From: Candidatus Moraniibacteriota bacterium
GTDB lineage: Bacteria > Patescibacteriota > Minisyncoccia > Moranbacterales > UBA1568
Length of the DNA: 38,937 nucleotides
Direction: 5' to 3'
Assembly: GCA_049303555.1 (NCBI GenBank)
Contig: JBAQNF010000096.1
Location: 1-38,937 of the forward strand
Notes under the pieces: generated by a model
Database searches by the model: none
What the model saw: the letters and a program-made list of their open reading frames with translations, nothing else
Told to the model about the DNA's origin: nothing
Position numbers and translations under genes: made by a program
In this document: one piece after another, positions 1 through 38,937 of the stretch
How the letters are laid out: each line of letters starts with the position of its first letter
Numbering within the stretch: position 1 is the first letter of the stretch

Positions 1-330
1 GTTGATCATCCGTTTGGAGCGATCCACCCATTCACTGCAGGGCAGAAGAAAGAGGTGGAGAGGTTGCTGGCAGAGCAGAAAGCGAGCTTCTTTTCGAGTG
101 GTGTGGTGACTGCGGAGCAGATCAAAATCATTGAGAATCTTCTCGATGTGAAGCTGATGGACAAGCTGGGACAATTCAAGACCCCGGTCAATGTGGAGGT
201 GTTTCCAAAGTTCCGTGTGGAACCGCAGCAGGTGAACATCATGAACCCTGAAAAGTATTTCAACTGGAAAGACGCGGTATGGTCGAGCGCGTTGGGGATT
301 ATATTGGGGGTTGTTATTAGTAAGGTCTAA
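1..330 (+). CDS. C-terminal part of a junction-spanning hypothetical protein with a C-terminal transmembrane anchor
   Basis: Frame 1 is open from base 1 to TAA 328-330. The C-terminus AVWSSALGIILGVVISKV is hydrophobic. An in-frame ATG start lies at 38888 if the identical 8-bp ends are merged. Confidence 0.5.
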   Translation, partial: VDHPFGAIHPFTAGQKKEVERLLAEQKASFFSSGVVTAEQIKIIENLLDVKLMDKLGQFKTPVNVEVFPKFRVEPQQVNIMNPEKYFNWKDAVWSSALGIILGVVISKV

Positions 331-334
331 TTGT

Positions 335-571
335 ATGGCGAAGAAAAAAGATGTGTTCGATCCGTCGAGTGAGCCGGTGCAGATGAAGTTCAATGAGGCA
401 GAGAAGTCCCTGATTGTGAAGGGTTTGGACAGAATAATTTCGGACGTCGAAAAAGTCTCGATTTCGGCAGATCGGATGAATATTAAGAAGGCGGCCAAGG
501 AGGTCCAGATATTCAAGCATGAGGTGGAGACATTGAGGAACAAGGTGCTTGGGAAGGTACCTCTTCTATGA
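335..571 (+). CDS. hypothetical protein (78 aa)
   Basis: ATG at 335 inside tracked ORF 311-571. The stop overlaps the next start (ATGA). The sequence looks helical and charged. Confidence 0.5.
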   Translation: MAKKKDVFDPSSEPVQMKFNEAEKSLIVKGLDRIISDVEKVSISADRMNIKKAAKEVQIFKHEVETLRNKVLGKVPLL

Positions 572-918
572 GGCCGATTCCGCTTCCGCTAAGGAAACAA
601 ATGGAAGCGGATCCACTCATGCACAGGTGTGTCCATGATAACCGGGACTGCCAAGACGAATATGGAAGGCGGCCCGGTCGTGCTGAGTGGGAGCACTGCT
701 TCATTTATTCAGGGAGGCAGGTCAATGAGTGGTGGGCGATAGTGGGGTGTTGTTGGTATCATCACCGTGGCGGTGGACTGGTAAAAGCGTATAATCAGTA
801 CATGGCCTTACGGAGGATGAGTGAAAATGATTTGGAAGAAGCGCAGAAAAAATATTCTCGGTTCGATTGGACTAAGGAGAGAAACAGGCTAATAAAAAAA
901 TTTACAAATAGGGTGTGA
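568..918 (+). CDS. Cys/His-rich protein, possible His-Me finger (HNH/NinG-like) nuclease
   Basis: HRCVHDNRDC...EWEHC...NEWWAIVGCCWYHH has the spacing of a Cys-pair, His-His, Asn, Cys-Cys-x-x-His-His arrangement. Recognised by eye only. Confidence 0.3.
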   Translation: MRPIPLPLRKQMEADPLMHRCVHDNRDCQDEYGRRPGRAEWEHCFIYSGRQVNEWWAIVGCCWYHHRGGGLVKAYNQYMALRRMSENDLEEAQKKYSRFDWTKERNRLIKKFTNRV

Positions 919-1310
919 AAAACCGATATTATCTCAACCAAGACACTGAAGAACTGGTGATTGTCACTGAGTCAGGTGATAATGATTTTTCAATCGCCGA
1001 GCTTCAGATGATTGCTGAAATTGAATATGAGGATGAAAAACAAGAAGATGATGAGAAGCCAAGGCAGCAGCACAATAAGAGATCTGATGCAGTGTCAGGG
1101 AAAAAGAGTGATGAGAGTTGGCGGAGCGGCCGTCGTGTCACTTTGAGGCAGAGGACATTGGTTCTGGATATGTTGAAGAATGGGAAGAATAGTAAAGAGA
1201 TTTCTGAGGAAATAGGTGAGGATTTGGAGTTCACGAATCAGATCATCGAGAAGGTCAAAGGTGCTGACATGAATTTCAAAGTCGAAAGAAAAGAGGGGTT
1301 TGGGTTGTAA
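915..1310 (+). CDS. hypothetical acidic protein with a C-terminal HTH-like segment
   Basis: GTG start overlaps the previous stop. An acidic centre is followed by LRQRTLVLDMLKNGKNSKEISEEIGEDLEFTNQIIEKV, which looks like an HTH. Confidence 0.4.
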   Translation: MKNRYYLNQDTEELVIVTESGDNDFSIAELQMIAEIEYEDEKQEDDEKPRQQHNKRSDAVSGKKSDESWRSGRRVTLRQRTLVLDMLKNGKNSKEISEEIGEDLEFTNQIIEKVKGADMNFKVERKEGFGL

Positions 1311-1330
1311 GCAACAAGAAGAAAAACATC

Positions 1331-1777
1331 ATGGCAATAAAGCAAAAATATTTTGGGGTGAAGAAGGGGCGGTCGTTTCTGATGAACTCAAACGACCAAC
1401 TGGTGCTCGGGAATTTTCTCCAAAAGTTTGAGGATGGACAAGAACTTGAGATGACTATTTCCAAGAGGCATATTCGAAGGACGTCAGGGCTTCCTGGTGA
1501 GGAGACGAATTTCAACGGGTATCTTTGGGGTGTGGCGTACAAGATGATCGGTGACCATATTGGGGAAATGGATCTCGATTATATTCACCACTGGGTTCAG
1601 ATCAATGTTGGGAATGTCAAAGGTATGCCGGATGGCCAGGTGGTACCACTTGGCACGAGTGACATGAGTGGCGGAGAGTTCGCGGAATATTGTTCGAAGG
1701 TTCGGATTTGGGCAGGGAACCCGGAGGGGTTGGCCTTATATCTCCCGGAGCCGAATGAAGCAGAGTGGTCAAGATAA
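1331..1777 (+). CDS. ninB: NinB/Orf-like (DUF1367-like) recombination mediator
   Basis: 148 aa. The TNFNGYLWGVAYKMI segment and GTSDMSGGEFAEYCSKVRIWAGNPEGLALYLPEP resemble lambda Orf (QNRKLW... and STSRMRVGEFAELLELIQAFGTERGV). A-rich leader AAAACATCATG. Confidence 0.5.
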   Translation: MAIKQKYFGVKKGRSFLMNSNDQLVLGNFLQKFEDGQELEMTISKRHIRRTSGLPGEETNFNGYLWGVAYKMIGDHIGEMDLDYIHHWVQINVGNVKGMPDGQVVPLGTSDMSGGEFAEYCSKVRIWAGNPEGLALYLPEPNEAEWSR

Positions 1778-1795
1778 TTTCTTTTTCAAATTATT

Positions 1796-1894
1796 ATGAA
1801 AATCATTACATTGATAGCAGCGATTGGGATGGCAGGGATATCGATATTCTTTGGGTATATGGTCATTCGGATTTGTCTGATTATCTTGGGATAG
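1796..1894 (+). CDS. small hydrophobic membrane peptide (32 aa)
   Basis: MKIITLIAAIGMAGISIFFGYMVIRICLIILG. Below the ORF-track size cutoff. It fills an otherwise empty gap. Confidence 0.3.
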   Translation: MKIITLIAAIGMAGISIFFGYMVIRICLIILG

Positions 1895-1899
1895 GGGTT

Positions 1900-1928
1900 T
1901 TGCATGAAGTTTTGTGTGGCGGTAAGAT
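1900..1928 (+). promoter_or_regulatory. sigma70-like promoter TTGCAT-N17-TAAGAT
   Basis: -35 TTGCAT 1900-1905, 17-nt spacer, -10 TAAGAT 1923-1928. Same -35 and spacing as the promoters at 32022 and 35105. Followed by the ATAACCAA leader and the replication gene. Confidence 0.5.
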
Positions 1929-1955
1929 AGAAAAGAAATAACCAAAAAAAACATC

Positions 1956-2732
1956 ATGGAACTCGTACTGAAGGCCATGTTCCAGAGGGTGGTGGCGTAT
2001 ACTCCTGTCATCGCGAAAGCGACCGGATCGGTGAAGCTGACAGTCTTGTGGAATCAAATATATTACTGGTGCGACAAAACGACGGACCCAGAAGGGTGGG
2101 TTTATAAGTCGCAGGAAGACCTGTTCGATGAGACCGGACTGACCCGCAAGGCAGTCGATACGGCGCGAGCATTGGGGAAGAAGCTGGGGATCATGGAGAC
2201 GATGGTCAAGGGTACGCCGCCGACGGTTCACTATCGCGTGGACATTGACCGGATGGTGGAGCTGATTGCGGCGTATTTGAAAAAGCACCCGGAGAAAAAG
2301 CAGAAGGCTTTCAAGATTGTTCCGGAGTCGAAGGAGAGGGCACCGAAGGAATCAGCGATCGAGCTTCCGGCTTGGCTGAACAAAGCGGCGTGGGAGGAAT
2401 TTGAACAACACCGCAAAGAGAAGAAGAAGGCGATGACACCACTGGCGAGGAAGAAGGCTTTTGCTTTCCTGGAAAAGAATCAGGCGGACCATGTGGAGAT
2501 CATCAACATTTCAATACGAAACGGGTGGACAGGTCTTTTTGAGATCAAGAAGCCGAAGCCGAGCGACGCGCAGATCAGGACTAACGCAAAGCAGTCAGTG
2601 GAGGAGCGTGAGCGGATGGCTGTCTTGACCGCGCCAAGAGTACCGAGGACACCGGAGGAGCAGGCACGGATCAACGATACTTTGAACAAGATGAGGGGCG
2701 GTCTAAAAAACAAGATGAAAATGAAACTATGA
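1956..2732 (+). CDS. replication organiser/initiator-like protein (DnaD or phage O-like winged helix)
   Basis: N-terminal winged-helix-like segment (VLWNQIYYWCDKTTDPEGWVYKSQEDLFDETGLTRKAVDTARALGKKLGI). C-terminal LPAWLNKAAWEEFEQHRKEKKKAMTPLARKKAFAFLEK...IRNGWTGLFE, typical of phage replication proteins. Confidence 0.5.
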   Translation: MELVLKAMFQRVVAYTPVIAKATGSVKLTVLWNQIYYWCDKTTDPEGWVYKSQEDLFDETGLTRKAVDTARALGKKLGIMETMVKGTPPTVHYRVDIDRMVELIAAYLKKHPEKKQKAFKIVPESKERAPKESAIELPAWLNKAAWEEFEQHRKEKKKAMTPLARKKAFAFLEKNQADHVEIINISIRNGWTGLFEIKKPKPSDAQIRTNAKQSVEERERMAVLTAPRVPRTPEEQARINDTLNKMRGGLKNKMKMKL

Positions 2733-2965
2733 GCCAGACAGAATTGGAGGTGAAAAAGAATATCGATGTCAGAAAGTTCGAGCCACAATCGAAAGAACTT
2801 TTCTACTTCGTGACTATGGGAACCAGTGGATTCAATGTCAGTGCTCATCTTTTCGGTGACGAGTATAATGACAAAGAGCGCGTGGCTTTTGGAAATAGCT
2901 TTGCAACAAGAGACGAGGTTGATTTTGTCAAAGAGAAGTTGAATCAGCTTTTCAAGAGTCTATGA
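2729..2965 (+). CDS. hypothetical protein (78 aa)
   Basis: ATGA start/stop overlap with the upstream gene. Ordinary globular composition. Confidence 0.45.
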   Translation: MSQTELEVKKNIDVRKFEPQSKELFYFVTMGTSGFNVSAHLFGDEYNDKERVAFGNSFATRDEVDFVKEKLNQLFKSL

Positions 2966-2968
2966 GAT

Positions 2969-3328
2969 ATGTCCACTTTTACCAACGGGAAACATCCCTA
3001 TAATGGGAAGTTCAACAGCTCGGGTCAGAGGAAGCGGTCAAAGCTATACGCAGGATTGAATGTCAGCTTCAAAGAAATTGGGAAAGCGTTCGATCAGATA
3101 GAACGAGAAAGGAATGTAAGCAATAAAAAAACTGTCATGAGCGGGAAACAAGACAAAAAGTTGCGGAAGGAAATGCAGATGAATCACCGGGAACAGGTGA
3201 AGCTGTACCGTGAGAAGGTGGAGGAGATTGCGAAGCGTGATACGAATATGTTCCGGCCGAAGCCGTTCTGGTTTCCGATGTTTCTCTGGGTGTGGATACT
3301 TGGGTTCTTTATTAAGATCAAGCGGTAA
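2969..3328 (+). CDS. basic, tail-anchored membrane protein
   Basis: Lys/Arg-rich with a C-terminal TM segment PFWFPMFLWVWILGFFIKI. TAATG overlap with the glycosyltransferase gene. Confidence 0.45.
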   Translation: MSTFTNGKHPYNGKFNSSGQRKRSKLYAGLNVSFKEIGKAFDQIERERNVSNKKTVMSGKQDKKLRKEMQMNHREQVKLYREKVEEIAKRDTNMFRPKPFWFPMFLWVWILGFFIKIKR

Positions 3329-3963
3329 TGAATAACAAAGTTATCATCATCAGATTCCACTACCCGGTGGACGACAAGCGGTTCGAATGGAGGTTCGGAT
3401 TCTTCAAGACGATCGTCTGGCCGAGGATTCTGGCGCAGACGAATAAGGAATTCGATGTGGCGATTCGCTGCAATCCGGCCCATGAGGAGCTTTTCAAGAG
3501 TCTGCCAGGGGGGAAGACCATCATCACATTCCAGACAAAGAACGATACTCCGAGGTATAAAGTGAATGGTCGGAAGCGGTACTTTCATGATTTCGTTCCG
3601 TGGAGTGACGTCATAGGACTCCCGATGTATGATATCCAGATAGGGCTTGATTCTGATGATTTGATATCTCCTAACTATGTAGCGAAGATTCAAGCAGTCT
3701 GTAAAGGAAACGAGTCATTGCATGTTTTTTTTCAGCCTCAACTCTTTCGTCTGAAGACGCTCAGGATAGAGTCGATGGCGGAATACAGTCGAGAGAGAGG
3801 ATCAGCGTTCAGGGCCCTCTATCAACCAGACAAGAGCGATTACAGATTCATCGATAGCGTGTCGCACATGATTCTTTGGACGTTGGCGAAGAAGAGCGTC
3901 GGATATGTAGATGGTGAATGTTTCGCGGTGGCGCATGATTTGAATGAATCAACAGGGAAATGA
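3328..3963 (+). CDS. GT2-like glycosyltransferase (putative rhamnosyltransferase-type)
   Basis: N-terminal VIIIRFHY...R..FF..IVWPRILAQTNKEFDVAI and a DxD-type motif GLDSDDLISPNYV, as in Glyco_tranf_2_5-like proteins. Confidence 0.55.
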   Translation: MNNKVIIIRFHYPVDDKRFEWRFGFFKTIVWPRILAQTNKEFDVAIRCNPAHEELFKSLPGGKTIITFQTKNDTPRYKVNGRKRYFHDFVPWSDVIGLPMYDIQIGLDSDDLISPNYVAKIQAVCKGNESLHVFFQPQLFRLKTLRIESMAEYSRERGSAFRALYQPDKSDYRFIDSVSHMILWTLAKKSVGYVDGECFAVAHDLNESTGK

Positions 3964-4430
3964 AAAAAGAATACCCGTGGAAAATGAAGTGGACGAAGCG
4001 CACGATGGCAGCGCTTCAATTCGTGACCGAGAATGCTTCAGTAGTGGATCTTGGAGGAGGACTTGGAGAGGTGCATGACCTACGGCCAGACCTTTATTAT
4101 CTGTCTATAGACCGGGAAAAGTGGAATGAGTATACGGTGGTGGCCGACATGGAAAAGGAACTGCCGGATATCGGACACAAGAGGGACTTCGTTCTTTCGC
4201 TCGGGGCGATAGAATACATGGGAGATCCGGAGCGATTTCTGTCAGAGATTGAAAAATACGGGAAGTCGCTTGTCATATCATACCGATACGGACCGATCAA
4301 TATGGGCAGGAAGAATCAGATGACCATTGGCGAGTTTATAAAAATGCTTAAGAGAAGCAACTGGGAGATAATTTCAGAAATAAAAATCAGCACCATCGAG
4401 CGGATCTGGTACTGTAGAAAAACACTATGA
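3960..4430 (+). CDS. class I SAM-dependent methyltransferase
   Basis: Motif I VVDLGGGLGE, followed by LSIDRE and DFVLSLGAIEYMGDPERFL (post-I and motif II/III-like). ATGA overlaps on both sides. Confidence 0.6.
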   Translation: MKKEYPWKMKWTKRTMAALQFVTENASVVDLGGGLGEVHDLRPDLYYLSIDREKWNEYTVVADMEKELPDIGHKRDFVLSLGAIEYMGDPERFLSEIEKYGKSLVISYRYGPINMGRKNQMTIGEFIKMLKRSNWEIISEIKISTIERIWYCRKTL

Positions 4431-5143
4431 GAGCCTACTGGCACCAAAGCAGAAACTTCGGGGATACGCTGACTCCCCCGATCATCCACGCGATTCTTGG
4501 TGAGGATGTGGAATTCGCTCTGAGAAATTCAGGAGGGAAATTGATAGCGATCGGCAGCATAATCGTAGCCTTACGAAGAGGAGATGTGGTATGGGGTACC
4601 GGGTCAATCAGGGCCGGACAGCCAGGGTGTATCAAACAACCGCCGCGTTCGAAGTTTCTCGCAGTCCGGGGGCCACTCACGCGCGAGCTTATCGATGGGG
4701 ATGTTCCGGAAGTATACGGGGACCCGGGGATATTGCTCCCGATTGTGTACCGGCCGACAGTAGCGATCACGCACAAGGTCGGGTATATGCCGCATCATGT
4801 AGACCGGGAGATTTTCAAGAAGCAGCATCCGATCAAGGAAGGAGAGTTGTTTATTGATATCATGCAAGACTGGCGCGAGGTAGTGAAACAGATCCTTTCA
4901 TGCGAAGAGATCGTCACATCTTCGCTTCACGGGATAGTCTGCTCTGAGGCGTATGGGCTGCCGGTTACCTGGGTGAAGTATTCGGACGGCATTATCGGAG
5001 GAGAGTTTAAGTTTCAAGACTACTTTCTCGGGACAGGGAGGCGGCGACATTCGTACGGGGAACGAATCGAACCGATACAAAACCTCTGCCAGAGGCAAGA
5101 AGCACTCATTATGGCACTAAAAAAACACTATGGAAAAAATTGA
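4427..5143 (+). CDS. polysaccharide pyruvyl transferase (CsaB/WcaK/GumL-like)
   Basis: N-terminal NFGDTLTPPIIHAILG and C-terminal IVTSSLHGIVCSEAYGLPVTWV...KFQDYF match the hallmark PS_pyruv_trans motifs. Confidence 0.65.
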   Translation: MRAYWHQSRNFGDTLTPPIIHAILGEDVEFALRNSGGKLIAIGSIIVALRRGDVVWGTGSIRAGQPGCIKQPPRSKFLAVRGPLTRELIDGDVPEVYGDPGILLPIVYRPTVAITHKVGYMPHHVDREIFKKQHPIKEGELFIDIMQDWREVVKQILSCEEIVTSSLHGIVCSEAYGLPVTWVKYSDGIIGGEFKFQDYFLGTGRRRHSYGERIEPIQNLCQRQEALIMALKKHYGKN

Positions 5144-6017
5144 TTTGGTCTATATTCTCGGCACGGGGAGCCGTTGGAGAAACAACGAAATCCGGTACTC
5201 ACTCCGGAGCGTAGAGAGGAACTTTCCAGTCGGGAAAGTTTTCATCATTGGAGAATGCCCGGACTGGATAACGGGCGCGATTCATATACCGGCCCCTGAT
5301 ATTCACAAAAATAAGCAGGCAAACGCAAGAGAGAAGTATCTGATCGCGGCTAAGGATAAGCGAATCGGAGAGAACTTCGCGCTGATGAATGATGATTTTT
5401 TCATACTAAAATCGGTTAAGAAGGTGGAGAATTATTCTCGAGGTACCATCCAGGAGATGATCGACCGGCATCCGACCAAGAGCGGTTACTATTACCAGTC
5501 GCTCAAAGATACGAAGAGAGTCCTGGAAAGCATGGGAATTGTTGATCCGGAGGATTTCGAGATCCACGCGCCGATCATGTTCAATAAAGAAAAACTGCTG
5601 ACGACCATTCAGCTTGTCGGAGCTGAAAAGGATTATTCTTTCCGGAGTTGCTATGGCAATCTGAATGCTCTCAAAGGAAAAAAGACGATTGATTTCAAGG
5701 CGAACGGGCTGGTAGAATTTGCCTATCAAGTGAAAAGAGATCCGACATATCTATCGATTAGTGATGCGCTGGTAGCAGAGAGAGAATTTCGCGATTGGTT
5801 GCGGAGAAAATTTCGAAACCCGAGCAGGTACGAAACTGATAGGGGAGAAGGCGCAGACATCTTGCCTGGAGGAGAAATGAAATCGCTTCGGTACTATGCT
5901 GTAGATACATTCACTTATGCTGGGAAGACATATTCACAGGGAGAAATTATCCAGCATGAGATCATGGATGAACTCAGAAATCAGCGGCAGATGAAAGACC
6001 TTTGGGTCCTGAAATAG
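5130..6017 (+). CDS. Stealth-family sugar-1-phosphate (hexose-1-phosphoryl) transferase
   Basis: CR1-like IDLVYILG. CR2 NNEIRYSLRSVERNFP..KVFIIGECPDWI. CR3 FALMNDDFFILK. CR4 EIHAPIMFNKEKL. Confidence 0.65.
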   Translation: MEKIDLVYILGTGSRWRNNEIRYSLRSVERNFPVGKVFIIGECPDWITGAIHIPAPDIHKNKQANAREKYLIAAKDKRIGENFALMNDDFFILKSVKKVENYSRGTIQEMIDRHPTKSGYYYQSLKDTKRVLESMGIVDPEDFEIHAPIMFNKEKLLTTIQLVGAEKDYSFRSCYGNLNALKGKKTIDFKANGLVEFAYQVKRDPTYLSISDALVAEREFRDWLRRKFRNPSRYETDRGEGADILPGGEMKSLRYYAVDTFTYAGKTYSQGEIIQHEIMDELRNQRQMKDLWVLK

Positions 6018-6019
6018 CA

Positions 6020-6048
6020 TTGACAAAGGCTTAAATACGCGATATAAT
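6020..6048 (+). promoter_or_regulatory. perfect-consensus sigma70 promoter TTGACA-N17-TATAAT
   Basis: TTGACA 6020-6025, exact 17-nt spacer, TATAAT 6043-6048. Lies in the only sizeable gap after the glycan cassette, 68 nt upstream of ATG 6116. Confidence 0.7.
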
Positions 6049-6115
6049 GGGTATTAAGAAGGTCGGGTGAGGCCTTCCCAGGGTGATTTAATCAACCAGG
6101 GAAAATATCACAATT

Positions 6116-6637
6116 ATGAAGCGAAAAACACCAAAGCGTGGGGAGCAGGGGAAATGGAGGATTGGGTTGAAGACAAGGGTAAAAATAGTGTTCGGGGTTA
6201 TACTGGCGATTGGATTCGGTGCCAGTTCGGTCGTGAATTATTATGAAGGCGGGAAGCTGGTCAAGGAGGTGTTTGGAGGGACGAGCATGGTTTCTCAGGC
6301 ACAAGCCAAGAGCTTTGAGAAAGAGGTTGACCTGGCACCGGCGAAGGACTGCAATGAGGCAATAGATCGTACTGATGGCCCGGCTGATCTGATGAAGAGA
6401 ATCGTGAAGTCGGAAAGTACCAATAATCCGAAGGTGAAGAATCCAGTGAGTTCGGCGAGTGGGTGTTTTCAGTGGATAAGCTCTTCATGGAATCAGTACG
6501 GGAAAGAATTTTGGGGAGAGGACTTCTTTGGAAAGAATATCTACAACCCACAGGACAACACCGATCTGGCGGCCTATGTGATAGGGAAGTACGGTACAAA
6601 TGATTGGAATGCGAGTCGTGACAAATGGTCTAAGTAG
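6116..6637 (+). CDS. membrane-anchored SLT-like lytic transglycosylase
   Basis: N-terminal TM segment (IVFGVILAIGFGASSVV). Catalytic-type E-S motif IVKSESTNNP followed by SASGCFQWISSSW and NPQDNTDLAAYV, resembling ES...GLMQ...AYNxG of family-1 transglycosylases. Confidence 0.5.
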   Translation: MKRKTPKRGEQGKWRIGLKTRVKIVFGVILAIGFGASSVVNYYEGGKLVKEVFGGTSMVSQAQAKSFEKEVDLAPAKDCNEAIDRTDGPADLMKRIVKSESTNNPKVKNPVSSASGCFQWISSSWNQYGKEFWGEDFFGKNIYNPQDNTDLAAYVIGKYGTNDWNASRDKWSK

Positions 6638-6646
6638 GGGTATACT

Positions 6647-6676
6647 AAGAAGTAGGAATAGCCTACTTCTTTTTTA
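6647..6676 (+). terminator. rho-independent terminator
   Basis: Perfect 10-bp stem AAGAAGTAGG / CCTACTTCTT (6647-6656 / 6662-6671), 5-nt loop, then a T-run. Confidence 0.75.
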
Positions 6677-6693
6677 TAATTAAAAACAAAGCC

Positions 6694-7266
6694 ATGGATC
6701 TTCAGTGGGAAACAGGTCGCCGGAAGGTGTCTGAGTTGAAGCATTGGGAGGACAACCCCAGAAAAATCACGCCAGAAAAGCTGGAAGATTTGAAGGACAA
6801 AATCAGGCAGAGAGGTTTTCATGATGTATTGAAGTTGGATGAGGCCGGCATGATTCTTTCCGGGAACATGCGCAAGGAAGCCCTTGAGCAGTTGGGAATC
6901 GAGGAGGTCAACGTCCTGATACCGAGCCGGAAATTGACGACCGAGGAGAAAATCCTGGTTGGCTTGGAGTCGAATGTATTGGCCGGAGAATGGAACTGGG
7001 AACTGCTGGGGGGATTCGATAAAGACCTTTTGGAGAAAGCTGGGTTTGGCGAGGAGGATATGCGCGTCAATTTTGGGATTAGCGACGCGGAGATGGAACA
7101 GGTGGACATGGGGAGAATGCAACTCCTGGCCGTCATGCCACCAGAGTCACCAAGACTCAAGGAAAAAGCGGTGATTCATTTTGAAAACATAGGGGACTAT
7201 CGGAAGGTGAAAAAGGCAATCGAGGACGGGCGCCTTTCTTCGGAGAGCCTCCTAAAAATGTTATGA
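6694..7266 (+). CDS. ParB-like nuclease-domain protein
   Basis: WEDNPRKITPEKLEDLKDKIRQRGFHDVLKLDEAGMILSGNMRKEALEQLGIEEVNV matches the ParB N-terminal (ParBc) pattern NPR...L..SI...G...P..V...G.HR..A. ATGA overlap with the methyltransferase gene. Confidence 0.6.
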   Translation: MDLQWETGRRKVSELKHWEDNPRKITPEKLEDLKDKIRQRGFHDVLKLDEAGMILSGNMRKEALEQLGIEEVNVLIPSRKLTTEEKILVGLESNVLAGEWNWELLGGFDKDLLEKAGFGEEDMRVNFGISDAEMEQVDMGRMQLLAVMPPESPRLKEKAVIHFENIGDYRKVKKAIEDGRLSSESLLKML

Positions 7267-8159
7267 AAAAACTTCGGTATTTTTCGACATTCACAGGAAT
7301 CGGGGGCCTCGACTGGGGACTGGAAGAGATGGGCGCCAAGTGCGTCGGGTTCTCGGAAGTGAAGGAGAGCTCGATCCGCATATACCAGGGACACTTCCCG
7401 GACCACAAGAATTTCGGGGACATCACCAAGATCAACCCGAAGGAGCTCCCGGATTTTGATGTCTTCACTGGGGGGTTCCCATGCCAAGCGTTCTCTATCG
7501 CGGGAGACCGGAAGGGATTCAAAGACCGGCGCGGTCAGATGATATTTTTCATATACGATATTCTCAAGGAGAAAAAGCCGGAGTACCTGGTGCTTGAGAA
7601 TGTGAAGGGGATATTCAGTCATGACGGGGGGCGGACGGTGCAGAATGTATTCAAGCTTCTGTCCGCAGCCGGGTACCACATGAGAATCGTTTTGCTCAAT
7701 GCTTCCCATTACGGGTCGGCCCAGGCGAGGGAGCGAGTGGTCTTCATTGGGCGGAGGAGCAAGGACTTTCCAGAGAAGCACCCGGAGATCCGGGACAATA
7801 CTAAACGATTCAGAGATTTCCGGGAGAAGCGGAAGGATTACAAGTATGTGACGCCAGGGAGAGCTGAGAAATTATTGTCAGGTGAGAACAAAGCAATGTT
7901 TATCGGGGGGTACGATAAGGTGAATACCCTGACAACAGGTATTTCTACATCAGGGCGGGCTCTCGTAGTGACCCAGGAGAAAGATGATCCAAGGCTTCGG
8001 TACCTGACAGAGCTCGAAGGTGAGCGATTGCAGGGATTCCCGGATGACTGGACCAAGGACGGGTCGCGGGTCGAAAGATGGTTCGCGATCGGGAACGCGG
8101 TGAATTGCCGGATGAGCAGCTATTTATTCAATGATTACCTGAAGGGGATCTGGTGGTGA
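7263..8159 (+). CDS. dcm: DNA (cytosine-5)-methyltransferase
   Basis: Motif I FSTFTGIGGLDWG, motif IV GGFPCQAFSIAG, motif VI LVLENVKG, motif VIII QARERVVFIG, motif X IGNAVNC. Confidence 0.9.
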   Translation: MKKLRYFSTFTGIGGLDWGLEEMGAKCVGFSEVKESSIRIYQGHFPDHKNFGDITKINPKELPDFDVFTGGFPCQAFSIAGDRKGFKDRRGQMIFFIYDILKEKKPEYLVLENVKGIFSHDGGRTVQNVFKLLSAAGYHMRIVLLNASHYGSAQARERVVFIGRRSKDFPEKHPEIRDNTKRFRDFREKRKDYKYVTPGRAEKLLSGENKAMFIGGYDKVNTLTTGISTSGRALVVTQEKDDPRLRYLTELEGERLQGFPDDWTKDGSRVERWFAIGNAVNCRMSSYLFNDYLKGIWW

Positions 8160-8161
8160 GT

Positions 8162-8722
8162 ATGGAAACAGTAAAAAGGCCGGAGTGTTTTGGCCAGTTC
8201 AGTGAGAAATCGGACTTCTGCAATAAGGTCTGCAAACACGCTGATGATTGCATAAAGAAAAAAAATCATGACAGTCACAAAGGAACAACTGATAGCAGCG
8301 GGGGAGGGCGGGGCATGTCTCCAAAGGATTCAAGTCAAGGTGTGGGAGTACATGAATCTACCGACAGAGCTTCGGAACGGAGTGACCCTGGCAGAGGCGA
8401 TCTATCAGGACGTAAAAAAAACAGAGGAGAGGATCAGGGAAATGAACAGAGGGAATGGTTGGAAGCCGGTCCCACCCTCGAGGGTGCCGGGAACACCGAT
8501 GTGCTAAGGAAAAAAAATATGATATGTCCAAATGGCCACGGAATGACCTGGGTGGAGGGAGCAGGAAGAGGGGAAGGGTATTGGGACTGCTTTGCATGTA
8601 AGAGGGAAAGAAGTATCGCAGTAGAGAGTCCATCAAACAAGATGATCGACTCTCGTGATATAGTGACTAAGGACTATGGAAAACAAAGAGGAGGAGAAAA
8701 CAGCAGAGGAGAAGGAGCTTGA
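8162..8722 (+). CDS. Cys-rich ORF of uncertain structure (may be two small zinc-ribbon-like genes rather than one)
   Basis: The N-terminus ECFGQFSEKSDFCNKVCKHADDC and C-terminus MICPNGHG...YWDCFACK look protein-like. The middle is G/R/S/D low-complexity and is fully overlapped by the better-looking ORF 8268-8507. An internal ATG at 8519 could start a separate 67-aa gene. Confidence 0.3.
   Translation: METVKRPECFGQFSEKSDFCNKVCKHADDCIKKKNHDSHKGTTDSSGGGRGMSPKDSSQGVGVHESTDRASERSDPGRGDLSGRKKNRGEDQGNEQREWLEAGPTLEGAGNTDVLRKKNMICPNGHGMTWVEGAGRGEGYWDCFACKRERSIAVESPSNKMIDSRDIVTKDYGKQRGGENSRGEGA
8268..8507 (+). CDS. hypothetical protein (79 aa), nested in another frame of 8162-8722
   Basis: MTVTKEQLIAAGEGGACLQRIQVKVWEYMNLPTELRNGVTLAEAIYQDVKKTEERIREMN has helical hydrophobic periodicity. 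Its ATG is preceded by an A8 run, like other starts in this genome. Confidence 0.45.
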   Translation: MTVTKEQLIAAGEGGACLQRIQVKVWEYMNLPTELRNGVTLAEAIYQDVKKTEERIREMNRGNGWKPVPPSRVPGTPMC

Positions 8723-9389
8723 CACTAAGGAGGTGTCGGGTTCTGATGTTATTGAAAAGAGGGAAAAGGTGACGAAAAGTGACACGAGCGCAGACGGCGT
8801 GATAAAAAAGAAAGAAGAGCAGGAGAGGACGAGAATCAAAAAGAAACTATTCCTTGAGGTGTTTGGGAAAACCCTTGGAGCAGTATCAGCGACATGTGAG
8901 AAGGTGGGGATAGAGAGGAATACTTTTTATAACTGGAAAAAGGATGACCCGGCATTTCTTTTTGAGCTGAAAGAAAGAGAGAGGAACATGCTTGAGGATG
9001 TCGAGCAGGTACTAAAGAAATTGATTCTGAAAGAGGAGGGCGCCTCTGTGAGATATTTTCTGGACAGGCGTCATCCACTCTACAGGCCGAGGGTGAAGGT
9101 TGATGGACCGGTAGCCGGTGATAAGTCGCTCGAGGAAGAGCTTGACGAGATGGAATTCGATGATGATTCGAAGTATGGAGAAAACAAAGAAAAAAATGAC
9201 GGAGTTGGAATTGATAGAGACCAGAATCAGGCTCCGGAACAAGCGGGGTCAAATAGTGCCGTTCAAATTGAACCCGGCGCAGGCGTACTATTGGCGAAAG
9301 AAGACGCGACGAAACGTGATAGTGAAGGCCCGGCAGAAGGGGATCAGCAAAATCATTCTGGCGCGGTATCTGGTCCGGTGCATTCGTAA
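8676..9389 (+). CDS. terS: terminase small subunit (HTH type)
   Basis: KKKLFLEVFGKTLGAVSATCEKVGIERNTFYNWKKDDPAFLFELKERERNMLEDVEQVLKK...VRYFLDRRHPLY is the classical small-terminase HTH pattern. Lies directly upstream of TerL. The C-terminal tail overlaps TerL. Confidence 0.7.
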   Translation: MENKEEEKTAEEKELDTKEVSGSDVIEKREKVTKSDTSADGVIKKKEEQERTRIKKKLFLEVFGKTLGAVSATCEKVGIERNTFYNWKKDDPAFLFELKERERNMLEDVEQVLKKLILKEEGASVRYFLDRRHPLYRPRVKVDGPVAGDKSLEEELDEMEFDDDSKYGENKEKNDGVGIDRDQNQAPEQAGSNSAVQIEPGAGVLLAKEDATKRDSEGPAEGDQQNHSGAVSGPVHS

Positions 9390-10680
9390 GAATATCAACG
9401 CGGTAGTTATCTCCCATGAGAAGGGAGCAACACAACGGCTCTTCGCTTCGGTGAAAATGTACATTGACCTTTTGGTGGTGAAGCCGACGACAAGCATTGA
9501 TTCGAAGAGCGAGATCCGTTTCCCATTCCGGGGGAGCTCGTACTTTATCGGGACGGCCGGACAGAAGGCGTTCGGGCGTGGCGATACGGTGGCACTGGCG
9601 CACTTGTCGGAGGCAGCTTTCTATCCAGAGCTGGTCCGGATTCTGAACGGTATCGCGGAGGCGGCCGAGTATGGAGAGATTGACATCGAGACATCACCGA
9701 ACGGACGGGAAGCAGTGTATGATCTCTACCAGAAAGCGAAGGCGGGGATGAGTTCTTTCACGGCCATCTTCATTCCTTGGTTCATAGACCAGGAATATAG
9801 CGCCGACAATTTGACAGAGGAGGAATTGAACGGGCTTTCGAAAGGGGTGCAGGAGATGTTTTCAATGCCGGATGATGAGTTCATGAAGACACTCGATGAT
9901 GGGGAAAAGAAACTGCTCGAGATGGTGGAGCGCGACTGGGCGAAAGAAGGGTGTGTGATGACGCCCGGAATGCTCAAGTGGAGGCGGGCAAAGATTTGGG
10001 ACAAGGGAGAAATCTTTTTTCAGGAGTACCCGGAGGATGATGTGTCATGCTTCTTGCAGAGTGGCCGGTCTGTATTCAGTGAGATCACGTTGGATATTTC
10101 CAAGCGTATACCATTGGACAACTTTGAATCATGGGCAAAGACGAAGGGGATGAGTGACAAGCAGCAGGAGATTTTCAAAAACAAAATGATGTTCGGGGGG
10201 ATAGACCCGGCAGTCGGGACGGCGAACGGTGACGGCGCGGTGTTCTCGGTCATCGATGTGGATATGGAGACAGGCAAGGCGGCAGTGGTGTTTGAATACC
10301 GCTCGAATGAACCATCAGATATTTTTTGCCAGAAGGTCGCATATGTGACGGAGATTTTCAACATCTGGCTGGGTGTAGAAAACAACGGTGTTGGACAGGG
10401 AACCATCAAGGAGTTGCGTCACCTGGGAGTGAGATTCTTCGAGTGGGAAACGACAGGCGCGAATCGCACCCCGATGATCATGGAATTGGAGAAGGCATAT
10501 CGGACAGGTCTTCTCGTCGAAACTTACCCAGAGGCAGAAAATGAAGCGAGGGATATGGTTTATACCGGAGAACCAGAACGACCAGACCACAAAGAAGGCA
10601 AACATGATGACCGAGTATTTTCCAGAGCTATTGCGTGGGGAATGCGAAACAAGCCGTTGCCGGGTGTGACCTACTTGTAA
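9196..10680 (+). CDS. terL: terminase large subunit
   Basis: N-terminal ATPase segment FKLNPAQAYYWRKKTRRNVIVKARQKGISK. C-terminal RNaseH-like nuclease motifs GGIDPAVGTANGDGAVFSVID and HDDRVFSRAIAW. The start is ambiguous (ATG 9160, 9175 or 9196; 9196 has the A-rich context). Confidence 0.85.
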   Translation: MTELELIETRIRLRNKRGQIVPFKLNPAQAYYWRKKTRRNVIVKARQKGISKIILARYLVRCIRKNINAVVISHEKGATQRLFASVKMYIDLLVVKPTTSIDSKSEIRFPFRGSSYFIGTAGQKAFGRGDTVALAHLSEAAFYPELVRILNGIAEAAEYGEIDIETSPNGREAVYDLYQKAKAGMSSFTAIFIPWFIDQEYSADNLTEEELNGLSKGVQEMFSMPDDEFMKTLDDGEKKLLEMVERDWAKEGCVMTPGMLKWRRAKIWDKGEIFFQEYPEDDVSCFLQSGRSVFSEITLDISKRIPLDNFESWAKTKGMSDKQQEIFKNKMMFGGIDPAVGTANGDGAVFSVIDVDMETGKAAVVFEYRSNEPSDIFCQKVAYVTEIFNIWLGVENNGVGQGTIKELRHLGVRFFEWETTGANRTPMIMELEKAYRTGLLVETYPEAENEARDMVYTGEPERPDHKEGKHDDRVFSRAIAWGMRNKPLPGVTYL

Positions 10681-10691
10681 AAAGGAAAAGG

Positions 10692-10700
10692 TGGTATACT
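10692..10700 (+). promoter_or_regulatory. extended -10 element TGGTATACT
   Basis: TTGTAAAAAGGAAAAGGTGGTATACT aligns with TTGTATAAAAATAAAAAGTGCTATACT at 12911. Lies in the TerL-portal gap. Confidence 0.4.
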
Positions 10701-10719
10701 CGAAATAACAAAAAATCCT

Positions 10720-12903
10720 ATGTCAGAACCTTGGTACAAAAAACTAATTGGGGGGTTTCGCCAAAAAAGCTACGGCGAAGTTGAAGTGACTGGTGGACTC
10801 GAAATTCTTTCGAAGTTGACTACCACTGAATTGTCGAAGTCGACTATGCTCGAGAAGTATCGAAAGAGCTTGTATGTTTTTGCCTGTATCAACAAGATTG
10901 CGATGAAGGTGGCCTCGGTGCAGATCGAGATGTACAAGATCAAGAACAGCCACGGAGACCTGGACGAAATCAAGACCCACCCGGCTCTGGATTTGCTGTA
11001 TCAGATGAATCCTTTTCAGACGAAGACGGAGTTCCTGGAAATTACCATGATCAACCTGAAGTGTACCGGGGATGCGTTCTGGTACAAGGTGCGAAATAAT
11101 TCTGGGCAGGTGATGGAGTTGTGGAACTTGCGTCCAGACTACATGACTATCCTGACTGACCCGGTAAATTTTATTAAAGGATATCGCATGAGAAAATCCG
11201 ACGGGAAGACTGTCGATTTTAAGCCGGAGGATATCATCCATTTCAAATACCCTGACCCATTGAATCAATACATGGGTCTTTCGCCTTTGCGGGCGGCACA
11301 GAAGCGTGTCATGACTGAGGAATATGCGACGCAATGGCAGAGTGATTTCTTTTTGAACAGCGCCAGACCAGATGGGTTGATTAAGAATTCGAATACAACT
11401 TTGAGCAAAGACCAGAAGGAAGACATCCGCGAGTCGTGGGGAAAGCGCCATGGTGGTCTGAATAACGCCTACAAGGTTGCCATACTCGAAGGTGGCCTCG
11501 AGTATCAGCTCATCTCTCTATCGCAGAAGGAGATGGATTATATCGAGTCCCTGAAGTTTACGCGTGATGATATTCTCGTGGCGTTCCAGGTACCGAAGCC
11601 GATCGTCGCAATCGTGGACGATGTGAACCGCGCGAACAGCGAGACGGCCATGCAGATTTTCCTTGCTGAAACTATCAAGCCGGAAGTGGATCGTCTGTGG
11701 GAGAAGGTGACAGAGCAACTCATCAGCCAAGATTTCGGTGAGGAGTTCTTCGTCTTGCCAGTAGACCCGACCCCGAAAAACCGGGAGCTCGAGCTCAAGG
11801 AATACTCGGAGGGAATCACGAATCGGTATCTGCTCATCAACGAGGTCCGCGCTTTGGAGGGATTGCCTCCAGTGAAGGGCGGGTGGTCTTTCTATGGGAC
11901 GCTGGCTGAACTGCCGATGGGAGGACTTTCGAACGGCGAGCAGAAGTCTATGATCAAGCGTTTGGACAAAGAGGAAAAGGAAAACGAGAAAACCATCACC
12001 GCAACGATGGCCGAAAAGAAAGTGAAGCGGTACAACTGGCAAGGAAAATTCTGGCTCAAGCAGAAGTTTGTTATCTATGAAACAATGCTCGAAGCTACTG
12101 TGAAAGCAATGAGTGGGAAGAAAAAACGGGACGGCAAGAAGGTCAAAGGAAAATTTGTTTCACTCCTGAAAGACAAAGAGGTGAAGTCGGCTTATGCCAG
12201 TCTTGTGAACAAGGGAATTGATGGCCGGGCCGATCGTTTGAAGAGTGCCACCGATACGTTCTTCAAGGGGCAAATGCACCGAGTTCTTGGTGAGCTTTCG
12301 AAAAAGAAATCAAAAGAGAACCAGAAGAAAATCACCGCAGAAGGAATTTTGAAATATGATAAAGAGGTCGGACTGTCTGTTGAGTTCATCATCCCGTTCA
12401 TTGAGAGCTATCTTAAGGAATCAGCACAGGAAGCCTTGAACATGCTGGCACCACAAGAGGACTATCAGGATTCTAAAAAGATCCAGAAGAGAATTGAGAA
12501 ACGAGCTGAGGAATTTGCTAAGAGTGTGAACTCGACCACCCTGGAGAAACTATCCACAACGCTGGCAGAAGGGATTGCTGAAAGCGAAGGAATCCAGAAG
12601 CTGACGGAACGTGTGGAAGAAGTCTATGCTGATTTCCCGGCGTATCGAAGTGAGATGATTGCCAGGACAGAGGCGACTGTGGCCAATGCAGAGGGTGCTT
12701 TGGAAGGGTTCAGACAGTCGGGAGTGGCGACTGGAAAAGAATGGATCAATTCTGGTGATGACCGGGTGCGCGAAGAACACCAGGACGGAGCTGGGGTTGG
12801 AGGCGAAATTGTTGCATTGGATAAGAACTTTTCGAATGGGCTCGGCTATCCGGCAGAGCCGAATTGTCGGTGTGTTGTTGGCCCGGCGTTTCTCGAGGAG
12901 TAG
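10720..12903 (+). CDS. portal protein fused to a MuF-like (SPP1 gp7-type) minor head protein domain
   Basis: The N-terminal ~430 aa is HK97-family portal-like (LYVFACINKIA..., FWYKVRN, GLSPLRAA, ETIKPEVDRLWE). The C-terminus YRSEMIARTEATVANAEG...WINSGDDRVREEHQD..G...F......YPAEPNCRCV is the Phage_Mu_F signature. Confidence 0.8.
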   Translation: MSEPWYKKLIGGFRQKSYGEVEVTGGLEILSKLTTTELSKSTMLEKYRKSLYVFACINKIAMKVASVQIEMYKIKNSHGDLDEIKTHPALDLLYQMNPFQTKTEFLEITMINLKCTGDAFWYKVRNNSGQVMELWNLRPDYMTILTDPVNFIKGYRMRKSDGKTVDFKPEDIIHFKYPDPLNQYMGLSPLRAAQKRVMTEEYATQWQSDFFLNSARPDGLIKNSNTTLSKDQKEDIRESWGKRHGGLNNAYKVAILEGGLEYQLISLSQKEMDYIESLKFTRDDILVAFQVPKPIVAIVDDVNRANSETAMQIFLAETIKPEVDRLWEKVTEQLISQDFGEEFFVLPVDPTPKNRELELKEYSEGITNRYLLINEVRALEGLPPVKGGWSFYGTLAELPMGGLSNGEQKSMIKRLDKEEKENEKTITATMAEKKVKRYNWQGKFWLKQKFVIYETMLEATVKAMSGKKKRDGKKVKGKFVSLLKDKEVKSAYASLVNKGIDGRADRLKSATDTFFKGQMHRVLGELSKKKSKENQKKITAEGILKYDKEVGLSVEFIIPFIESYLKESAQEALNMLAPQEDYQDSKKIQKRIEKRAEEFAKSVNSTTLEKLSTTLAEGIAESEGIQKLTERVEEVYADFPAYRSEMIARTEATVANAEGALEGFRQSGVATGKEWINSGDDRVREEHQDGAGVGGEIVALDKNFSNGLGYPAEPNCRCVVGPAFLEE

Positions 12904-12910
12904 GCCCCTA

Positions 12911-12937
12911 TTGTATAAAAATAAAAAGTGCTATACT
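12911..12937 (+). promoter_or_regulatory. extended -10 promoter (TTGTAT-N15-TGC-TATACT)
   Basis: TATACT 12932-12937 preceded by TG at 12929-12930. Sequence-similar to the element at 10675-10700. Confidence 0.4.
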
Positions 12938-12943
12938 AACCCT

Positions 12944-13747
12944 ATGAAAAAGAAACTGCTCCAAGAGAAGCAAGAGATCCATCGTGGGTACAGCTTCAAC
13001 ACGAAGAGTATCGACAAAGAAAACTTCACAGTGGAGGGAGTTTTTTCGACGGAGGATGTTGACCGGCATGGTGAGGTCGTTATGCAAAACGGCTGGAAGC
13101 TGGATGCTTACCGAATGAATCCTATTGTGGCTTGGGCCCACAAGACCGGAGATCTGCCGATCGCAAAGATGTTGACCATCGAGGTGGATGGACAGAATCG
13201 TTTGGTGGGAAAAATGCAGTTCGCAGTCAATGAATATCCTTTTGCAAAAACAGTCTTTGACATGATCGCGGGTGGATTCCTCAATGCGTTCTCGGCTGGA
13301 TTCATGAACGAGATCTACCAGATTGACCAGAATGAGGACATCGTAATCCTCAATGAGAACGAACTCTTCGAAGTTTCTGTGGTGCCTATCCCGGCAAATA
13401 AGTTGGCACTGGTGAAGTCGAAGGGAATTGATACAAGCCTTTATGAAAAAGAAATTGAGGAAGCCGGATATGTGAAGCAGGTGCAGTTCGAGATACCGAC
13501 CATGACAGAAGCGGATGCGGTCGAAGTCATCTCAAAATCCAATAAAGAAACCATACGCTCGACGATAGCCACTCTGACGGAGCTGGTGAAAGACGACGCG
13601 GAAGCCGATACTAACAAGGGTGTTCAGGTCGATCACTCCACGACAGCGAAAGCTAAAGTGGGCGGCAAAAACAAAGTCTCCGTCAAATCACTCAATCGGG
13701 CCATCCGTGACCTGTTGGGTGTAAAAAAATCTATAACAAAAATATAA
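12944..13747 (+). CDS. HK97-family prohead maturation protease (S78/U35-like)
   Basis: ATG 12944 inside tracked ORF 12659-13747. FSTEDVDRHGEVVMQNGWKLDAYRMNPIVAWAHK...PIAK and ELFEVSVVPIPAN are hallmark motifs. Confidence 0.8.
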   Translation: MKKKLLQEKQEIHRGYSFNTKSIDKENFTVEGVFSTEDVDRHGEVVMQNGWKLDAYRMNPIVAWAHKTGDLPIAKMLTIEVDGQNRLVGKMQFAVNEYPFAKTVFDMIAGGFLNAFSAGFMNEIYQIDQNEDIVILNENELFEVSVVPIPANKLALVKSKGIDTSLYEKEIEEAGYVKQVQFEIPTMTEADAVEVISKSNKETIRSTIATLTELVKDDAEADTNKGVQVDHSTTAKAKVGGKNKVSVKSLNRAIRDLLGVKKSITKI

Positions 13748-13749
13748 GT

Positions 13750-15072
13750 ATGAATCTCAAAGAATTGCTGAAGAAGCTTCTTGAGAATGCTGCCGGCCTC
13801 AGTGTTGAGGAGAAAGCGTTCTTGGCTTCAAACGAAGATTCCATGAGCGACGTTGAAAAGGAAGCCTTTGCAAAAGTCGCCGTGGAAGAGGAAGAGGGAA
13901 TCGACAAGGAAGCTCTTAAGGCCCTTGTTGGGAAGTCGATTGAAGACGCTCTCGCTGGACGCGTGGACAAAATCTCTGACCAGATCGTGGCCAAGTTCCA
14001 GAAGGGTGTAAATGCTGCCCGGGCCAAGGTGCTCGATGGTGTCGAGGAAGAGGAAGAGAAGAAAGATGAGAAGGCAAAGGGTTTTGCGACCCGTGAGTTC
14101 TTGAAGGCCCTTATGAACGGCGACAAGGCTCGCGCTAAGGCTGTCACTACGGACGACGCAGGTGCCGCTCCGGATGATACCAAGGCAGGTCTCTTGATTC
14201 CTGACGAACTTCGCACTGAAGTTTTGCGGATCAAGGAAACTCAGTATGGTCTCGCTCGTCGCGAAATGTTTTATCTCCCGTTCTCTGGTCCTGGCAATAG
14301 CCGAACCATTCCAGCTCTCGGAACTTCTGTTACCGTAAAATGGACAGATGAGAAGGGCAAGAAGAAATCCACTCAGCCTAAGTTCTCAGTGATCACTCAG
14401 ACGCTGAAGAAACTCGCTGCTATCGTACCTTTCACCGAGGAAATCCTCGAGGACAGTGCAATCGATATCGTGAAGTTGGTTGGTGAATTGTTTGCAGAAG
14501 CAACCGCAAAAGAAGAAGACCTCCAGTTCTTTGCTGGTACTGGATCCCCATGGACTGGTATCTTGAACAATGGATCGGTCAACATCGTGACCATGCTGAC
14601 GGGTGAAGCAAATGACAATCTCGCAGACGAACTCCTTCGTATGCAGGATGCTACCCCATCAGGTGCGCAGGATGGTGCAAAATATTTCATGCACCGTTCA
14701 TGGCTCAATCGGATTCGCAAAATGAAGTCGAGCACTGGTGATTACGTCTACACCAAGCCTTCTGATGGTCAGCCGGCTATGATCTGGGACAAGCCAGTAG
14801 TTCTCTCAGATGCCTTTCCATCGACTGCCGATGTGCAGGTAGGAGATCCTTTCGTACTCTACGGAAATCTCAAGCAGGCCGCAGTGTTTGGCGACAAGCA
14901 ACAGCTTCGTGTGAAGCTCCTTGATCAGGCCACCATCACTGATACCGATGACTCAACGATCATCAATCTTGCTGAGCAGGATATGGTCGCTCTCCGAGTT
15001 GTCGAGCGTGTTGGGTACACTGTAGCTCTCGCAGCCGCAGCGACGGTTCTGAAGTACGCCGAAGAATCCTAA
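13750..15072 (+). CDS. major capsid protein, HK97 fold, with an N-terminal delta/scaffold-like coiled-coil
   Basis: Acidic coiled-coil N-terminus, then LIPDELRTEVLRIKETQYGLARR...LKKLAAIVPFTEEILEDSAIDIV...EEDLQFFAGTG, typical of Phage_capsid. Follows the protease. Confidence 0.85.
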   Translation: MNLKELLKKLLENAAGLSVEEKAFLASNEDSMSDVEKEAFAKVAVEEEEGIDKEALKALVGKSIEDALAGRVDKISDQIVAKFQKGVNAARAKVLDGVEEEEEKKDEKAKGFATREFLKALMNGDKARAKAVTTDDAGAAPDDTKAGLLIPDELRTEVLRIKETQYGLARREMFYLPFSGPGNSRTIPALGTSVTVKWTDEKGKKKSTQPKFSVITQTLKKLAAIVPFTEEILEDSAIDIVKLVGELFAEATAKEEDLQFFAGTGSPWTGILNNGSVNIVTMLTGEANDNLADELLRMQDATPSGAQDGAKYFMHRSWLNRIRKMKSSTGDYVYTKPSDGQPAMIWDKPVVLSDAFPSTADVQVGDPFVLYGNLKQAAVFGDKQQLRVKLLDQATITDTDDSTIINLAEQDMVALRVVERVGYTVALAAAATVLKYAEES

Positions 15073-15093
15073 TGTTGGATTCGGGGCTTGAAA

Positions 15094-15156
15094 GAGGGGG
15101 GAAATTTTCCCCCTTCCCATCAGGCTCCGATCCGGCCCGGACGGTCGAGCCGGGAG
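15094..15156 (+). terminator. two GC-rich hairpins after the capsid gene (terminator/attenuator-like)
   Basis: The stem GAGGGGGGAA / TTCCCCCTTC (about 10 bp, 15094-15116) and the bipartite stem CTC..CCGGC / GCCGG..GAG (15125-15156). No long U-tract. Confidence 0.35.
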
Positions 15157-15183
15157 TCTAATCAAAAAACGAACAACAATCTT

Positions 15184-15696
15184 ATGGCATCAACAGTTGA
15201 AATTGACGAGGCTAATGGCGCGGGTGAGACTCTTACTCACAACATTACAAACTCGAACATGGGCAGTGCTGATGAGGTCAACACTGATCCAGTGGCTAAC
15301 CCGATTGCACCAGCTACGCATACCTACATCAAGTATCAAAAGGTTCATGTGACGGCGATGGGCGGGTCTTCGAAAATCGACAATCTGAAAGTCTGGCGAA
15401 CAGGAGCATTGGGAACTGGGGGCACGCATGCGCATGTCACCAACGCCAGAGAGTCTTCCTACGCGGGAGCCTTGGCCTATGCTACTCCTGTACGTACCAC
15501 GCCGGTTGCGACAGTGACGCAGGCTATGCCTACATCGGTGCCTACTGGGGCGAACCTTGGAATCGGTGGATCTCTTACTGGAAGCCTCACTGCAACAGGG
15601 TCGTCTGACTACCTCGGACATCAGATCACGACCGACGCTTCGGCCACTGCAGGAAGCACGAGCACGATGAACTATCAATACGATGAAACCGCTTAA
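15184..15696 (+). CDS. Ser/Thr/Gly/Ala-rich protein (possible head decoration protein)
   Basis: ATG 15184 inside tracked ORF 15088-15696. 170 aa with S/T/A/G-rich tracts (TTPVATVTQAMPTSVPTGANLGIGGSLTGSLTATGSS). Located immediately after the MCP gene. Confidence 0.45.
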   Translation: MASTVEIDEANGAGETLTHNITNSNMGSADEVNTDPVANPIAPATHTYIKYQKVHVTAMGGSSKIDNLKVWRTGALGTGGTHAHVTNARESSYAGALAYATPVRTTPVATVTQAMPTSVPTGANLGIGGSLTGSLTATGSSDYLGHQITTDASATAGSTSTMNYQYDETA

Positions 15697-15708
15697 TCAA
15701 AAATACCT

Positions 15709-15903
15709 ATGAGCCAAATTCACAAATGCGGAAAATGCGATTTGGAGTTTTCTTCGGAAGAATCGTATGTCGCACATGAGTGCGAAGCGACTGGGGTTAC
15801 TCCAGCCGATCCAGAACACCAGGGGCCAGAGTTTGTAGCCATTCAGGAAGCAGCACTGGCTCGCGGTGAAGAGCGCAAAGCAGCAGAAGAGGCAGTGGTG
15901 TAG
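15709..15903 (+). CDS. small zinc-finger protein (C-x2-C-x12-H-x-C)
   Basis: HKCGKCDLEFSSEESYVAHEC resembles a C2H2/C2HC finger. Acidic C-terminus. Confidence 0.4.
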   Translation: MSQIHKCGKCDLEFSSEESYVAHECEATGVTPADPEHQGPEFVAIQEAALARGEERKAAEEAVV

Positions 15904-15919
15904 TAGTACAATTTGAAGT

Positions 15920-15952
15920 CAATACAATGACCCGCTTACAGGCAATACAATG
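15920..15952 (+). repeat. two copies of CAATACAATG spaced 23 bp
   Basis: Exact 10-mers at 15920-15929 and 15943-15952, with a partial TACAAT at 15907. Confidence 0.6.
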
Positions 15953-15955
15953 CCG

Positions 15956-15986
15956 ATCCCTGTGGCGAAAGTCTCAGGGATTTTTT
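15956..15986 (+). terminator. rho-independent terminator
   Basis: Stem ATCCCTG / CAGGGAT (15956-15962 / 15975-15981), 12-nt loop, T6 run. Confidence 0.65.
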
Positions 15987-16005
15987 ATAAGATAGTAAAA
16001 ACACT

Positions 16006-16407
16006 ATGAAATATTTATTCAAAAAAGAGGGGGAGAAAGATGTAGAAGTCCAGAAGGAGCGTTGGACATGGGGCGTCGTTTATAAAGATGGAAGCCAGCT
16101 CAATCAATTCCGTGAAGAGGACGGGAGTTTCCATCAGTTTGTAGAGATCAAGCAGGATGATGTTTCCATGTTCGTGATGTATTCAGGGGAGAAGCGGATT
16201 GATATCGTTGTGGAAGGAAAACAGATTTTCCACTTTTACCGGAATGTGGTCTTCTCGTACAACTCAGAAGATGAGAGGAAGGTGCGTGTCTATTGCTTCG
16301 GGTATAAAAACAAAGAGACTGGAGAGGCGGTCTACAATTACATCCTTCCAGATGATCGGGTCGTGGTCAGTGATCGCGATATTGATGTAACAAAATTCAA
16401 TATATAG
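16006..16407 (+). CDS. hypothetical beta-rich protein (133 aa)
   Basis: Starts with the exact leader AAAACACTATGA, just after a terminator. I recognise no motif. Confidence 0.5.
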   Translation: MKYLFKKEGEKDVEVQKERWTWGVVYKDGSQLNQFREEDGSFHQFVEIKQDDVSMFVMYSGEKRIDIVVEGKQIFHFYRNVVFSYNSEDERKVRVYCFGYKNKETGEAVYNYILPDDRVVVSDRDIDVTKFNI

Positions 16408-16409
16408 CT

Positions 16410-18602
16410 ATGATTAGGAACTACGAATTGATCGATAAATATATCGACATTATTGACCCGGAAACAATCAACCGGCTTTTGTGGTTCCAATCTAAAATTG
16501 GGTATTATGTTGGACACCTTCCGATTGTGCGACCGGCCATCATTTGGCTCGAAGATTTTTTTACAAAGAGAGGACGAAGGAGTTCGAAGTTTGCTCGTAT
16601 GCTTCACTGGGCAACGGGCAATTCTATATTTTATTTGGACTACGTAGGGGGATCAGACGCGGCTTCTGGAGCAGACTGGGCGAATGCGTGGAAGACGCTA
16701 ACACTCGGGGCTACGGCGGCACGTATAGCGCCGGGTGATGTGATCCGTATTGCAAAGAGTCCGGCTCCGACTTCACTCGGGATGACAGCAGCATGGACCG
16801 ATCTTTCAAGGACAGTCACACTCAATTCTGCTTTGACCGCTGTTATAGAAGACTGCGAAGATGCCTGGGTAGCCTCTGCAAACGTTACTTGTACAACTTC
16901 TGCGACTAATAAAGAAGGGACGAATTCAGCTTCGATTGCTATCGCTGCAGGATTTACTACTGGAAAAGTAGCCTATGAAGCCCTGGCTGGATCGACTGAT
17001 TTTTCAGGGTACCAGCAGGTTTCTTTTTGGATCCGAACTTCAGTAGCAATAGCGGCAGGAGTATTGACACTCGATTTGTGTTCAGATACTATCGGAGCTA
17101 CCTCAGTCAATTCAATCGCTATCCCAGCCATACCTGGAACATCAGTGTGGCAAGTGGTTACGGTAGACACAGGCGCAGCTTTGGGGTCAGCGATTCAATC
17201 TATTTCTATCAATGCTGTATCTGACCCAGGAGCTCCAACGATTCTTATTGACAATATTATTGCTTGCAAGGATTCTTCTGCGGCAGATAGTCTGACGCTC
17301 TCCTCTCTTATTTCAAAAAATTCTGCTGAGCAAGGCGGAGCTGAGGCGTGGCATACAATTCAGAGCATCAGTGGGACCACTGTCATATTAGACGCACATA
17401 CGGGAACGGAAGCTGGTACGGGGAGAGGATATTCAGGAACGACTGAAACGGTAACGACGTATAAAAGAGAAACTATCAAAACTACTCCAACCACAAACTC
17501 CACCGATATAGTTGGAAGTGTTACTGATTCTGGAACTCTTGGAAGCAATATAGAGTACCAAGGCGGGTACGATACGGGAACATCTCTCCAGACTGGTGAA
17601 ACGTTTTTTGATGGACAAAATTCAAATGGGCATGGTATTTCTTTGGTATCAAAGAGCTTTATAACGTTGAACTATCTCAACTTCCATAGATATAGTACTG
17701 GTATAAACTTGAGTGGTTCTCACAATAATACGATACAACACATAAGCAATATTGTTGGCTGTGGTTTCATGGGCATATCTCTCTCATCAAGTTGCAATAA
17801 CTATATAGGAAAAATCTTAAATTGTATCAACTGCGGAACCAACAGTGGAATGCGAATGATTTCCAGGAGTAGCAACAATTATATAGAAGAAATTTCGAAT
17901 ATTAGCGGTAACGGTACCGGATTGAGCTTCTCTGGAAGCGATTTGAATACCATTGTATTGATAGGAAAAGCAAATAACAATGCATCGTATGGCGTTAGCT
18001 TCTTTGATTCAAGTTTGAATAAAATTGGAAGCATTGTAACGGCATCAAATGGTACTGCTGGTATAGATACTAATGCCATCAATTATATTGAAACAGCTGA
18101 TATATCAGAGTCAACAAAAGTAACTGCTCGGGGTGACTTCCAAAACTGTTTAGTTTTTATAAATAAATTCAATGGCACTGGACACCCAAAAATATTCGCT
18201 GATGGAGGGAATATTGTTAGACAGACTTCGACACTTACAAATGGGTCAGGTTTTCAGTGGTTGTTTACAACAGAAACAAACACGAATAGGCAATCTAATT
18301 ATCCGCTTAGACTAACAATCGCTAAGATAGCTGTTACCGCCAACAATCTCGTTACAGTGAAGGCATGGTTTCTTAAAGGTCATGCCACGAATATAGGTGC
18401 GAAATTAGTATGTAGGGGAGGACAGATTGCTGGGGTAGCAACAGATGTTACGGCGACGAAAGCCAATGATACAGCCGAGGAAGAATTGACTATCACGTTC
18501 ACGCCGACCGAAGATGGTGTCGTGGAAATTGAAGCGTGGGCGTATTATGTTGCTGGTCATTCGACTGTCATTGTAGACGCCATGACAATAACGCAGGCAT
18601 AA
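16410..18602 (+). CDS. right-handed beta-helix (pectate-lyase fold) tailspike/depolymerase-like protein
   Basis: FYLDYVGGSDAASGADWANAWKTLTLGATAARIAPGDVIRIAKS is typical of a beta-helix N-cap. There are PbH1-like repeats (NNTIQHISNIVGCGFMGISLSSSCNNYIGKILNCINCGTNSGMRMISRSSNNYIEEISNISGNGTGLSFSGSDLNTI). Confidence 0.6.
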   Translation: MIRNYELIDKYIDIIDPETINRLLWFQSKIGYYVGHLPIVRPAIIWLEDFFTKRGRRSSKFARMLHWATGNSIFYLDYVGGSDAASGADWANAWKTLTLGATAARIAPGDVIRIAKSPAPTSLGMTAAWTDLSRTVTLNSALTAVIEDCEDAWVASANVTCTTSATNKEGTNSASIAIAAGFTTGKVAYEALAGSTDFSGYQQVSFWIRTSVAIAAGVLTLDLCSDTIGATSVNSIAIPAIPGTSVWQVVTVDTGAALGSAIQSISINAVSDPGAPTILIDNIIACKDSSAADSLTLSSLISKNSAEQGGAEAWHTIQSISGTTVILDAHTGTEAGTGRGYSGTTETVTTYKRETIKTTPTTNSTDIVGSVTDSGTLGSNIEYQGGYDTGTSLQTGETFFDGQNSNGHGISLVSKSFITLNYLNFHRYSTGINLSGSHNNTIQHISNIVGCGFMGISLSSSCNNYIGKILNCINCGTNSGMRMISRSSNNYIEEISNISGNGTGLSFSGSDLNTIVLIGKANNNASYGVSFFDSSLNKIGSIVTASNGTAGIDTNAINYIETADISESTKVTARGDFQNCLVFINKFNGTGHPKIFADGGNIVRQTSTLTNGSGFQWLFTTETNTNRQSNYPLRLTIAKIAVTANNLVTVKAWFLKGHATNIGAKLVCRGGQIAGVATDVTATKANDTAEEELTITFTPTEDGVVEIEAWAYYVAGHSTVIVDAMTITQA

Positions 18603-18612
18603 AATATTATGT

Positions 18613-20367
18613 ATGGCATTACCGACACCAGCAGACTTATCAACGATTGACTATGCCTCTAAGGGCCAGCCTTTTGTTGATGTTCCAGCAAAGAGTGGGA
18701 TTGGGTTGGAGTCGATGGATTTTTCTTTCAATGGTCAGCCGTTTGTGACGAACCCAGACGCAACTGGCGGGGGGGTGACCGAGGTATCAATTACAAAGTC
18801 ATTGAAGTATTGTGTTGAGCGAGCACCGTCAGCTCTCACTAAGTCACTGAAATATACTGTCGAGGTAACACCAAGCGCGATCACGAAATCTTTGTCGTAT
18901 GCGGTTGAGAAGGGTATTGCTGTCACGAAATCTCTTCAGTACACGGTTGAGGCAACGCCGTCTGCTGTGACAAAATCATTAAAGTATACGGTTGAAATTA
19001 CACCGAGTGCGCTGACGAAATCCCTTGAATATAATGTTGTTGCGACGCCTTCGGCTGTGACGAAGAGTCTGTCATATGAGGTTGAAAGCCCAGTGGCCGT
19101 CACGAAGTCTCTCAAATATTGTGTGATAGTTGAAGCCGCTGGAAATCCGACAAAAAGTCTTTCATATAATATTCTGATAGCGTCTGCTATCACTAAGGGG
19201 CTGGTCTATCTTGTAGAGTCGACCCATGCAGCTATTACAAAGTCCCTCAAGTATACGGTTTCAAAAACTGCTTCTGCGATAACTAAGGGCTTGATCTATA
19301 GCGTGGTGCTGACGCCTTCTGGAATTACTAAGGCGTTGAAGTATACGGTGAAGCAGGCGCCGGCGCCAAAACAAAAGTCACTCCAATATGCAGTGTTCTT
19401 CCTGACAGATAGCGTTACAAAATCACTTTCTTATGAAGTGAAGAGCGCTCAGGCTGTCACAAAATCCTTGAAGTATACAGTGACGGTTGCTGCTTCTGCT
19501 ATCACAAAAGGCCTTGAATATGTCGTGACTGGCGGGAATATCATCCAGGCAGCTTTGACCTACATGATCAAGCAGGCACCGGCTGCGAAGACTAAGGGTC
19601 TGATTTATATGGTTGTACAGGTGGCCAGTGCTATCCAAAAAGGATTGATTTACAATGTCGAGAGACAGGCGGCTATCACTAAGGGGCTTGTCTATGCTAT
19701 TAAGGGTCAGAGTGCTGTCGCAAAGAGCTTGAAATATACCGTTACGGTACAGGGATCAGCAATCTCAAAAGGCTCTCAATATGCTGTTAGACGCGAAAAT
19801 TCGACCACCAAGGGGCTTTCGTACAGTGTCGAGACATCTGGTGCTATCACTAAGGGGCTGATATATAGGGTTGAAAAACAGGGGGCGCTGACAAAATCTC
19901 TGAAATATGGTGTAAAAGTAACACCTGCGGCAAAAACGAAGGCGCTTCAATATGCTGTTGAGAAGTCTGGAGCTATCACCAAGGGTCTCACATATCTGGT
20001 GGAAGTTCAGGGTGCGATTACAAAGAGTGAGAAATATACGGTTGTCGCTCAAAAATCAAAAACTAAGTCGCTCAAGTATACTGTCACGGTGATTGGAATG
20101 GCGATCACTAAAGCATTGCAATATGTGATGGGACAAGTAGACACGTTCTCTGTTACGAAGGCATTGACCTATCGAGTGAGTGTCGGACAACCGGTCACGA
20201 AATCTATTCGGTATGTAGTCAAGGCTCCTCATGTAGTTACCAAGTCAATGAGGTATGTCATCAGGGTGTACCCGTACAAGAAAAAAGTATCGACTCCCTA
20301 TTCAAAAAAGACCAGTCCGTTCATCAAGAAAAATGCTCCTTACACTAAGATTCCAAGAGTGGTATAA
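18613..20367 (+). CDS. tandem-repeat fibre-like structural protein (about 34 x 13-16 aa)
   Basis: Repeats such as TKSLKYTVEVTPSAI, TKSLSYAVEKGIAV and TKGLIYSVVLTPSGI. The N-terminus carries a duplicated GQPFV motif. Basic C-terminal tail. Confidence 0.7.
   Translation: MALPTPADLSTIDYASKGQPFVDVPAKSGIGLESMDFSFNGQPFVTNPDATGGGVTEVSITKSLKYCVERAPSALTKSLKYTVEVTPSAITKSLSYAVEKGIAVTKSLQYTVEATPSAVTKSLKYTVEITPSALTKSLEYNVVATPSAVTKSLSYEVESPVAVTKSLKYCVIVEAAGNPTKSLSYNILIASAITKGLVYLVESTHAAITKSLKYTVSKTASAITKGLIYSVVLTPSGITKALKYTVKQAPAPKQKSLQYAVFFLTDSVTKSLSYEVKSAQAVTKSLKYTVTVAASAITKGLEYVVTGGNIIQAALTYMIKQAPAAKTKGLIYMVVQVASAIQKGLIYNVERQAAITKGLVYAIKGQSAVAKSLKYTVTVQGSAISKGSQYAVRRENSTTKGLSYSVETSGAITKGLIYRVEKQGALTKSLKYGVKVTPAAKTKALQYAVEKSGAITKGLTYLVEVQGAITKSEKYTVVAQKSKTKSLKYTVTVIGMAITKALQYVMGQVDTFSVTKALTYRVSVGQPVTKSIRYVVKAPHVVTKSMRYVIRVYPYKKKVSTPYSKKTSPFIKKNAPYTKIPRVV
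18793..20268 (+). repeat. in-frame coding tandem repeat array, period about 39-48 nt
   Basis: About 34 diverged copies encoding T-K-[SGA]-L-x-Y-x-V-x-x-x-x-[SA]-A-[IV]. The copies differ at the DNA level. Confidence 0.8.
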
Positions 20368-20388
20368 TTCGATTACTAAAAAACTTCT

Positions 20389-21006
20389 ATGCCGAAGGGA
20401 TATACAACCAGAGCAAAAATAGAGAATTACCTGTTGATTGATATTGACTCGAGTTTTCACGACCAGGTGGATGCGTGGATTGAGGAAGTTGAGGCGTATA
20501 TCGACACGAAAACAGGACGGAACTTTGTAGCTGATCCAGAAGAGAGCGGTGTAGATGCTGGAGCTTCGACCCGTCGTTTTGATGGTGACGGAACGAACAA
20601 GCAAATTATCGATGATTGTGTTGAGGTGACGAGCGTGAAGCTTTCTGATGAGGATGATCCGCTCGAGTTAGAAGATTATGTACTGTACCCAGCAAATGCT
20701 CAGGCACTTTCTCGACCGGTTCCGTACACGCTCATTCGACTTTTGTCCGGAGCGTTTCCATCATATCCACCGCAAGGAATATATGTGAAAGCACGATGGG
20801 GATATTCAGAGCTGGCGCCGAAAGATATTCAGACCGTAGCGACGGTGTTGGTTGCGGGAATAATAAACTACTCTTGGAATGCGGAAGGCGAAGTGAAGAG
20901 TGAATCGATTGGTCGGTATTCTGTGACTTACAAAGACGACGCAGGATGGAAGGATTTTGAGAGAATCGAACCGACGCTTGCTTCGTATATAAAATATTCA
21001 TTCTGA
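20389..21006 (+). CDS. head-tail connector (gp6-like adaptor)
   Basis: The N-terminus TRAKIENYLLIDIDSSFHDQVDAWIEEVEAYIDTKTGRNF is typical of gp6-like head-tail connector proteins. First gene of the connector block. Confidence 0.5.
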   Translation: MPKGYTTRAKIENYLLIDIDSSFHDQVDAWIEEVEAYIDTKTGRNFVADPEESGVDAGASTRRFDGDGTNKQIIDDCVEVTSVKLSDEDDPLELEDYVLYPANAQALSRPVPYTLIRLLSGAFPSYPPQGIYVKARWGYSELAPKDIQTVATVLVAGIINYSWNAEGEVKSESIGRYSVTYKDDAGWKDFERIEPTLASYIKYSF

Positions 21007-21007
21007 T

Positions 21008-21322
21008 ATGGGCATTGAAAGAAACTATACCCAAGTGGCGGAAGTCTACCGACTATCGAACGAGGAATCGGGATATGGTCAGGATTATTCTTTGCACCTT
21101 GCTGATGTAGCTTGTCATTTGCAGCCGCTGGACGATCGTTATTCTGAAGACCTTGAGGGAAGTTTTGGGAAAGATTTTCTGATGATCTGCGGGAATGTGG
21201 ATATTAAAGAAGGAGATCGTGTCACTGTTTCAGCTATCGAATATAGAGTGACGGCCGTTGAAGTGTATATGCTCGGAGGTATACCGCATACGGAGTTGAC
21301 CATCAGAACATTCAATCCATGA
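21008..21322 (+). CDS. head closure / head-tail joining protein
   Basis: 104 aa, position after the adaptor, C-terminal YRVTAVEVYMLGGIPHTELTI pattern. Confidence 0.4.
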   Translation: MGIERNYTQVAEVYRLSNEESGYGQDYSLHLADVACHLQPLDDRYSEDLEGSFGKDFLMICGNVDIKEGDRVTVSAIEYRVTAVEVYMLGGIPHTELTIRTFNP

Positions 21323-21780
21323 GTGATATAAATTTTGAAATCCGAGGGCTGGATAAATTGCGGACCGCCTTGAAAAGAGCGCCAGCATTGGCGATTCAGG
21401 AGTTCGGGAAAGCGATTCAGAAGTCGGCACTGACGATTCAGAGCAATGCAATCAAAGAAGCGCCGGTGAATAAGGCAACGGGCGGCGGAAACCTTCGGCA
21501 GAATATACGTGTGACATCGATGACGAAGACGCGGGCGGTTGTTACTTCCAAGGCGCCGTACTCGATATTTGTGGAAGAGGGAACGAGTCCACACACGATC
21601 GAGGTGAAAAATAAGCGGGTGCTGGCGAACAAGCGGACCGGACAATTCTTCGGAAAGAAGGTCAATCACCCGGGGACCAGAGCGAATCCCTTCATGAGGA
21701 GGGCGGTGGATAAAAGCAAGGGTCTCGTGGAATCGTATTTCATGACTGCGATGAATAAAGTTCTCAAATCTCTGACATAA
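21319..21780 (+). CDS. HK97 gp10-family tail-component (neck) protein
   Basis: IQSNAIKEAPVNKATGGGNLRQNIRV...SKAPYSIFVEEGTSPHTI matches the HK97 gp10 family signature (aPv.tG.Lr.si...YA.yvE.G). Confidence 0.7.
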   Translation: MSDINFEIRGLDKLRTALKRAPALAIQEFGKAIQKSALTIQSNAIKEAPVNKATGGGNLRQNIRVTSMTKTRAVVTSKAPYSIFVEEGTSPHTIEVKNKRVLANKRTGQFFGKKVNHPGTRANPFMRRAVDKSKGLVESYFMTAMNKVLKSLT

Positions 21781-21784
21781 AACT

Positions 21785-22228
21785 ATGGCAACATCAACCA
21801 TCACCGGAGTCATGGCACTCCTCAAAGCGAAAATGGAAGCGCTCCAAATTGGAGGGCTGGATGTTTTTGGGGCAGTCTCGGACTTCGCGAATGGTGACTT
21901 CGAAGGATACCCGGCTTGCATGATCACTGAGATTGGCGGGAAGGGAGAAACGATGGACACTCATCGGAACCAACGGACGCATGAATTTATGATTCGTCTT
22001 TACCAGGAACAAAGCCGGGCCGGAAAGACAAAGGAAGATGCGGCGACCAAAATGCGGTCTGTATGCGATGCAGTTCTGGCGGCTCTTGATACTGACAAAA
22101 CTCTTTCTGGCGAGGTGGATATTGTCCGGGTGGTTGAGTTTGAGACGAGTTTTAAGGTAACGGCTGGGACATTCAATTTCGCTTCGTTCCGGGTACAGGT
22201 AGCTGTCCTTGTGCTAAATCATAATTGA
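21785..22228 (+). CDS. tail completion/terminator-like protein
   Basis: 147 aa. Called on position between the gp10-like gene and the major tail gene; DUF3168-like feel only. Confidence 0.35.
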   Translation: MATSTITGVMALLKAKMEALQIGGLDVFGAVSDFANGDFEGYPACMITEIGGKGETMDTHRNQRTHEFMIRLYQEQSRAGKTKEDAATKMRSVCDAVLAALDTDKTLSGEVDIVRVVEFETSFKVTAGTFNFASFRVQVAVLVLNHN

Positions 22229-22243
22229 CCCTATACTGCAACT

Positions 22244-22429
22244 ATGAAATACAAAAATATCAGTAGAAAAACTCTGTCGATTCCCGGTGTCGGGGTAGTG
22301 GAAGCTGGCAATGAGATCGAGACAGAAAAGGAAATCATAAACGAGAACTTCACGCGTGTCGATATGAAGTCAGACAAAATTTCAAATACCAAATCGGTCG
22401 AAGAGCCGAAGGATAATTCGCAAAAATAA
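22244..22429 (+). CDS. hypothetical protein (61 aa)
   Basis: Compact ORF filling the gap. No motif. Confidence 0.35.
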   Translation: MKYKNISRKTLSIPGVGVVEAGNEIETEKEIINENFTRVDMKSDKISNTKSVEEPKDNSQK

Positions 22430-22435
22430 AAGTGT

Positions 22436-23638
22436 ATGCACTACATTTCAGACCTGGCCTATATGGCCTTTGGAAAGCAGTCCTCGGCGGTCGCGGCTGT
22501 AATCCCAGACGTATTCGTGCCTCTGATGGAAGAGGACATGAAAGTGGATCCGAAGAATGAGCGGGTCAAGCAGATTGTCGGTATCAACTGGTCGTCTAAC
22601 AAAATGCTGCAGGGCTTGCGAGAAGTCGGCGGCAGTTTCACTATCCAGTGTGATCCTGAGAACATCGGACATATTCTCAATATGGTGTTGGTAAAAGACA
22701 CCACGAGCGGAAGTGCACCAGTCGGATATACTCATCCATTCCTTGAGGATGGTGAGCCAGAATTTTATACGATCGATATTGTAAAAGGAAATGCTGTCCA
22801 GCGTTTCGTCGGTTGTCAGATCACGAAGGTCGAGTTCTCCTTTCAAGATAGCCACCTTATCGCAAAATGTGATGTCATCGCACGTCACGCGTTCTCAGTG
22901 GGAACATTGAAGACGGCTCTGACTGGCGCTGGCATGGTAGCCGTTGTCTTTGACGAAGGATATGATCCGGAGCCTGTTCTTGGACTGGTGGCCGGAGATA
23001 TTATTCAGGTGCAGGCTGATGACGGGTCATTCACGGATGTCACTATCGCTACGATTGTCGCAGGGAACAAGAGTGTGACCATGAGTGCGACTGCTGTGAC
23101 GGCTTCGATCGGAGCGCTGATCTCTCTTAAGGCACAGACCCCAAGCTATGCAGCATTGAAGCGTCCATTCAAGTTCGGGCAATGTCTCGTTGGATTCGGT
23201 GCCGATCAGACAGCGGCAGACGCGAATGTCGCCTCCTATGCCTTGGCTACTCCAGTCGATGACTTCAAGCTAACCATCAATCGGAACATTACCCGAAGAC
23301 GGGCGACTGGAAAGAATGACGCGCTGACCCTTATTGGGACAGGAGACGCAGAATTGACAGTCAAGAAGCTCTTCGAAGACGCTGAGCAACAGCAGCAATG
23401 GATGGACATTGCTAAAAAGGCATGTTCGATTCTCTTCACTGGAGACAACATTGCGACCACCTACTACTGCACACTCGCAATCAAGCTCCACAATATCAAG
23501 CCAAGCGATCATGGAAACAAGCTTTCCAAGGGTGAGTACGTCTTCGATGAGACGACCTTTATGGTCGAGTACGATGACACTGATGGTATGGCGATGGAAG
23601 TCACGCTCCTTAATGCGACAGCGGGAACTGAGTACTAA
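22436..23638 (+). CDS. major tail protein (tube), large variant
   Basis: Called from synteny: it immediately precedes the frameshifting chaperone pair and the tape measure gene. 400 aa. Confidence 0.5.
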   Translation: MHYISDLAYMAFGKQSSAVAAVIPDVFVPLMEEDMKVDPKNERVKQIVGINWSSNKMLQGLREVGGSFTIQCDPENIGHILNMVLVKDTTSGSAPVGYTHPFLEDGEPEFYTIDIVKGNAVQRFVGCQITKVEFSFQDSHLIAKCDVIARHAFSVGTLKTALTGAGMVAVVFDEGYDPEPVLGLVAGDIIQVQADDGSFTDVTIATIVAGNKSVTMSATAVTASIGALISLKAQTPSYAALKRPFKFGQCLVGFGADQTAADANVASYALATPVDDFKLTINRNITRRRATGKNDALTLIGTGDAELTVKKLFEDAEQQQQWMDIAKKACSILFTGDNIATTYYCTLAIKLHNIKPSDHGNKLSKGEYVFDETTFMVEYDDTDGMAMEVTLLNATAGTEY

Positions 23639-23660
23639 ATAACCAATAACCAAAAACACC

Positions 23661-24047
23661 ATGAGTCAGGAATACAAGAGGCCGACCAAGATCATTGATT
23701 TGCCAAGCGGCAAAAAAGTGGAAGTGATTGCGTACTTTTCAAAATATGAGACTGAGAAGCTGGCTTCTGCCATGTTCGACAAGCAGAAGATTTCTGGTGA
23801 GAAACTTTCTGGGATCGGCAAGGAGGGTGGGGCGGCTTTCAATGGAATGGAATTCGAACTTGGAGCGTTGACCATGGCCGACGGAATGGCCAGAGAGATG
23901 GCTATAAAAAAGCTCATAGATGTAGATGGGAAGGAGTACGAAGCAACAATCGAAGCTATCCGGGACTTCCTCGATGAAGCCGATGGCGATGTCGTGACTG
24001 CTGCCATCAATGATGCTAATAAAAAAAAACCGAAGGAAGGCAAATAG
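23661..24047 (+). CDS. tail assembly chaperone (G-like, zero-frame product)
   Basis: 128 aa, acidic. Ends right after the slippery A9 run (24021-24029). Located between the major tail gene and the tape measure gene. Confidence 0.7.
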   Translation: MSQEYKRPTKIIDLPSGKKVEVIAYFSKYETEKLASAMFDKQKISGEKLSGIGKEGGAAFNGMEFELGALTMADGMAREMAIKKLIDVDGKEYEATIEAIRDFLDEADGDVVTAAINDANKKKPKEGK

Positions 24048-24235
24048 TCAAAGCCCTGCTCTTTCCGAATACCGGGAATCAGCTCCCGAATGAGTTTACC
24101 AGGTACTATATCTGCCAGAAAATGGGCTGGGACTACTATACGTATCTGTCTCAGCCTTCATTTTTTATAGAAGAAATTATCGACTGTATGTATGCTGAAA
24201 AAACGGCGAAAGAATTAAGAAAAGAAGGGAAATAA
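23661..24235 (+). CDS. tail assembly chaperone GT-like product made by -1 programmed ribosomal frameshift at A AAA AAA (24023-24029)
   Basis: The -1 frame is open from 24029 to TAA 24233-24235 (68 codons, checked codon by codon), has no ATG before 24122, and fills the otherwise empty gap to the tape measure start at 24240. Confidence 0.65.
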
Positions 24236-24239
24236 TGGT

Positions 24240-25952
24240 ATGTCAGAATCAACACAACTCGATGTCATAGTAGAACTTCAGGACAAGTTCTCTTCAAAGA
24301 CATCCTCGATTGAAGGGTCGCTTGCGCGCATGTCGAAGGTTGGTGATAAACTGAACAAAACATTTACCGGAATTGGTAATCGATTCAGTACGGAATTCGG
24401 ACTGATACAGAGAGCCGCGAAAATCGGTGTTGCTGGCATTGTAGCTGCTGGAGCCGGAATCGTGGCTTTTGGTATTTCATCGGTTAAGGCATTCGCAACG
24501 GCTGAAGCTACTGGGGCACGGTTTGAACATTCGATGAAACAGATCGCGAAGGCGAGCGACCAACAAGTCGCGTCACTTCGGAAGCAGCAAGATGCACTAT
24601 CTAAAGTAACAAGATTTGATGATGAAGCCATCGCTTCTGGTCAAGGATTTCTTGCAACGTTTTCACTTAATACAAAACAGATCGAGAAGCTTACTCCGCG
24701 ATTGCTTGATATGGCGGAAGGATTGCGCGATGTGGAGGGAAATACTATCGGTCTTGAGGGAGCCAGTAACATGCTCGGGAAGGCGCTGCAGATGGGGACG
24801 GTCGGCATGTTGCAGAAAGCTGGCGTTACTATACCTGGGACGACCAAAGCAATGCAGGATTTATTCAAGGCAAAGTTTGAGCTGGCCAGTATTGAGGAGC
24901 GAACGGCTATGCTGTCTGACCTGGTGGATGGAAACTTTAAGGGGCAGGCAGAGACGGCTGGGAATACTTTGGCCGGGCAACTGGTTATCCTTGGAAATAC
25001 GTATGACAATCTAAAAGAAAAAGTTGGTGGAGCTTTGGCTGAGGGATTTGCTCCATTCGTACAGGCGTTGAAGGATTTTGTTTCAGGGGATCAAATGAAC
25101 GCCTACGTTGAGCAGATGACGGCTAAGATACACGCCTGGGTTGAATCAGTCGGCGGTCCAGAAGGAATAAAACAAAAGATGATCGAGTTTAAGGATAAAA
25201 TTATCAATGAAGTAATACCGGCTATAATTACTATTTTCGATACGATAGTATCGGTAACAAAATTTGTTTGGGATCATCGTGATGCTATCGTAGTTGCCGT
25301 TCTGGCGTGGGAATCATTCAAAGTAATTTTGACAGCGGTCCAAGTTTTCATGCTACTGAAGCTGATTCCCACTCTCTTTGCAACTGGAGCAGCCTTCCTT
25401 GTCGCCTACTGGCCGATATTGCTTATAATAGGAGCACTGGGATTAGTAGCAGCTGGAGCGTATTGGGTATGGAAAAATTGGGATAATCTCAAAATGGCGT
25501 TTGAAAATTCTCCGCAGTGGTTCAAGACTGTCGTTAGTTGGCTTGGAACGTTACTGGGAGCAATATCCCCAGTGATTGGCGCTCTTCAAAAGCTATATGA
25601 TGTTTATAAGAAGATAAGCGGTAAGGCTGGTGACAAAGGTGCTTCGTCGATAGTGAAGGGGTTGGAAGGAAATTATGCAGCCACTGGCGGTATTATCTAT
25701 GCTGCCGGTGGATTCATGCAGCCGCGTGGAACCGATACTGTCCCGGCTATGCTTACGCCTGGAGAAATGGTCTTAAACGCAGGACAGCAAGCCAGACTGT
25801 TCAGTCAGCTCAATGGGGCGAGCAAAGGAATCAATATCAACATCACTGGTGATAATTATTTTTCAGGTGAAGCAGATGAGGATCGTCTGATCGATAAGAT
25901 GAGAATGATGATCTCGCGCGAACAGGAGCAGTCTAATTGGGGTATCGCATAA
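24240..25952 (+). CDS. tail tape measure protein
   Basis: 570 aa. Helical N-terminal half, central hydrophobic helices (VVAVLAWESFKVILTAVQVFMLLKLIPTLFATGAAFLVAYWPILLIIGALGLVAAGAYWVW). Position after the chaperones. Confidence 0.8.
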   Translation: MSESTQLDVIVELQDKFSSKTSSIEGSLARMSKVGDKLNKTFTGIGNRFSTEFGLIQRAAKIGVAGIVAAGAGIVAFGISSVKAFATAEATGARFEHSMKQIAKASDQQVASLRKQQDALSKVTRFDDEAIASGQGFLATFSLNTKQIEKLTPRLLDMAEGLRDVEGNTIGLEGASNMLGKALQMGTVGMLQKAGVTIPGTTKAMQDLFKAKFELASIEERTAMLSDLVDGNFKGQAETAGNTLAGQLVILGNTYDNLKEKVGGALAEGFAPFVQALKDFVSGDQMNAYVEQMTAKIHAWVESVGGPEGIKQKMIEFKDKIINEVIPAIITIFDTIVSVTKFVWDHRDAIVVAVLAWESFKVILTAVQVFMLLKLIPTLFATGAAFLVAYWPILLIIGALGLVAAGAYWVWKNWDNLKMAFENSPQWFKTVVSWLGTLLGAISPVIGALQKLYDVYKKISGKAGDKGASSIVKGLEGNYAATGGIIYAAGGFMQPRGTDTVPAMLTPGEMVLNAGQQARLFSQLNGASKGININITGDNYFSGEADEDRLIDKMRMMISREQEQSNWGIA

Positions 25953-25959
25953 AAAAAAT

Positions 25960-26721
25960 ATGAACATCACCTACAACGGACTGAACCTGAATGACACGAT
26001 CAACTACTGGGTAGAGGATCTTCCGCATGAGGATGTAGCAAAGCCGGAAATCAATCTACAGAAAATTGCCAGGACAAACAGGAGTATTCTTTTGAAAAAG
26101 GGGTACGGTATAAAGACTATTAAGGTAACGGTCATTGTTGAGGATTCTACGGTGGCGGCCATGGATTCTCGAATGGATGACTTCAAGGAAACTATAGAGT
26201 CTTCTGAGAAGAATTTGGACGTGGAATATGCGGGAGGTACCAGACGATATGTGGCGACCGGGTATATTGAGAATATTGATCGGCGGACGAGATGGGCTCG
26301 AGTGCAGCTTAGACTGGAGTGCTACCGGGCTTTTGGAGAAGACACGGCCGAAACTACAGAATCTTTTGCGGCGAAGACGACCAGCCCATATACTGACGAT
26401 ATCGAAATTGCCGGTAACGCGCCGGCCACTCCTGACATCACGATCACTATCAACTCGTTTACGGGAGCGGCCGACAGATTTATGCAAATCAAGAACACTG
26501 TGACTGGAGAATACATCAAGGTCACGAAGAATGATTGGGTCGCCAGCGATATTATTCAGATATACACAGCGCAAGCTATTGTGACAGTAAACGGGAACAT
26601 CACGCAGTATCTTGGAATCATGCCGGTGTGGAATCCTGGTGATAATGATTGGGAATATACTGACGACTTCACAGCTCGGAATGTCGATATTGATTTCGCT
26701 TACAAGAAAAAATGGCTCTAA
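25960..26721 (+). CDS. distal tail protein (Dit, Sipho_tail-like)
   Basis: MNITYNGLNLND...INLQKIARTNRSILLKKGYGIKTIKVTVIV follows the Sipho_tail pattern. Immediately after the tape measure gene. Confidence 0.6.
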   Translation: MNITYNGLNLNDTINYWVEDLPHEDVAKPEINLQKIARTNRSILLKKGYGIKTIKVTVIVEDSTVAAMDSRMDDFKETIESSEKNLDVEYAGGTRRYVATGYIENIDRRTRWARVQLRLECYRAFGEDTAETTESFAAKTTSPYTDDIEIAGNAPATPDITITINSFTGAADRFMQIKNTVTGEYIKVTKNDWVASDIIQIYTAQAIVTVNGNITQYLGIMPVWNPGDNDWEYTDDFTARNVDIDFAYKKKWL

Positions 26722-26727
26722 GAGAAT

Positions 26728-27969
26728 ATGAAAAGATTCAAATACGACGTCTTTGAAAACGACGGGTCCTATATAACCACCTGGAATGACGTGGTATCGG
26801 ATCCGAATTTCAGTGCGTCGGTCAATGGAGGACTGGGGGAAACGAAAGTGCTCCTGGCAAGAAATGCTGATGACTTTGGAGAGAGCGATGATGTGAATTT
26901 TCGGAACCAGGTAATCGTCAAATGCTTCGACGCGGCGGACCAGGACGGAGTGACTATATTCAATGGATGGATTTCTGGATATACACCTGTCCTTAAGGAA
27001 TCGAGCGAGTACTTGGAAGTGACGCTCATGGGATATATTCAGGAATTGTCTCGGGTGGAGCTCTTGGATGATGGGACTGGGATTCAGGATTCACCAGTCA
27101 GCGGAAACACGAAACTCACTTATACGGCGCAGGAGATCGGGGATATTCTCAAAGACATCATCGATAAATATAATGCCCTGACGGGAGTCTTCGCGAAGGT
27201 AGATTATACGATCAGTCCGGACAGTATCGGTGACACGGCTACCACTATCACCTATACCTTCAATACGGTCACCATCCTTCAGGCCATCAATAAATTAGTA
27301 GAGATGTGCCCGGCCGGATGGTATTGGTATCTTGATGCGGACAATGTGATCCACTTGGCAGAGTATTCGGCGACGCCTAACCACACTTTTTTTGTTGGGA
27401 AGGATGTCAACGAAATACAGCCGTACAAGCGGATCGAGAACGTAGTAAACGTGGCCTATGTTATCGGTAAGGAAACAGCAGGAGAGAACCTTTTCAGGAA
27501 GTATGAACGGACTGCCAGCCGGGACAACTACGGACGCAGTGTCATATTCATCACTGACAACCGTATCAGCGACGCTGGAACGGCTGAAAAATTCGCAGAT
27601 GCTTCGCTTGACGCTGATGATGAACCGGAAGTGCGAACGCAGGTGGTGATCGTTGACGAAAATAATGACCAAGGTCTCGGATATGATATTGAGAGTGTTC
27701 ATCCAGGAAATGTGGTCAACATCTTGAACTTCCTTTCGAAGAAAACATATACGCTGTGGGGTGCGGCTCTTTGGAATGTCGATGTGTGGGGATATGATAT
27801 TTCTAACGTTACCGCTACTAACATAAATGTGGTACGATTGGAGTACAAGCCAGACAGAATTTCTATTGAGCTTTCCTCAAAATTGCCGCTTGTTGGGAAT
27901 ACAATCAATGAATTGCGAAGAAGACTCGAACTCATCACTACGGAGAATAATCCTGACGCAGCAAGCTGA
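26728..27969 (+). CDS. tail-associated/baseplate hub protein (Tal-like N-terminal domain)
   Basis: 413 aa following Dit. The N-terminus FKYDVFENDGSYITTWNDVVSDPNFSASVNGGLGE is typical of phage minor structural / tail endopeptidase N-regions. Confidence 0.5.
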   Translation: MKRFKYDVFENDGSYITTWNDVVSDPNFSASVNGGLGETKVLLARNADDFGESDDVNFRNQVIVKCFDAADQDGVTIFNGWISGYTPVLKESSEYLEVTLMGYIQELSRVELLDDGTGIQDSPVSGNTKLTYTAQEIGDILKDIIDKYNALTGVFAKVDYTISPDSIGDTATTITYTFNTVTILQAINKLVEMCPAGWYWYLDADNVIHLAEYSATPNHTFFVGKDVNEIQPYKRIENVVNVAYVIGKETAGENLFRKYERTASRDNYGRSVIFITDNRISDAGTAEKFADASLDADDEPEVRTQVVIVDENNDQGLGYDIESVHPGNVVNILNFLSKKTYTLWGAALWNVDVWGYDISNVTATNINVVRLEYKPDRISIELSSKLPLVGNTINELRRRLELITTENNPDAAS

Positions 27970-27972
27970 TAT

Positions 27973-28299
27973 ATGAACGTGCTCCACTGTCCCGTGACCG
28001 GGCAAAAAATACTGACCATCGGTTCTGGTGGCGTCATGAAACGAGAGAACTATGCCGAGGTGTGGTTTGTTCTTTCTGATGGGAGTAGGATGAGGGTGGC
28101 GATGAGTAAAGAGGCGAAGAAAAATCTAACGGAAAAACAAGCAGACGCTCTTTTTCAGAACATAAACAAGGGATGGAGTGACAGCATAAGAGCAAAGGTT
28201 TTGCCGAAAAAAAAGAAAGACCTCCAGATGGAACGAGTGGTAAATCTTGCCTATCACAGTGTTGAAGAAAAAGATCGGGTCATGATTACAAAAAAATAA
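27973..28299 (+). CDS. hypothetical protein (108 aa)
   Basis: ORF between Tal and the fibre gene. No motif. Confidence 0.4.
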   Translation: MNVLHCPVTGQKILTIGSGGVMKRENYAEVWFVLSDGSRMRVAMSKEAKKNLTEKQADALFQNINKGWSDSIRAKVLPKKKKDLQMERVVNLAYHSVEEKDRVMITKK

Positions 28300-28303
28300 A
28301 ACT

Positions 28304-28828
28304 ATGGCAATCAACAAATCCTATACTTTCACGAACAATACTATCATCGATCCAGCCGAAGTGAATCAGAACTTTGACGATGTGATAGCGGCAATAAAAG
28401 CAGCTCATCACCAGGACGCTGATGGGACACCTATTGATCCGGCTGATATTGTTTCTGGGTGGGGACTGGTTCCTTCTGGTGGAATAATTCTCTGGAGTGG
28501 TTTGATCTCGGCAATACCGGCCGGATATGTTTTTTGTAACGGAGCCAGTTCGACGCCGGACATGAGGGGTCTTTTTGCTCTCTGCCCTGGACAGGATTCT
28601 GGTGGTACATACGACACCGGAGATACTGGCGGCGAAGCGACGCACGTGCTGACGACTGCTGAAATGCCGGCGCATACGCACCCGCAATCATGGGCGCCAA
28701 GCAACAACTCTGGAACTGGTGGTGGTGGTCCTGATGCTGGATCGGTGGCCACTGGGAGTACCGGTGGCGGTGGTGCTCACAACAACATGCCACCATTCAA
28801 GGCATTGGTATACATGATGAAGACCTAA
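28304..28828 (+). CDS. tail fibre protein with phage tail collar domain
   Basis: GGIILWSGLISAIPAGYVFCNGASSTPDMRGLF...GGEATHVLTTAEMPAHTHP...GGGAHNNMPPFKALVYMMK matches the Collar domain signature. Confidence 0.8.
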   Translation: MAINKSYTFTNNTIIDPAEVNQNFDDVIAAIKAAHHQDADGTPIDPADIVSGWGLVPSGGIILWSGLISAIPAGYVFCNGASSTPDMRGLFALCPGQDSGGTYDTGDTGGEATHVLTTAEMPAHTHPQSWAPSNNSGTGGGGPDAGSVATGSTGGGGAHNNMPPFKALVYMMKT

Positions 28829-28848
28829 AAAAACAAAAAAGCAGTATT

Positions 28849-29001
28849 ATGGACCATCAAAACAGACATTCCTTTCAAAAAACGGAGGAACATTTTGACA
28901 AGAAATATGCTATCAAGCTGGTCGAGAAAATCGTCTTCGGGATGGTAGCAATAATACTGACGGCTTTCGTCATTGCTGTGGTAAATAACGTGACCAAGTA
29001 G
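28849..29001 (+). CDS. small membrane protein (50 aa, one TM)
   Basis: MDHQNRHSFQKTEEHFDKKYAIKLVEKIVFGMVAIILTAFVIAVVNNVTK. Below the ORF-track cutoff. Confidence 0.4.
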   Translation: MDHQNRHSFQKTEEHFDKKYAIKLVEKIVFGMVAIILTAFVIAVVNNVTK

Positions 29002-29002
29002 T

Positions 29003-29503
29003 ATGAAATATACGCTCAATCACTATACGATATTCCTTCTTGGAGTGCTCATCTCCTGTATGGGATTGTATGCTGTGATGGCGATTCCTTTCGGAGGACC
29101 GTCTGTTGTCATTAAGAATCCGAAATCCGTGGCCATAGAAAAGGAGATGTACCGGCCAGGGGACAGAATCGTGTATACTCTCGAATACTGCAAGAGAGAT
29201 GCGAGTCCGGCGAAGGTCTACCGTATATTGGTAAACAGTATTCGAATCAGCTATACGGAGATTACAAGCGACCTTCCGGTGGGGTGTCGCACGATCAATA
29301 TCAATGATCTGGTGATACCGGAATTCGTACCGGATGGCATATACCATATTGAGACGACTACCGAGAGACAGGCGAACATTTTCCGAAAGGAACTTGTTAC
29401 TTGGCGGTCAGAAGATTTCAGAGTGGAAACCTTAAAGCCGTTGCCGGAATTGATTTTACAGGTAGAGGAGAATGATGATCGACTGGATAAGTTAGAGAAA
29501 TAG
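29003..29503 (+). CDS. membrane-anchored protein (N-terminal TM, beta-rich ectodomain)
   Basis: TM segment YTIFLLGVLISCMGLYAVMAIPF. 166 aa. Last gene before the large hairpin. Confidence 0.45.
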   Translation: MKYTLNHYTIFLLGVLISCMGLYAVMAIPFGGPSVVIKNPKSVAIEKEMYRPGDRIVYTLEYCKRDASPAKVYRILVNSIRISYTEITSDLPVGCRTININDLVIPEFVPDGIYHIETTTERQANIFRKELVTWRSEDFRVETLKPLPELILQVEENDDRLDKLEK

Positions 29504-29551
29504 GGCCTCGCTCTCTGTTCCACGTGAAGCATGAATCAGAGAGAGGGGCCC
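29503..29551 (+). other. 49-nt near-perfect inverted repeat with CACGTG in the loop
   Basis: GGGCCTCGCTCTCTG pairs with CAGAGAGAGGGGCCC (14 of 15 positions, including one G-U). 19-nt loop TTCCACGTGAAGCATGAAT. Begins at the stop codon of 29003-29503. Confidence 0.6.
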
Positions 29552-29614
29552 TCAACGGTACCCAGAAGGTGGAAATCCTTCCCCCTCGCCAGTTCTTTTT
29601 TCAAGGAGGAAGTC

Positions 29615-29812
29615 ATGCGTGCTCTTGTCGATTTATATGCCTTTGTAAAAGAAATCGATCTCCGGCAACTGTTCCGGAGCGCGTACCTCAACAAGTATCA
29701 GAAAGACATTCAGTCACAGCTTCTCGATCAGGACGTTTCCGTGTTTGAAAGATTCGGAACGGTTCCATCATATATGGTGGATTACATGATTGGAATCTAT
29801 GGTGTCCACTGA
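29615..29812 (+). CDS. hypothetical protein (65 aa) with a canonical Shine-Dalgarno sequence
   Basis: AAGGAGG at 29603-29609, 5 nt before ATG 29615. This is atypical for the genome. MRALVDLYAFVKEIDLRQLFRSAYLNKYQKD... Confidence 0.45.
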   Translation: MRALVDLYAFVKEIDLRQLFRSAYLNKYQKDIQSQLLDQDVSVFERFGTVPSYMVDYMIGIYGVH

Positions 29813-29925
29813 TACACGCCTCAGCTTAAAACTGGGGCCCTCTTCCCCCGTCGAAAGACGAGAAAACAAAAATAGTTCTTTCTCCCGCGGTTCGATTTAC
29901 CTCCTTCCTGCGGGGGGAGAGGGTG

Positions 29926-29934
29926 TGCTATACT
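29926..29934 (+). promoter_or_regulatory. extended -10 element TGCTATACT
   Basis: Same TGSTATACT core as at 10692 and 12929. About 90 nt upstream of the lysis cassette. Confidence 0.4.
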
Positions 29935-29953
29935 TTGGATACGAAAAGCAGGG

Positions 29954-29983
29954 GACCATTTCGAGTGGGCGTAGGAAATGGTC
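29954..29983 (+). other. 9-bp perfect hairpin in the presumed lysis-cassette 5' UTR
   Basis: GACCATTTC (29954-29962) and GAAATGGTC (29975-29983), 12-nt loop. Confidence 0.55.
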
Positions 29984-30023
29984 AGCGGCTAATCTGTAAT
30001 ATTCGATTATTAGTACCAAACGT

Positions 30024-30170
30024 GTGGAGACAATAGCTATCATCTGTTTCTTTTCCGGAGTCATACTCATTGGGTTTTCATTTTATATACTGATCAAGAA
30101 GATCCACTTGGAAGAAAAATGCTGGTCATCGAATAACCGGCGCCTTAATTGCGAAATTCAACAATTATGA
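30024..30170 (+). CDS. small TM protein, holin candidate (48 aa, GTG start)
   Basis: VETIAIICFFSGVILIGFSFYILIKKIHLEEK... has a TM segment plus a charged C-terminus. Its TGA stop overlaps the lysin ATG (ATGA at 30167-30170). Below the ORF-track cutoff. Confidence 0.45.
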   Translation: METIAIICFFSGVILIGFSFYILIKKIHLEEKCWSSNNRRLNCEIQQL

Positions 30171-30826
30171 GGGGAATCGATGTCGCGAGATACCAGGGAA
30201 CGATAGATTGGGCGAAGGTAAAAAAAGCCGGGTACGGGTTTGCTTTTCAAAAATGTACTGAAGGGACTGGATATAAAGATCCGGTCTACCAGAAGAACAA
30301 GGACGGGGCGCGGAACGCTGGATTGGTTTTCGGTTCGTATCACTTCGGTCGTGGGTTGGATGCTACCAAAGAAGCAGATTGGTTTGTGAAGAACGTCGGC
30401 GATATTCGCCAGGGAGAAATATTGGTTCTCGACTTCGAAATCTGGACACTGAAAGATCCTGCGAGTTGGTGTCTGGCGTTCATCAAGCGAGTGGAGGAGC
30501 TGGTTGGATTCAAGCCCATGCTCTATACGTACCACGCGCAGCTCAATGCCTATAATTGGAGCAAGGTTTCTGGGTACAATGTCGGGCTGTGGGCGGCGCG
30601 GTATGGATTGCAGGAACAGAATCCGAATCCAAAATATATGCCATCGACCGGGACGTTCCCATTCTTTGCGATCTGGCAGTATTGTTCGAGGGGCTCAGTC
30701 CCCGGTATAGTAGGAAATGTAGATTTGAATACGACAGACATGGATCAGGAGATGCTCAAAAAATATGGGAAAGCGACTGATCCGATAATCTGTAATCATC
30801 AGTGTCCAGTGCACTGCGAAAAATAA
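30167..30826 (+). CDS. GH25 muramidase (endolysin)
   Basis: MRGIDVARYQGTIDWAKVKKAGYGFAFQKCTEGTGYKDPVYQKN...AGLVFGSYHF is the Glyco_hydro_25 signature. Confidence 0.9.
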   Translation: MRGIDVARYQGTIDWAKVKKAGYGFAFQKCTEGTGYKDPVYQKNKDGARNAGLVFGSYHFGRGLDATKEADWFVKNVGDIRQGEILVLDFEIWTLKDPASWCLAFIKRVEELVGFKPMLYTYHAQLNAYNWSKVSGYNVGLWAARYGLQEQNPNPKYMPSTGTFPFFAIWQYCSRGSVPGIVGNVDLNTTDMDQEMLKKYGKATDPIICNHQCPVHCEK

Positions 30827-30827
30827 T

Positions 30828-31127
30828 ATGCAGCAAGAAATAGAATCAACAGAACCGCTTGAGGCGAGCGCCGTAGAATATCCACCAGAGAGCGTCGGGG
30901 AAGAAGGAACGGAACAGAAGGCGTTGTCTTTCGACAGAGAGACAGTGAAGAATATCGCGAAGGGAGCCTTCCATGCGACGATGGTATCTGCGCTTCTTGG
31001 GTTGCTCGACTATGCGGCCATTCAGGCTGGGCTTATCCATTCGAACAATGTGCTGGTATCGGTCGGTATAGCGTGGTTTACGCAGAACGGATATCAGGTC
31101 ATACGACAATTCATCAAAGGGTTGTAA
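30828..31127 (+). CDS. holin-like membrane protein
   Basis: Acidic N-terminus, then hydrophobic AFHATMVSALLGLLDYAAIQAGL and VLVSVGIAWF. Directly after the lysin. Confidence 0.4.
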   Translation: MQQEIESTEPLEASAVEYPPESVGEEGTEQKALSFDRETVKNIAKGAFHATMVSALLGLLDYAAIQAGLIHSNNVLVSVGIAWFTQNGYQVIRQFIKGL

Positions 31128-31162
31128 TTATACAAGCGGCGTGCATTTTTGCAGCTGCGGAA

Positions 31163-31193
31163 AAATCGCTCAAAATCGAGCGGTTTTGTCTTT
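31163..31193 (+). terminator. terminator-like hairpin
   Basis: AAATCGCTC / GAGCGGTTT, a 9-bp stem (one G-U), 6-nt loop, followed by a T-rich tract. Confidence 0.45.
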
Positions 31194-31219
31194 GAGGGAT
31201 GACTAAAAAGTGCTATGCT
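31192..31219 (+). promoter_or_regulatory. candidate promoter TTGAGG-N16-TGC-TATGCT
   Basis: AAAAAGTGCTATGCT closely matches AAAAAGTGCTATACT at 12925-12937. Confidence 0.35.
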
Positions 31220-31225
31220 TGGAAT

Positions 31226-31345
31226 GAGGTTTTGGAGTTTCATGTGGAGCATTCTTCCCCTGGAATGACTCCCACCGAGTAATCGGTCATGGTGTTCTCC
31301 TTGGTTAGCCTCAGTCAAATACCGTCCTTCGGGGCGGTTTTTGCT
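31226..31345 (+). ncRNA. candidate small RNA (about 120 nt) bounded by a promoter and a terminator
   Basis: No credible ORF. Internal ACCGA-GTAA-TCGGT hairpin (31274-31287). GGAATGA is duplicated. Ends at a UUCG-loop terminator. Confidence 0.25.
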
Positions 31346-31349
31346 TTTT
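31321..31349 (+). terminator. rho-independent terminator with a UUCG tetraloop
   Basis: ACCGTCC-TTCG-GGGCGGT (7 bp including one G-U) followed by TTTTTGCTTTTT. Confidence 0.65.
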
Positions 31350-31358
31350 GTGTATATG

Positions 31359-31367
31359 TGATATAGT
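31359..31367 (+). promoter_or_regulatory. extended -10 element TGATATAGT
   Basis: TATAGT 31362-31367 with TG at 31359-31360. 28 nt upstream of ATG 31395. Confidence 0.4.
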
Positions 31368-31394
31368 CAACATATAACAAGTTAAGAAAACACT

Positions 31395-31811
31395 ATGAAG
31401 ATAGATGATGTAAAAAAAGCAAAAGAAATCATGTACCCTGTAGGGTATTCTGTTTATTTTCTTACGGATGAATCGGGAGAGATTGTTTATGTTGGAGAGA
31501 GCGCAAGAAGTGCGGTACAGAGAATATCGTCTCACGCCTACACGAAGGAGTATAGTCGAGTATTTTTTATTCCATGTAAAACAAAAGAGGAGATGGATAT
31601 ACTGGAAGCAACAATGATTATTGCGGCTTCTCCGAAATATAAACGACGCATAGATAATCCAGCTGTTCTTGGATTGGTTGGGGTGACCGAACTGAAACGG
31701 ATGGGCCACCGTACTGGGGCAATAATCAACGCAGTCAATGACCACAAAATAAAGACGGTTCAGGTAGGAACGAACTCTTATTTTGAGAAAAGAATAGTGG
31801 ATCTTATATAA
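31395..31811 (+). CDS. GIY-YIG-like (T5orf172-like) domain protein
   Basis: YSVYFLTDESGEIVYVGESARSAVQRISSH...EEMDILEATMI resembles GIY...YVG...R...H...E spacing. Starts with the exact leader AAAACACTATGA. Confidence 0.4.
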   Translation: MKIDDVKKAKEIMYPVGYSVYFLTDESGEIVYVGESARSAVQRISSHAYTKEYSRVFFIPCKTKEEMDILEATMIIAASPKYKRRIDNPAVLGLVGVTELKRMGHRTGAIINAVNDHKIKTVQVGTNSYFEKRIVDLI

Positions 31812-31850
31812 AAATAGAGGTGAGTAACGTGTGCATAACTATTTTCCTAT

Positions 31851-31892
31851 ATGTCCAAAGAGGACAAATACAGATGTCCAAAGAGGACAAAT
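31851..31892. repeat. two exact 19-bp direct repeats, each containing the palindrome TGTCC-N5-GGACA
   Basis: ATGTCCAAAGAGGACAAAT at 31851-31869 and 31874-31892, spaced 23 bp. Confidence 0.85.
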
Positions 31893-31946
31893 GCTCTATA
31901 TACAAGAGAATACTACATAAGAAATGCTTTGTTTTAAGGAAAAAGA

Positions 31947-32006
31947 GGCGGGGGAGGGGAGGGGAGTGCCAGTAGGGGAGTGGTGGGGGAGTGGCAGGGG
32001 AGGGGG
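31947..32006 (+). repeat. G-tract array (7 runs of G4-G5) with three GGGGAGTGS iterons
   Basis: GGCGGGGGAGGGGAGGGGAGTGCCAGTAGGGGAGTGGTGGGGGAGTGGCAGGGGAGGGGG. Iterons at 31961, 31975 and 31986. Confidence 0.85.
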
Positions 32007-32021
32007 TTGACGGGTTGGATA

Positions 32022-32050
32022 TTGCATGAAAAAAGATAATGGTTTATAGT
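32022..32050 (+). promoter_or_regulatory. sigma70-like promoter TTGCAT-N17-TATAGT
   Basis: ATTGCATGAAAAAAGATAATGGTTTATAGTG is about 87 percent identical to ATTGCGTGAAAAAGGATAATGATTTATAGTA at 35104-35134. Confidence 0.6.
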
Positions 32051-32095
32051 GAAGGCAGGTCGACAGGGGGGAATAACCAACTACAAAAAAACATC

Positions 32096-32227
32096 ATGAA
32101 AATCTTCAATGTGTACGTTAAAAATCATCAGAAGAAAAAGCGAGACGCGATCGTTCGAAAGATTGAGGCGTCGGTGCTTTTCGTAGTAGGGACATTTGCA
32201 GGGGCTTCGTTTTATACAATCATCTAA
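32096..32227 (+). CDS. small basic protein with a C-terminal TM segment (43 aa)
   Basis: ATG 32096 preceded by GGAATAACCAAC...AAAAAAACATC. MKIFNVYVKNHQKKKRDAIVRKIEASVLFVVGTFAGASFYTII. Confidence 0.4.
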   Translation: MKIFNVYVKNHQKKKRDAIVRKIEASVLFVVGTFAGASFYTII

Positions 32228-32235
32228 CCAAAAGC

Positions 32236-32317
32236 AGTGATCCGTTTGACACTCTCCCTCTCGGGATGAATCCGTGCGAGCCGGATGGTGGAGTGGGAGA
32301 ACGACAAACGGATCACT
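32236..32317 (+). other. 82-nt compound hairpin immediately upstream of ssb
   Basis: 13-bp perfect outer stem AGTGATCCGTTTG / CAAACGGATCACT. Inner stems TCTCCC/GGGAGA, CTC/GAG and ATCCG/CGGAT. Confidence 0.6.
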
Positions 32318-32330
32318 AAAAAACATCACT

Positions 32331-32777
32331 ATGAATTTGAACAAGGCAGAGATCATCGGGCGAGTGACTAAGGACCCGGAACTTCGGACAATGCAAAACG
32401 GAACATCAGTTGCGTCGTTTGGGGTCGCAACAAATTTTAGTTACAACAGCAAGGGAGGGGAAAAAGTGGAGAGGGTTTCTTTTCACAACTGCACTCTCTT
32501 CGGGAAGGGTGCTGAGATCTTTTCGAAGTATGTGACCAAAGGACAAGAGGTCTATGTGTGTGGTCGCCTCGAGTACCAGGAATTTCAGAAGAAGGATGGA
32601 ACGCAGGGATCGAAGACGGTGATCATGGTCGACGATTTTCAGTTTGGTCAAAAGCCGAAGGGCTATCAGCAAGGGGCGGTCGATGAGAGCTCGCAGCCGG
32701 AACCAGACAGTGCGGAAGAAGTTGTCAGTTTTGGAGAGAAAACAGAGGAAATCAAAATTGAAGATGCAGCATTTTAG
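32331..32777 (+). CDS. ssb: single-stranded DNA-binding protein
   Basis: MNLNKAEIIGRVTKDPELRTMQNGTSVASFGVATN...FHNCTLFGKGAEIFSKYVTKGQEVYVCGRLEYQEF is an OB-fold SSB. Acidic C-terminal tip IEDAAF. Confidence 0.9.
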   Translation: MNLNKAEIIGRVTKDPELRTMQNGTSVASFGVATNFSYNSKGGEKVERVSFHNCTLFGKGAEIFSKYVTKGQEVYVCGRLEYQEFQKKDGTQGSKTVIMVDDFQFGQKPKGYQQGAVDESSQPEPDSAEEVVSFGEKTEEIKIEDAAF

Positions 32778-32785
32778 TTTTTACT

Positions 32786-33049
32786 ATGGAAAATAAAAAG
32801 TGGCAGAATCTTATTTATCGGAAATGTCCTGGGTGCGACACGGCACTGAACGCGGCGGCAAAGCGGGGGCGATTGGTCTTTGAGTGTCCGACTGATGGAT
32901 GTGGGTTTGCAATCCACGCGTCATCATATGTTCGTATTCTTATGGACAAGACGCATATCTTGAGAAAGTTTCTTACCAAGGACGAAGAGGCTGCTCTTGA
33001 GAAGGCGTTATCAGTCGAGAGTCTATCAACCAACCAAAAAACACTATGA
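32786..33049 (+). CDS. zinc-ribbon protein (87 aa)
   Basis: CPGCDTALNAAAKRGRLVFECPTDGCGF. Confidence 0.45.
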   Translation: MENKKWQNLIYRKCPGCDTALNAAAKRGRLVFECPTDGCGFAIHASSYVRILMDKTHILRKFLTKDEEAALEKALSVESLSTNQKTL

Positions 33050-33255
33050 ACACAAACACAAACTTGAAGGTGGTGAACGTGAAGGAAATATTCCCATCGA
33101 AGACGAATGTCAATGGGAGAGTGAAGGGGGAAGAGTTTGATGAACTGGTGGCCAGTATTCGAGAGAAGGGAATCCTGACGCCGATTCTGGTCCGACCGGG
33201 GAATGAAATCTCAGTATGGACTGACACTAAAAGAACAAGAGAAACGCAGAGCTGA
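33046..33255 (+). CDS. ParB N-terminal-domain fragment (truncated before the GxxRxxA box)
   Basis: VVNVKEIFPSKTNVNGRVKGEEFDELVASIREKGILTPILVRPGNE matches the start of ParBc, then ends after 18 more codons. Confidence 0.45.
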   Translation: MNTNTNLKVVNVKEIFPSKTNVNGRVKGEEFDELVASIREKGILTPILVRPGNEISVWTDTKRTRETQS

Positions 33256-33607
33256 ACGCAAAAAAGAAAAAGAGAAGACACGGATTGCGAAGTTGGATCG
33301 TGAAAAGAAGTTGTCGGACGCTCTTGAAAAAGTGAAGTGGCCGATGAGTGACAAACACCTCGAAGCTCTTCTGGGACTGGTTCTTGAAATCAGTGGGGCA
33401 AATACCGCTCGGAGCATTGCAAAACGCCGGGAGCTCGATGTGGAGAAAGAGAAGAGTGAATTTACTGGGAGTACCAGTTATAACTACCTGGGAGCGATCA
33501 AGAAAAGTGTGAAGGCAATGACTAAGACCGAGAAGGTCCGGCTGGTGTTCGAACTCCTCATTGATACTGGATATGATTCACTTCGGAATGGGGTTGGTAA
33601 AATATAA
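33203..33607 (+). CDS. basic coiled-coil protein, possibly the distal part of a disrupted ParB-like gene
   Basis: Overlaps 33046-33255 by 53 nt in the +1 frame. KRRAERKKEKEKTRIAKLDREKK...KTEKVRLVFELLIDTGYDS. Confidence 0.4.
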   Translation: MKSQYGLTLKEQEKRRAERKKEKEKTRIAKLDREKKLSDALEKVKWPMSDKHLEALLGLVLEISGANTARSIAKRRELDVEKEKSEFTGSTSYNYLGAIKKSVKAMTKTEKVRLVFELLIDTGYDSLRNGVGKI

Positions 33608-33616
33608 TTTTATTTT

Positions 33617-34021
33617 ATGAAAAACTTTCTTATAGCGATCGTGGCGGTTGGTGTGATGATGTTGCCGGTACATTCTGTATCGGCCAGGGCTTCTGGTGGT
33701 GGGACGCATTTTAAGAATAATCCGCCCTATGATTGTTCGGTGACAAAAAAACCATCAACTCCGAAGTGGGTGGTGGTGACGAAGAAGGACAAGATTGGAG
33801 ATGGTAAAATCACGCTGACATGGGATGACAGTAAGAGGGCGCACGATGTGAAGGTCAAATATTGGTATGCCGGTGGGAAAAAGAAGACGGATGATACTGG
33901 TGACGATTCTCGAGAGGACTATAAAAACTTGAAGAAGGGGAAGCTATATCATTTCACTGTGAGGGGGTACTCGAATTGCGGTGAGAGTGGATGGAGTAAA
34001 GAATATCGGATAATGCCCTAA
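33617..34021 (+). CDS. secreted protein with a fibronectin-III-like domain
   Basis: Signal-peptide-like MKNFLIAIVAVGVMMLPVHSVSARA. KITLTWDDSKRAHDVKVKYW...YHFTVRGYSNCGESGWS resembles FN3. Confidence 0.45.
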   Translation: MKNFLIAIVAVGVMMLPVHSVSARASGGGTHFKNNPPYDCSVTKKPSTPKWVVVTKKDKIGDGKITLTWDDSKRAHDVKVKYWYAGGKKKTDDTGDDSREDYKNLKKGKLYHFTVRGYSNCGESGWSKEYRIMP

Positions 34022-34024
34022 TCT

Positions 34025-34444
34025 ATGAAAATTGTTGAATTGAGGCGGGAGATCAAGACATACTATGGCATTGAGTACGCTTTGGTTCTTATTGGACCAG
34101 AAGGAAAATATGCCGAAAGTTTTTCACCATTACCCGGAGATGTTTATCCGGATCTGTGGTGGTGTCTCGAATGGACAGAGAACAGTCGGGTGATTGCGCA
34201 ATATGCCCGGCCAAAATTTCTTTGGTGGGACACAAAGGAATGGACAAAGGATCGGTTGATGAATAAGAAAAACCAGTGCGAACTTCAGGCGGTGCTTGAA
34301 ATAAATTGGCTGATGGGGATGTTCGCACCGGAGATTGGAAAGTATCTCTTGAGAGAGTTGTGGGGATATTTCTTTGTGATGATGTCCACCTTTCCGCAGC
34401 AGATTCTTTTCCGGGTTAAAAAACTGATGGGAAAACAGGCATGA
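34025..34444 (+). CDS. hypothetical Trp-rich protein (139 aa)
   Basis: ORF with tight spacing to its neighbours. No motif. Confidence 0.4.
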   Translation: MKIVELRREIKTYYGIEYALVLIGPEGKYAESFSPLPGDVYPDLWWCLEWTENSRVIAQYARPKFLWWDTKEWTKDRLMNKKNQCELQAVLEINWLMGMFAPEIGKYLLRELWGYFFVMMSTFPQQILFRVKKLMGKQA

Positions 34445-34668
34445 ACGAACAGGAAAAAATGAAGAAGTTGATCGTGAATCAAAACATCATGATCCTAAAG
34501 CTGAAGGCTCTTGACCTTGAGGTGAAGGCGGCGCTGGCGCTTGCCAAGCAGGTGAATGGGCTTTCGACAGCTCTCCTTGGTGCGGGACTGCTTACGAAGG
34601 AGGGGATTGAATTGCACCAGAGTTTTGAAGTTAAAAAACCAGAAGAAAAAACAGAAGAATCTTTATGA
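34441..34668 (+). CDS. hypothetical coiled-coil protein (75 aa)
   Basis: ATGA overlap on both sides. Confidence 0.4.
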   Translation: MNEQEKMKKLIVNQNIMILKLKALDLEVKAALALAKQVNGLSTALLGAGLLTKEGIELHQSFEVKKPEEKTEESL

Positions 34669-35096
34669 AAGAAAAAGACATTCAGCGGGAATTTGGGAAG
34701 AAGATTTGGAAGCCGGGAGTGTTTGAACTGAAGCTATGCAAGGGGACATCGCTTTCATTCAGCGCATTGGCGGAGCACCAAGAGAAGGCACTCATGGATG
34801 TGTCGTGTGGTGGTGGGCTGTACCACAAAATTTCTGACAGCTTTATTTCAGACAAGGTCCGAGGGACGCGGTTTCCTATGCCGAAGCCGTTTGATTGTTT
34901 TTTCCTCAAGGAAGTCCAGGGATATGTGGTGGTGGTCTTCTATGTCCCGATCAAGAAAAAGATTTGCTACGCGATCAGGATTCAGGATTGGGTGAAGTGT
35001 CGGGAAGAGGTAGACAGGAAGAGTATCACCGAGGACATGGCGCTTGGGTTGTCGGAGTTTATCCTCGATTTGAAGGAGTGCCCGGACCGTGGATAA
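34665..35096 (+). CDS. putative PD-(D/E)xK-type nuclease (RecU/VRR-NUC-like)
   Basis: VFELKLCKGTSLSFSALAEHQEKALMDV resembles the E-x-K...HQ...L segment of RecU/VRR-NUC proteins. By eye only. Confidence 0.3.
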   Translation: MKEKDIQREFGKKIWKPGVFELKLCKGTSLSFSALAEHQEKALMDVSCGGGLYHKISDSFISDKVRGTRFPMPKPFDCFFLKEVQGYVVVVFYVPIKKKICYAIRIQDWVKCREEVDRKSITEDMALGLSEFILDLKECPDRG

Positions 35097-35104
35097 CTGG
35101 GGCA

Positions 35105-35133
35105 TTGCGTGAAAAAGGATAATGATTTATAGT
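35105..35133 (+). promoter_or_regulatory. sigma70-like promoter TTGCGT-N17-TATAGT
   Basis: Paralogous to the promoter at 32022. The -10 ends 6 nt before ATG 35140. Confidence 0.55.
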
Positions 35134-35139
35134 AGGAAC

Positions 35140-35403
35140 ATGATGAAAAAAGAATTGAAAAAAGAAGTGCAAAAGCAGCTGTGGCGCATGGGGAAGAAAG
35201 TGCGCGACATGGCTGGGATTCCAGGGGTCAACTATGATCTGCTTGTCGATGAAAAAATTCGTTTGTGTATTGAAAATGGAACCACAGAATGTGATGTCAT
35301 CGCACGAGAGAAGAATGGGAAGAAGGTGTATGCAAAGACTATAATGGGATTACCGATTCAAGAGTGGAAAACGCCGTCAGAGATATTTGGTCCAAAAGAA
35401 TAG
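35140..35403 (+). CDS. hypothetical protein (87 aa), possibly translated from a leaderless mRNA
   Basis: ATG 35140 lies at the expected transcription start of the 35105 promoter. Tracked ORF 35122 would start inside the promoter. Confidence 0.45.
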   Translation: MMKKELKKEVQKQLWRMGKKVRDMAGIPGVNYDLLVDEKIRLCIENGTTECDVIAREKNGKKVYAKTIMGLPIQEWKTPSEIFGPKE

Positions 35404-35470
35404 TCAGGTGCGCCGGGGGAGGCGCTACGGTCGAACCCCATGAAGGAATAACCAACCAAAAAATATCACT

Positions 35471-36079
35471 ATGAAAGATGAACAGGGAAAAGAGCTCGTC
35501 GAGGTGAAGCGTCAGATGAAGGGTATGCAAGCCATGCTCGACGCGACGCAGGTCACGAATGACGTGGAGCTTGGAGAAGTAGCCGACAAGATCAAGCGGG
35601 TGAAACAACTCGCGAAGATCGTGAAGGACAAAAAAGAAAAGTTTACAGAGCCAGCCAAGGCCATCATTACCGAAGCGCGTGAGACCTATGATCCGATGAT
35701 CAAGGAATGTCAGAACGCCGAGGAAGTGTTGAAGGGCCGAGCAAAAAAGTACATGGTCGAGCAGGACCGCAAGAGGATGGAGCAAGAGGCAAAGATCGCG
35801 GCGCGGGTCGAGAAGGGAACCATGAAGACGGAGACGGCCATGAGAAAAATCGAAGCCATGCCGGAAGTGCAGAAGACTATCAGAACTGATACAGGATCTG
35901 CCTTACGGATGACCAAGAGACGAGTGGCCAAAATCGTCAATCCGGAAATGATACCAGACGAATACTGGGTCATTGATGAGGTACGGGTGCGCAGGGAAGC
36001 ACTCGCGCGAGACAAATCAAATCTTCCGCAGATCACCGGAGTGGAGATCGTGGAGGAGGCTGATATGTCATCGCTCTAA
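35471..36079 (+). CDS. coiled-coil protein of the recombination module (function unknown)
   Basis: 202 aa, helical and charged. GGAATAACCAAC leader. Immediately upstream of recT. Confidence 0.45.
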   Translation: MKDEQGKELVEVKRQMKGMQAMLDATQVTNDVELGEVADKIKRVKQLAKIVKDKKEKFTEPAKAIITEARETYDPMIKECQNAEEVLKGRAKKYMVEQDRKRMEQEAKIAARVEKGTMKTETAMRKIEAMPEVQKTIRTDTGSALRMTKRRVAKIVNPEMIPDEYWVIDEVRVRREALARDKSNLPQITGVEIVEEADMSSL

Positions 36080-36105
36080 TTCAGGGGAGGCTAACCAAAA
36101 ACTAT

Positions 36106-37038
36106 ATGGCCAAAGAAAAAAAGGCCGAGAAGAAAGCGGCTAAGGTGGAAGCGGTTGCAGTAGCGGAACCGGAAACGGTGAAGCAGGAAGAGAAGCAGGA
36201 GATCAAAGTGATTGAGCGAATCATCGAAAATAGAGAAGTGGCGCCGGCTGACGCTTTTGGGAAGTTGTCGCGGCCACAGATTGAACTGATCAAGCGGACC
36301 ATCGCCAAGGGGGCGACGGATGATGAGCTGAACATGTTCATTCAGGTCTGCAAGGGGGCGCAGCTCAATCCATTTCTTCGCCAGGTGTTTCTGGTGAGGC
36401 GGTGGGATTCGAAGACTGGTGGAGAGGTCGGTGTGATCCAAGTGGGGATCGACGGTTTTCGAGCTGTCGCGGAAGGGTCAGGAGCCTATGCCGGGAATGA
36501 TGATCCGCTCTTTGCGGAAGAGGCCGATGTGCATGTGAAGGATAAAGCCGGGAAAGTCACCAAGACTTTCAAGGCGCCGAAGATGGCGACGGTCACAGTT
36601 CACAAAGTGATCGGCGGGACAAGCTATCCGTTCACCGCAACCGCGCGGTGGTCAGAATACTACCCGGGCGATAGAATGGGATTTCAGTGGCAAGCTCGCC
36701 CGTATCTTATGCTCGGAAAATGTGCGGAGGCGTTGGCCTTGCGTAAAGCGTTTCCAAAACTTCTGTCAGGGATGTACGAAGCGGCAGAGCTCGACAACTC
36801 TCAAGCGGATCAGCCACGACCACCGAAGATAGAGGCGTCATCGGATCAGGTATTCCAGACCCTTGTGGCACTGGTCCAGAAGTCCACGCTTGAACAGTTG
36901 AAGGGAATCAAGGAAAAGGTGGAAGCACCCGGAGAAAAAAAGTACACCGAAGAACAACGGAAGCAGCTTCTGGCGTTGGTCGACGCAAGGATCGCTGATC
37001 TTGAAATTCCGATAATCAACCAAGACGAGGAATCCTAA
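36106..37038 (+). CDS. recT: RecT/Bet-family single-strand annealing protein
   Basis: QIELIKRTIAKGATDDELNMFIQVCKGAQLNPFLRQVFLV...IQVGIDGFRAVAE...WQARPYLMLGKCAEALALRKAFP. Confidence 0.85.
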   Translation: MAKEKKAEKKAAKVEAVAVAEPETVKQEEKQEIKVIERIIENREVAPADAFGKLSRPQIELIKRTIAKGATDDELNMFIQVCKGAQLNPFLRQVFLVRRWDSKTGGEVGVIQVGIDGFRAVAEGSGAYAGNDDPLFAEEADVHVKDKAGKVTKTFKAPKMATVTVHKVIGGTSYPFTATARWSEYYPGDRMGFQWQARPYLMLGKCAEALALRKAFPKLLSGMYEAAELDNSQADQPRPPKIEASSDQVFQTLVALVQKSTLEQLKGIKEKVEAPGEKKYTEEQRKQLLALVDARIADLEIPIINQDEES

Positions 37039-37040
37039 AT

Positions 37041-37655
37041 ATGATCACGCCCAGGCCATACCTGTCATGGTCCTCGATGAATCTTTTTGAGAGCAATCTT
37101 GAAGGGTGGAAGCGAGTGTATCTGTACGGGGAACAGATGAGAGTCAACCGGGGTATGGCCTTTGGGCGGATCATGGCCGAGGGGTTGGAGCATGATGAGA
37201 TGACCGGGGATCCGGTACTTGATATGATCATGGCCCAGCTCCCGAAGTTCGAAATCATGGATCAACCTGTCAATGCCATCCTGAAAAACGGGAAAGAAGA
37301 AATCCCGCTCCTGGCCAAGCCGGACACGATGAAGGCGGACATGACCGCTTTTAAGGAATACAAGACCGGGCAGGCGCCTTGGAGCCGGAAGCAGGTGGAT
37401 GAGAGTGGCCAGATCACTTTCTATGCCACAGTGCTCTTCATCCTGACGCAGCGCATTCCGCACGATATCGAGCTGGTGCATGTCCAGACGGCAAAGGTAG
37501 TGGGCAAAGAGGCTGTAGACGCAAGAATCGGAGCCACAGGGGCTATCCACAGGCATCCGACCAGCCGGAACATGAGCCAAATCCTGAACATGATGATCCG
37601 CATGAAAAGGGCGTGGGAGGGGATTCAGAGGGTAACAGCAGAAGAAATGCTATGA
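37041..37655 (+). CDS. PD-(D/E)xK exonuclease (Cas4/RecB-like), partner of RecT
   Basis: YLSWSSMNLFE at the N-terminus, KPDTMKAD...FKEYKTG (D...ExK) and QITFYATVL (QxxxY). Confidence 0.65.
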   Translation: MITPRPYLSWSSMNLFESNLEGWKRVYLYGEQMRVNRGMAFGRIMAEGLEHDEMTGDPVLDMIMAQLPKFEIMDQPVNAILKNGKEEIPLLAKPDTMKADMTAFKEYKTGQAPWSRKQVDESGQITFYATVLFILTQRIPHDIELVHVQTAKVVGKEAVDARIGATGAIHRHPTSRNMSQILNMMIRMKRAWEGIQRVTAEEML

Positions 37656-38005
37656 AACCACTTACAAAAGAGGAGTCAGAGGTGATTGTGTTGGGAATCC
37701 TTCGCCGGCATACCGGGGTCGATAATGCCATCAATGACAAAATGATTCGTGACCTGGTGACGGTCGCGGACCCGGACAAAAGGAAGTTCGGCGCAGGGCT
37801 TCGCGATGTGGTCAATTCACTTCGACAGCAAGGCGAGCCGATCTGTTCCGGGTTGGTGGGTTATTGGTACGCGGCGGACATTGATGAGCTGGAGCAGAAT
37901 ATCAATGCCTTGGATGGCCGGGCGCTCAAGATCATGTCGGCAACCAAGGGGATGCGGGAGACACTCAATGTGTGGAAGCATAATCACCAAGAGAGACTCT
38001 TATGA
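37652..38005 (+). CDS. hypothetical protein (117 aa)
   Basis: ATG 37652 overlaps the previous stop (ATGA). No motif recognised. Confidence 0.45.
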   Translation: MKPLTKEESEVIVLGILRRHTGVDNAINDKMIRDLVTVADPDKRKFGAGLRDVVNSLRQQGEPICSGLVGYWYAADIDELEQNINALDGRALKIMSATKGMRETLNVWKHNHQERLL

Positions 38006-38283
38006 AAAAAGAATTGTACTATTCAGTTGAAAAAACATTGGCATGTCCGTTTATAAGCGACAGACAGAGGAAGTTGGTTGAGTTGAGGGGACAGGGTCTT
38101 TCTCTCAGGGCAGCCGGGAAGTTGATTGGGAATATCAGTCATCCTGAAAAAAGTGGAGTTGATCCAGAAAGAGCACGACAGATTGAAGCAAAGGCAGTCG
38201 ATACGGCTGATTCTTATACAGAGAAGTACGCAGAAAAGTGTCGTGTTCAAATGGAGGAGTATTTGAAAAGTAAAAAAGTATGA
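38002..38283 (+). CDS. sigma-70 region-4-like / LuxR-type HTH protein
   Basis: SDRQRKLVELRGQGLSLRAAGKLIGN......ERARQIEAKAV. Confidence 0.5.
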   Translation: MKKELYYSVEKTLACPFISDRQRKLVELRGQGLSLRAAGKLIGNISHPEKSGVDPERARQIEAKAVDTADSYTEKYAEKCRVQMEEYLKSKKV

Positions 38284-38576
38284 GCAAAGAAAAAAAGCAG
38301 CGGAGAGAGCAGAACGCTGCACTGTTGGAAGCGAACGGGATCAAGTATCAGTTTATGGATGAGCCGGCCGGACATATACGCATTGGACAGTTCGACATGT
38401 GGATCTCGACCGGGAAGTTTTTCAACAGAGAGACGAGGCGGTGGGGAGATGGAATCATGAACCTGATCAACTATCTCGGCGGAAAGGATGCGAGATTCTG
38501 CGGCGAGCATGACGATGAGAGTTGTTTTGGTGAAGTGATTCAGTGCAACAGTTGTCGATTCTTTTTTAAGGAATGA
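38280..38576 (+). CDS. hypothetical protein (98 aa)
   Basis: ATGA overlap with the upstream gene. C-terminal Cys cluster CGEHDDESCFGEVIQCNSC. Confidence 0.4.
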   Translation: MSKEKKQRREQNAALLEANGIKYQFMDEPAGHIRIGQFDMWISTGKFFNRETRRWGDGIMNLINYLGGKDARFCGEHDDESCFGEVIQCNSCRFFFKE

Positions 38577-38580
38577 GAGT

Positions 38581-38844
38581 ATGGACCAAGACTTCAAAAA
38601 ATTGTCAAATGAGAACAAGCATATCCCCACTGTGGAGATAGAACATGACATCCTGGAAACGGAAGCGGAGATCGTGACGATGACGAGAGAGGCAGAGCAC
38701 CTTGAGAAGACACCGCTATCATTGCCAACGGCTCGGTGGGATCACATGAGGGCACAGTCGAGGCGTGGCGGTATAGTGAAGAGGCAGGAATTTCTTCAGA
38801 AGCTGAAAGCCATTCTGGCAGTTAGAAAGGAGGAGGGGACATGA
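38581..38844 (+). CDS. hypothetical protein (87 aa)
   Basis: ORF in series with its neighbours. Confidence 0.4.
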   Translation: MDQDFKKLSNENKHIPTVEIEHDILETEAEIVTMTREAEHLEKTPLSLPTARWDHMRAQSRRGGIVKRQEFLQKLKAILAVRKEEGT

Positions 38845-38887
38845 AAAAATAAAGAGTGACGAGTCGATTCAATTTCTAAAAAATCTT

Positions 38888-38937
38888 ATGGTCGAAAAAC
38901 CAAAGAAGAAAAACAAGAGCGGGTCTGGAGTTGATCA
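38888..38937 (+). CDS. 5' end of the junction-spanning ORF (continues at base 1/9)
   Basis: ATG 38888, MVEKPKKKNKSGSGVD..., open to the window end. The last 8 nt equal the first 8 nt and keep the reading frame. Confidence 0.5.
   Translation, partial: MVEKPKKKNKSGSGVD

Follow-up and report, generated by a model that had tools for sequence, protein, structure and literature searches.

Layout of the locus

Four consecutive genes (g1 to g4) encoding putative glycan-modifying enzymes are located near one end of the window, i.e. the whole stretch of 38,937 nucleotides analysed here. The window represents an approximately 39 kb siphovirus genome of groundwater origin, apparently lytic, with all genes on a single strand; a search of its ORFs revealed neither an integrase nor a repressor nor a divergent module. 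Its relatives form a large family of virulent siphoviruses with genomes of about 35–41 kb, known from metagenomes and in some cases binned with Patescibacteria, the probable host group of the window phage. The genes and features at the locus are the following:

2969–3328, plus strand: left border gene, small protein with a C-terminal membrane segment
3328–3963, plus strand: g1, 211 aa, soluble glycosyltransferase-like protein (Rhamno_transf, PF11316)
3960–4430, plus strand: g2, 156 aa, class-I SAM methyltransferase-like protein
4427–5143, plus strand: g3, 238 aa, short-form polysaccharide pyruvyl transferase (PS_pyruv_trans, PF04230)
5130–6017, plus strand: g4, 295 aa, compact Stealth-type, hexose-1-phosphate transferase-like protein
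6020–6671, plus strand: right border unit, self-contained, outside the cassette
6020–6048, plus strand: sigma-70-type promoter, perfect (12/12 match)
6116–6637, plus strand: gene for a membrane-anchored transglycosylase with SLT domain
6647–6671, plus strand: terminator-like hairpin of the right border unit

The four ORFs at 3328–6017 are translationally coupled as initially annotated, the upstream gene and g1 being joined by TAATG, g1 and g2 as well as g2 and g3 by ATGA, and g3 and g4 by an overlap of 14 nt. The cassette is chained in this way to the replication-initiator operon (1956–3328), not to the late genes. Both neighbouring proteins had been described as membrane-bound, in line with hydropathy: the upstream one (119 aa) has a C-terminal hydrophobic segment (3263–3319), the downstream SLT-domain protein an N-terminal one (6179–6235). 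Homologues of the left border gene precede the slot in phages with every cassette type and in those with an empty slot, and the gene is thus not part of the cassette. Apart from the window, only its closest relatives, L164 and L165, have the right border unit.

Family assignment of the four gene products

Every motif quoted in the initial annotation was recovered by motif search. Together with one further motif of g4 (KFRNPSRYE), they are located as follows:

3643–3660, plus strand: GLDSDD, g1
4041–4070, plus strand: VVDLGGGLGE, motif I of g2
4454–4471, plus strand: NFGDTL, g3
4919–4963, plus strand: SSLHGIVCSEAYGLP, g3
5009–5026, plus strand: KFQDYF, g3
5139–5162, plus strand: IDLVYILG, g4
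5187–5213, plus strand: EIRYSLRSV, g4
5385–5402, plus strand: MNDDFF, g4
5559–5573, plus strand: EIHAP, g4
5808–5834, plus strand: KFRNPSRYE, g4
5886–5951, plus strand: LRYYAVDTFTYAGKTYSQGEII, portable module of about 30 residues at the C-terminus of g4

The motifs are invariant among dozens to thousands of homologues per gene (alignments A1, A2, A4 and A5), and the same gene set recurs in the same order across many independent contigs, so that the pattern is not due to chance. Failure of two or more of the four family calls was not observed; all four survive, with corrections.

The gene product of g1 had been called GT2-like (Glyco_tranf_2_5), a link that gained no support. It scores 33.5 bits with Rhamno_transf PF11316 (Pfam cut-off 23 bits), a family which we take to be a member of the Pfam GT-A clan and which is carried by almost all of 65 g1 homologues, whereas no GT2-type Pfam model matched at E ≤ 1 and profile comparison (hhalign) with the GT2 enzymes of sister phages gave a probability of 0.9%. 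D108, D110 and D111 are invariant in the 16 sequences of alignment A4. No PDB sequence match was obtained for g1, the homologues of which are found almost exclusively on phage-sized contigs.

The methyltransferase call for g2 is supported through its homologues, seven out of eight family members matching Methyltransf_23 or Methyltransf_11 (best E 1.1e-10, Methyltransf_23), while g2 itself remains below the cut-off (Methyltransf_11, E 0.0022, 19 bits against 21.2 bits). Its PDB matches are weak and mostly to methyltransferases. Of the four genes, g2 is the most mobile and the easiest to dispense with, being missing or placed elsewhere in the gene order in several relatives.

The assignment of g3 to the pyruvyl transferase family was confirmed: the protein scores 44.8 bits with PS_pyruv_trans (threshold 25.3 bits), covering model positions 65–279 of 280, and contains the motifs N-F-G-D, R-G-P, S-S-L-H-G and K-x-Q-D-Y. 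Homologues are numerous (n = 3484), and all 120 of those listed carry PF04230. A significant PDB sequence match was not found. The AlphaFold model (pLDDT 95) matches predicted models of giant-virus proteins (TM 0.8, E 1e-20), superposing on those of Mimivirus, Pithovirus and Klosneuvirus at 20–29% sequence identity; these are annotated as polysaccharide pyruvyl transferases or glycosyltransferases. The solved structure of Pvg1p (5ax7) ranks only 12th (TM 0.47, E 0.05), with generic GT-B-like folds scoring alike.

For g4, the Stealth assignment stands by profile comparison with the PDB and by predicted fold, but not by the Pfam models: Stealth_CR2 matches below its cut-off (E 1.4e-6, 28.9 bits against 39.4 bits), and the CR1, CR3 and CR4 models gave no match at E ≤ 1. 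The closest phage family, phrog_7999 (E 1.8e-47), is of unknown function. Profile A2 of g4 detected the catalytic domain of GlcNAc-1-phosphotransferase (E 7.7e-13), the Drosophila enzyme (E 1.2e-7) and CpsY (E 4.1e-5) in the PDB. With the structure model (pLDDT 92.9), the top 13 Foldseek hits are all CpsY, the top match, or GlcNAc-1-phosphotransferase (E 1.7e-10 to 4e-8, TM about 0.5–0.6), and GT6 and GT8 enzymes rank behind them. The motif-level Stealth equivalents DLVYILG, EIRYSLRS, MNDD, H-x-P and FxxPSxYE are invariant. EIHAP, initially read as CR4, belongs by alignment to the third Stealth region, where it corresponds to His-x-Pro; it is KFRNPSRYE that matches the FPLPSQFE ending the catalytic domain of GlcNAc-1-phosphotransferase. 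By sequence profile and modelled fold, g4 is thus clearly predicted to be a Stealth-type enzyme, consisting of a minimal catalytic core of about 235 residues (approximately residues 1–236) and a tail of about 60 residues. Its family comprises 5888 cluster representatives in 1.84 billion proteins, i.e. thousands of mostly phage-borne proteins.

The portable module lies within this tail. Its profile also matches the C-termini of 300-aa GT2 proteins (L180, L193, L195, L184 and others) and the N-terminus of a 573-aa GT2 protein in L179, so that the module is common to three unrelated enzymes of the island alleles. Its carriers are different enzymes in phages with structural proteins in common. The best PDB matches of the module are two chitin-binding domains, neither significant (E 0.4–0.6).

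A hypervariable glyco-island

The small membrane-protein gene on one side and the ParB/terminase genes on the other flank an accessory glyco-island that is hypervariable, the four-gene cassette being one of its alleles. Different alleles encode GT32, methyltransferases and Stealth, or GT2 with LicD and a TagD-like cytidylyltransferase (with or without a sulfotransferase), or GT2 with UDP-glucose dehydrogenase; in some TerL relatives the slot is empty. One cassette variant sits on a 215-kb contig.

The genes are functionally coupled: of the 27 closest viral loci, 21 contain g4 alongside g3 and 14 contain g1 alongside g3. Phage g3 homologues adjoin g1, g4, TagF-like, GT2 or GT4 genes. In other phages g1 and g3 are paired with a TagF-like enzyme. 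Fusion proteins link the same activities: g1 with g3 (P0299), g3 with a methyltransferase (P0045) and GT32 with Stealth (P0226). The g1-g3-g4 set is kept in phages with strongly diverged portal and terminase proteins.

Proposed pathway and its acceptor

The family memberships are demonstrated here; the order of the steps, the sugars and the linkages we infer. Judged by the enzyme families, the pathway very probably decorates a glycan with phosphodiester-linked, pyruvylated and methylated chemistry. The gene products would act as soluble cytoplasmic enzymes, using host nucleotide sugars, PEP and SAM to build a short anionic glycan on a pre-existing acceptor. In this scheme g1, as a GT-A-type transferase, would add a sugar, g4 would attach hexose-1-phosphate via a phosphodiester bond with release of UMP, g3 would cap a sugar with a pyruvate ketal derived from PEP, and g2 would O-methylate. 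The module on g4 may serve as a docking piece bringing the enzyme to its acceptor. Hydropathy revealed no membrane segments in g1 to g4, and no priming transferase, flippase or ligase was found among the window ORFs; because the enzymes are soluble and functions for priming, flipping and ligating are missing there, they would have to decorate an existing acceptor.

As this acceptor, virion surface proteins of the phage itself (head or fibre) are slightly favoured over precursors of host wall polymers, and the proposal as a whole, with virion glycosylation as its outcome, is put forward tentatively. In favour of the virion are the single-strand gene arrangement, the lack of integrase and repressor and of priming transferase, flippase and ligase among the window ORFs, and the occurrence of the portable module on different enzymes in phages with common structural proteins; the glycosylated mycobacteriophage capsids described below are a precedent. 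Weak evidence for a virion acceptor comes from the Stealth gene being located in or against the head module in other lineages: in L301 it separates the major capsid gene from the connector gene, in L014 it overlaps the start of the portal gene, and in L370, L209 and Fionnbharth the terminase genes follow it directly. Gene position carries little weight here because unrelated accessory genes are commonly inserted in structural operons. By analogy, the giant-virus enzymes found as best structural matches of g3 may also count for it; Mimivirus fibril glycans contain pyruvylated GlcNAc and methylated sugars and are made by viral enzymes. Of 11 phages with a Stealth or LicD cassette, 8 encode a fibre protein with 16-residue repeats, as against 0 of 5 phages without such a cassette; these counts ignore phylogeny. 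The two substrates initially suggested gain little support, as the association of the repeat protein (18613–20367) with the cassette is weak and phylogenetically confounded, and the S/T-rich protein encoded after the capsid gene (15184–15696) is found in relatives with or without any cassette. The latter observation, like the chaining to the replication-initiator operon, speaks against a virion acceptor. No S/T-rich C-termini are present on the capsid (13750–15072) or tail-tube (22436–23638) proteins. Stealth, TagF-like, LicD and pyruvyl transferases canonically act on wall and capsule glycans, either polymeric or lipid-linked, rather than on proteins.

The alternative that the host envelope is remodelled is only slightly less probable. 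Here the targets of g1 to g4 would be undecaprenyl-linked precursors of a host wall glycopolymer (teichoic-acid or secondary-cell-wall-polymer type), modified on the cytoplasmic side of the membrane, and the infected cell would export an altered, more anionic polymer, which would mask the receptor from superinfecting phages or keep the progeny from adhering to debris. All enzyme families of the island (Stealth, TagF-like Glyphos_transf, LicD, TagD-like cytidylyltransferase, UDP-glucose dehydrogenase and pyruvyl transferase) are classic families of wall or capsule polymers and, taken together, cover the three kinds of anionic polymer found in Gram-positive walls. In cells, g3 homologues belong to polysaccharide clusters that also contain flippase, chain-length and acyltransferase genes, and the closest cellular homologues are in Patescibacteria; the chaining to early replication genes and the resemblance of the module to carbohydrate-binding domains, although non-significant, point in the same direction. 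Also in line with this reading, the prophage enzyme TarP glycosylates wall teichoic acid of S. aureus, and CsaB acts on lipid-linked precursors. However, the window is devoid of a lysogeny module, which excludes long-term conversion and makes the serotype conversion of classical form considered in the initial annotation unlikely, and during infection by a virulent phage a new polymer has little time to appear on the cell surface. The phage modifiers of host glycans known to us are single-step enzymes of temperate phages, and the Stealth genes in or against head modules also count against an envelope target.

Modification of DNA, in which a modified base would be decorated with sugar, sugar-phosphate and pyruvate as protection from restriction, is highly improbable. 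Genes for ParB-like and DNA methyltransferase proteins lie directly beside the island, and in large phages g1 or g3 homologues adjoin genes of nucleotide metabolism (dNMP kinase and nucleosidase in Cobetia phage Carin-5, SHMT in L166, thymidylate-synthase-like protein, dCMP deaminase and kinase in L300). DNA of SP-15, with a hydroxylated base bearing sugar and sugar-phosphate, is a precedent for the chemistry. Yet no thymidylate-synthase-like hydroxymethylase, TET/JBP dioxygenase, dNMP kinase or DpdA-type enzyme is found among the window ORFs of at least 100 aa, and the protein following Dcm is Cys-rich and of low complexity. Furthermore, the partners of g3 are ordinary GT2 and GT4 enzymes, and the alternative alleles (LicD, TagD-like protein, sulfotransferase, UDP-glucose dehydrogenase) encode typical polysaccharide enzymes. 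Least probable of all is that the phage captured the cassette recently from a polysaccharide cluster of its host and that none of its functions is under selection there. Cellular homologues of g3 reach about 45–52% identity, and the island is dispensable, since the slot is empty in some relatives; on the other hand, the genes are intact, tightly coupled and similar in composition to the remaining genome, the g1-g3-g4 set persists across phages with diverged portal and terminase proteins, the g4 family is mostly phage-borne, and g1 is almost confined to phage-sized contigs.

Comparison with known systems

The catalytic fold predicted for g4 is that of the Neisseria capsule polymerases, CpsY of M. 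tuberculosis and GNPTAB, with which it has the motifs ELRYSLRS, NDD, H-x-P and FPxPSxFE-type in common. Unlike these classical enzymes, g4 consists of a minimal core and a tail and is below the Pfam thresholds for all four models. Similarly, g3 passes the family threshold as do CsaB, WcaK, EpsO and Pvg1p, has their conserved Arg-, His- and Lys-containing motifs and is likewise associated with glycosyltransferases and polysaccharide clusters, but it is shorter (about 230–240 versus 300–400 aa).

In the TarP, Gtr and Oac systems a phage enzyme alters a surface glycopolymer used as phage receptor, TarP being a soluble cytoplasmic GT-A enzyme. These are single-step systems of temperate phages, whereas the window encodes a putative four-enzyme pathway, no lysogeny module and no Gtr-type membrane proteins. 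As in T-even and TET-encoding phages, accessory glycosyltransferases adjoin DNA methyltransferase genes; unlike those phages, the window is without hydroxymethylase, TET and dNMP kinase, and the enzyme families are different ones. Giant viruses (Mimivirus and relatives) resemble the window phage in combining a virus-encoded pyruvyl transferase with glycosyltransferases and methylation, but infect eukaryotic hosts, possess multi-domain enzymes of 400–730 aa and synthesize their own nucleotide sugars. To our knowledge, no Stealth partner occurs in their glycan machinery.

Mycobacteriophage capsids are glycosylated by phage-encoded glycosyltransferases (PMC12363180), and virion glycosylation in Che8, Corndog and Myrna is attributed there to Freeman et al. 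2023. According to that article, the glycosyltransferases modify virion proteins in temperate and lytic phages and, as in the window phage, form an accessory cassette outside the structural operon that varies between related phages. The hosts there are actinobacteria, neither Stealth nor pyruvyl transferase is reported, and the capsid and tail-tube subunits serve as acceptors through S/T-rich tails at their C-termini, which the window phage lacks. The initial annotation considered the combination of four activities undescribed. This may well be so for the exact set, which is, however, a single allele of a broader glyco-island that recurs among phages, and there are earlier examples of viruses that encode cassettes for methylated and pyruvylated glycans. 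If the proposal is true, the phage would carry a negatively charged sugar decoration on its virion.

Genome organization and probable host

The window is a siphovirus-type genome of approximately 39 kb with all genes on the forward strand. Its main features are:

1956-2732, +, replication-initiator O-like protein
3328-6017, +, cassette of four genes (g1-g4)
6020-6671, +, SLT unit (promoter, gene and terminator)
3' of the cassette, +, SLT transglycosylase, ParB-like protein and C5 DNA methyltransferase
head genes, +, small and large terminase subunits, portal, protease and major capsid protein
tail and lysis genes, +, tail tube, tape measure, Dit, Tal-like protein, collar/fibre protein and GH25 endolysin
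35471, +, exonuclease-like protein
36106, +, RecT-type annealing protein

The terminase large-subunit ORF as listed (9118-10680) has a GTG start inside the small-subunit gene, and alignment with relatives suggests that the true start lies near 9250. A search of the window ORFs revealed no integrase, no repressor and no divergent lysogeny module, and the genome looks virulent. No tRNAs were detected in the window.

A megablast search with 25 kb of the window gave no DNA-level match among about 50,000 isolated phages, and the portal protein is a distant pointer to phages of Firmicutes. The nearest contigs, which share the gene order of the window, are from groundwater (Hainich, 0.1 µm fraction; including L164, ERZ1292629). 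A 38-kb contig carrying the cassette (L084, GCA_049287245.1, 38171 bp) was binned in a Minisyncoccia MAG, and other phage-sized cassette contigs were binned as Saccharibacteria, Falkowbacteria, Paceibacterota and other Patescibacteria. The nearest cellular homologues of g3 are also patescibacterial, one of them a chromosomal gene of the cultured Ca. Microsyncoccus archaeolyticus; Patescibacteria are therefore the likely host group. Whole phage genomes and fragments of the same phage family (L084, L088, L092 and L096) have been deposited as part of Patescibacteria (CPR) MAGs.

Architecture and boundaries of the cassette

The four ORFs of the cassette (g1, 3328-3963; g2, 3960-4430; g3, 4427-5143; g4, 5130-6017) and their junctions (TAATG, ATGA, ATGA and an overlap of 14 nt) are present as described in the initial annotation, as are all motifs quoted there. 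The coupled chain starts further 5', with the replication initiator, a 78-aa protein and a 119-aa membrane protein preceding g1 (gaps of -4, +3 and -1 nt). Hydrophobic segments were not found in g1-g4; the flanking 119-aa and SLT proteins contain one each. The base composition of the cassette is no different from that of the remainder of the genome.

Both flanking genes were rejected as members of the cassette. The 119-aa membrane protein is retained even where the downstream slot is empty. The SLT gene has its own sigma-70-type promoter (12 of 12 consensus positions; TTGACA, 17 nt, TATAAT), which begins 3 nt past the g4 stop codon, is followed by a 10-bp hairpin with a T-run, and is restricted to the window and its nearest relatives, a moron-like pattern.

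Enzyme families of the cassette

None of the four family assignments proposed initially failed, two of them requiring more than a Pfam scan; NCBIfam gave no informative match for any of the four proteins. The Stealth-type protein g4 matched Pfam Stealth_CR2 below threshold only. It matches phrog_7999, a phage family of unknown function, over its full length (E 1.8e-47), and a profile built from 28 homologues matched the catalytic domain of GlcNAc-1-phosphotransferase (E 7.7e-13) and CpsY of M. tuberculosis (4e-5) among solved structures. The 13 best fold matches of the g4 model (pLDDT 92.9) are CpsY and GlcNAc-1-phosphotransferases, ranking above GT6 and GT8 enzymes. Clustering at 50% leaves 5888 representatives of this very large family, most of them with 225-250 residues. 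It includes "hypotheticals" of cultured actinobacteriophages, namely gp6 of Mycobacterium phage Fionnbharth (L246:1273-1959), gp115 of Gordonia phage OneUp and gp215 of Microbacterium phage Cece, which occur singly, with no further glycan genes. Cluster K phages have the gene three positions upstream of the terminase.

The predicted pyruvyl transferase g3 exceeds the PS_pyruv_trans threshold and has 3484 homologues. Its model (pLDDT 95) matched solved structures weakly (GT-B-like folds; Pvg1p with a TM of 0.47) and superposes on proteins from giant viruses that carry a polysaccharide pyruvyl transferase annotation (TM 0.8). Against PDB sequences, neither g1 nor g3 gave a useful match, whether searched as a single sequence or as a profile. 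For g1, described initially as a GT2-like transferase, the Rhamno_transf (PF11316) threshold is exceeded and the DSDD motif is invariant; the "GT2-like" label was dropped, as hhalign against GT2 enzymes of sister phages revealed no relation and a link to GT2 is not demonstrable. No isolated phage was matched in a tblastn search with g1. The g2 protein is marginal alone; judged by sequence, its family clearly belongs to the class-I methyltransferases.

A variable island with alternative alleles

Related phages were gathered by the terminase (50-67% identity) and by the capsid protein; for the terminase, a single-sequence scan was empty and an alignment-based search succeeded. Among these relatives, the slot that follows the small membrane protein and precedes the ParB/terminase genes is variable.

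Alleles observed in the slot
g1-g2-g3-g4, in varying order
GT32-like enzyme, double methyltransferase and g4
g4 alone
GT2, LicD, TagD-like cytidylyltransferase and GT2, sometimes with a methyltransferase or sulfotransferase
large GT2 and UDP-glucose-dehydrogenase-like protein
empty

In larger, unrelated phages a TagF-like glycerophosphotransferase is joined to g1 and g3, and in more distant and jumbo phages g3 adjoins ordinary GT2 or GT4 genes. The predicted common theme is a glycosyltransferase combined with a phosphodiester-forming or acid-adding enzyme and small decorations, and every island allele is predicted to add negative charge. The cassette genes co-occur recurrently, and fusion proteins (g1-g3, g3-methyltransferase and GT32-Stealth) provide a putative functional link between the components; in one contig, the g1-g3 arrangement appears split, which may be a frameshift. 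In one group of freshwater phages (L016-L082, about 44 loci), short-form Stealth-like genes are flanked by a conserved opposite-strand cluster of GT47-like, Glyco_trans_1_2, FkbM methyltransferase and GT4 genes, sometimes with an NAD-dependent epimerase/dehydratase. This is a different phage glycan cluster around the same Stealth-like enzyme.

A portable module of approximately 30 residues was found in several alleles. The last ~45 residues of the long-form g4 contain the motif K-Y-Y-A-x4-F-x-Y-x-G-x2-Y-N-x-G-D-I-I (5886-5951 in the window). The same motif is located at the C-terminus of a 300-aa GT2 closing LicD-type cassettes (related loci L180:6561-7469, L193:5299-6207 and L195:6176-7078) and at the N-terminus of a 573-aa GT2 in a third allele (L179:3904-5625, residues 5-35). 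Because it is found on three unrelated catalytic domains and at either terminus, the module is best read as a putative docking or targeting piece, and a recombination scar was rejected. In the PDB, it most resembles two chitin-binding domains, at E-values (0.4-0.6) that are not significant.

Proposed pathway and acceptor

In the proposed pathway, g1 would place a sugar on a pre-existing acceptor, g4 would add a hexose-1-phosphate, g3 would form a pyruvate ketal and g2 would methylate the product. The only inputs needed would be UDP or dTDP sugars of the host, PEP and SAM. A priming phosphoglycosyl transferase, a flippase, a polymerase and a ligase are absent from the window.

The acceptor may be the virion, a reading put forward tentatively and at less than even confidence. 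It is consistent with the virulent-looking genome and with the position of Stealth genes in other phages: in a 104.7-kb contig (JGI 3300040801), a long-form Stealth-like gene (L301:10001-10882) separates the major capsid gene from the connector genes of the head module, in another contig (L014) the Stealth gene overlaps the portal start, and in some other lineages it is found immediately 5' of the terminase genes. Virus-encoded multi-enzyme glycan cassettes of giant viruses produce virion glycans, and to our knowledge this applies to all such viral cassettes resolved by experiment. Furthermore, among phages with a Stealth or LicD cassette, 8 of 11 encode the fibre protein with 16-residue repeats (18613-20367), as against none of the five phages that lack one, a raw count that ignores relatedness; the initial annotation had nominated this protein as a substrate. 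For mycobacteriophages, virion glycans are reported as the product of virus-encoded multi-enzyme cassettes (cited in PMC12363180). A wall polymer of the host is also a possible acceptor, if a somewhat more doubtful one. Lipid-linked wall or capsule polymers are the normal substrates of all the enzyme families involved, polysaccharide clusters contain the cellular homologues of g3, the cassette in the window continues a coupled chain of early genes, and the capsid and tube proteins have no S/T-rich tails. Modification of DNA is very improbable: g1 and g3 are found beside nucleotide-metabolism genes in some large phages, but the window encodes no enzyme able to make a hydroxylated base. Neither a TET-type enzyme nor a hydroxymethylase was found beside Dcm, where a Cys-rich, low-complexity protein of 189 aa is encoded (8153-8722, 3' of the DNA methyltransferase), for which no homologue was found.

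In the large phages concerned, pyruvyl-transferase/g1 genes adjoin a dNMP kinase and a nucleosidase (L002, Cobetia phage Carin-5), SHMT (contigs L166 and L167) or thymidylate-synthase-like, dCMP deaminase and kinase genes (contig L300). These neighbours could be a coincidence within early regions, or could hint at DNA-linked chemistry in the large phages.

The S/T-rich protein (15184-15696), also nominated initially as a substrate, was rejected as a correlated one; its presence and S/T content are equal with and without the cassette. Two large proteins are encoded after the head genes and before the head-tail adaptor (16410-20367). The first, a 730-aa beta-helix-like protein, is found in the window alone and in no relative, and was rejected as a general partner of the cassette; the second (584 aa) contains about 26-33 copies of the 16-residue repeat (TKSLKYTVE.TPSAI). 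Relatives encode very different large proteins at this position (repeat fibres, glycine-rich, beta-helix or lectin-like); therefore, it is a second hypervariable site, probably encoding a head or neck fibre. Near the Stealth-like gene of L301 are genes for a repeat-rich 359-aa protein and for a protein of 1019 aa that matches BclA_C faintly. Searches of phages by tblastn with the repeat protein and a 363-aa protein of L300 were uninformative.

A more far-reaching combined scenario, unlikely in all its parts at once, is that the swappable island of phages probably infecting Patescibacteria writes alternative anionic, teichoic-acid-like glycans on their own head or fibre proteins. The options would be sugar-phosphate with pyruvate, glycerol- or alditol-phosphate (TagD with LicD or TagF-like enzymes), uronic acid and sulfate; the docking module would steer whichever enzyme is present to one acceptor, and thousands of phage Stealth-like proteins (phrog_7999) would be phosphoglycosyl transferases. 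If so, wall-polymer chemistry would have been repurposed for decoration of proteins or virions.

Comparison with known systems and significance

Five known systems come nearest: mycobacteriophage virion glycosylation, the glycan machinery of giant viruses, Stealth capsule enzymes, CsaB/WcaK-type pyruvyl transferases and prophage TarP. In contrast to all five, a Stealth enzyme and a pyruvyl transferase occur together here in a small, virulent-looking phage; the cassette is also an allele of a hypervariable island fixed in position, and it carries a portable module that other alleles share. No description of phage Stealth enzymes was found in a literature search of limited extent, and the claim of novelty is limited accordingly.

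A large phage family labelled as unknown (phrog_7999) gains a testable function, sugar-1-phosphate transfer, and pyruvyl transferases emerge as recurrent phage genes, always with glycosyltransferase partners. With either acceptor, the enzymes are compact glyco-engineering candidates for phosphodiester-linked, pyruvylated glycans. The island is fixed in position and hypervariable, and its alleles would all add negative charge through differing chemistries, a pattern that points to a surface glycan under diversifying selection. If the virion is the acceptor, elaborate virion glycosylation would reach well past actinobacteriophages and giant viruses; with a host-wall acceptor, the wall polymers of ultra-small bacteria would be remodelled by virulent phages in the course of infection.

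What the first reader, a model, noticed from the sequence alone, without database searches (positions are those of the whole stretch)
18613..20367. 584-aa protein built from about 34 tandem 13-16-residue repeats, a possible beta-spiral-like fibre encoded in the head module
Seen in sequence: the first 60 residues contain a duplicated motif, D[YF]xxxGQPFVxxP (DYASKGQPFVDVP and DFSFNGQPFVTNP). After that, residues about 61-552 are an uninterrupted array of about 34 units. The consensus is T-K-[SGA]-L-x-Y-x-V-x-x-x-[P/A/G]-[SA]-A-[IV], for example TKSLKYTVEVTPSAI, TKSLSYAVEKGIAV, TKGLIYSVVLTPSGI and TKALQYAVEKSGAI. Unit length varies between 13 and 16 residues, and the DNA copies are well diverged. 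The periodicity is therefore maintained at the protein level and is not an assembly artefact or a recent duplication. The C-terminus is a basic tail with P[YF]xKK mini-repeats (YPYKKK, TPYSKK, SPFIKK, APYTK). Inference: each unit has hydrophobic residues at i, i+2 and i+4, followed by a small-residue or Pro turn, with a period of about 15 residues. This is reminiscent of the triple beta-spiral shaft repeats of adenovirus fibre and reovirus sigma-1, which would be unusual in a tailed phage. I recognise no named repeat family that fits. The gene sits between the capsid gene and the head-tail connector genes, next to a beta-helix enzyme-like protein, which suggests a head fibre or a non-canonical fibre.
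Basis: partly seen in the sequence, partly recalled or inferred. Interest (0 to 1): 0.75.

Follow-up and report, generated by a model that had tools for sequence, protein, structure and literature searches.

The report
Modular repeat-stalk fibre protein of phage
This phage gene encodes a stalk made of 34 short beta-strand repeats of an undescribed family; it probably anchors to the virion by its tail end and holds a sugar-binding or sugar-cutting enzyme at its other end, in the one part of the genome that differs sharply from a close relative.

Summary
ORF 18613..20367 (+) encodes 584 aa with 34 tandem 14-16-residue units, T-K-[SGA]-L-x-Y-x-V-...-A-[IV]. Tyr is present in 34/34 units and Lys in 33/34. 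Codons are mixed and there is no DNA-level tandem repeat.

The repeat belongs to an unnamed, metagenome-only phage family of 743 clusters. It has no Pfam, PHROG, PDB or Foldseek match.

The family has three independent modules:
- An N-terminal end that is either a large lectin or glycosidase domain, or a short tandem peptide motif.
- A stalk of about 6 to more than 60 units.
- A C-terminal capping unit plus an aromatic/basic tail.

In the window the N-terminus is a duplicated GQPF motif. In 12 of 16 loci this motif follows a homologue of the upstream 730-aa parallel beta-helix protein. One such locus is virus MetMV, where the beta-helix protein is 50% identical.

A sister phage is 81-97% identical in all other structural proteins, but DNA similarity breaks exactly over 15888..20282 and resumes in the last 28 codons of this gene. 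The C-tail type tracks the type of head-tail adaptor encoded downstream (23/2/0/24).

Best reading: a C-terminally anchored neck or head fibre stalk that docks the beta-helix protein and forms the lineage's host-recognition cassette.

The parts
18613..20367 (+). The whole 584-aa repeat-stalk protein gene, here called the TKSL-repeat protein.
   Evidence: ORF. There are 132 homologues in metagenomes and 743 representative clusters.
18613..18792 (+). N-terminal module (residues 1-60). It starts MALPTPADL and carries two copies of D[YF]xxxGQPFV. Proposed docking site for the upstream beta-helix protein.
   Evidence: - It is 49% identical to the N-terminus of the MetMV protein that follows the MetMV beta-helix homologue.
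- The same module lies within two ORFs downstream of beta-helix homologues in 12 of 16 assessable loci.
- In those loci it is fused to quite different stalks.
18793..20280 (+). Array of 34 tandem 14-16-residue units (residues 61 to about 556), consensus T-K-[SGA]-L-x-Y-x-V-x-x-x-(P)-S-A-[IV]. Predicted all-beta. Proposed extended stalk.
   Evidence: Unit parsing and statistics are. AlphaFold2 gives one strand per unit and no helices.
20239..20367 (+). Last (capping) unit TKSMRYVIRVYPY plus the basic/aromatic tail with four P[YF]xKK-like mini-repeats. Proposed virion anchor.
   Evidence: - DNA similarity to the sister phage resumes at 20283, inside this tail.
- The R[VI]YPY..PYxKK tail is shared by many family members.
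- It is also found on a protein with a non-TKSL stalk (L099).
- The tail class tracks the downstream adaptor class: 23/2/0/24, p = 5.6e-12.
16410..18602 (+). 730-aa right-handed parallel beta-helix-type protein. Proposed distal glycan-binding or depolymerase partner carried by the stalk.
   Evidence: - It is 50% identical over about 700 aa to the MetMV 783-aa protein.
- It has at least 1470 homologues, many carrying Pfam Beta_helix or NosD.
- The window protein itself has no Pfam hit.
16006..16407 (+). 133-aa ORF ending ..YNYILPDDRVVVSDRDIDVTKFNI. It is conserved at this position in related phages. It lies inside the swapped cassette and its role is unknown.
   Evidence: It is only 46% identical to its counterpart in the sister phage, whose flanking genes are 86-97% identical. 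The same family occupies the same slot in IMG/VR loci.
15888..20282 (.). Cassette that has been replaced relative to the sister phage from Hainich groundwater.
   Evidence: blastn shows 86% identity over 13001-15887 and 85% over 20283-22999. Only two short weak matches lie in between.
20389..21006 (+). Head-tail adaptor starting MPKGYTTRAKIENYLL. It is the backbone protein whose type co-varies with the stalk's C-terminal tail, and is a candidate docking partner.
   Evidence: It matches phrog_442, head-tail adaptor, at E = 2.5e-13. Covariation is shown.

Best explanation
The 584-aa protein is the stalk subunit of a two-component accessory fibre of a siphovirus, most likely attached at the neck or head.

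It has three modules:
1. The C-terminal capping unit and the P[YF]xKK tail fix it to the conserved virion. The candidate partner is the head-tail adaptor ring.
2. The 34 beta-strand units form an elongated, strongly basic stalk.
3. The N-terminal tandem GQPF motif recruits the 730-aa parallel beta-helix protein encoded immediately upstream. That protein would bind or degrade a host surface glycan.

Relatives reach the same arrangement by fusing a lectin or glycosidase domain directly to the N-terminus of the stalk. The cassette is the exchangeable host-recognition or adhesion determinant of an otherwise conserved phage lineage.

What is shown:
- the repeat anatomy;
- the family and its modular architectures;
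- the cassette swap and its boundaries;
- co-occurrence of the GQPF module with the beta-helix gene;
- covariation of the C-tail with the adaptor type.

What is inferred:
- physical docking at either end;
- the attachment site on the virion;
- the oligomeric state and fold;
- glycan targeting.
For: **Phage context**
- The window encodes terminase, portal-MuF, protease, HK97-type capsid, adaptor, tube, tape measure, Dit and a 413-aa Tal, followed only by small ORFs and a GH25 lysozyme. There is no large fibre gene in the tail module.

**Family architecture**
- N-termini vary: Laminin_G_3, GH18, GH8, CBM96, MAM, fn3 and DUF2341.
- Arrays range from about 6 to more than 60 units.
- The last unit and tail are conserved.

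**Cassette swap**
- The sister phage L002 is 81-97% identical in every structural protein, including Dit at 92% and Tal at 97%.
- It is only 47% identical in this gene. It has one fused 924-aa gene where the window has the 730-aa and 584-aa genes.
- DNA similarity breaks at 15888 and resumes at 20283, which is 28 codons before the stop.

**GQPF module and beta-helix gene**
- The pairing is seen in MetMV, in IMG/VR loci L008, L010-L012, L014, L015, L018 and L020, and in L098 and L099.
- The GQPF module is fused to at least four unrelated stalks.
- In L099 it also carries an NPYxRK tail and sits next to a KGY-type adaptor.

**Other short-N-terminus members**
- They carry different tandem motifs (LLQEDG x2, PPxG x2).
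- They sit directly downstream of proteins that hit PHROG tail-fibre families, for example phrog_4492 at E = 5.7e-51.

**C-tail and adaptor**
- The [YF]PY tail against the KGY..ENYLL adaptor gives 23/2/0/24, Fisher p = 5.6e-12.

**Gene position**
- The gene lies in the head/neck gene block in three different phage backbones.
Against: - There is no direct evidence that the protein is in virions. No cultured phage carries it: tblastn against 50,697 phage records finds only the N-terminal module, in MetMV.
- Both AlphaFold2 models have low confidence (pLDDT 43 and 59). A rigid stalk is therefore assumed, not shown.
- The covariation of the C-tail with the adaptor is not corrected for phylogeny. 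It would equally fit docking to any other backbone protein, such as capsid, portal or tail.
- Gene adjacency and co-occurrence do not prove that the GQPF motif binds the beta-helix protein. Four of 16 beta-helix loci lack the motif.
- In the Daviesbacteria prophage proteins (P0118 type) a few units occur without the tail and with a C-terminal amidase. The repeat therefore also works in a different polarity.
Confidence: 0.55

Rival explanations
1. The array folds as a homotrimeric triple beta-spiral, like the adenovirus fibre shaft or reovirus sigma-1, and forms a long (about 40 nm) head fibre.
For: - The period is 14-16 residues, with length variation confined to a loop-like segment.
- The content is all-beta.
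- Low monomer pLDDT is what an obligate oligomer would give.
- When the unit is rotated to P-S-A-I-T-K-[SG]-L-x-Y-x-V, it loosely resembles the G/P-phi..turn..phi-x-phi layout. This is my own comparison from memory of the Ad2 shaft.
Against: - There is no Pfam Adeno_shaft or other hit.
- No adenovirus or sigma-1 structures appear among the Foldseek matches.
- Pro/Gly is not fixed: Pro is at position 12 in 58% of 15-mers, and Pro reaches 15% at position 11 of 14-mers.
- The invariant Tyr and Lys have no counterpart in beta-spirals.
- AlphaFold2 places one 9-10-residue strand per unit rather than two short ones.
Confidence: 0.1
2. The repeat array is itself the ligand-binding part. It would be a multivalent, cationic binder of cell-envelope glycopolymers, analogous to choline-binding or other cell-wall-binding repeats, rather than a passive spacer.
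For: - Every unit has an invariant Tyr and Lys.
- Net charge is +51 and pI 9.9, and 85% of family arrays are net positive.
- A few units accompany an Amidase_2 (PGRP-type) domain in prophage proteins of a Daviesbacteria genome. That is the usual layout of a lysin plus a wall-binding repeat.
Against: - About 15% of arrays are neutral or acidic.
- Most of the positive charge comes from the one motif Lys. Without it the median excess is +0.3 per unit.
- Relatives already carry dedicated lectin, CBM or enzyme domains at the N-terminus.
- In other loci, unrelated stalks (SPS-rich, T-rich, DSxxG repeats) replace the array between the same N- and C-terminal modules. That fits a spacer role.
- There is no hit to known wall-binding repeat families.
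Confidence: 0.2
3. The protein is not a virion component. It would be a secreted or lysis-associated accessory protein that happens to be encoded in the late operon.
For: There are no proteomic data. Some relatives carry peptidoglycan hydrolase or glycosidase domains.
Against: - The position immediately upstream of the head-tail adaptor is conserved in dozens of loci from several backbones.
- The C-tail co-varies with the adaptor type.
- Upstream partners match tail-fibre families.
- The window has a separate GH25 endolysin.
Confidence: 0.07

Closest known systems
Phage accessory head and neck fibres: phi29 gp8.5 head fibre, T4 fibritin whiskers, and the capsid fibres of phiCbK and 7-7-1 (from my own knowledge, and PMC12796354 for 7-7-1, phiCbK and phi29)
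   Same: The gene lies in the head/connector block. The product is an elongated repetitive protein. The presumed role is first contact with the host surface.
   Different: - The sequences are unrelated.
- This protein is all-beta with a 14-15-residue repeat. It is not the helix-turn-helix supercoil of phi29 or the coiled coil of fibritin.
- The conserved (anchor) end is C-terminal.
- The distal end is an exchangeable domain or a docking peptide.
Triple beta-spiral shafts (adenovirus fibre, reovirus sigma-1, PRD1 P5)
   Same: A period of about 15 residues, beta-rich content, loops of variable length, and a fibre role.
   Different: There is no sequence, profile or fold match. The hydrophobic pattern differs. 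There is no fixed Gly/Pro turn. Every unit has an invariant Tyr and Lys.
Pfam YTV repeat (PF07639, a 43-position model of unknown function). From memory, it was defined on Rhodopirellula proteins.
   Same: It shares a '..Y-T-V..' core. Two relatives (P0019, P0067) pass the curated cut-off, scoring 26.4 and 25.0 bits against 21. The model length of 43 is about three units, and a weak three-unit periodicity is seen in the family.
   Different: The window protein gives no YTV hit even at E <= 10, and none of 36 relatives hits it. YTV has no known structure or function (PMC8078820 lists it among families without a structural match).
Branched tailspike systems that use adaptor modules to hang several depolymerases on one attachment point (phages G7C, CBA120, K1-5; from my own knowledge)
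   Same: The logic is the same. A separately encoded beta-helix enzyme would be held on the virion through a short dedicated docking module carried by another structural protein, and the modules can be swapped.
   Different: In those phages the docking domains sit at the N-termini of the tailspikes themselves, at the tail tip. Here the docking peptide sits at the far end of a long repeat stalk, the genes lie in the head/neck block, and no homology was found.

Membership tests
Triple beta-spiral fibre shaft (adenovirus/reovirus type) | Pseudo-repeat of about 15 residues | tested here: met
   The units are 14-16 residues long. Across the family there are 1122 14-mers and 618 15-mers.
Triple beta-spiral fibre shaft (adenovirus/reovirus type) | Conserved Gly/Pro beta-turn at a fixed position in nearly every repeat, flanked by two short phi-x-phi strands | tested here: not met
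   Pro is at position 12 in 58% of 15-mers and at position 11 in only 15% of 14-mers. The hydrophobic pattern is L-x-Y-x-V plus A-I.
Triple beta-spiral fibre shaft (adenovirus/reovirus type) | Sequence, profile or fold similarity to known shafts | tested here: not met
   Pfam gives no hit, even at E <= 10. PDB phmmer and hmmsearch give none. Foldseek against PDB and BFVD gives no significant match and no fibre shafts, but the model has low confidence.
Triple beta-spiral fibre shaft (adenovirus/reovirus type) | Obligate homotrimer | not testable with these tools
   Only monomer AlphaFold2 was available. Low pLDDT (43 and 59) is compatible with an oligomer but does not show one.
Pfam YTV (PF07639) | Score above the curated gathering threshold | tested here: not met
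   The window protein has no YTV hit at E <= 10. None of 36 aligned relatives hits it. Only P0019 and P0067 pass the threshold.
Cell-wall-binding repeats (e.g. choline-binding CW_binding_1) | Profile match to a known wall-binding repeat family | tested here: not met
   There are no Pfam hits.
TKSL-repeat stalk family (unnamed; defined here) | Uninterrupted array of T-K-S-L-x-Y-x-V units with invariant Tyr and Lys | tested here: met
   The window protein has 34 units. Its relatives score 434 bits (E 4e-124) and below, and an HMM of the array finds 743 clusters.
TKSL-repeat stalk family (unnamed; defined here) | Special last unit ..[RQ]YV[IM]R[VI]YPY followed by a P[YF]-rich basic tail, with the gene directly upstream of a KGY..ENYLL head-tail adaptor | tested here: met
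   The window has TKSMRYVIRVYPYKKK.., and the adaptor starts MPKGYTTRAKIENYLL. The association across loci is 23/2/0/24.
Right-handed parallel beta-helix proteins (for the 730-aa partner) | Pfam Beta_helix (PF13229) or NosD (PF05048) repeats | tested here: inconclusive
   The window protein has no Pfam hit at E <= 0.01. Many homologues at 45-65% identity carry PF13229 or PF05048, and sources name some of them as parallel beta-helix repeat proteins.

The most novel reading that the evidence does not exclude
The TKSL repeat is a new fibrous beta fold. It would form the shaft of a previously unrecognised class of 'reverse-polarity', plug-and-play phage fibres.

These fibres would be anchored at the neck through a C-terminal aromatic/basic peptide. 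At the N-terminus they would display either a fused lectin or enzyme, or a short tandem docking peptide. Each motif type (GQPF x2, LLQEDG x2, PPxG x2) would recruit its own separately encoded receptor-binding protein.

Such fibres would be the main host-range determinant in a widespread group of groundwater phages. Some of these phages are linked to Patescibacteria (CPR), and their tail tips carry no large fibre.
Probability: 0.3. Interest if true: 0.7.

Novelty: new variant of a known kind. Interest (0 to 1): 0.6.

Why it matters
If the model holds, it identifies the host-recognition apparatus of a large group of uncultured phages. It also shows that in this group the apparatus is encoded next to the head and connector genes rather than at the tail tip. 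That affects host prediction and the annotation of metagenomic phages.

The model adds three things:
- a new repeat family, and probably a new fibrous fold, for structural study;
- a set of short tandem peptides that look like portable docking tags for receptor-binding proteins, which would be useful for engineering phage host range;
- a clear case of cassette exchange whose boundary falls inside a gene, at the junction between the stalk and the anchor.

The beta-helix/GQPF module is shared at 50% identity with a virus assigned to Methanosarcina. This suggests either exchange of adhesion modules across very different hosts, or a wrong host call for that virus.

Tried and rejected
- **DNA tandem repeats.** Tandem Repeats Finder found none.
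- **Family and structure searches on the 584-aa protein.** Pfam at E <= 10 and PHROGs gave nothing meaningful. PDB sequence and profile searches gave nothing.
- **Cultured phages.** tblastn against 50,697 phage records matched only the N-terminal 45 residues, in MetMV.
- **AlphaFold2, full length, with a 36-row alignment.** pLDDT was 43.
- **Register-shifted alignment from overlapping window fragments.** This failed because MAFFT aligned the true overlaps (A2).
- **In-register alignment of non-overlapping 12-unit fragments (A3).** This raised pLDDT only to 59.
- **Foldseek with that model.** Against PDB and BFVD the best hits were weak beta-helix or uncharacterised proteins. None reached E <= 1e-3 and none is usable.
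- **Search for a two-unit (hairpin) super-repeat.** There is no alternation at lag 2. There is only a weak excess at lag 3: 0.272 against about 0.25, with 22 of 71 arrays showing it. This is too weak to assign a three-units-per-turn solenoid.
- **Scans of representative genomes for host assignment.** The host link therefore rests only on a Daviesbacteria prophage and on MAG labels from Minisyncoccia, Moranbacteria and Patescibacteria.
- **Literature.** Searches for the repeat strings found nothing.
- **Considered and rejected.** Assembly artefact or recent duplication (codon diversity). A coding artefact from the overlapping minus-strand ORFs (homologues and conservation lie on the + strand frame only).
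Full report
**1.

ORF 18613..20367 on the + strand encodes 584 aa. Residues 61 to about 556 are 34 head-to-tail units of 14, 15 or 16 residues.

Conservation within the units:
- Tyr at position 6 is present in 34/34 units.
- Lys2 is present in 33/34, Leu4 in 30/34, Thr1 in 29/34 and Val8 in 29/34.
- Position 3 is always Ser, Gly or Ala.
- Units end in A-[IVL].

The core motif occurs 33 times, against 0.3 expected from shuffles. Tandem Repeats Finder sees no DNA repeat. Units are about 50% identical in nucleotides, and the conserved residues use all their synonymous codons. The repeat is therefore old and maintained by selection on the protein. The duplicated D[YF]xxxGQPFV motif in residues 1-60 and the C-terminal YPYKKK/PYSKK/PFIKK/PYTK tail are also as described.

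**2. Context.**

The window is a whole 38,937-bp contig (one search lists its own protein on a contig of that length). It is a siphovirus with this gene order:
- large terminase;
- portal fused to a MuF domain;
- S78 protease;
- HK97-type capsid;
- a conserved 171-aa protein;
- a 64-aa Cys/His ORF;
- a 133-aa ORF;
- the 730-aa protein;
- the repeat protein;
- a head-tail adaptor, further connector proteins, tube, tape measure, Dit and a 413-aa Tal;
- several small ORFs and a GH25 lysozyme.

There is no large fibre gene at the tail tip.

**3. A family exists, in metagenomes only.**

A word-indexed search found 132 relatives. The best is 47% identical, and none carries an informative name. An HMM of twelve units finds 743 clusters at 50% identity among 1.84 billion representatives, of which 219 score below E = 1e-30. 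No cultured phage record contains the array. Pfam, PHROGs and PDB give nothing for the window protein. Only two relatives pass the threshold of the uncharacterised Pfam family YTV, and none of 36 aligned relatives does.

Unit number ranges from about 6 to more than 60, with a median of 20.

The typical architecture is:
- a variable N-terminal region of 200-900 aa, including Laminin_G_3, GH18, GH8, CBM96, MAM, fn3 and DUF2341;
- the array;
- a special last unit (..RYVIRVYPY) and a tail rich in P[YF] and basic residues.

About 6% of members, including the window protein, instead have a short N-terminus that carries a tandem peptide motif.

**4. The C-terminus is the constant, backbone-linked end.**

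A 38.3-kb contig from Hainich groundwater (L002) has the same gene order. Its proteins are 81-97% identical to the window's: terminase 94%, portal 92%, capsid 88%, adaptor 93%, tube 95%, Dit 92% and Tal 97%. The repeat protein is only 47% identical, and the 133-aa ORF only 46%. A single 924-aa gene replaces the window's 730-aa and 584-aa genes.

At the DNA level, 86% identity stops at 15887. Similarity resumes (85% identity) at 20283, which is 28 codons before the stop of the repeat gene. The exchanged cassette therefore ends at the junction between stalk and tail.

I examined 49 non-redundant loci. Tails containing [YF]PY go with a downstream adaptor of the 'KGY..ENYLL' type in 23 cases. Two loci have the tail without that adaptor. 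No locus has that adaptor without the tail. In 24 loci neither is present (Fisher p = 5.6e-12, not corrected for phylogeny). Other tail classes go with other downstream proteins. The gene lies in the head/neck block in HK97-like siphoviruses, in SU10-capsid contigs, and in a contig where it sits between the portal and a putative capsid gene.

**5. The N-terminus is the exchangeable, partner-linked end.**

The 730-aa protein is 50% identical over about 700 aa to a 783-aa protein of the metagenome-assembled virus MetMV. The MetMV gene that follows begins with the same duplicated module, LPTRDELKTLDWAFQGQPF...MDWAFQGQPFV. It then continues into an unrelated domain that matches a PHROG 'virion structural protein' family.

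In IMG/VR and other contigs, 12 of 16 assessable homologues of the 730-aa protein are followed by a protein that starts with this module, either directly or after one small ORF. What follows the module differs from locus to locus:
- nothing (87-89 aa in total);
- Thr-rich repeats;
- an SPSxSPS tract, in L098, whose beta-helix protein is 81% identical to the window's;
- an 18-residue DSxxG repeat, in L099.

L099 has the same type of backbone and carries a Moranbacteria label. Its protein ends in NPYGRKANPYTRKNRPYSIIE and is followed by a KGY-type adaptor. The docking module, the stalk and the anchor therefore combine independently.

Other short-N-terminus family members carry different tandem motifs (YxLLQE[DN]G x2, YxPPxG x2, KYWIDGLP x2). 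They sit directly downstream of a different protein family that starts MADxKITELT (7 of 9 loci with the LLQEDG type). Members of that slot match PHROG tail-fibre families, for example E = 5.7e-51.

The 730-aa protein has at least 1470 homologues. Many carry the Pfam Beta_helix or NosD repeats.

**6. The fold is unresolved.**

AlphaFold2 on the whole protein gave a mean pLDDT of 43. A 12-unit fragment with an in-register 46-row alignment gave 59. Both models show only beta structure, with one strand of 7-10 residues per unit covering L-x-Y-x-V and 5-6-residue connectors where the length variation lies. Foldseek found no significant match in PDB or BFVD. There is no two-unit alternation and only a weak three-unit periodicity.

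The data fit several arrangements:
- a meander sheet that needs partners to bury the Leu/Tyr/Val face;
- a two- or three-sided solenoid;
- an oligomeric prism or spiral.

None of the specific hallmarks of the triple beta-spiral was met apart from the period length. The protein is very basic (net +51, pI 9.9). Most of this charge comes from the motif Lys, and 15% of family arrays are not basic.

**7. Interpretation.**

The simplest reading of points 3-6 is a three-module accessory fibre subunit:
- a C-terminal peptide anchor matched to the virion backbone;
- a repeat stalk of adjustable length;
- a distal end that is either a fused glycan-binding or glycan-cleaving domain or a tandem-peptide tag for a separately encoded one. 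In the window that partner is the beta-helix protein.

The locus is the only strongly divergent part of the structural region between near-identical phages, and the tail tip is minimal and conserved. This fibre is therefore the likeliest host-recognition or adhesion determinant.

The attachment site (neck or capsid), the stoichiometry, the fold and the actual contacts are all inferred. A role for the array itself in binding anionic envelope polymers is a live alternative, and it does not exclude the stalk role.

**8. Host.**

Host evidence is indirect:
- The GH25 lysozyme points to a peptidoglycan-bearing bacterium.
- Family members occur in a prophage of a 1.1-Mb Daviesbacteria genome and on contigs binned with Minisyncoccia.
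- Homologues of the 730-aa partner carry Moranbacteria and 'Patescibacteria group' labels.
- The sister phage comes from the 0.1-um fraction of Hainich groundwater, according to the record name.

MetMV's assignment to Methanosarcina rests only on in-silico predictions (PMC7164591).

**9. Novelty.**

Accessory head and neck fibres, and swappable receptor-binding modules, are known kinds. Four things appear to be undescribed:
- this repeat family;
- its C-terminal anchoring;
- the tandem docking peptides;
- the pairing with a mobile beta-helix gene.

Text searches for the repeat strings found no paper.

Noticed in passing
window 16410-18792; L001 (MetMV) 3635-6135: The beta-helix gene plus the first 45-50 codons of the next gene form a unit. 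A virus deposited as a Methanosarcina (archaeal) virus shares this unit at about 50% amino-acid identity, yet the window phage has a GH25 muramidase. Either adhesion modules move between very different host groups, or MetMV's host assignment, which is in silico only, is wrong.
   Followed up: partly
window 3328-6637: A run of polysaccharide-related genes sits in the left arm. It comprises a rhamnosyltransferase-like protein (3328-3963), a polysaccharide pyruvyl transferase (4427-5143), a Stealth CR2-like protein (5130-6017, below the Pfam cut-off) and an SLT transglycosylase (6116-6637). These genes might modify the host envelope or glycosylate virion proteins.
   Followed up: no
L098 3430-6986 and 8990-9400; L099 4697-6184: In two related loci, glycosyltransferase genes lie directly upstream of the beta-helix gene: three GT2 genes plus a methyltransferase in L098, and a 495-aa GT2 between the capsid and beta-helix genes in L099. 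In L098 the GQPF protein continues as an SPSxSPS tract. That ORF was not called by the source annotation. Together these hint at glycosylated stalks.
   Followed up: no
L011/L012 8258-8572; L099 9208-9438; L014 8010-8309; L015 8185-8676; L016 4473-4745; L009 8238-8492: A small ORF of 76-163 aa is often inserted between the beta-helix gene and the gene carrying the GQPF module. It shares a motif like ..R[VI]x[IV]xLxDGxxxxLxF..P[TS]xxE. It is absent from the window, where the two genes are 10 nt apart. It may be an assembly factor.
   Followed up: no
window 15181-15696 and 15709-15903: Two ORFs follow the capsid gene. The first is a conserved protein (MASTVEIDEANGAGETLTH...NYQYDETA) with no family hit. 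The TTG start at 15088 given by the ORF list is probably too early. The second is a 64-aa Cys/His-rich ORF (HKCGKCDLEF..HECEATG). Both recur at the same position in many related contigs.
   Followed up: partly
family-wide (P0001-P0120 arrays): Units three apart are slightly more alike than units one, two or four apart: 0.272 against about 0.25, and lag 3 is the best lag in 22 of 71 arrays. The Pfam YTV model is 43 positions long, about three units. This could reflect a three-unit structural turn or duplication in blocks of three.
   Followed up: partly
window 12659-13747: The protease ORF as listed starts at a TTG inside the portal gene and overlaps it by about 245 nt. The sister phage's called gene and the alignment suggest that the true start is near 12900.
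   Followed up: no
window 7263-8159, 31395-31811, 32274-32777, 33617-34021, 36106-37038: Other recognisable genes are a C5 cytosine DNA methylase, a GIY-YIG nuclease-like ORF, SSB, a small fn3-domain protein and RecT. No tRNA genes and no exact terminal repeat were found.
   Followed up: no
L006 10001-12589 (Daviesbacteria genome, prophage with an SU10-type capsid): A few TKSL units occur in the middle of an 862-aa protein that has a C-terminal Amidase_2 domain and no aromatic/basic tail. The repeat is therefore also used in a different architecture, possibly a virion-associated lysin.
   Followed up: partly
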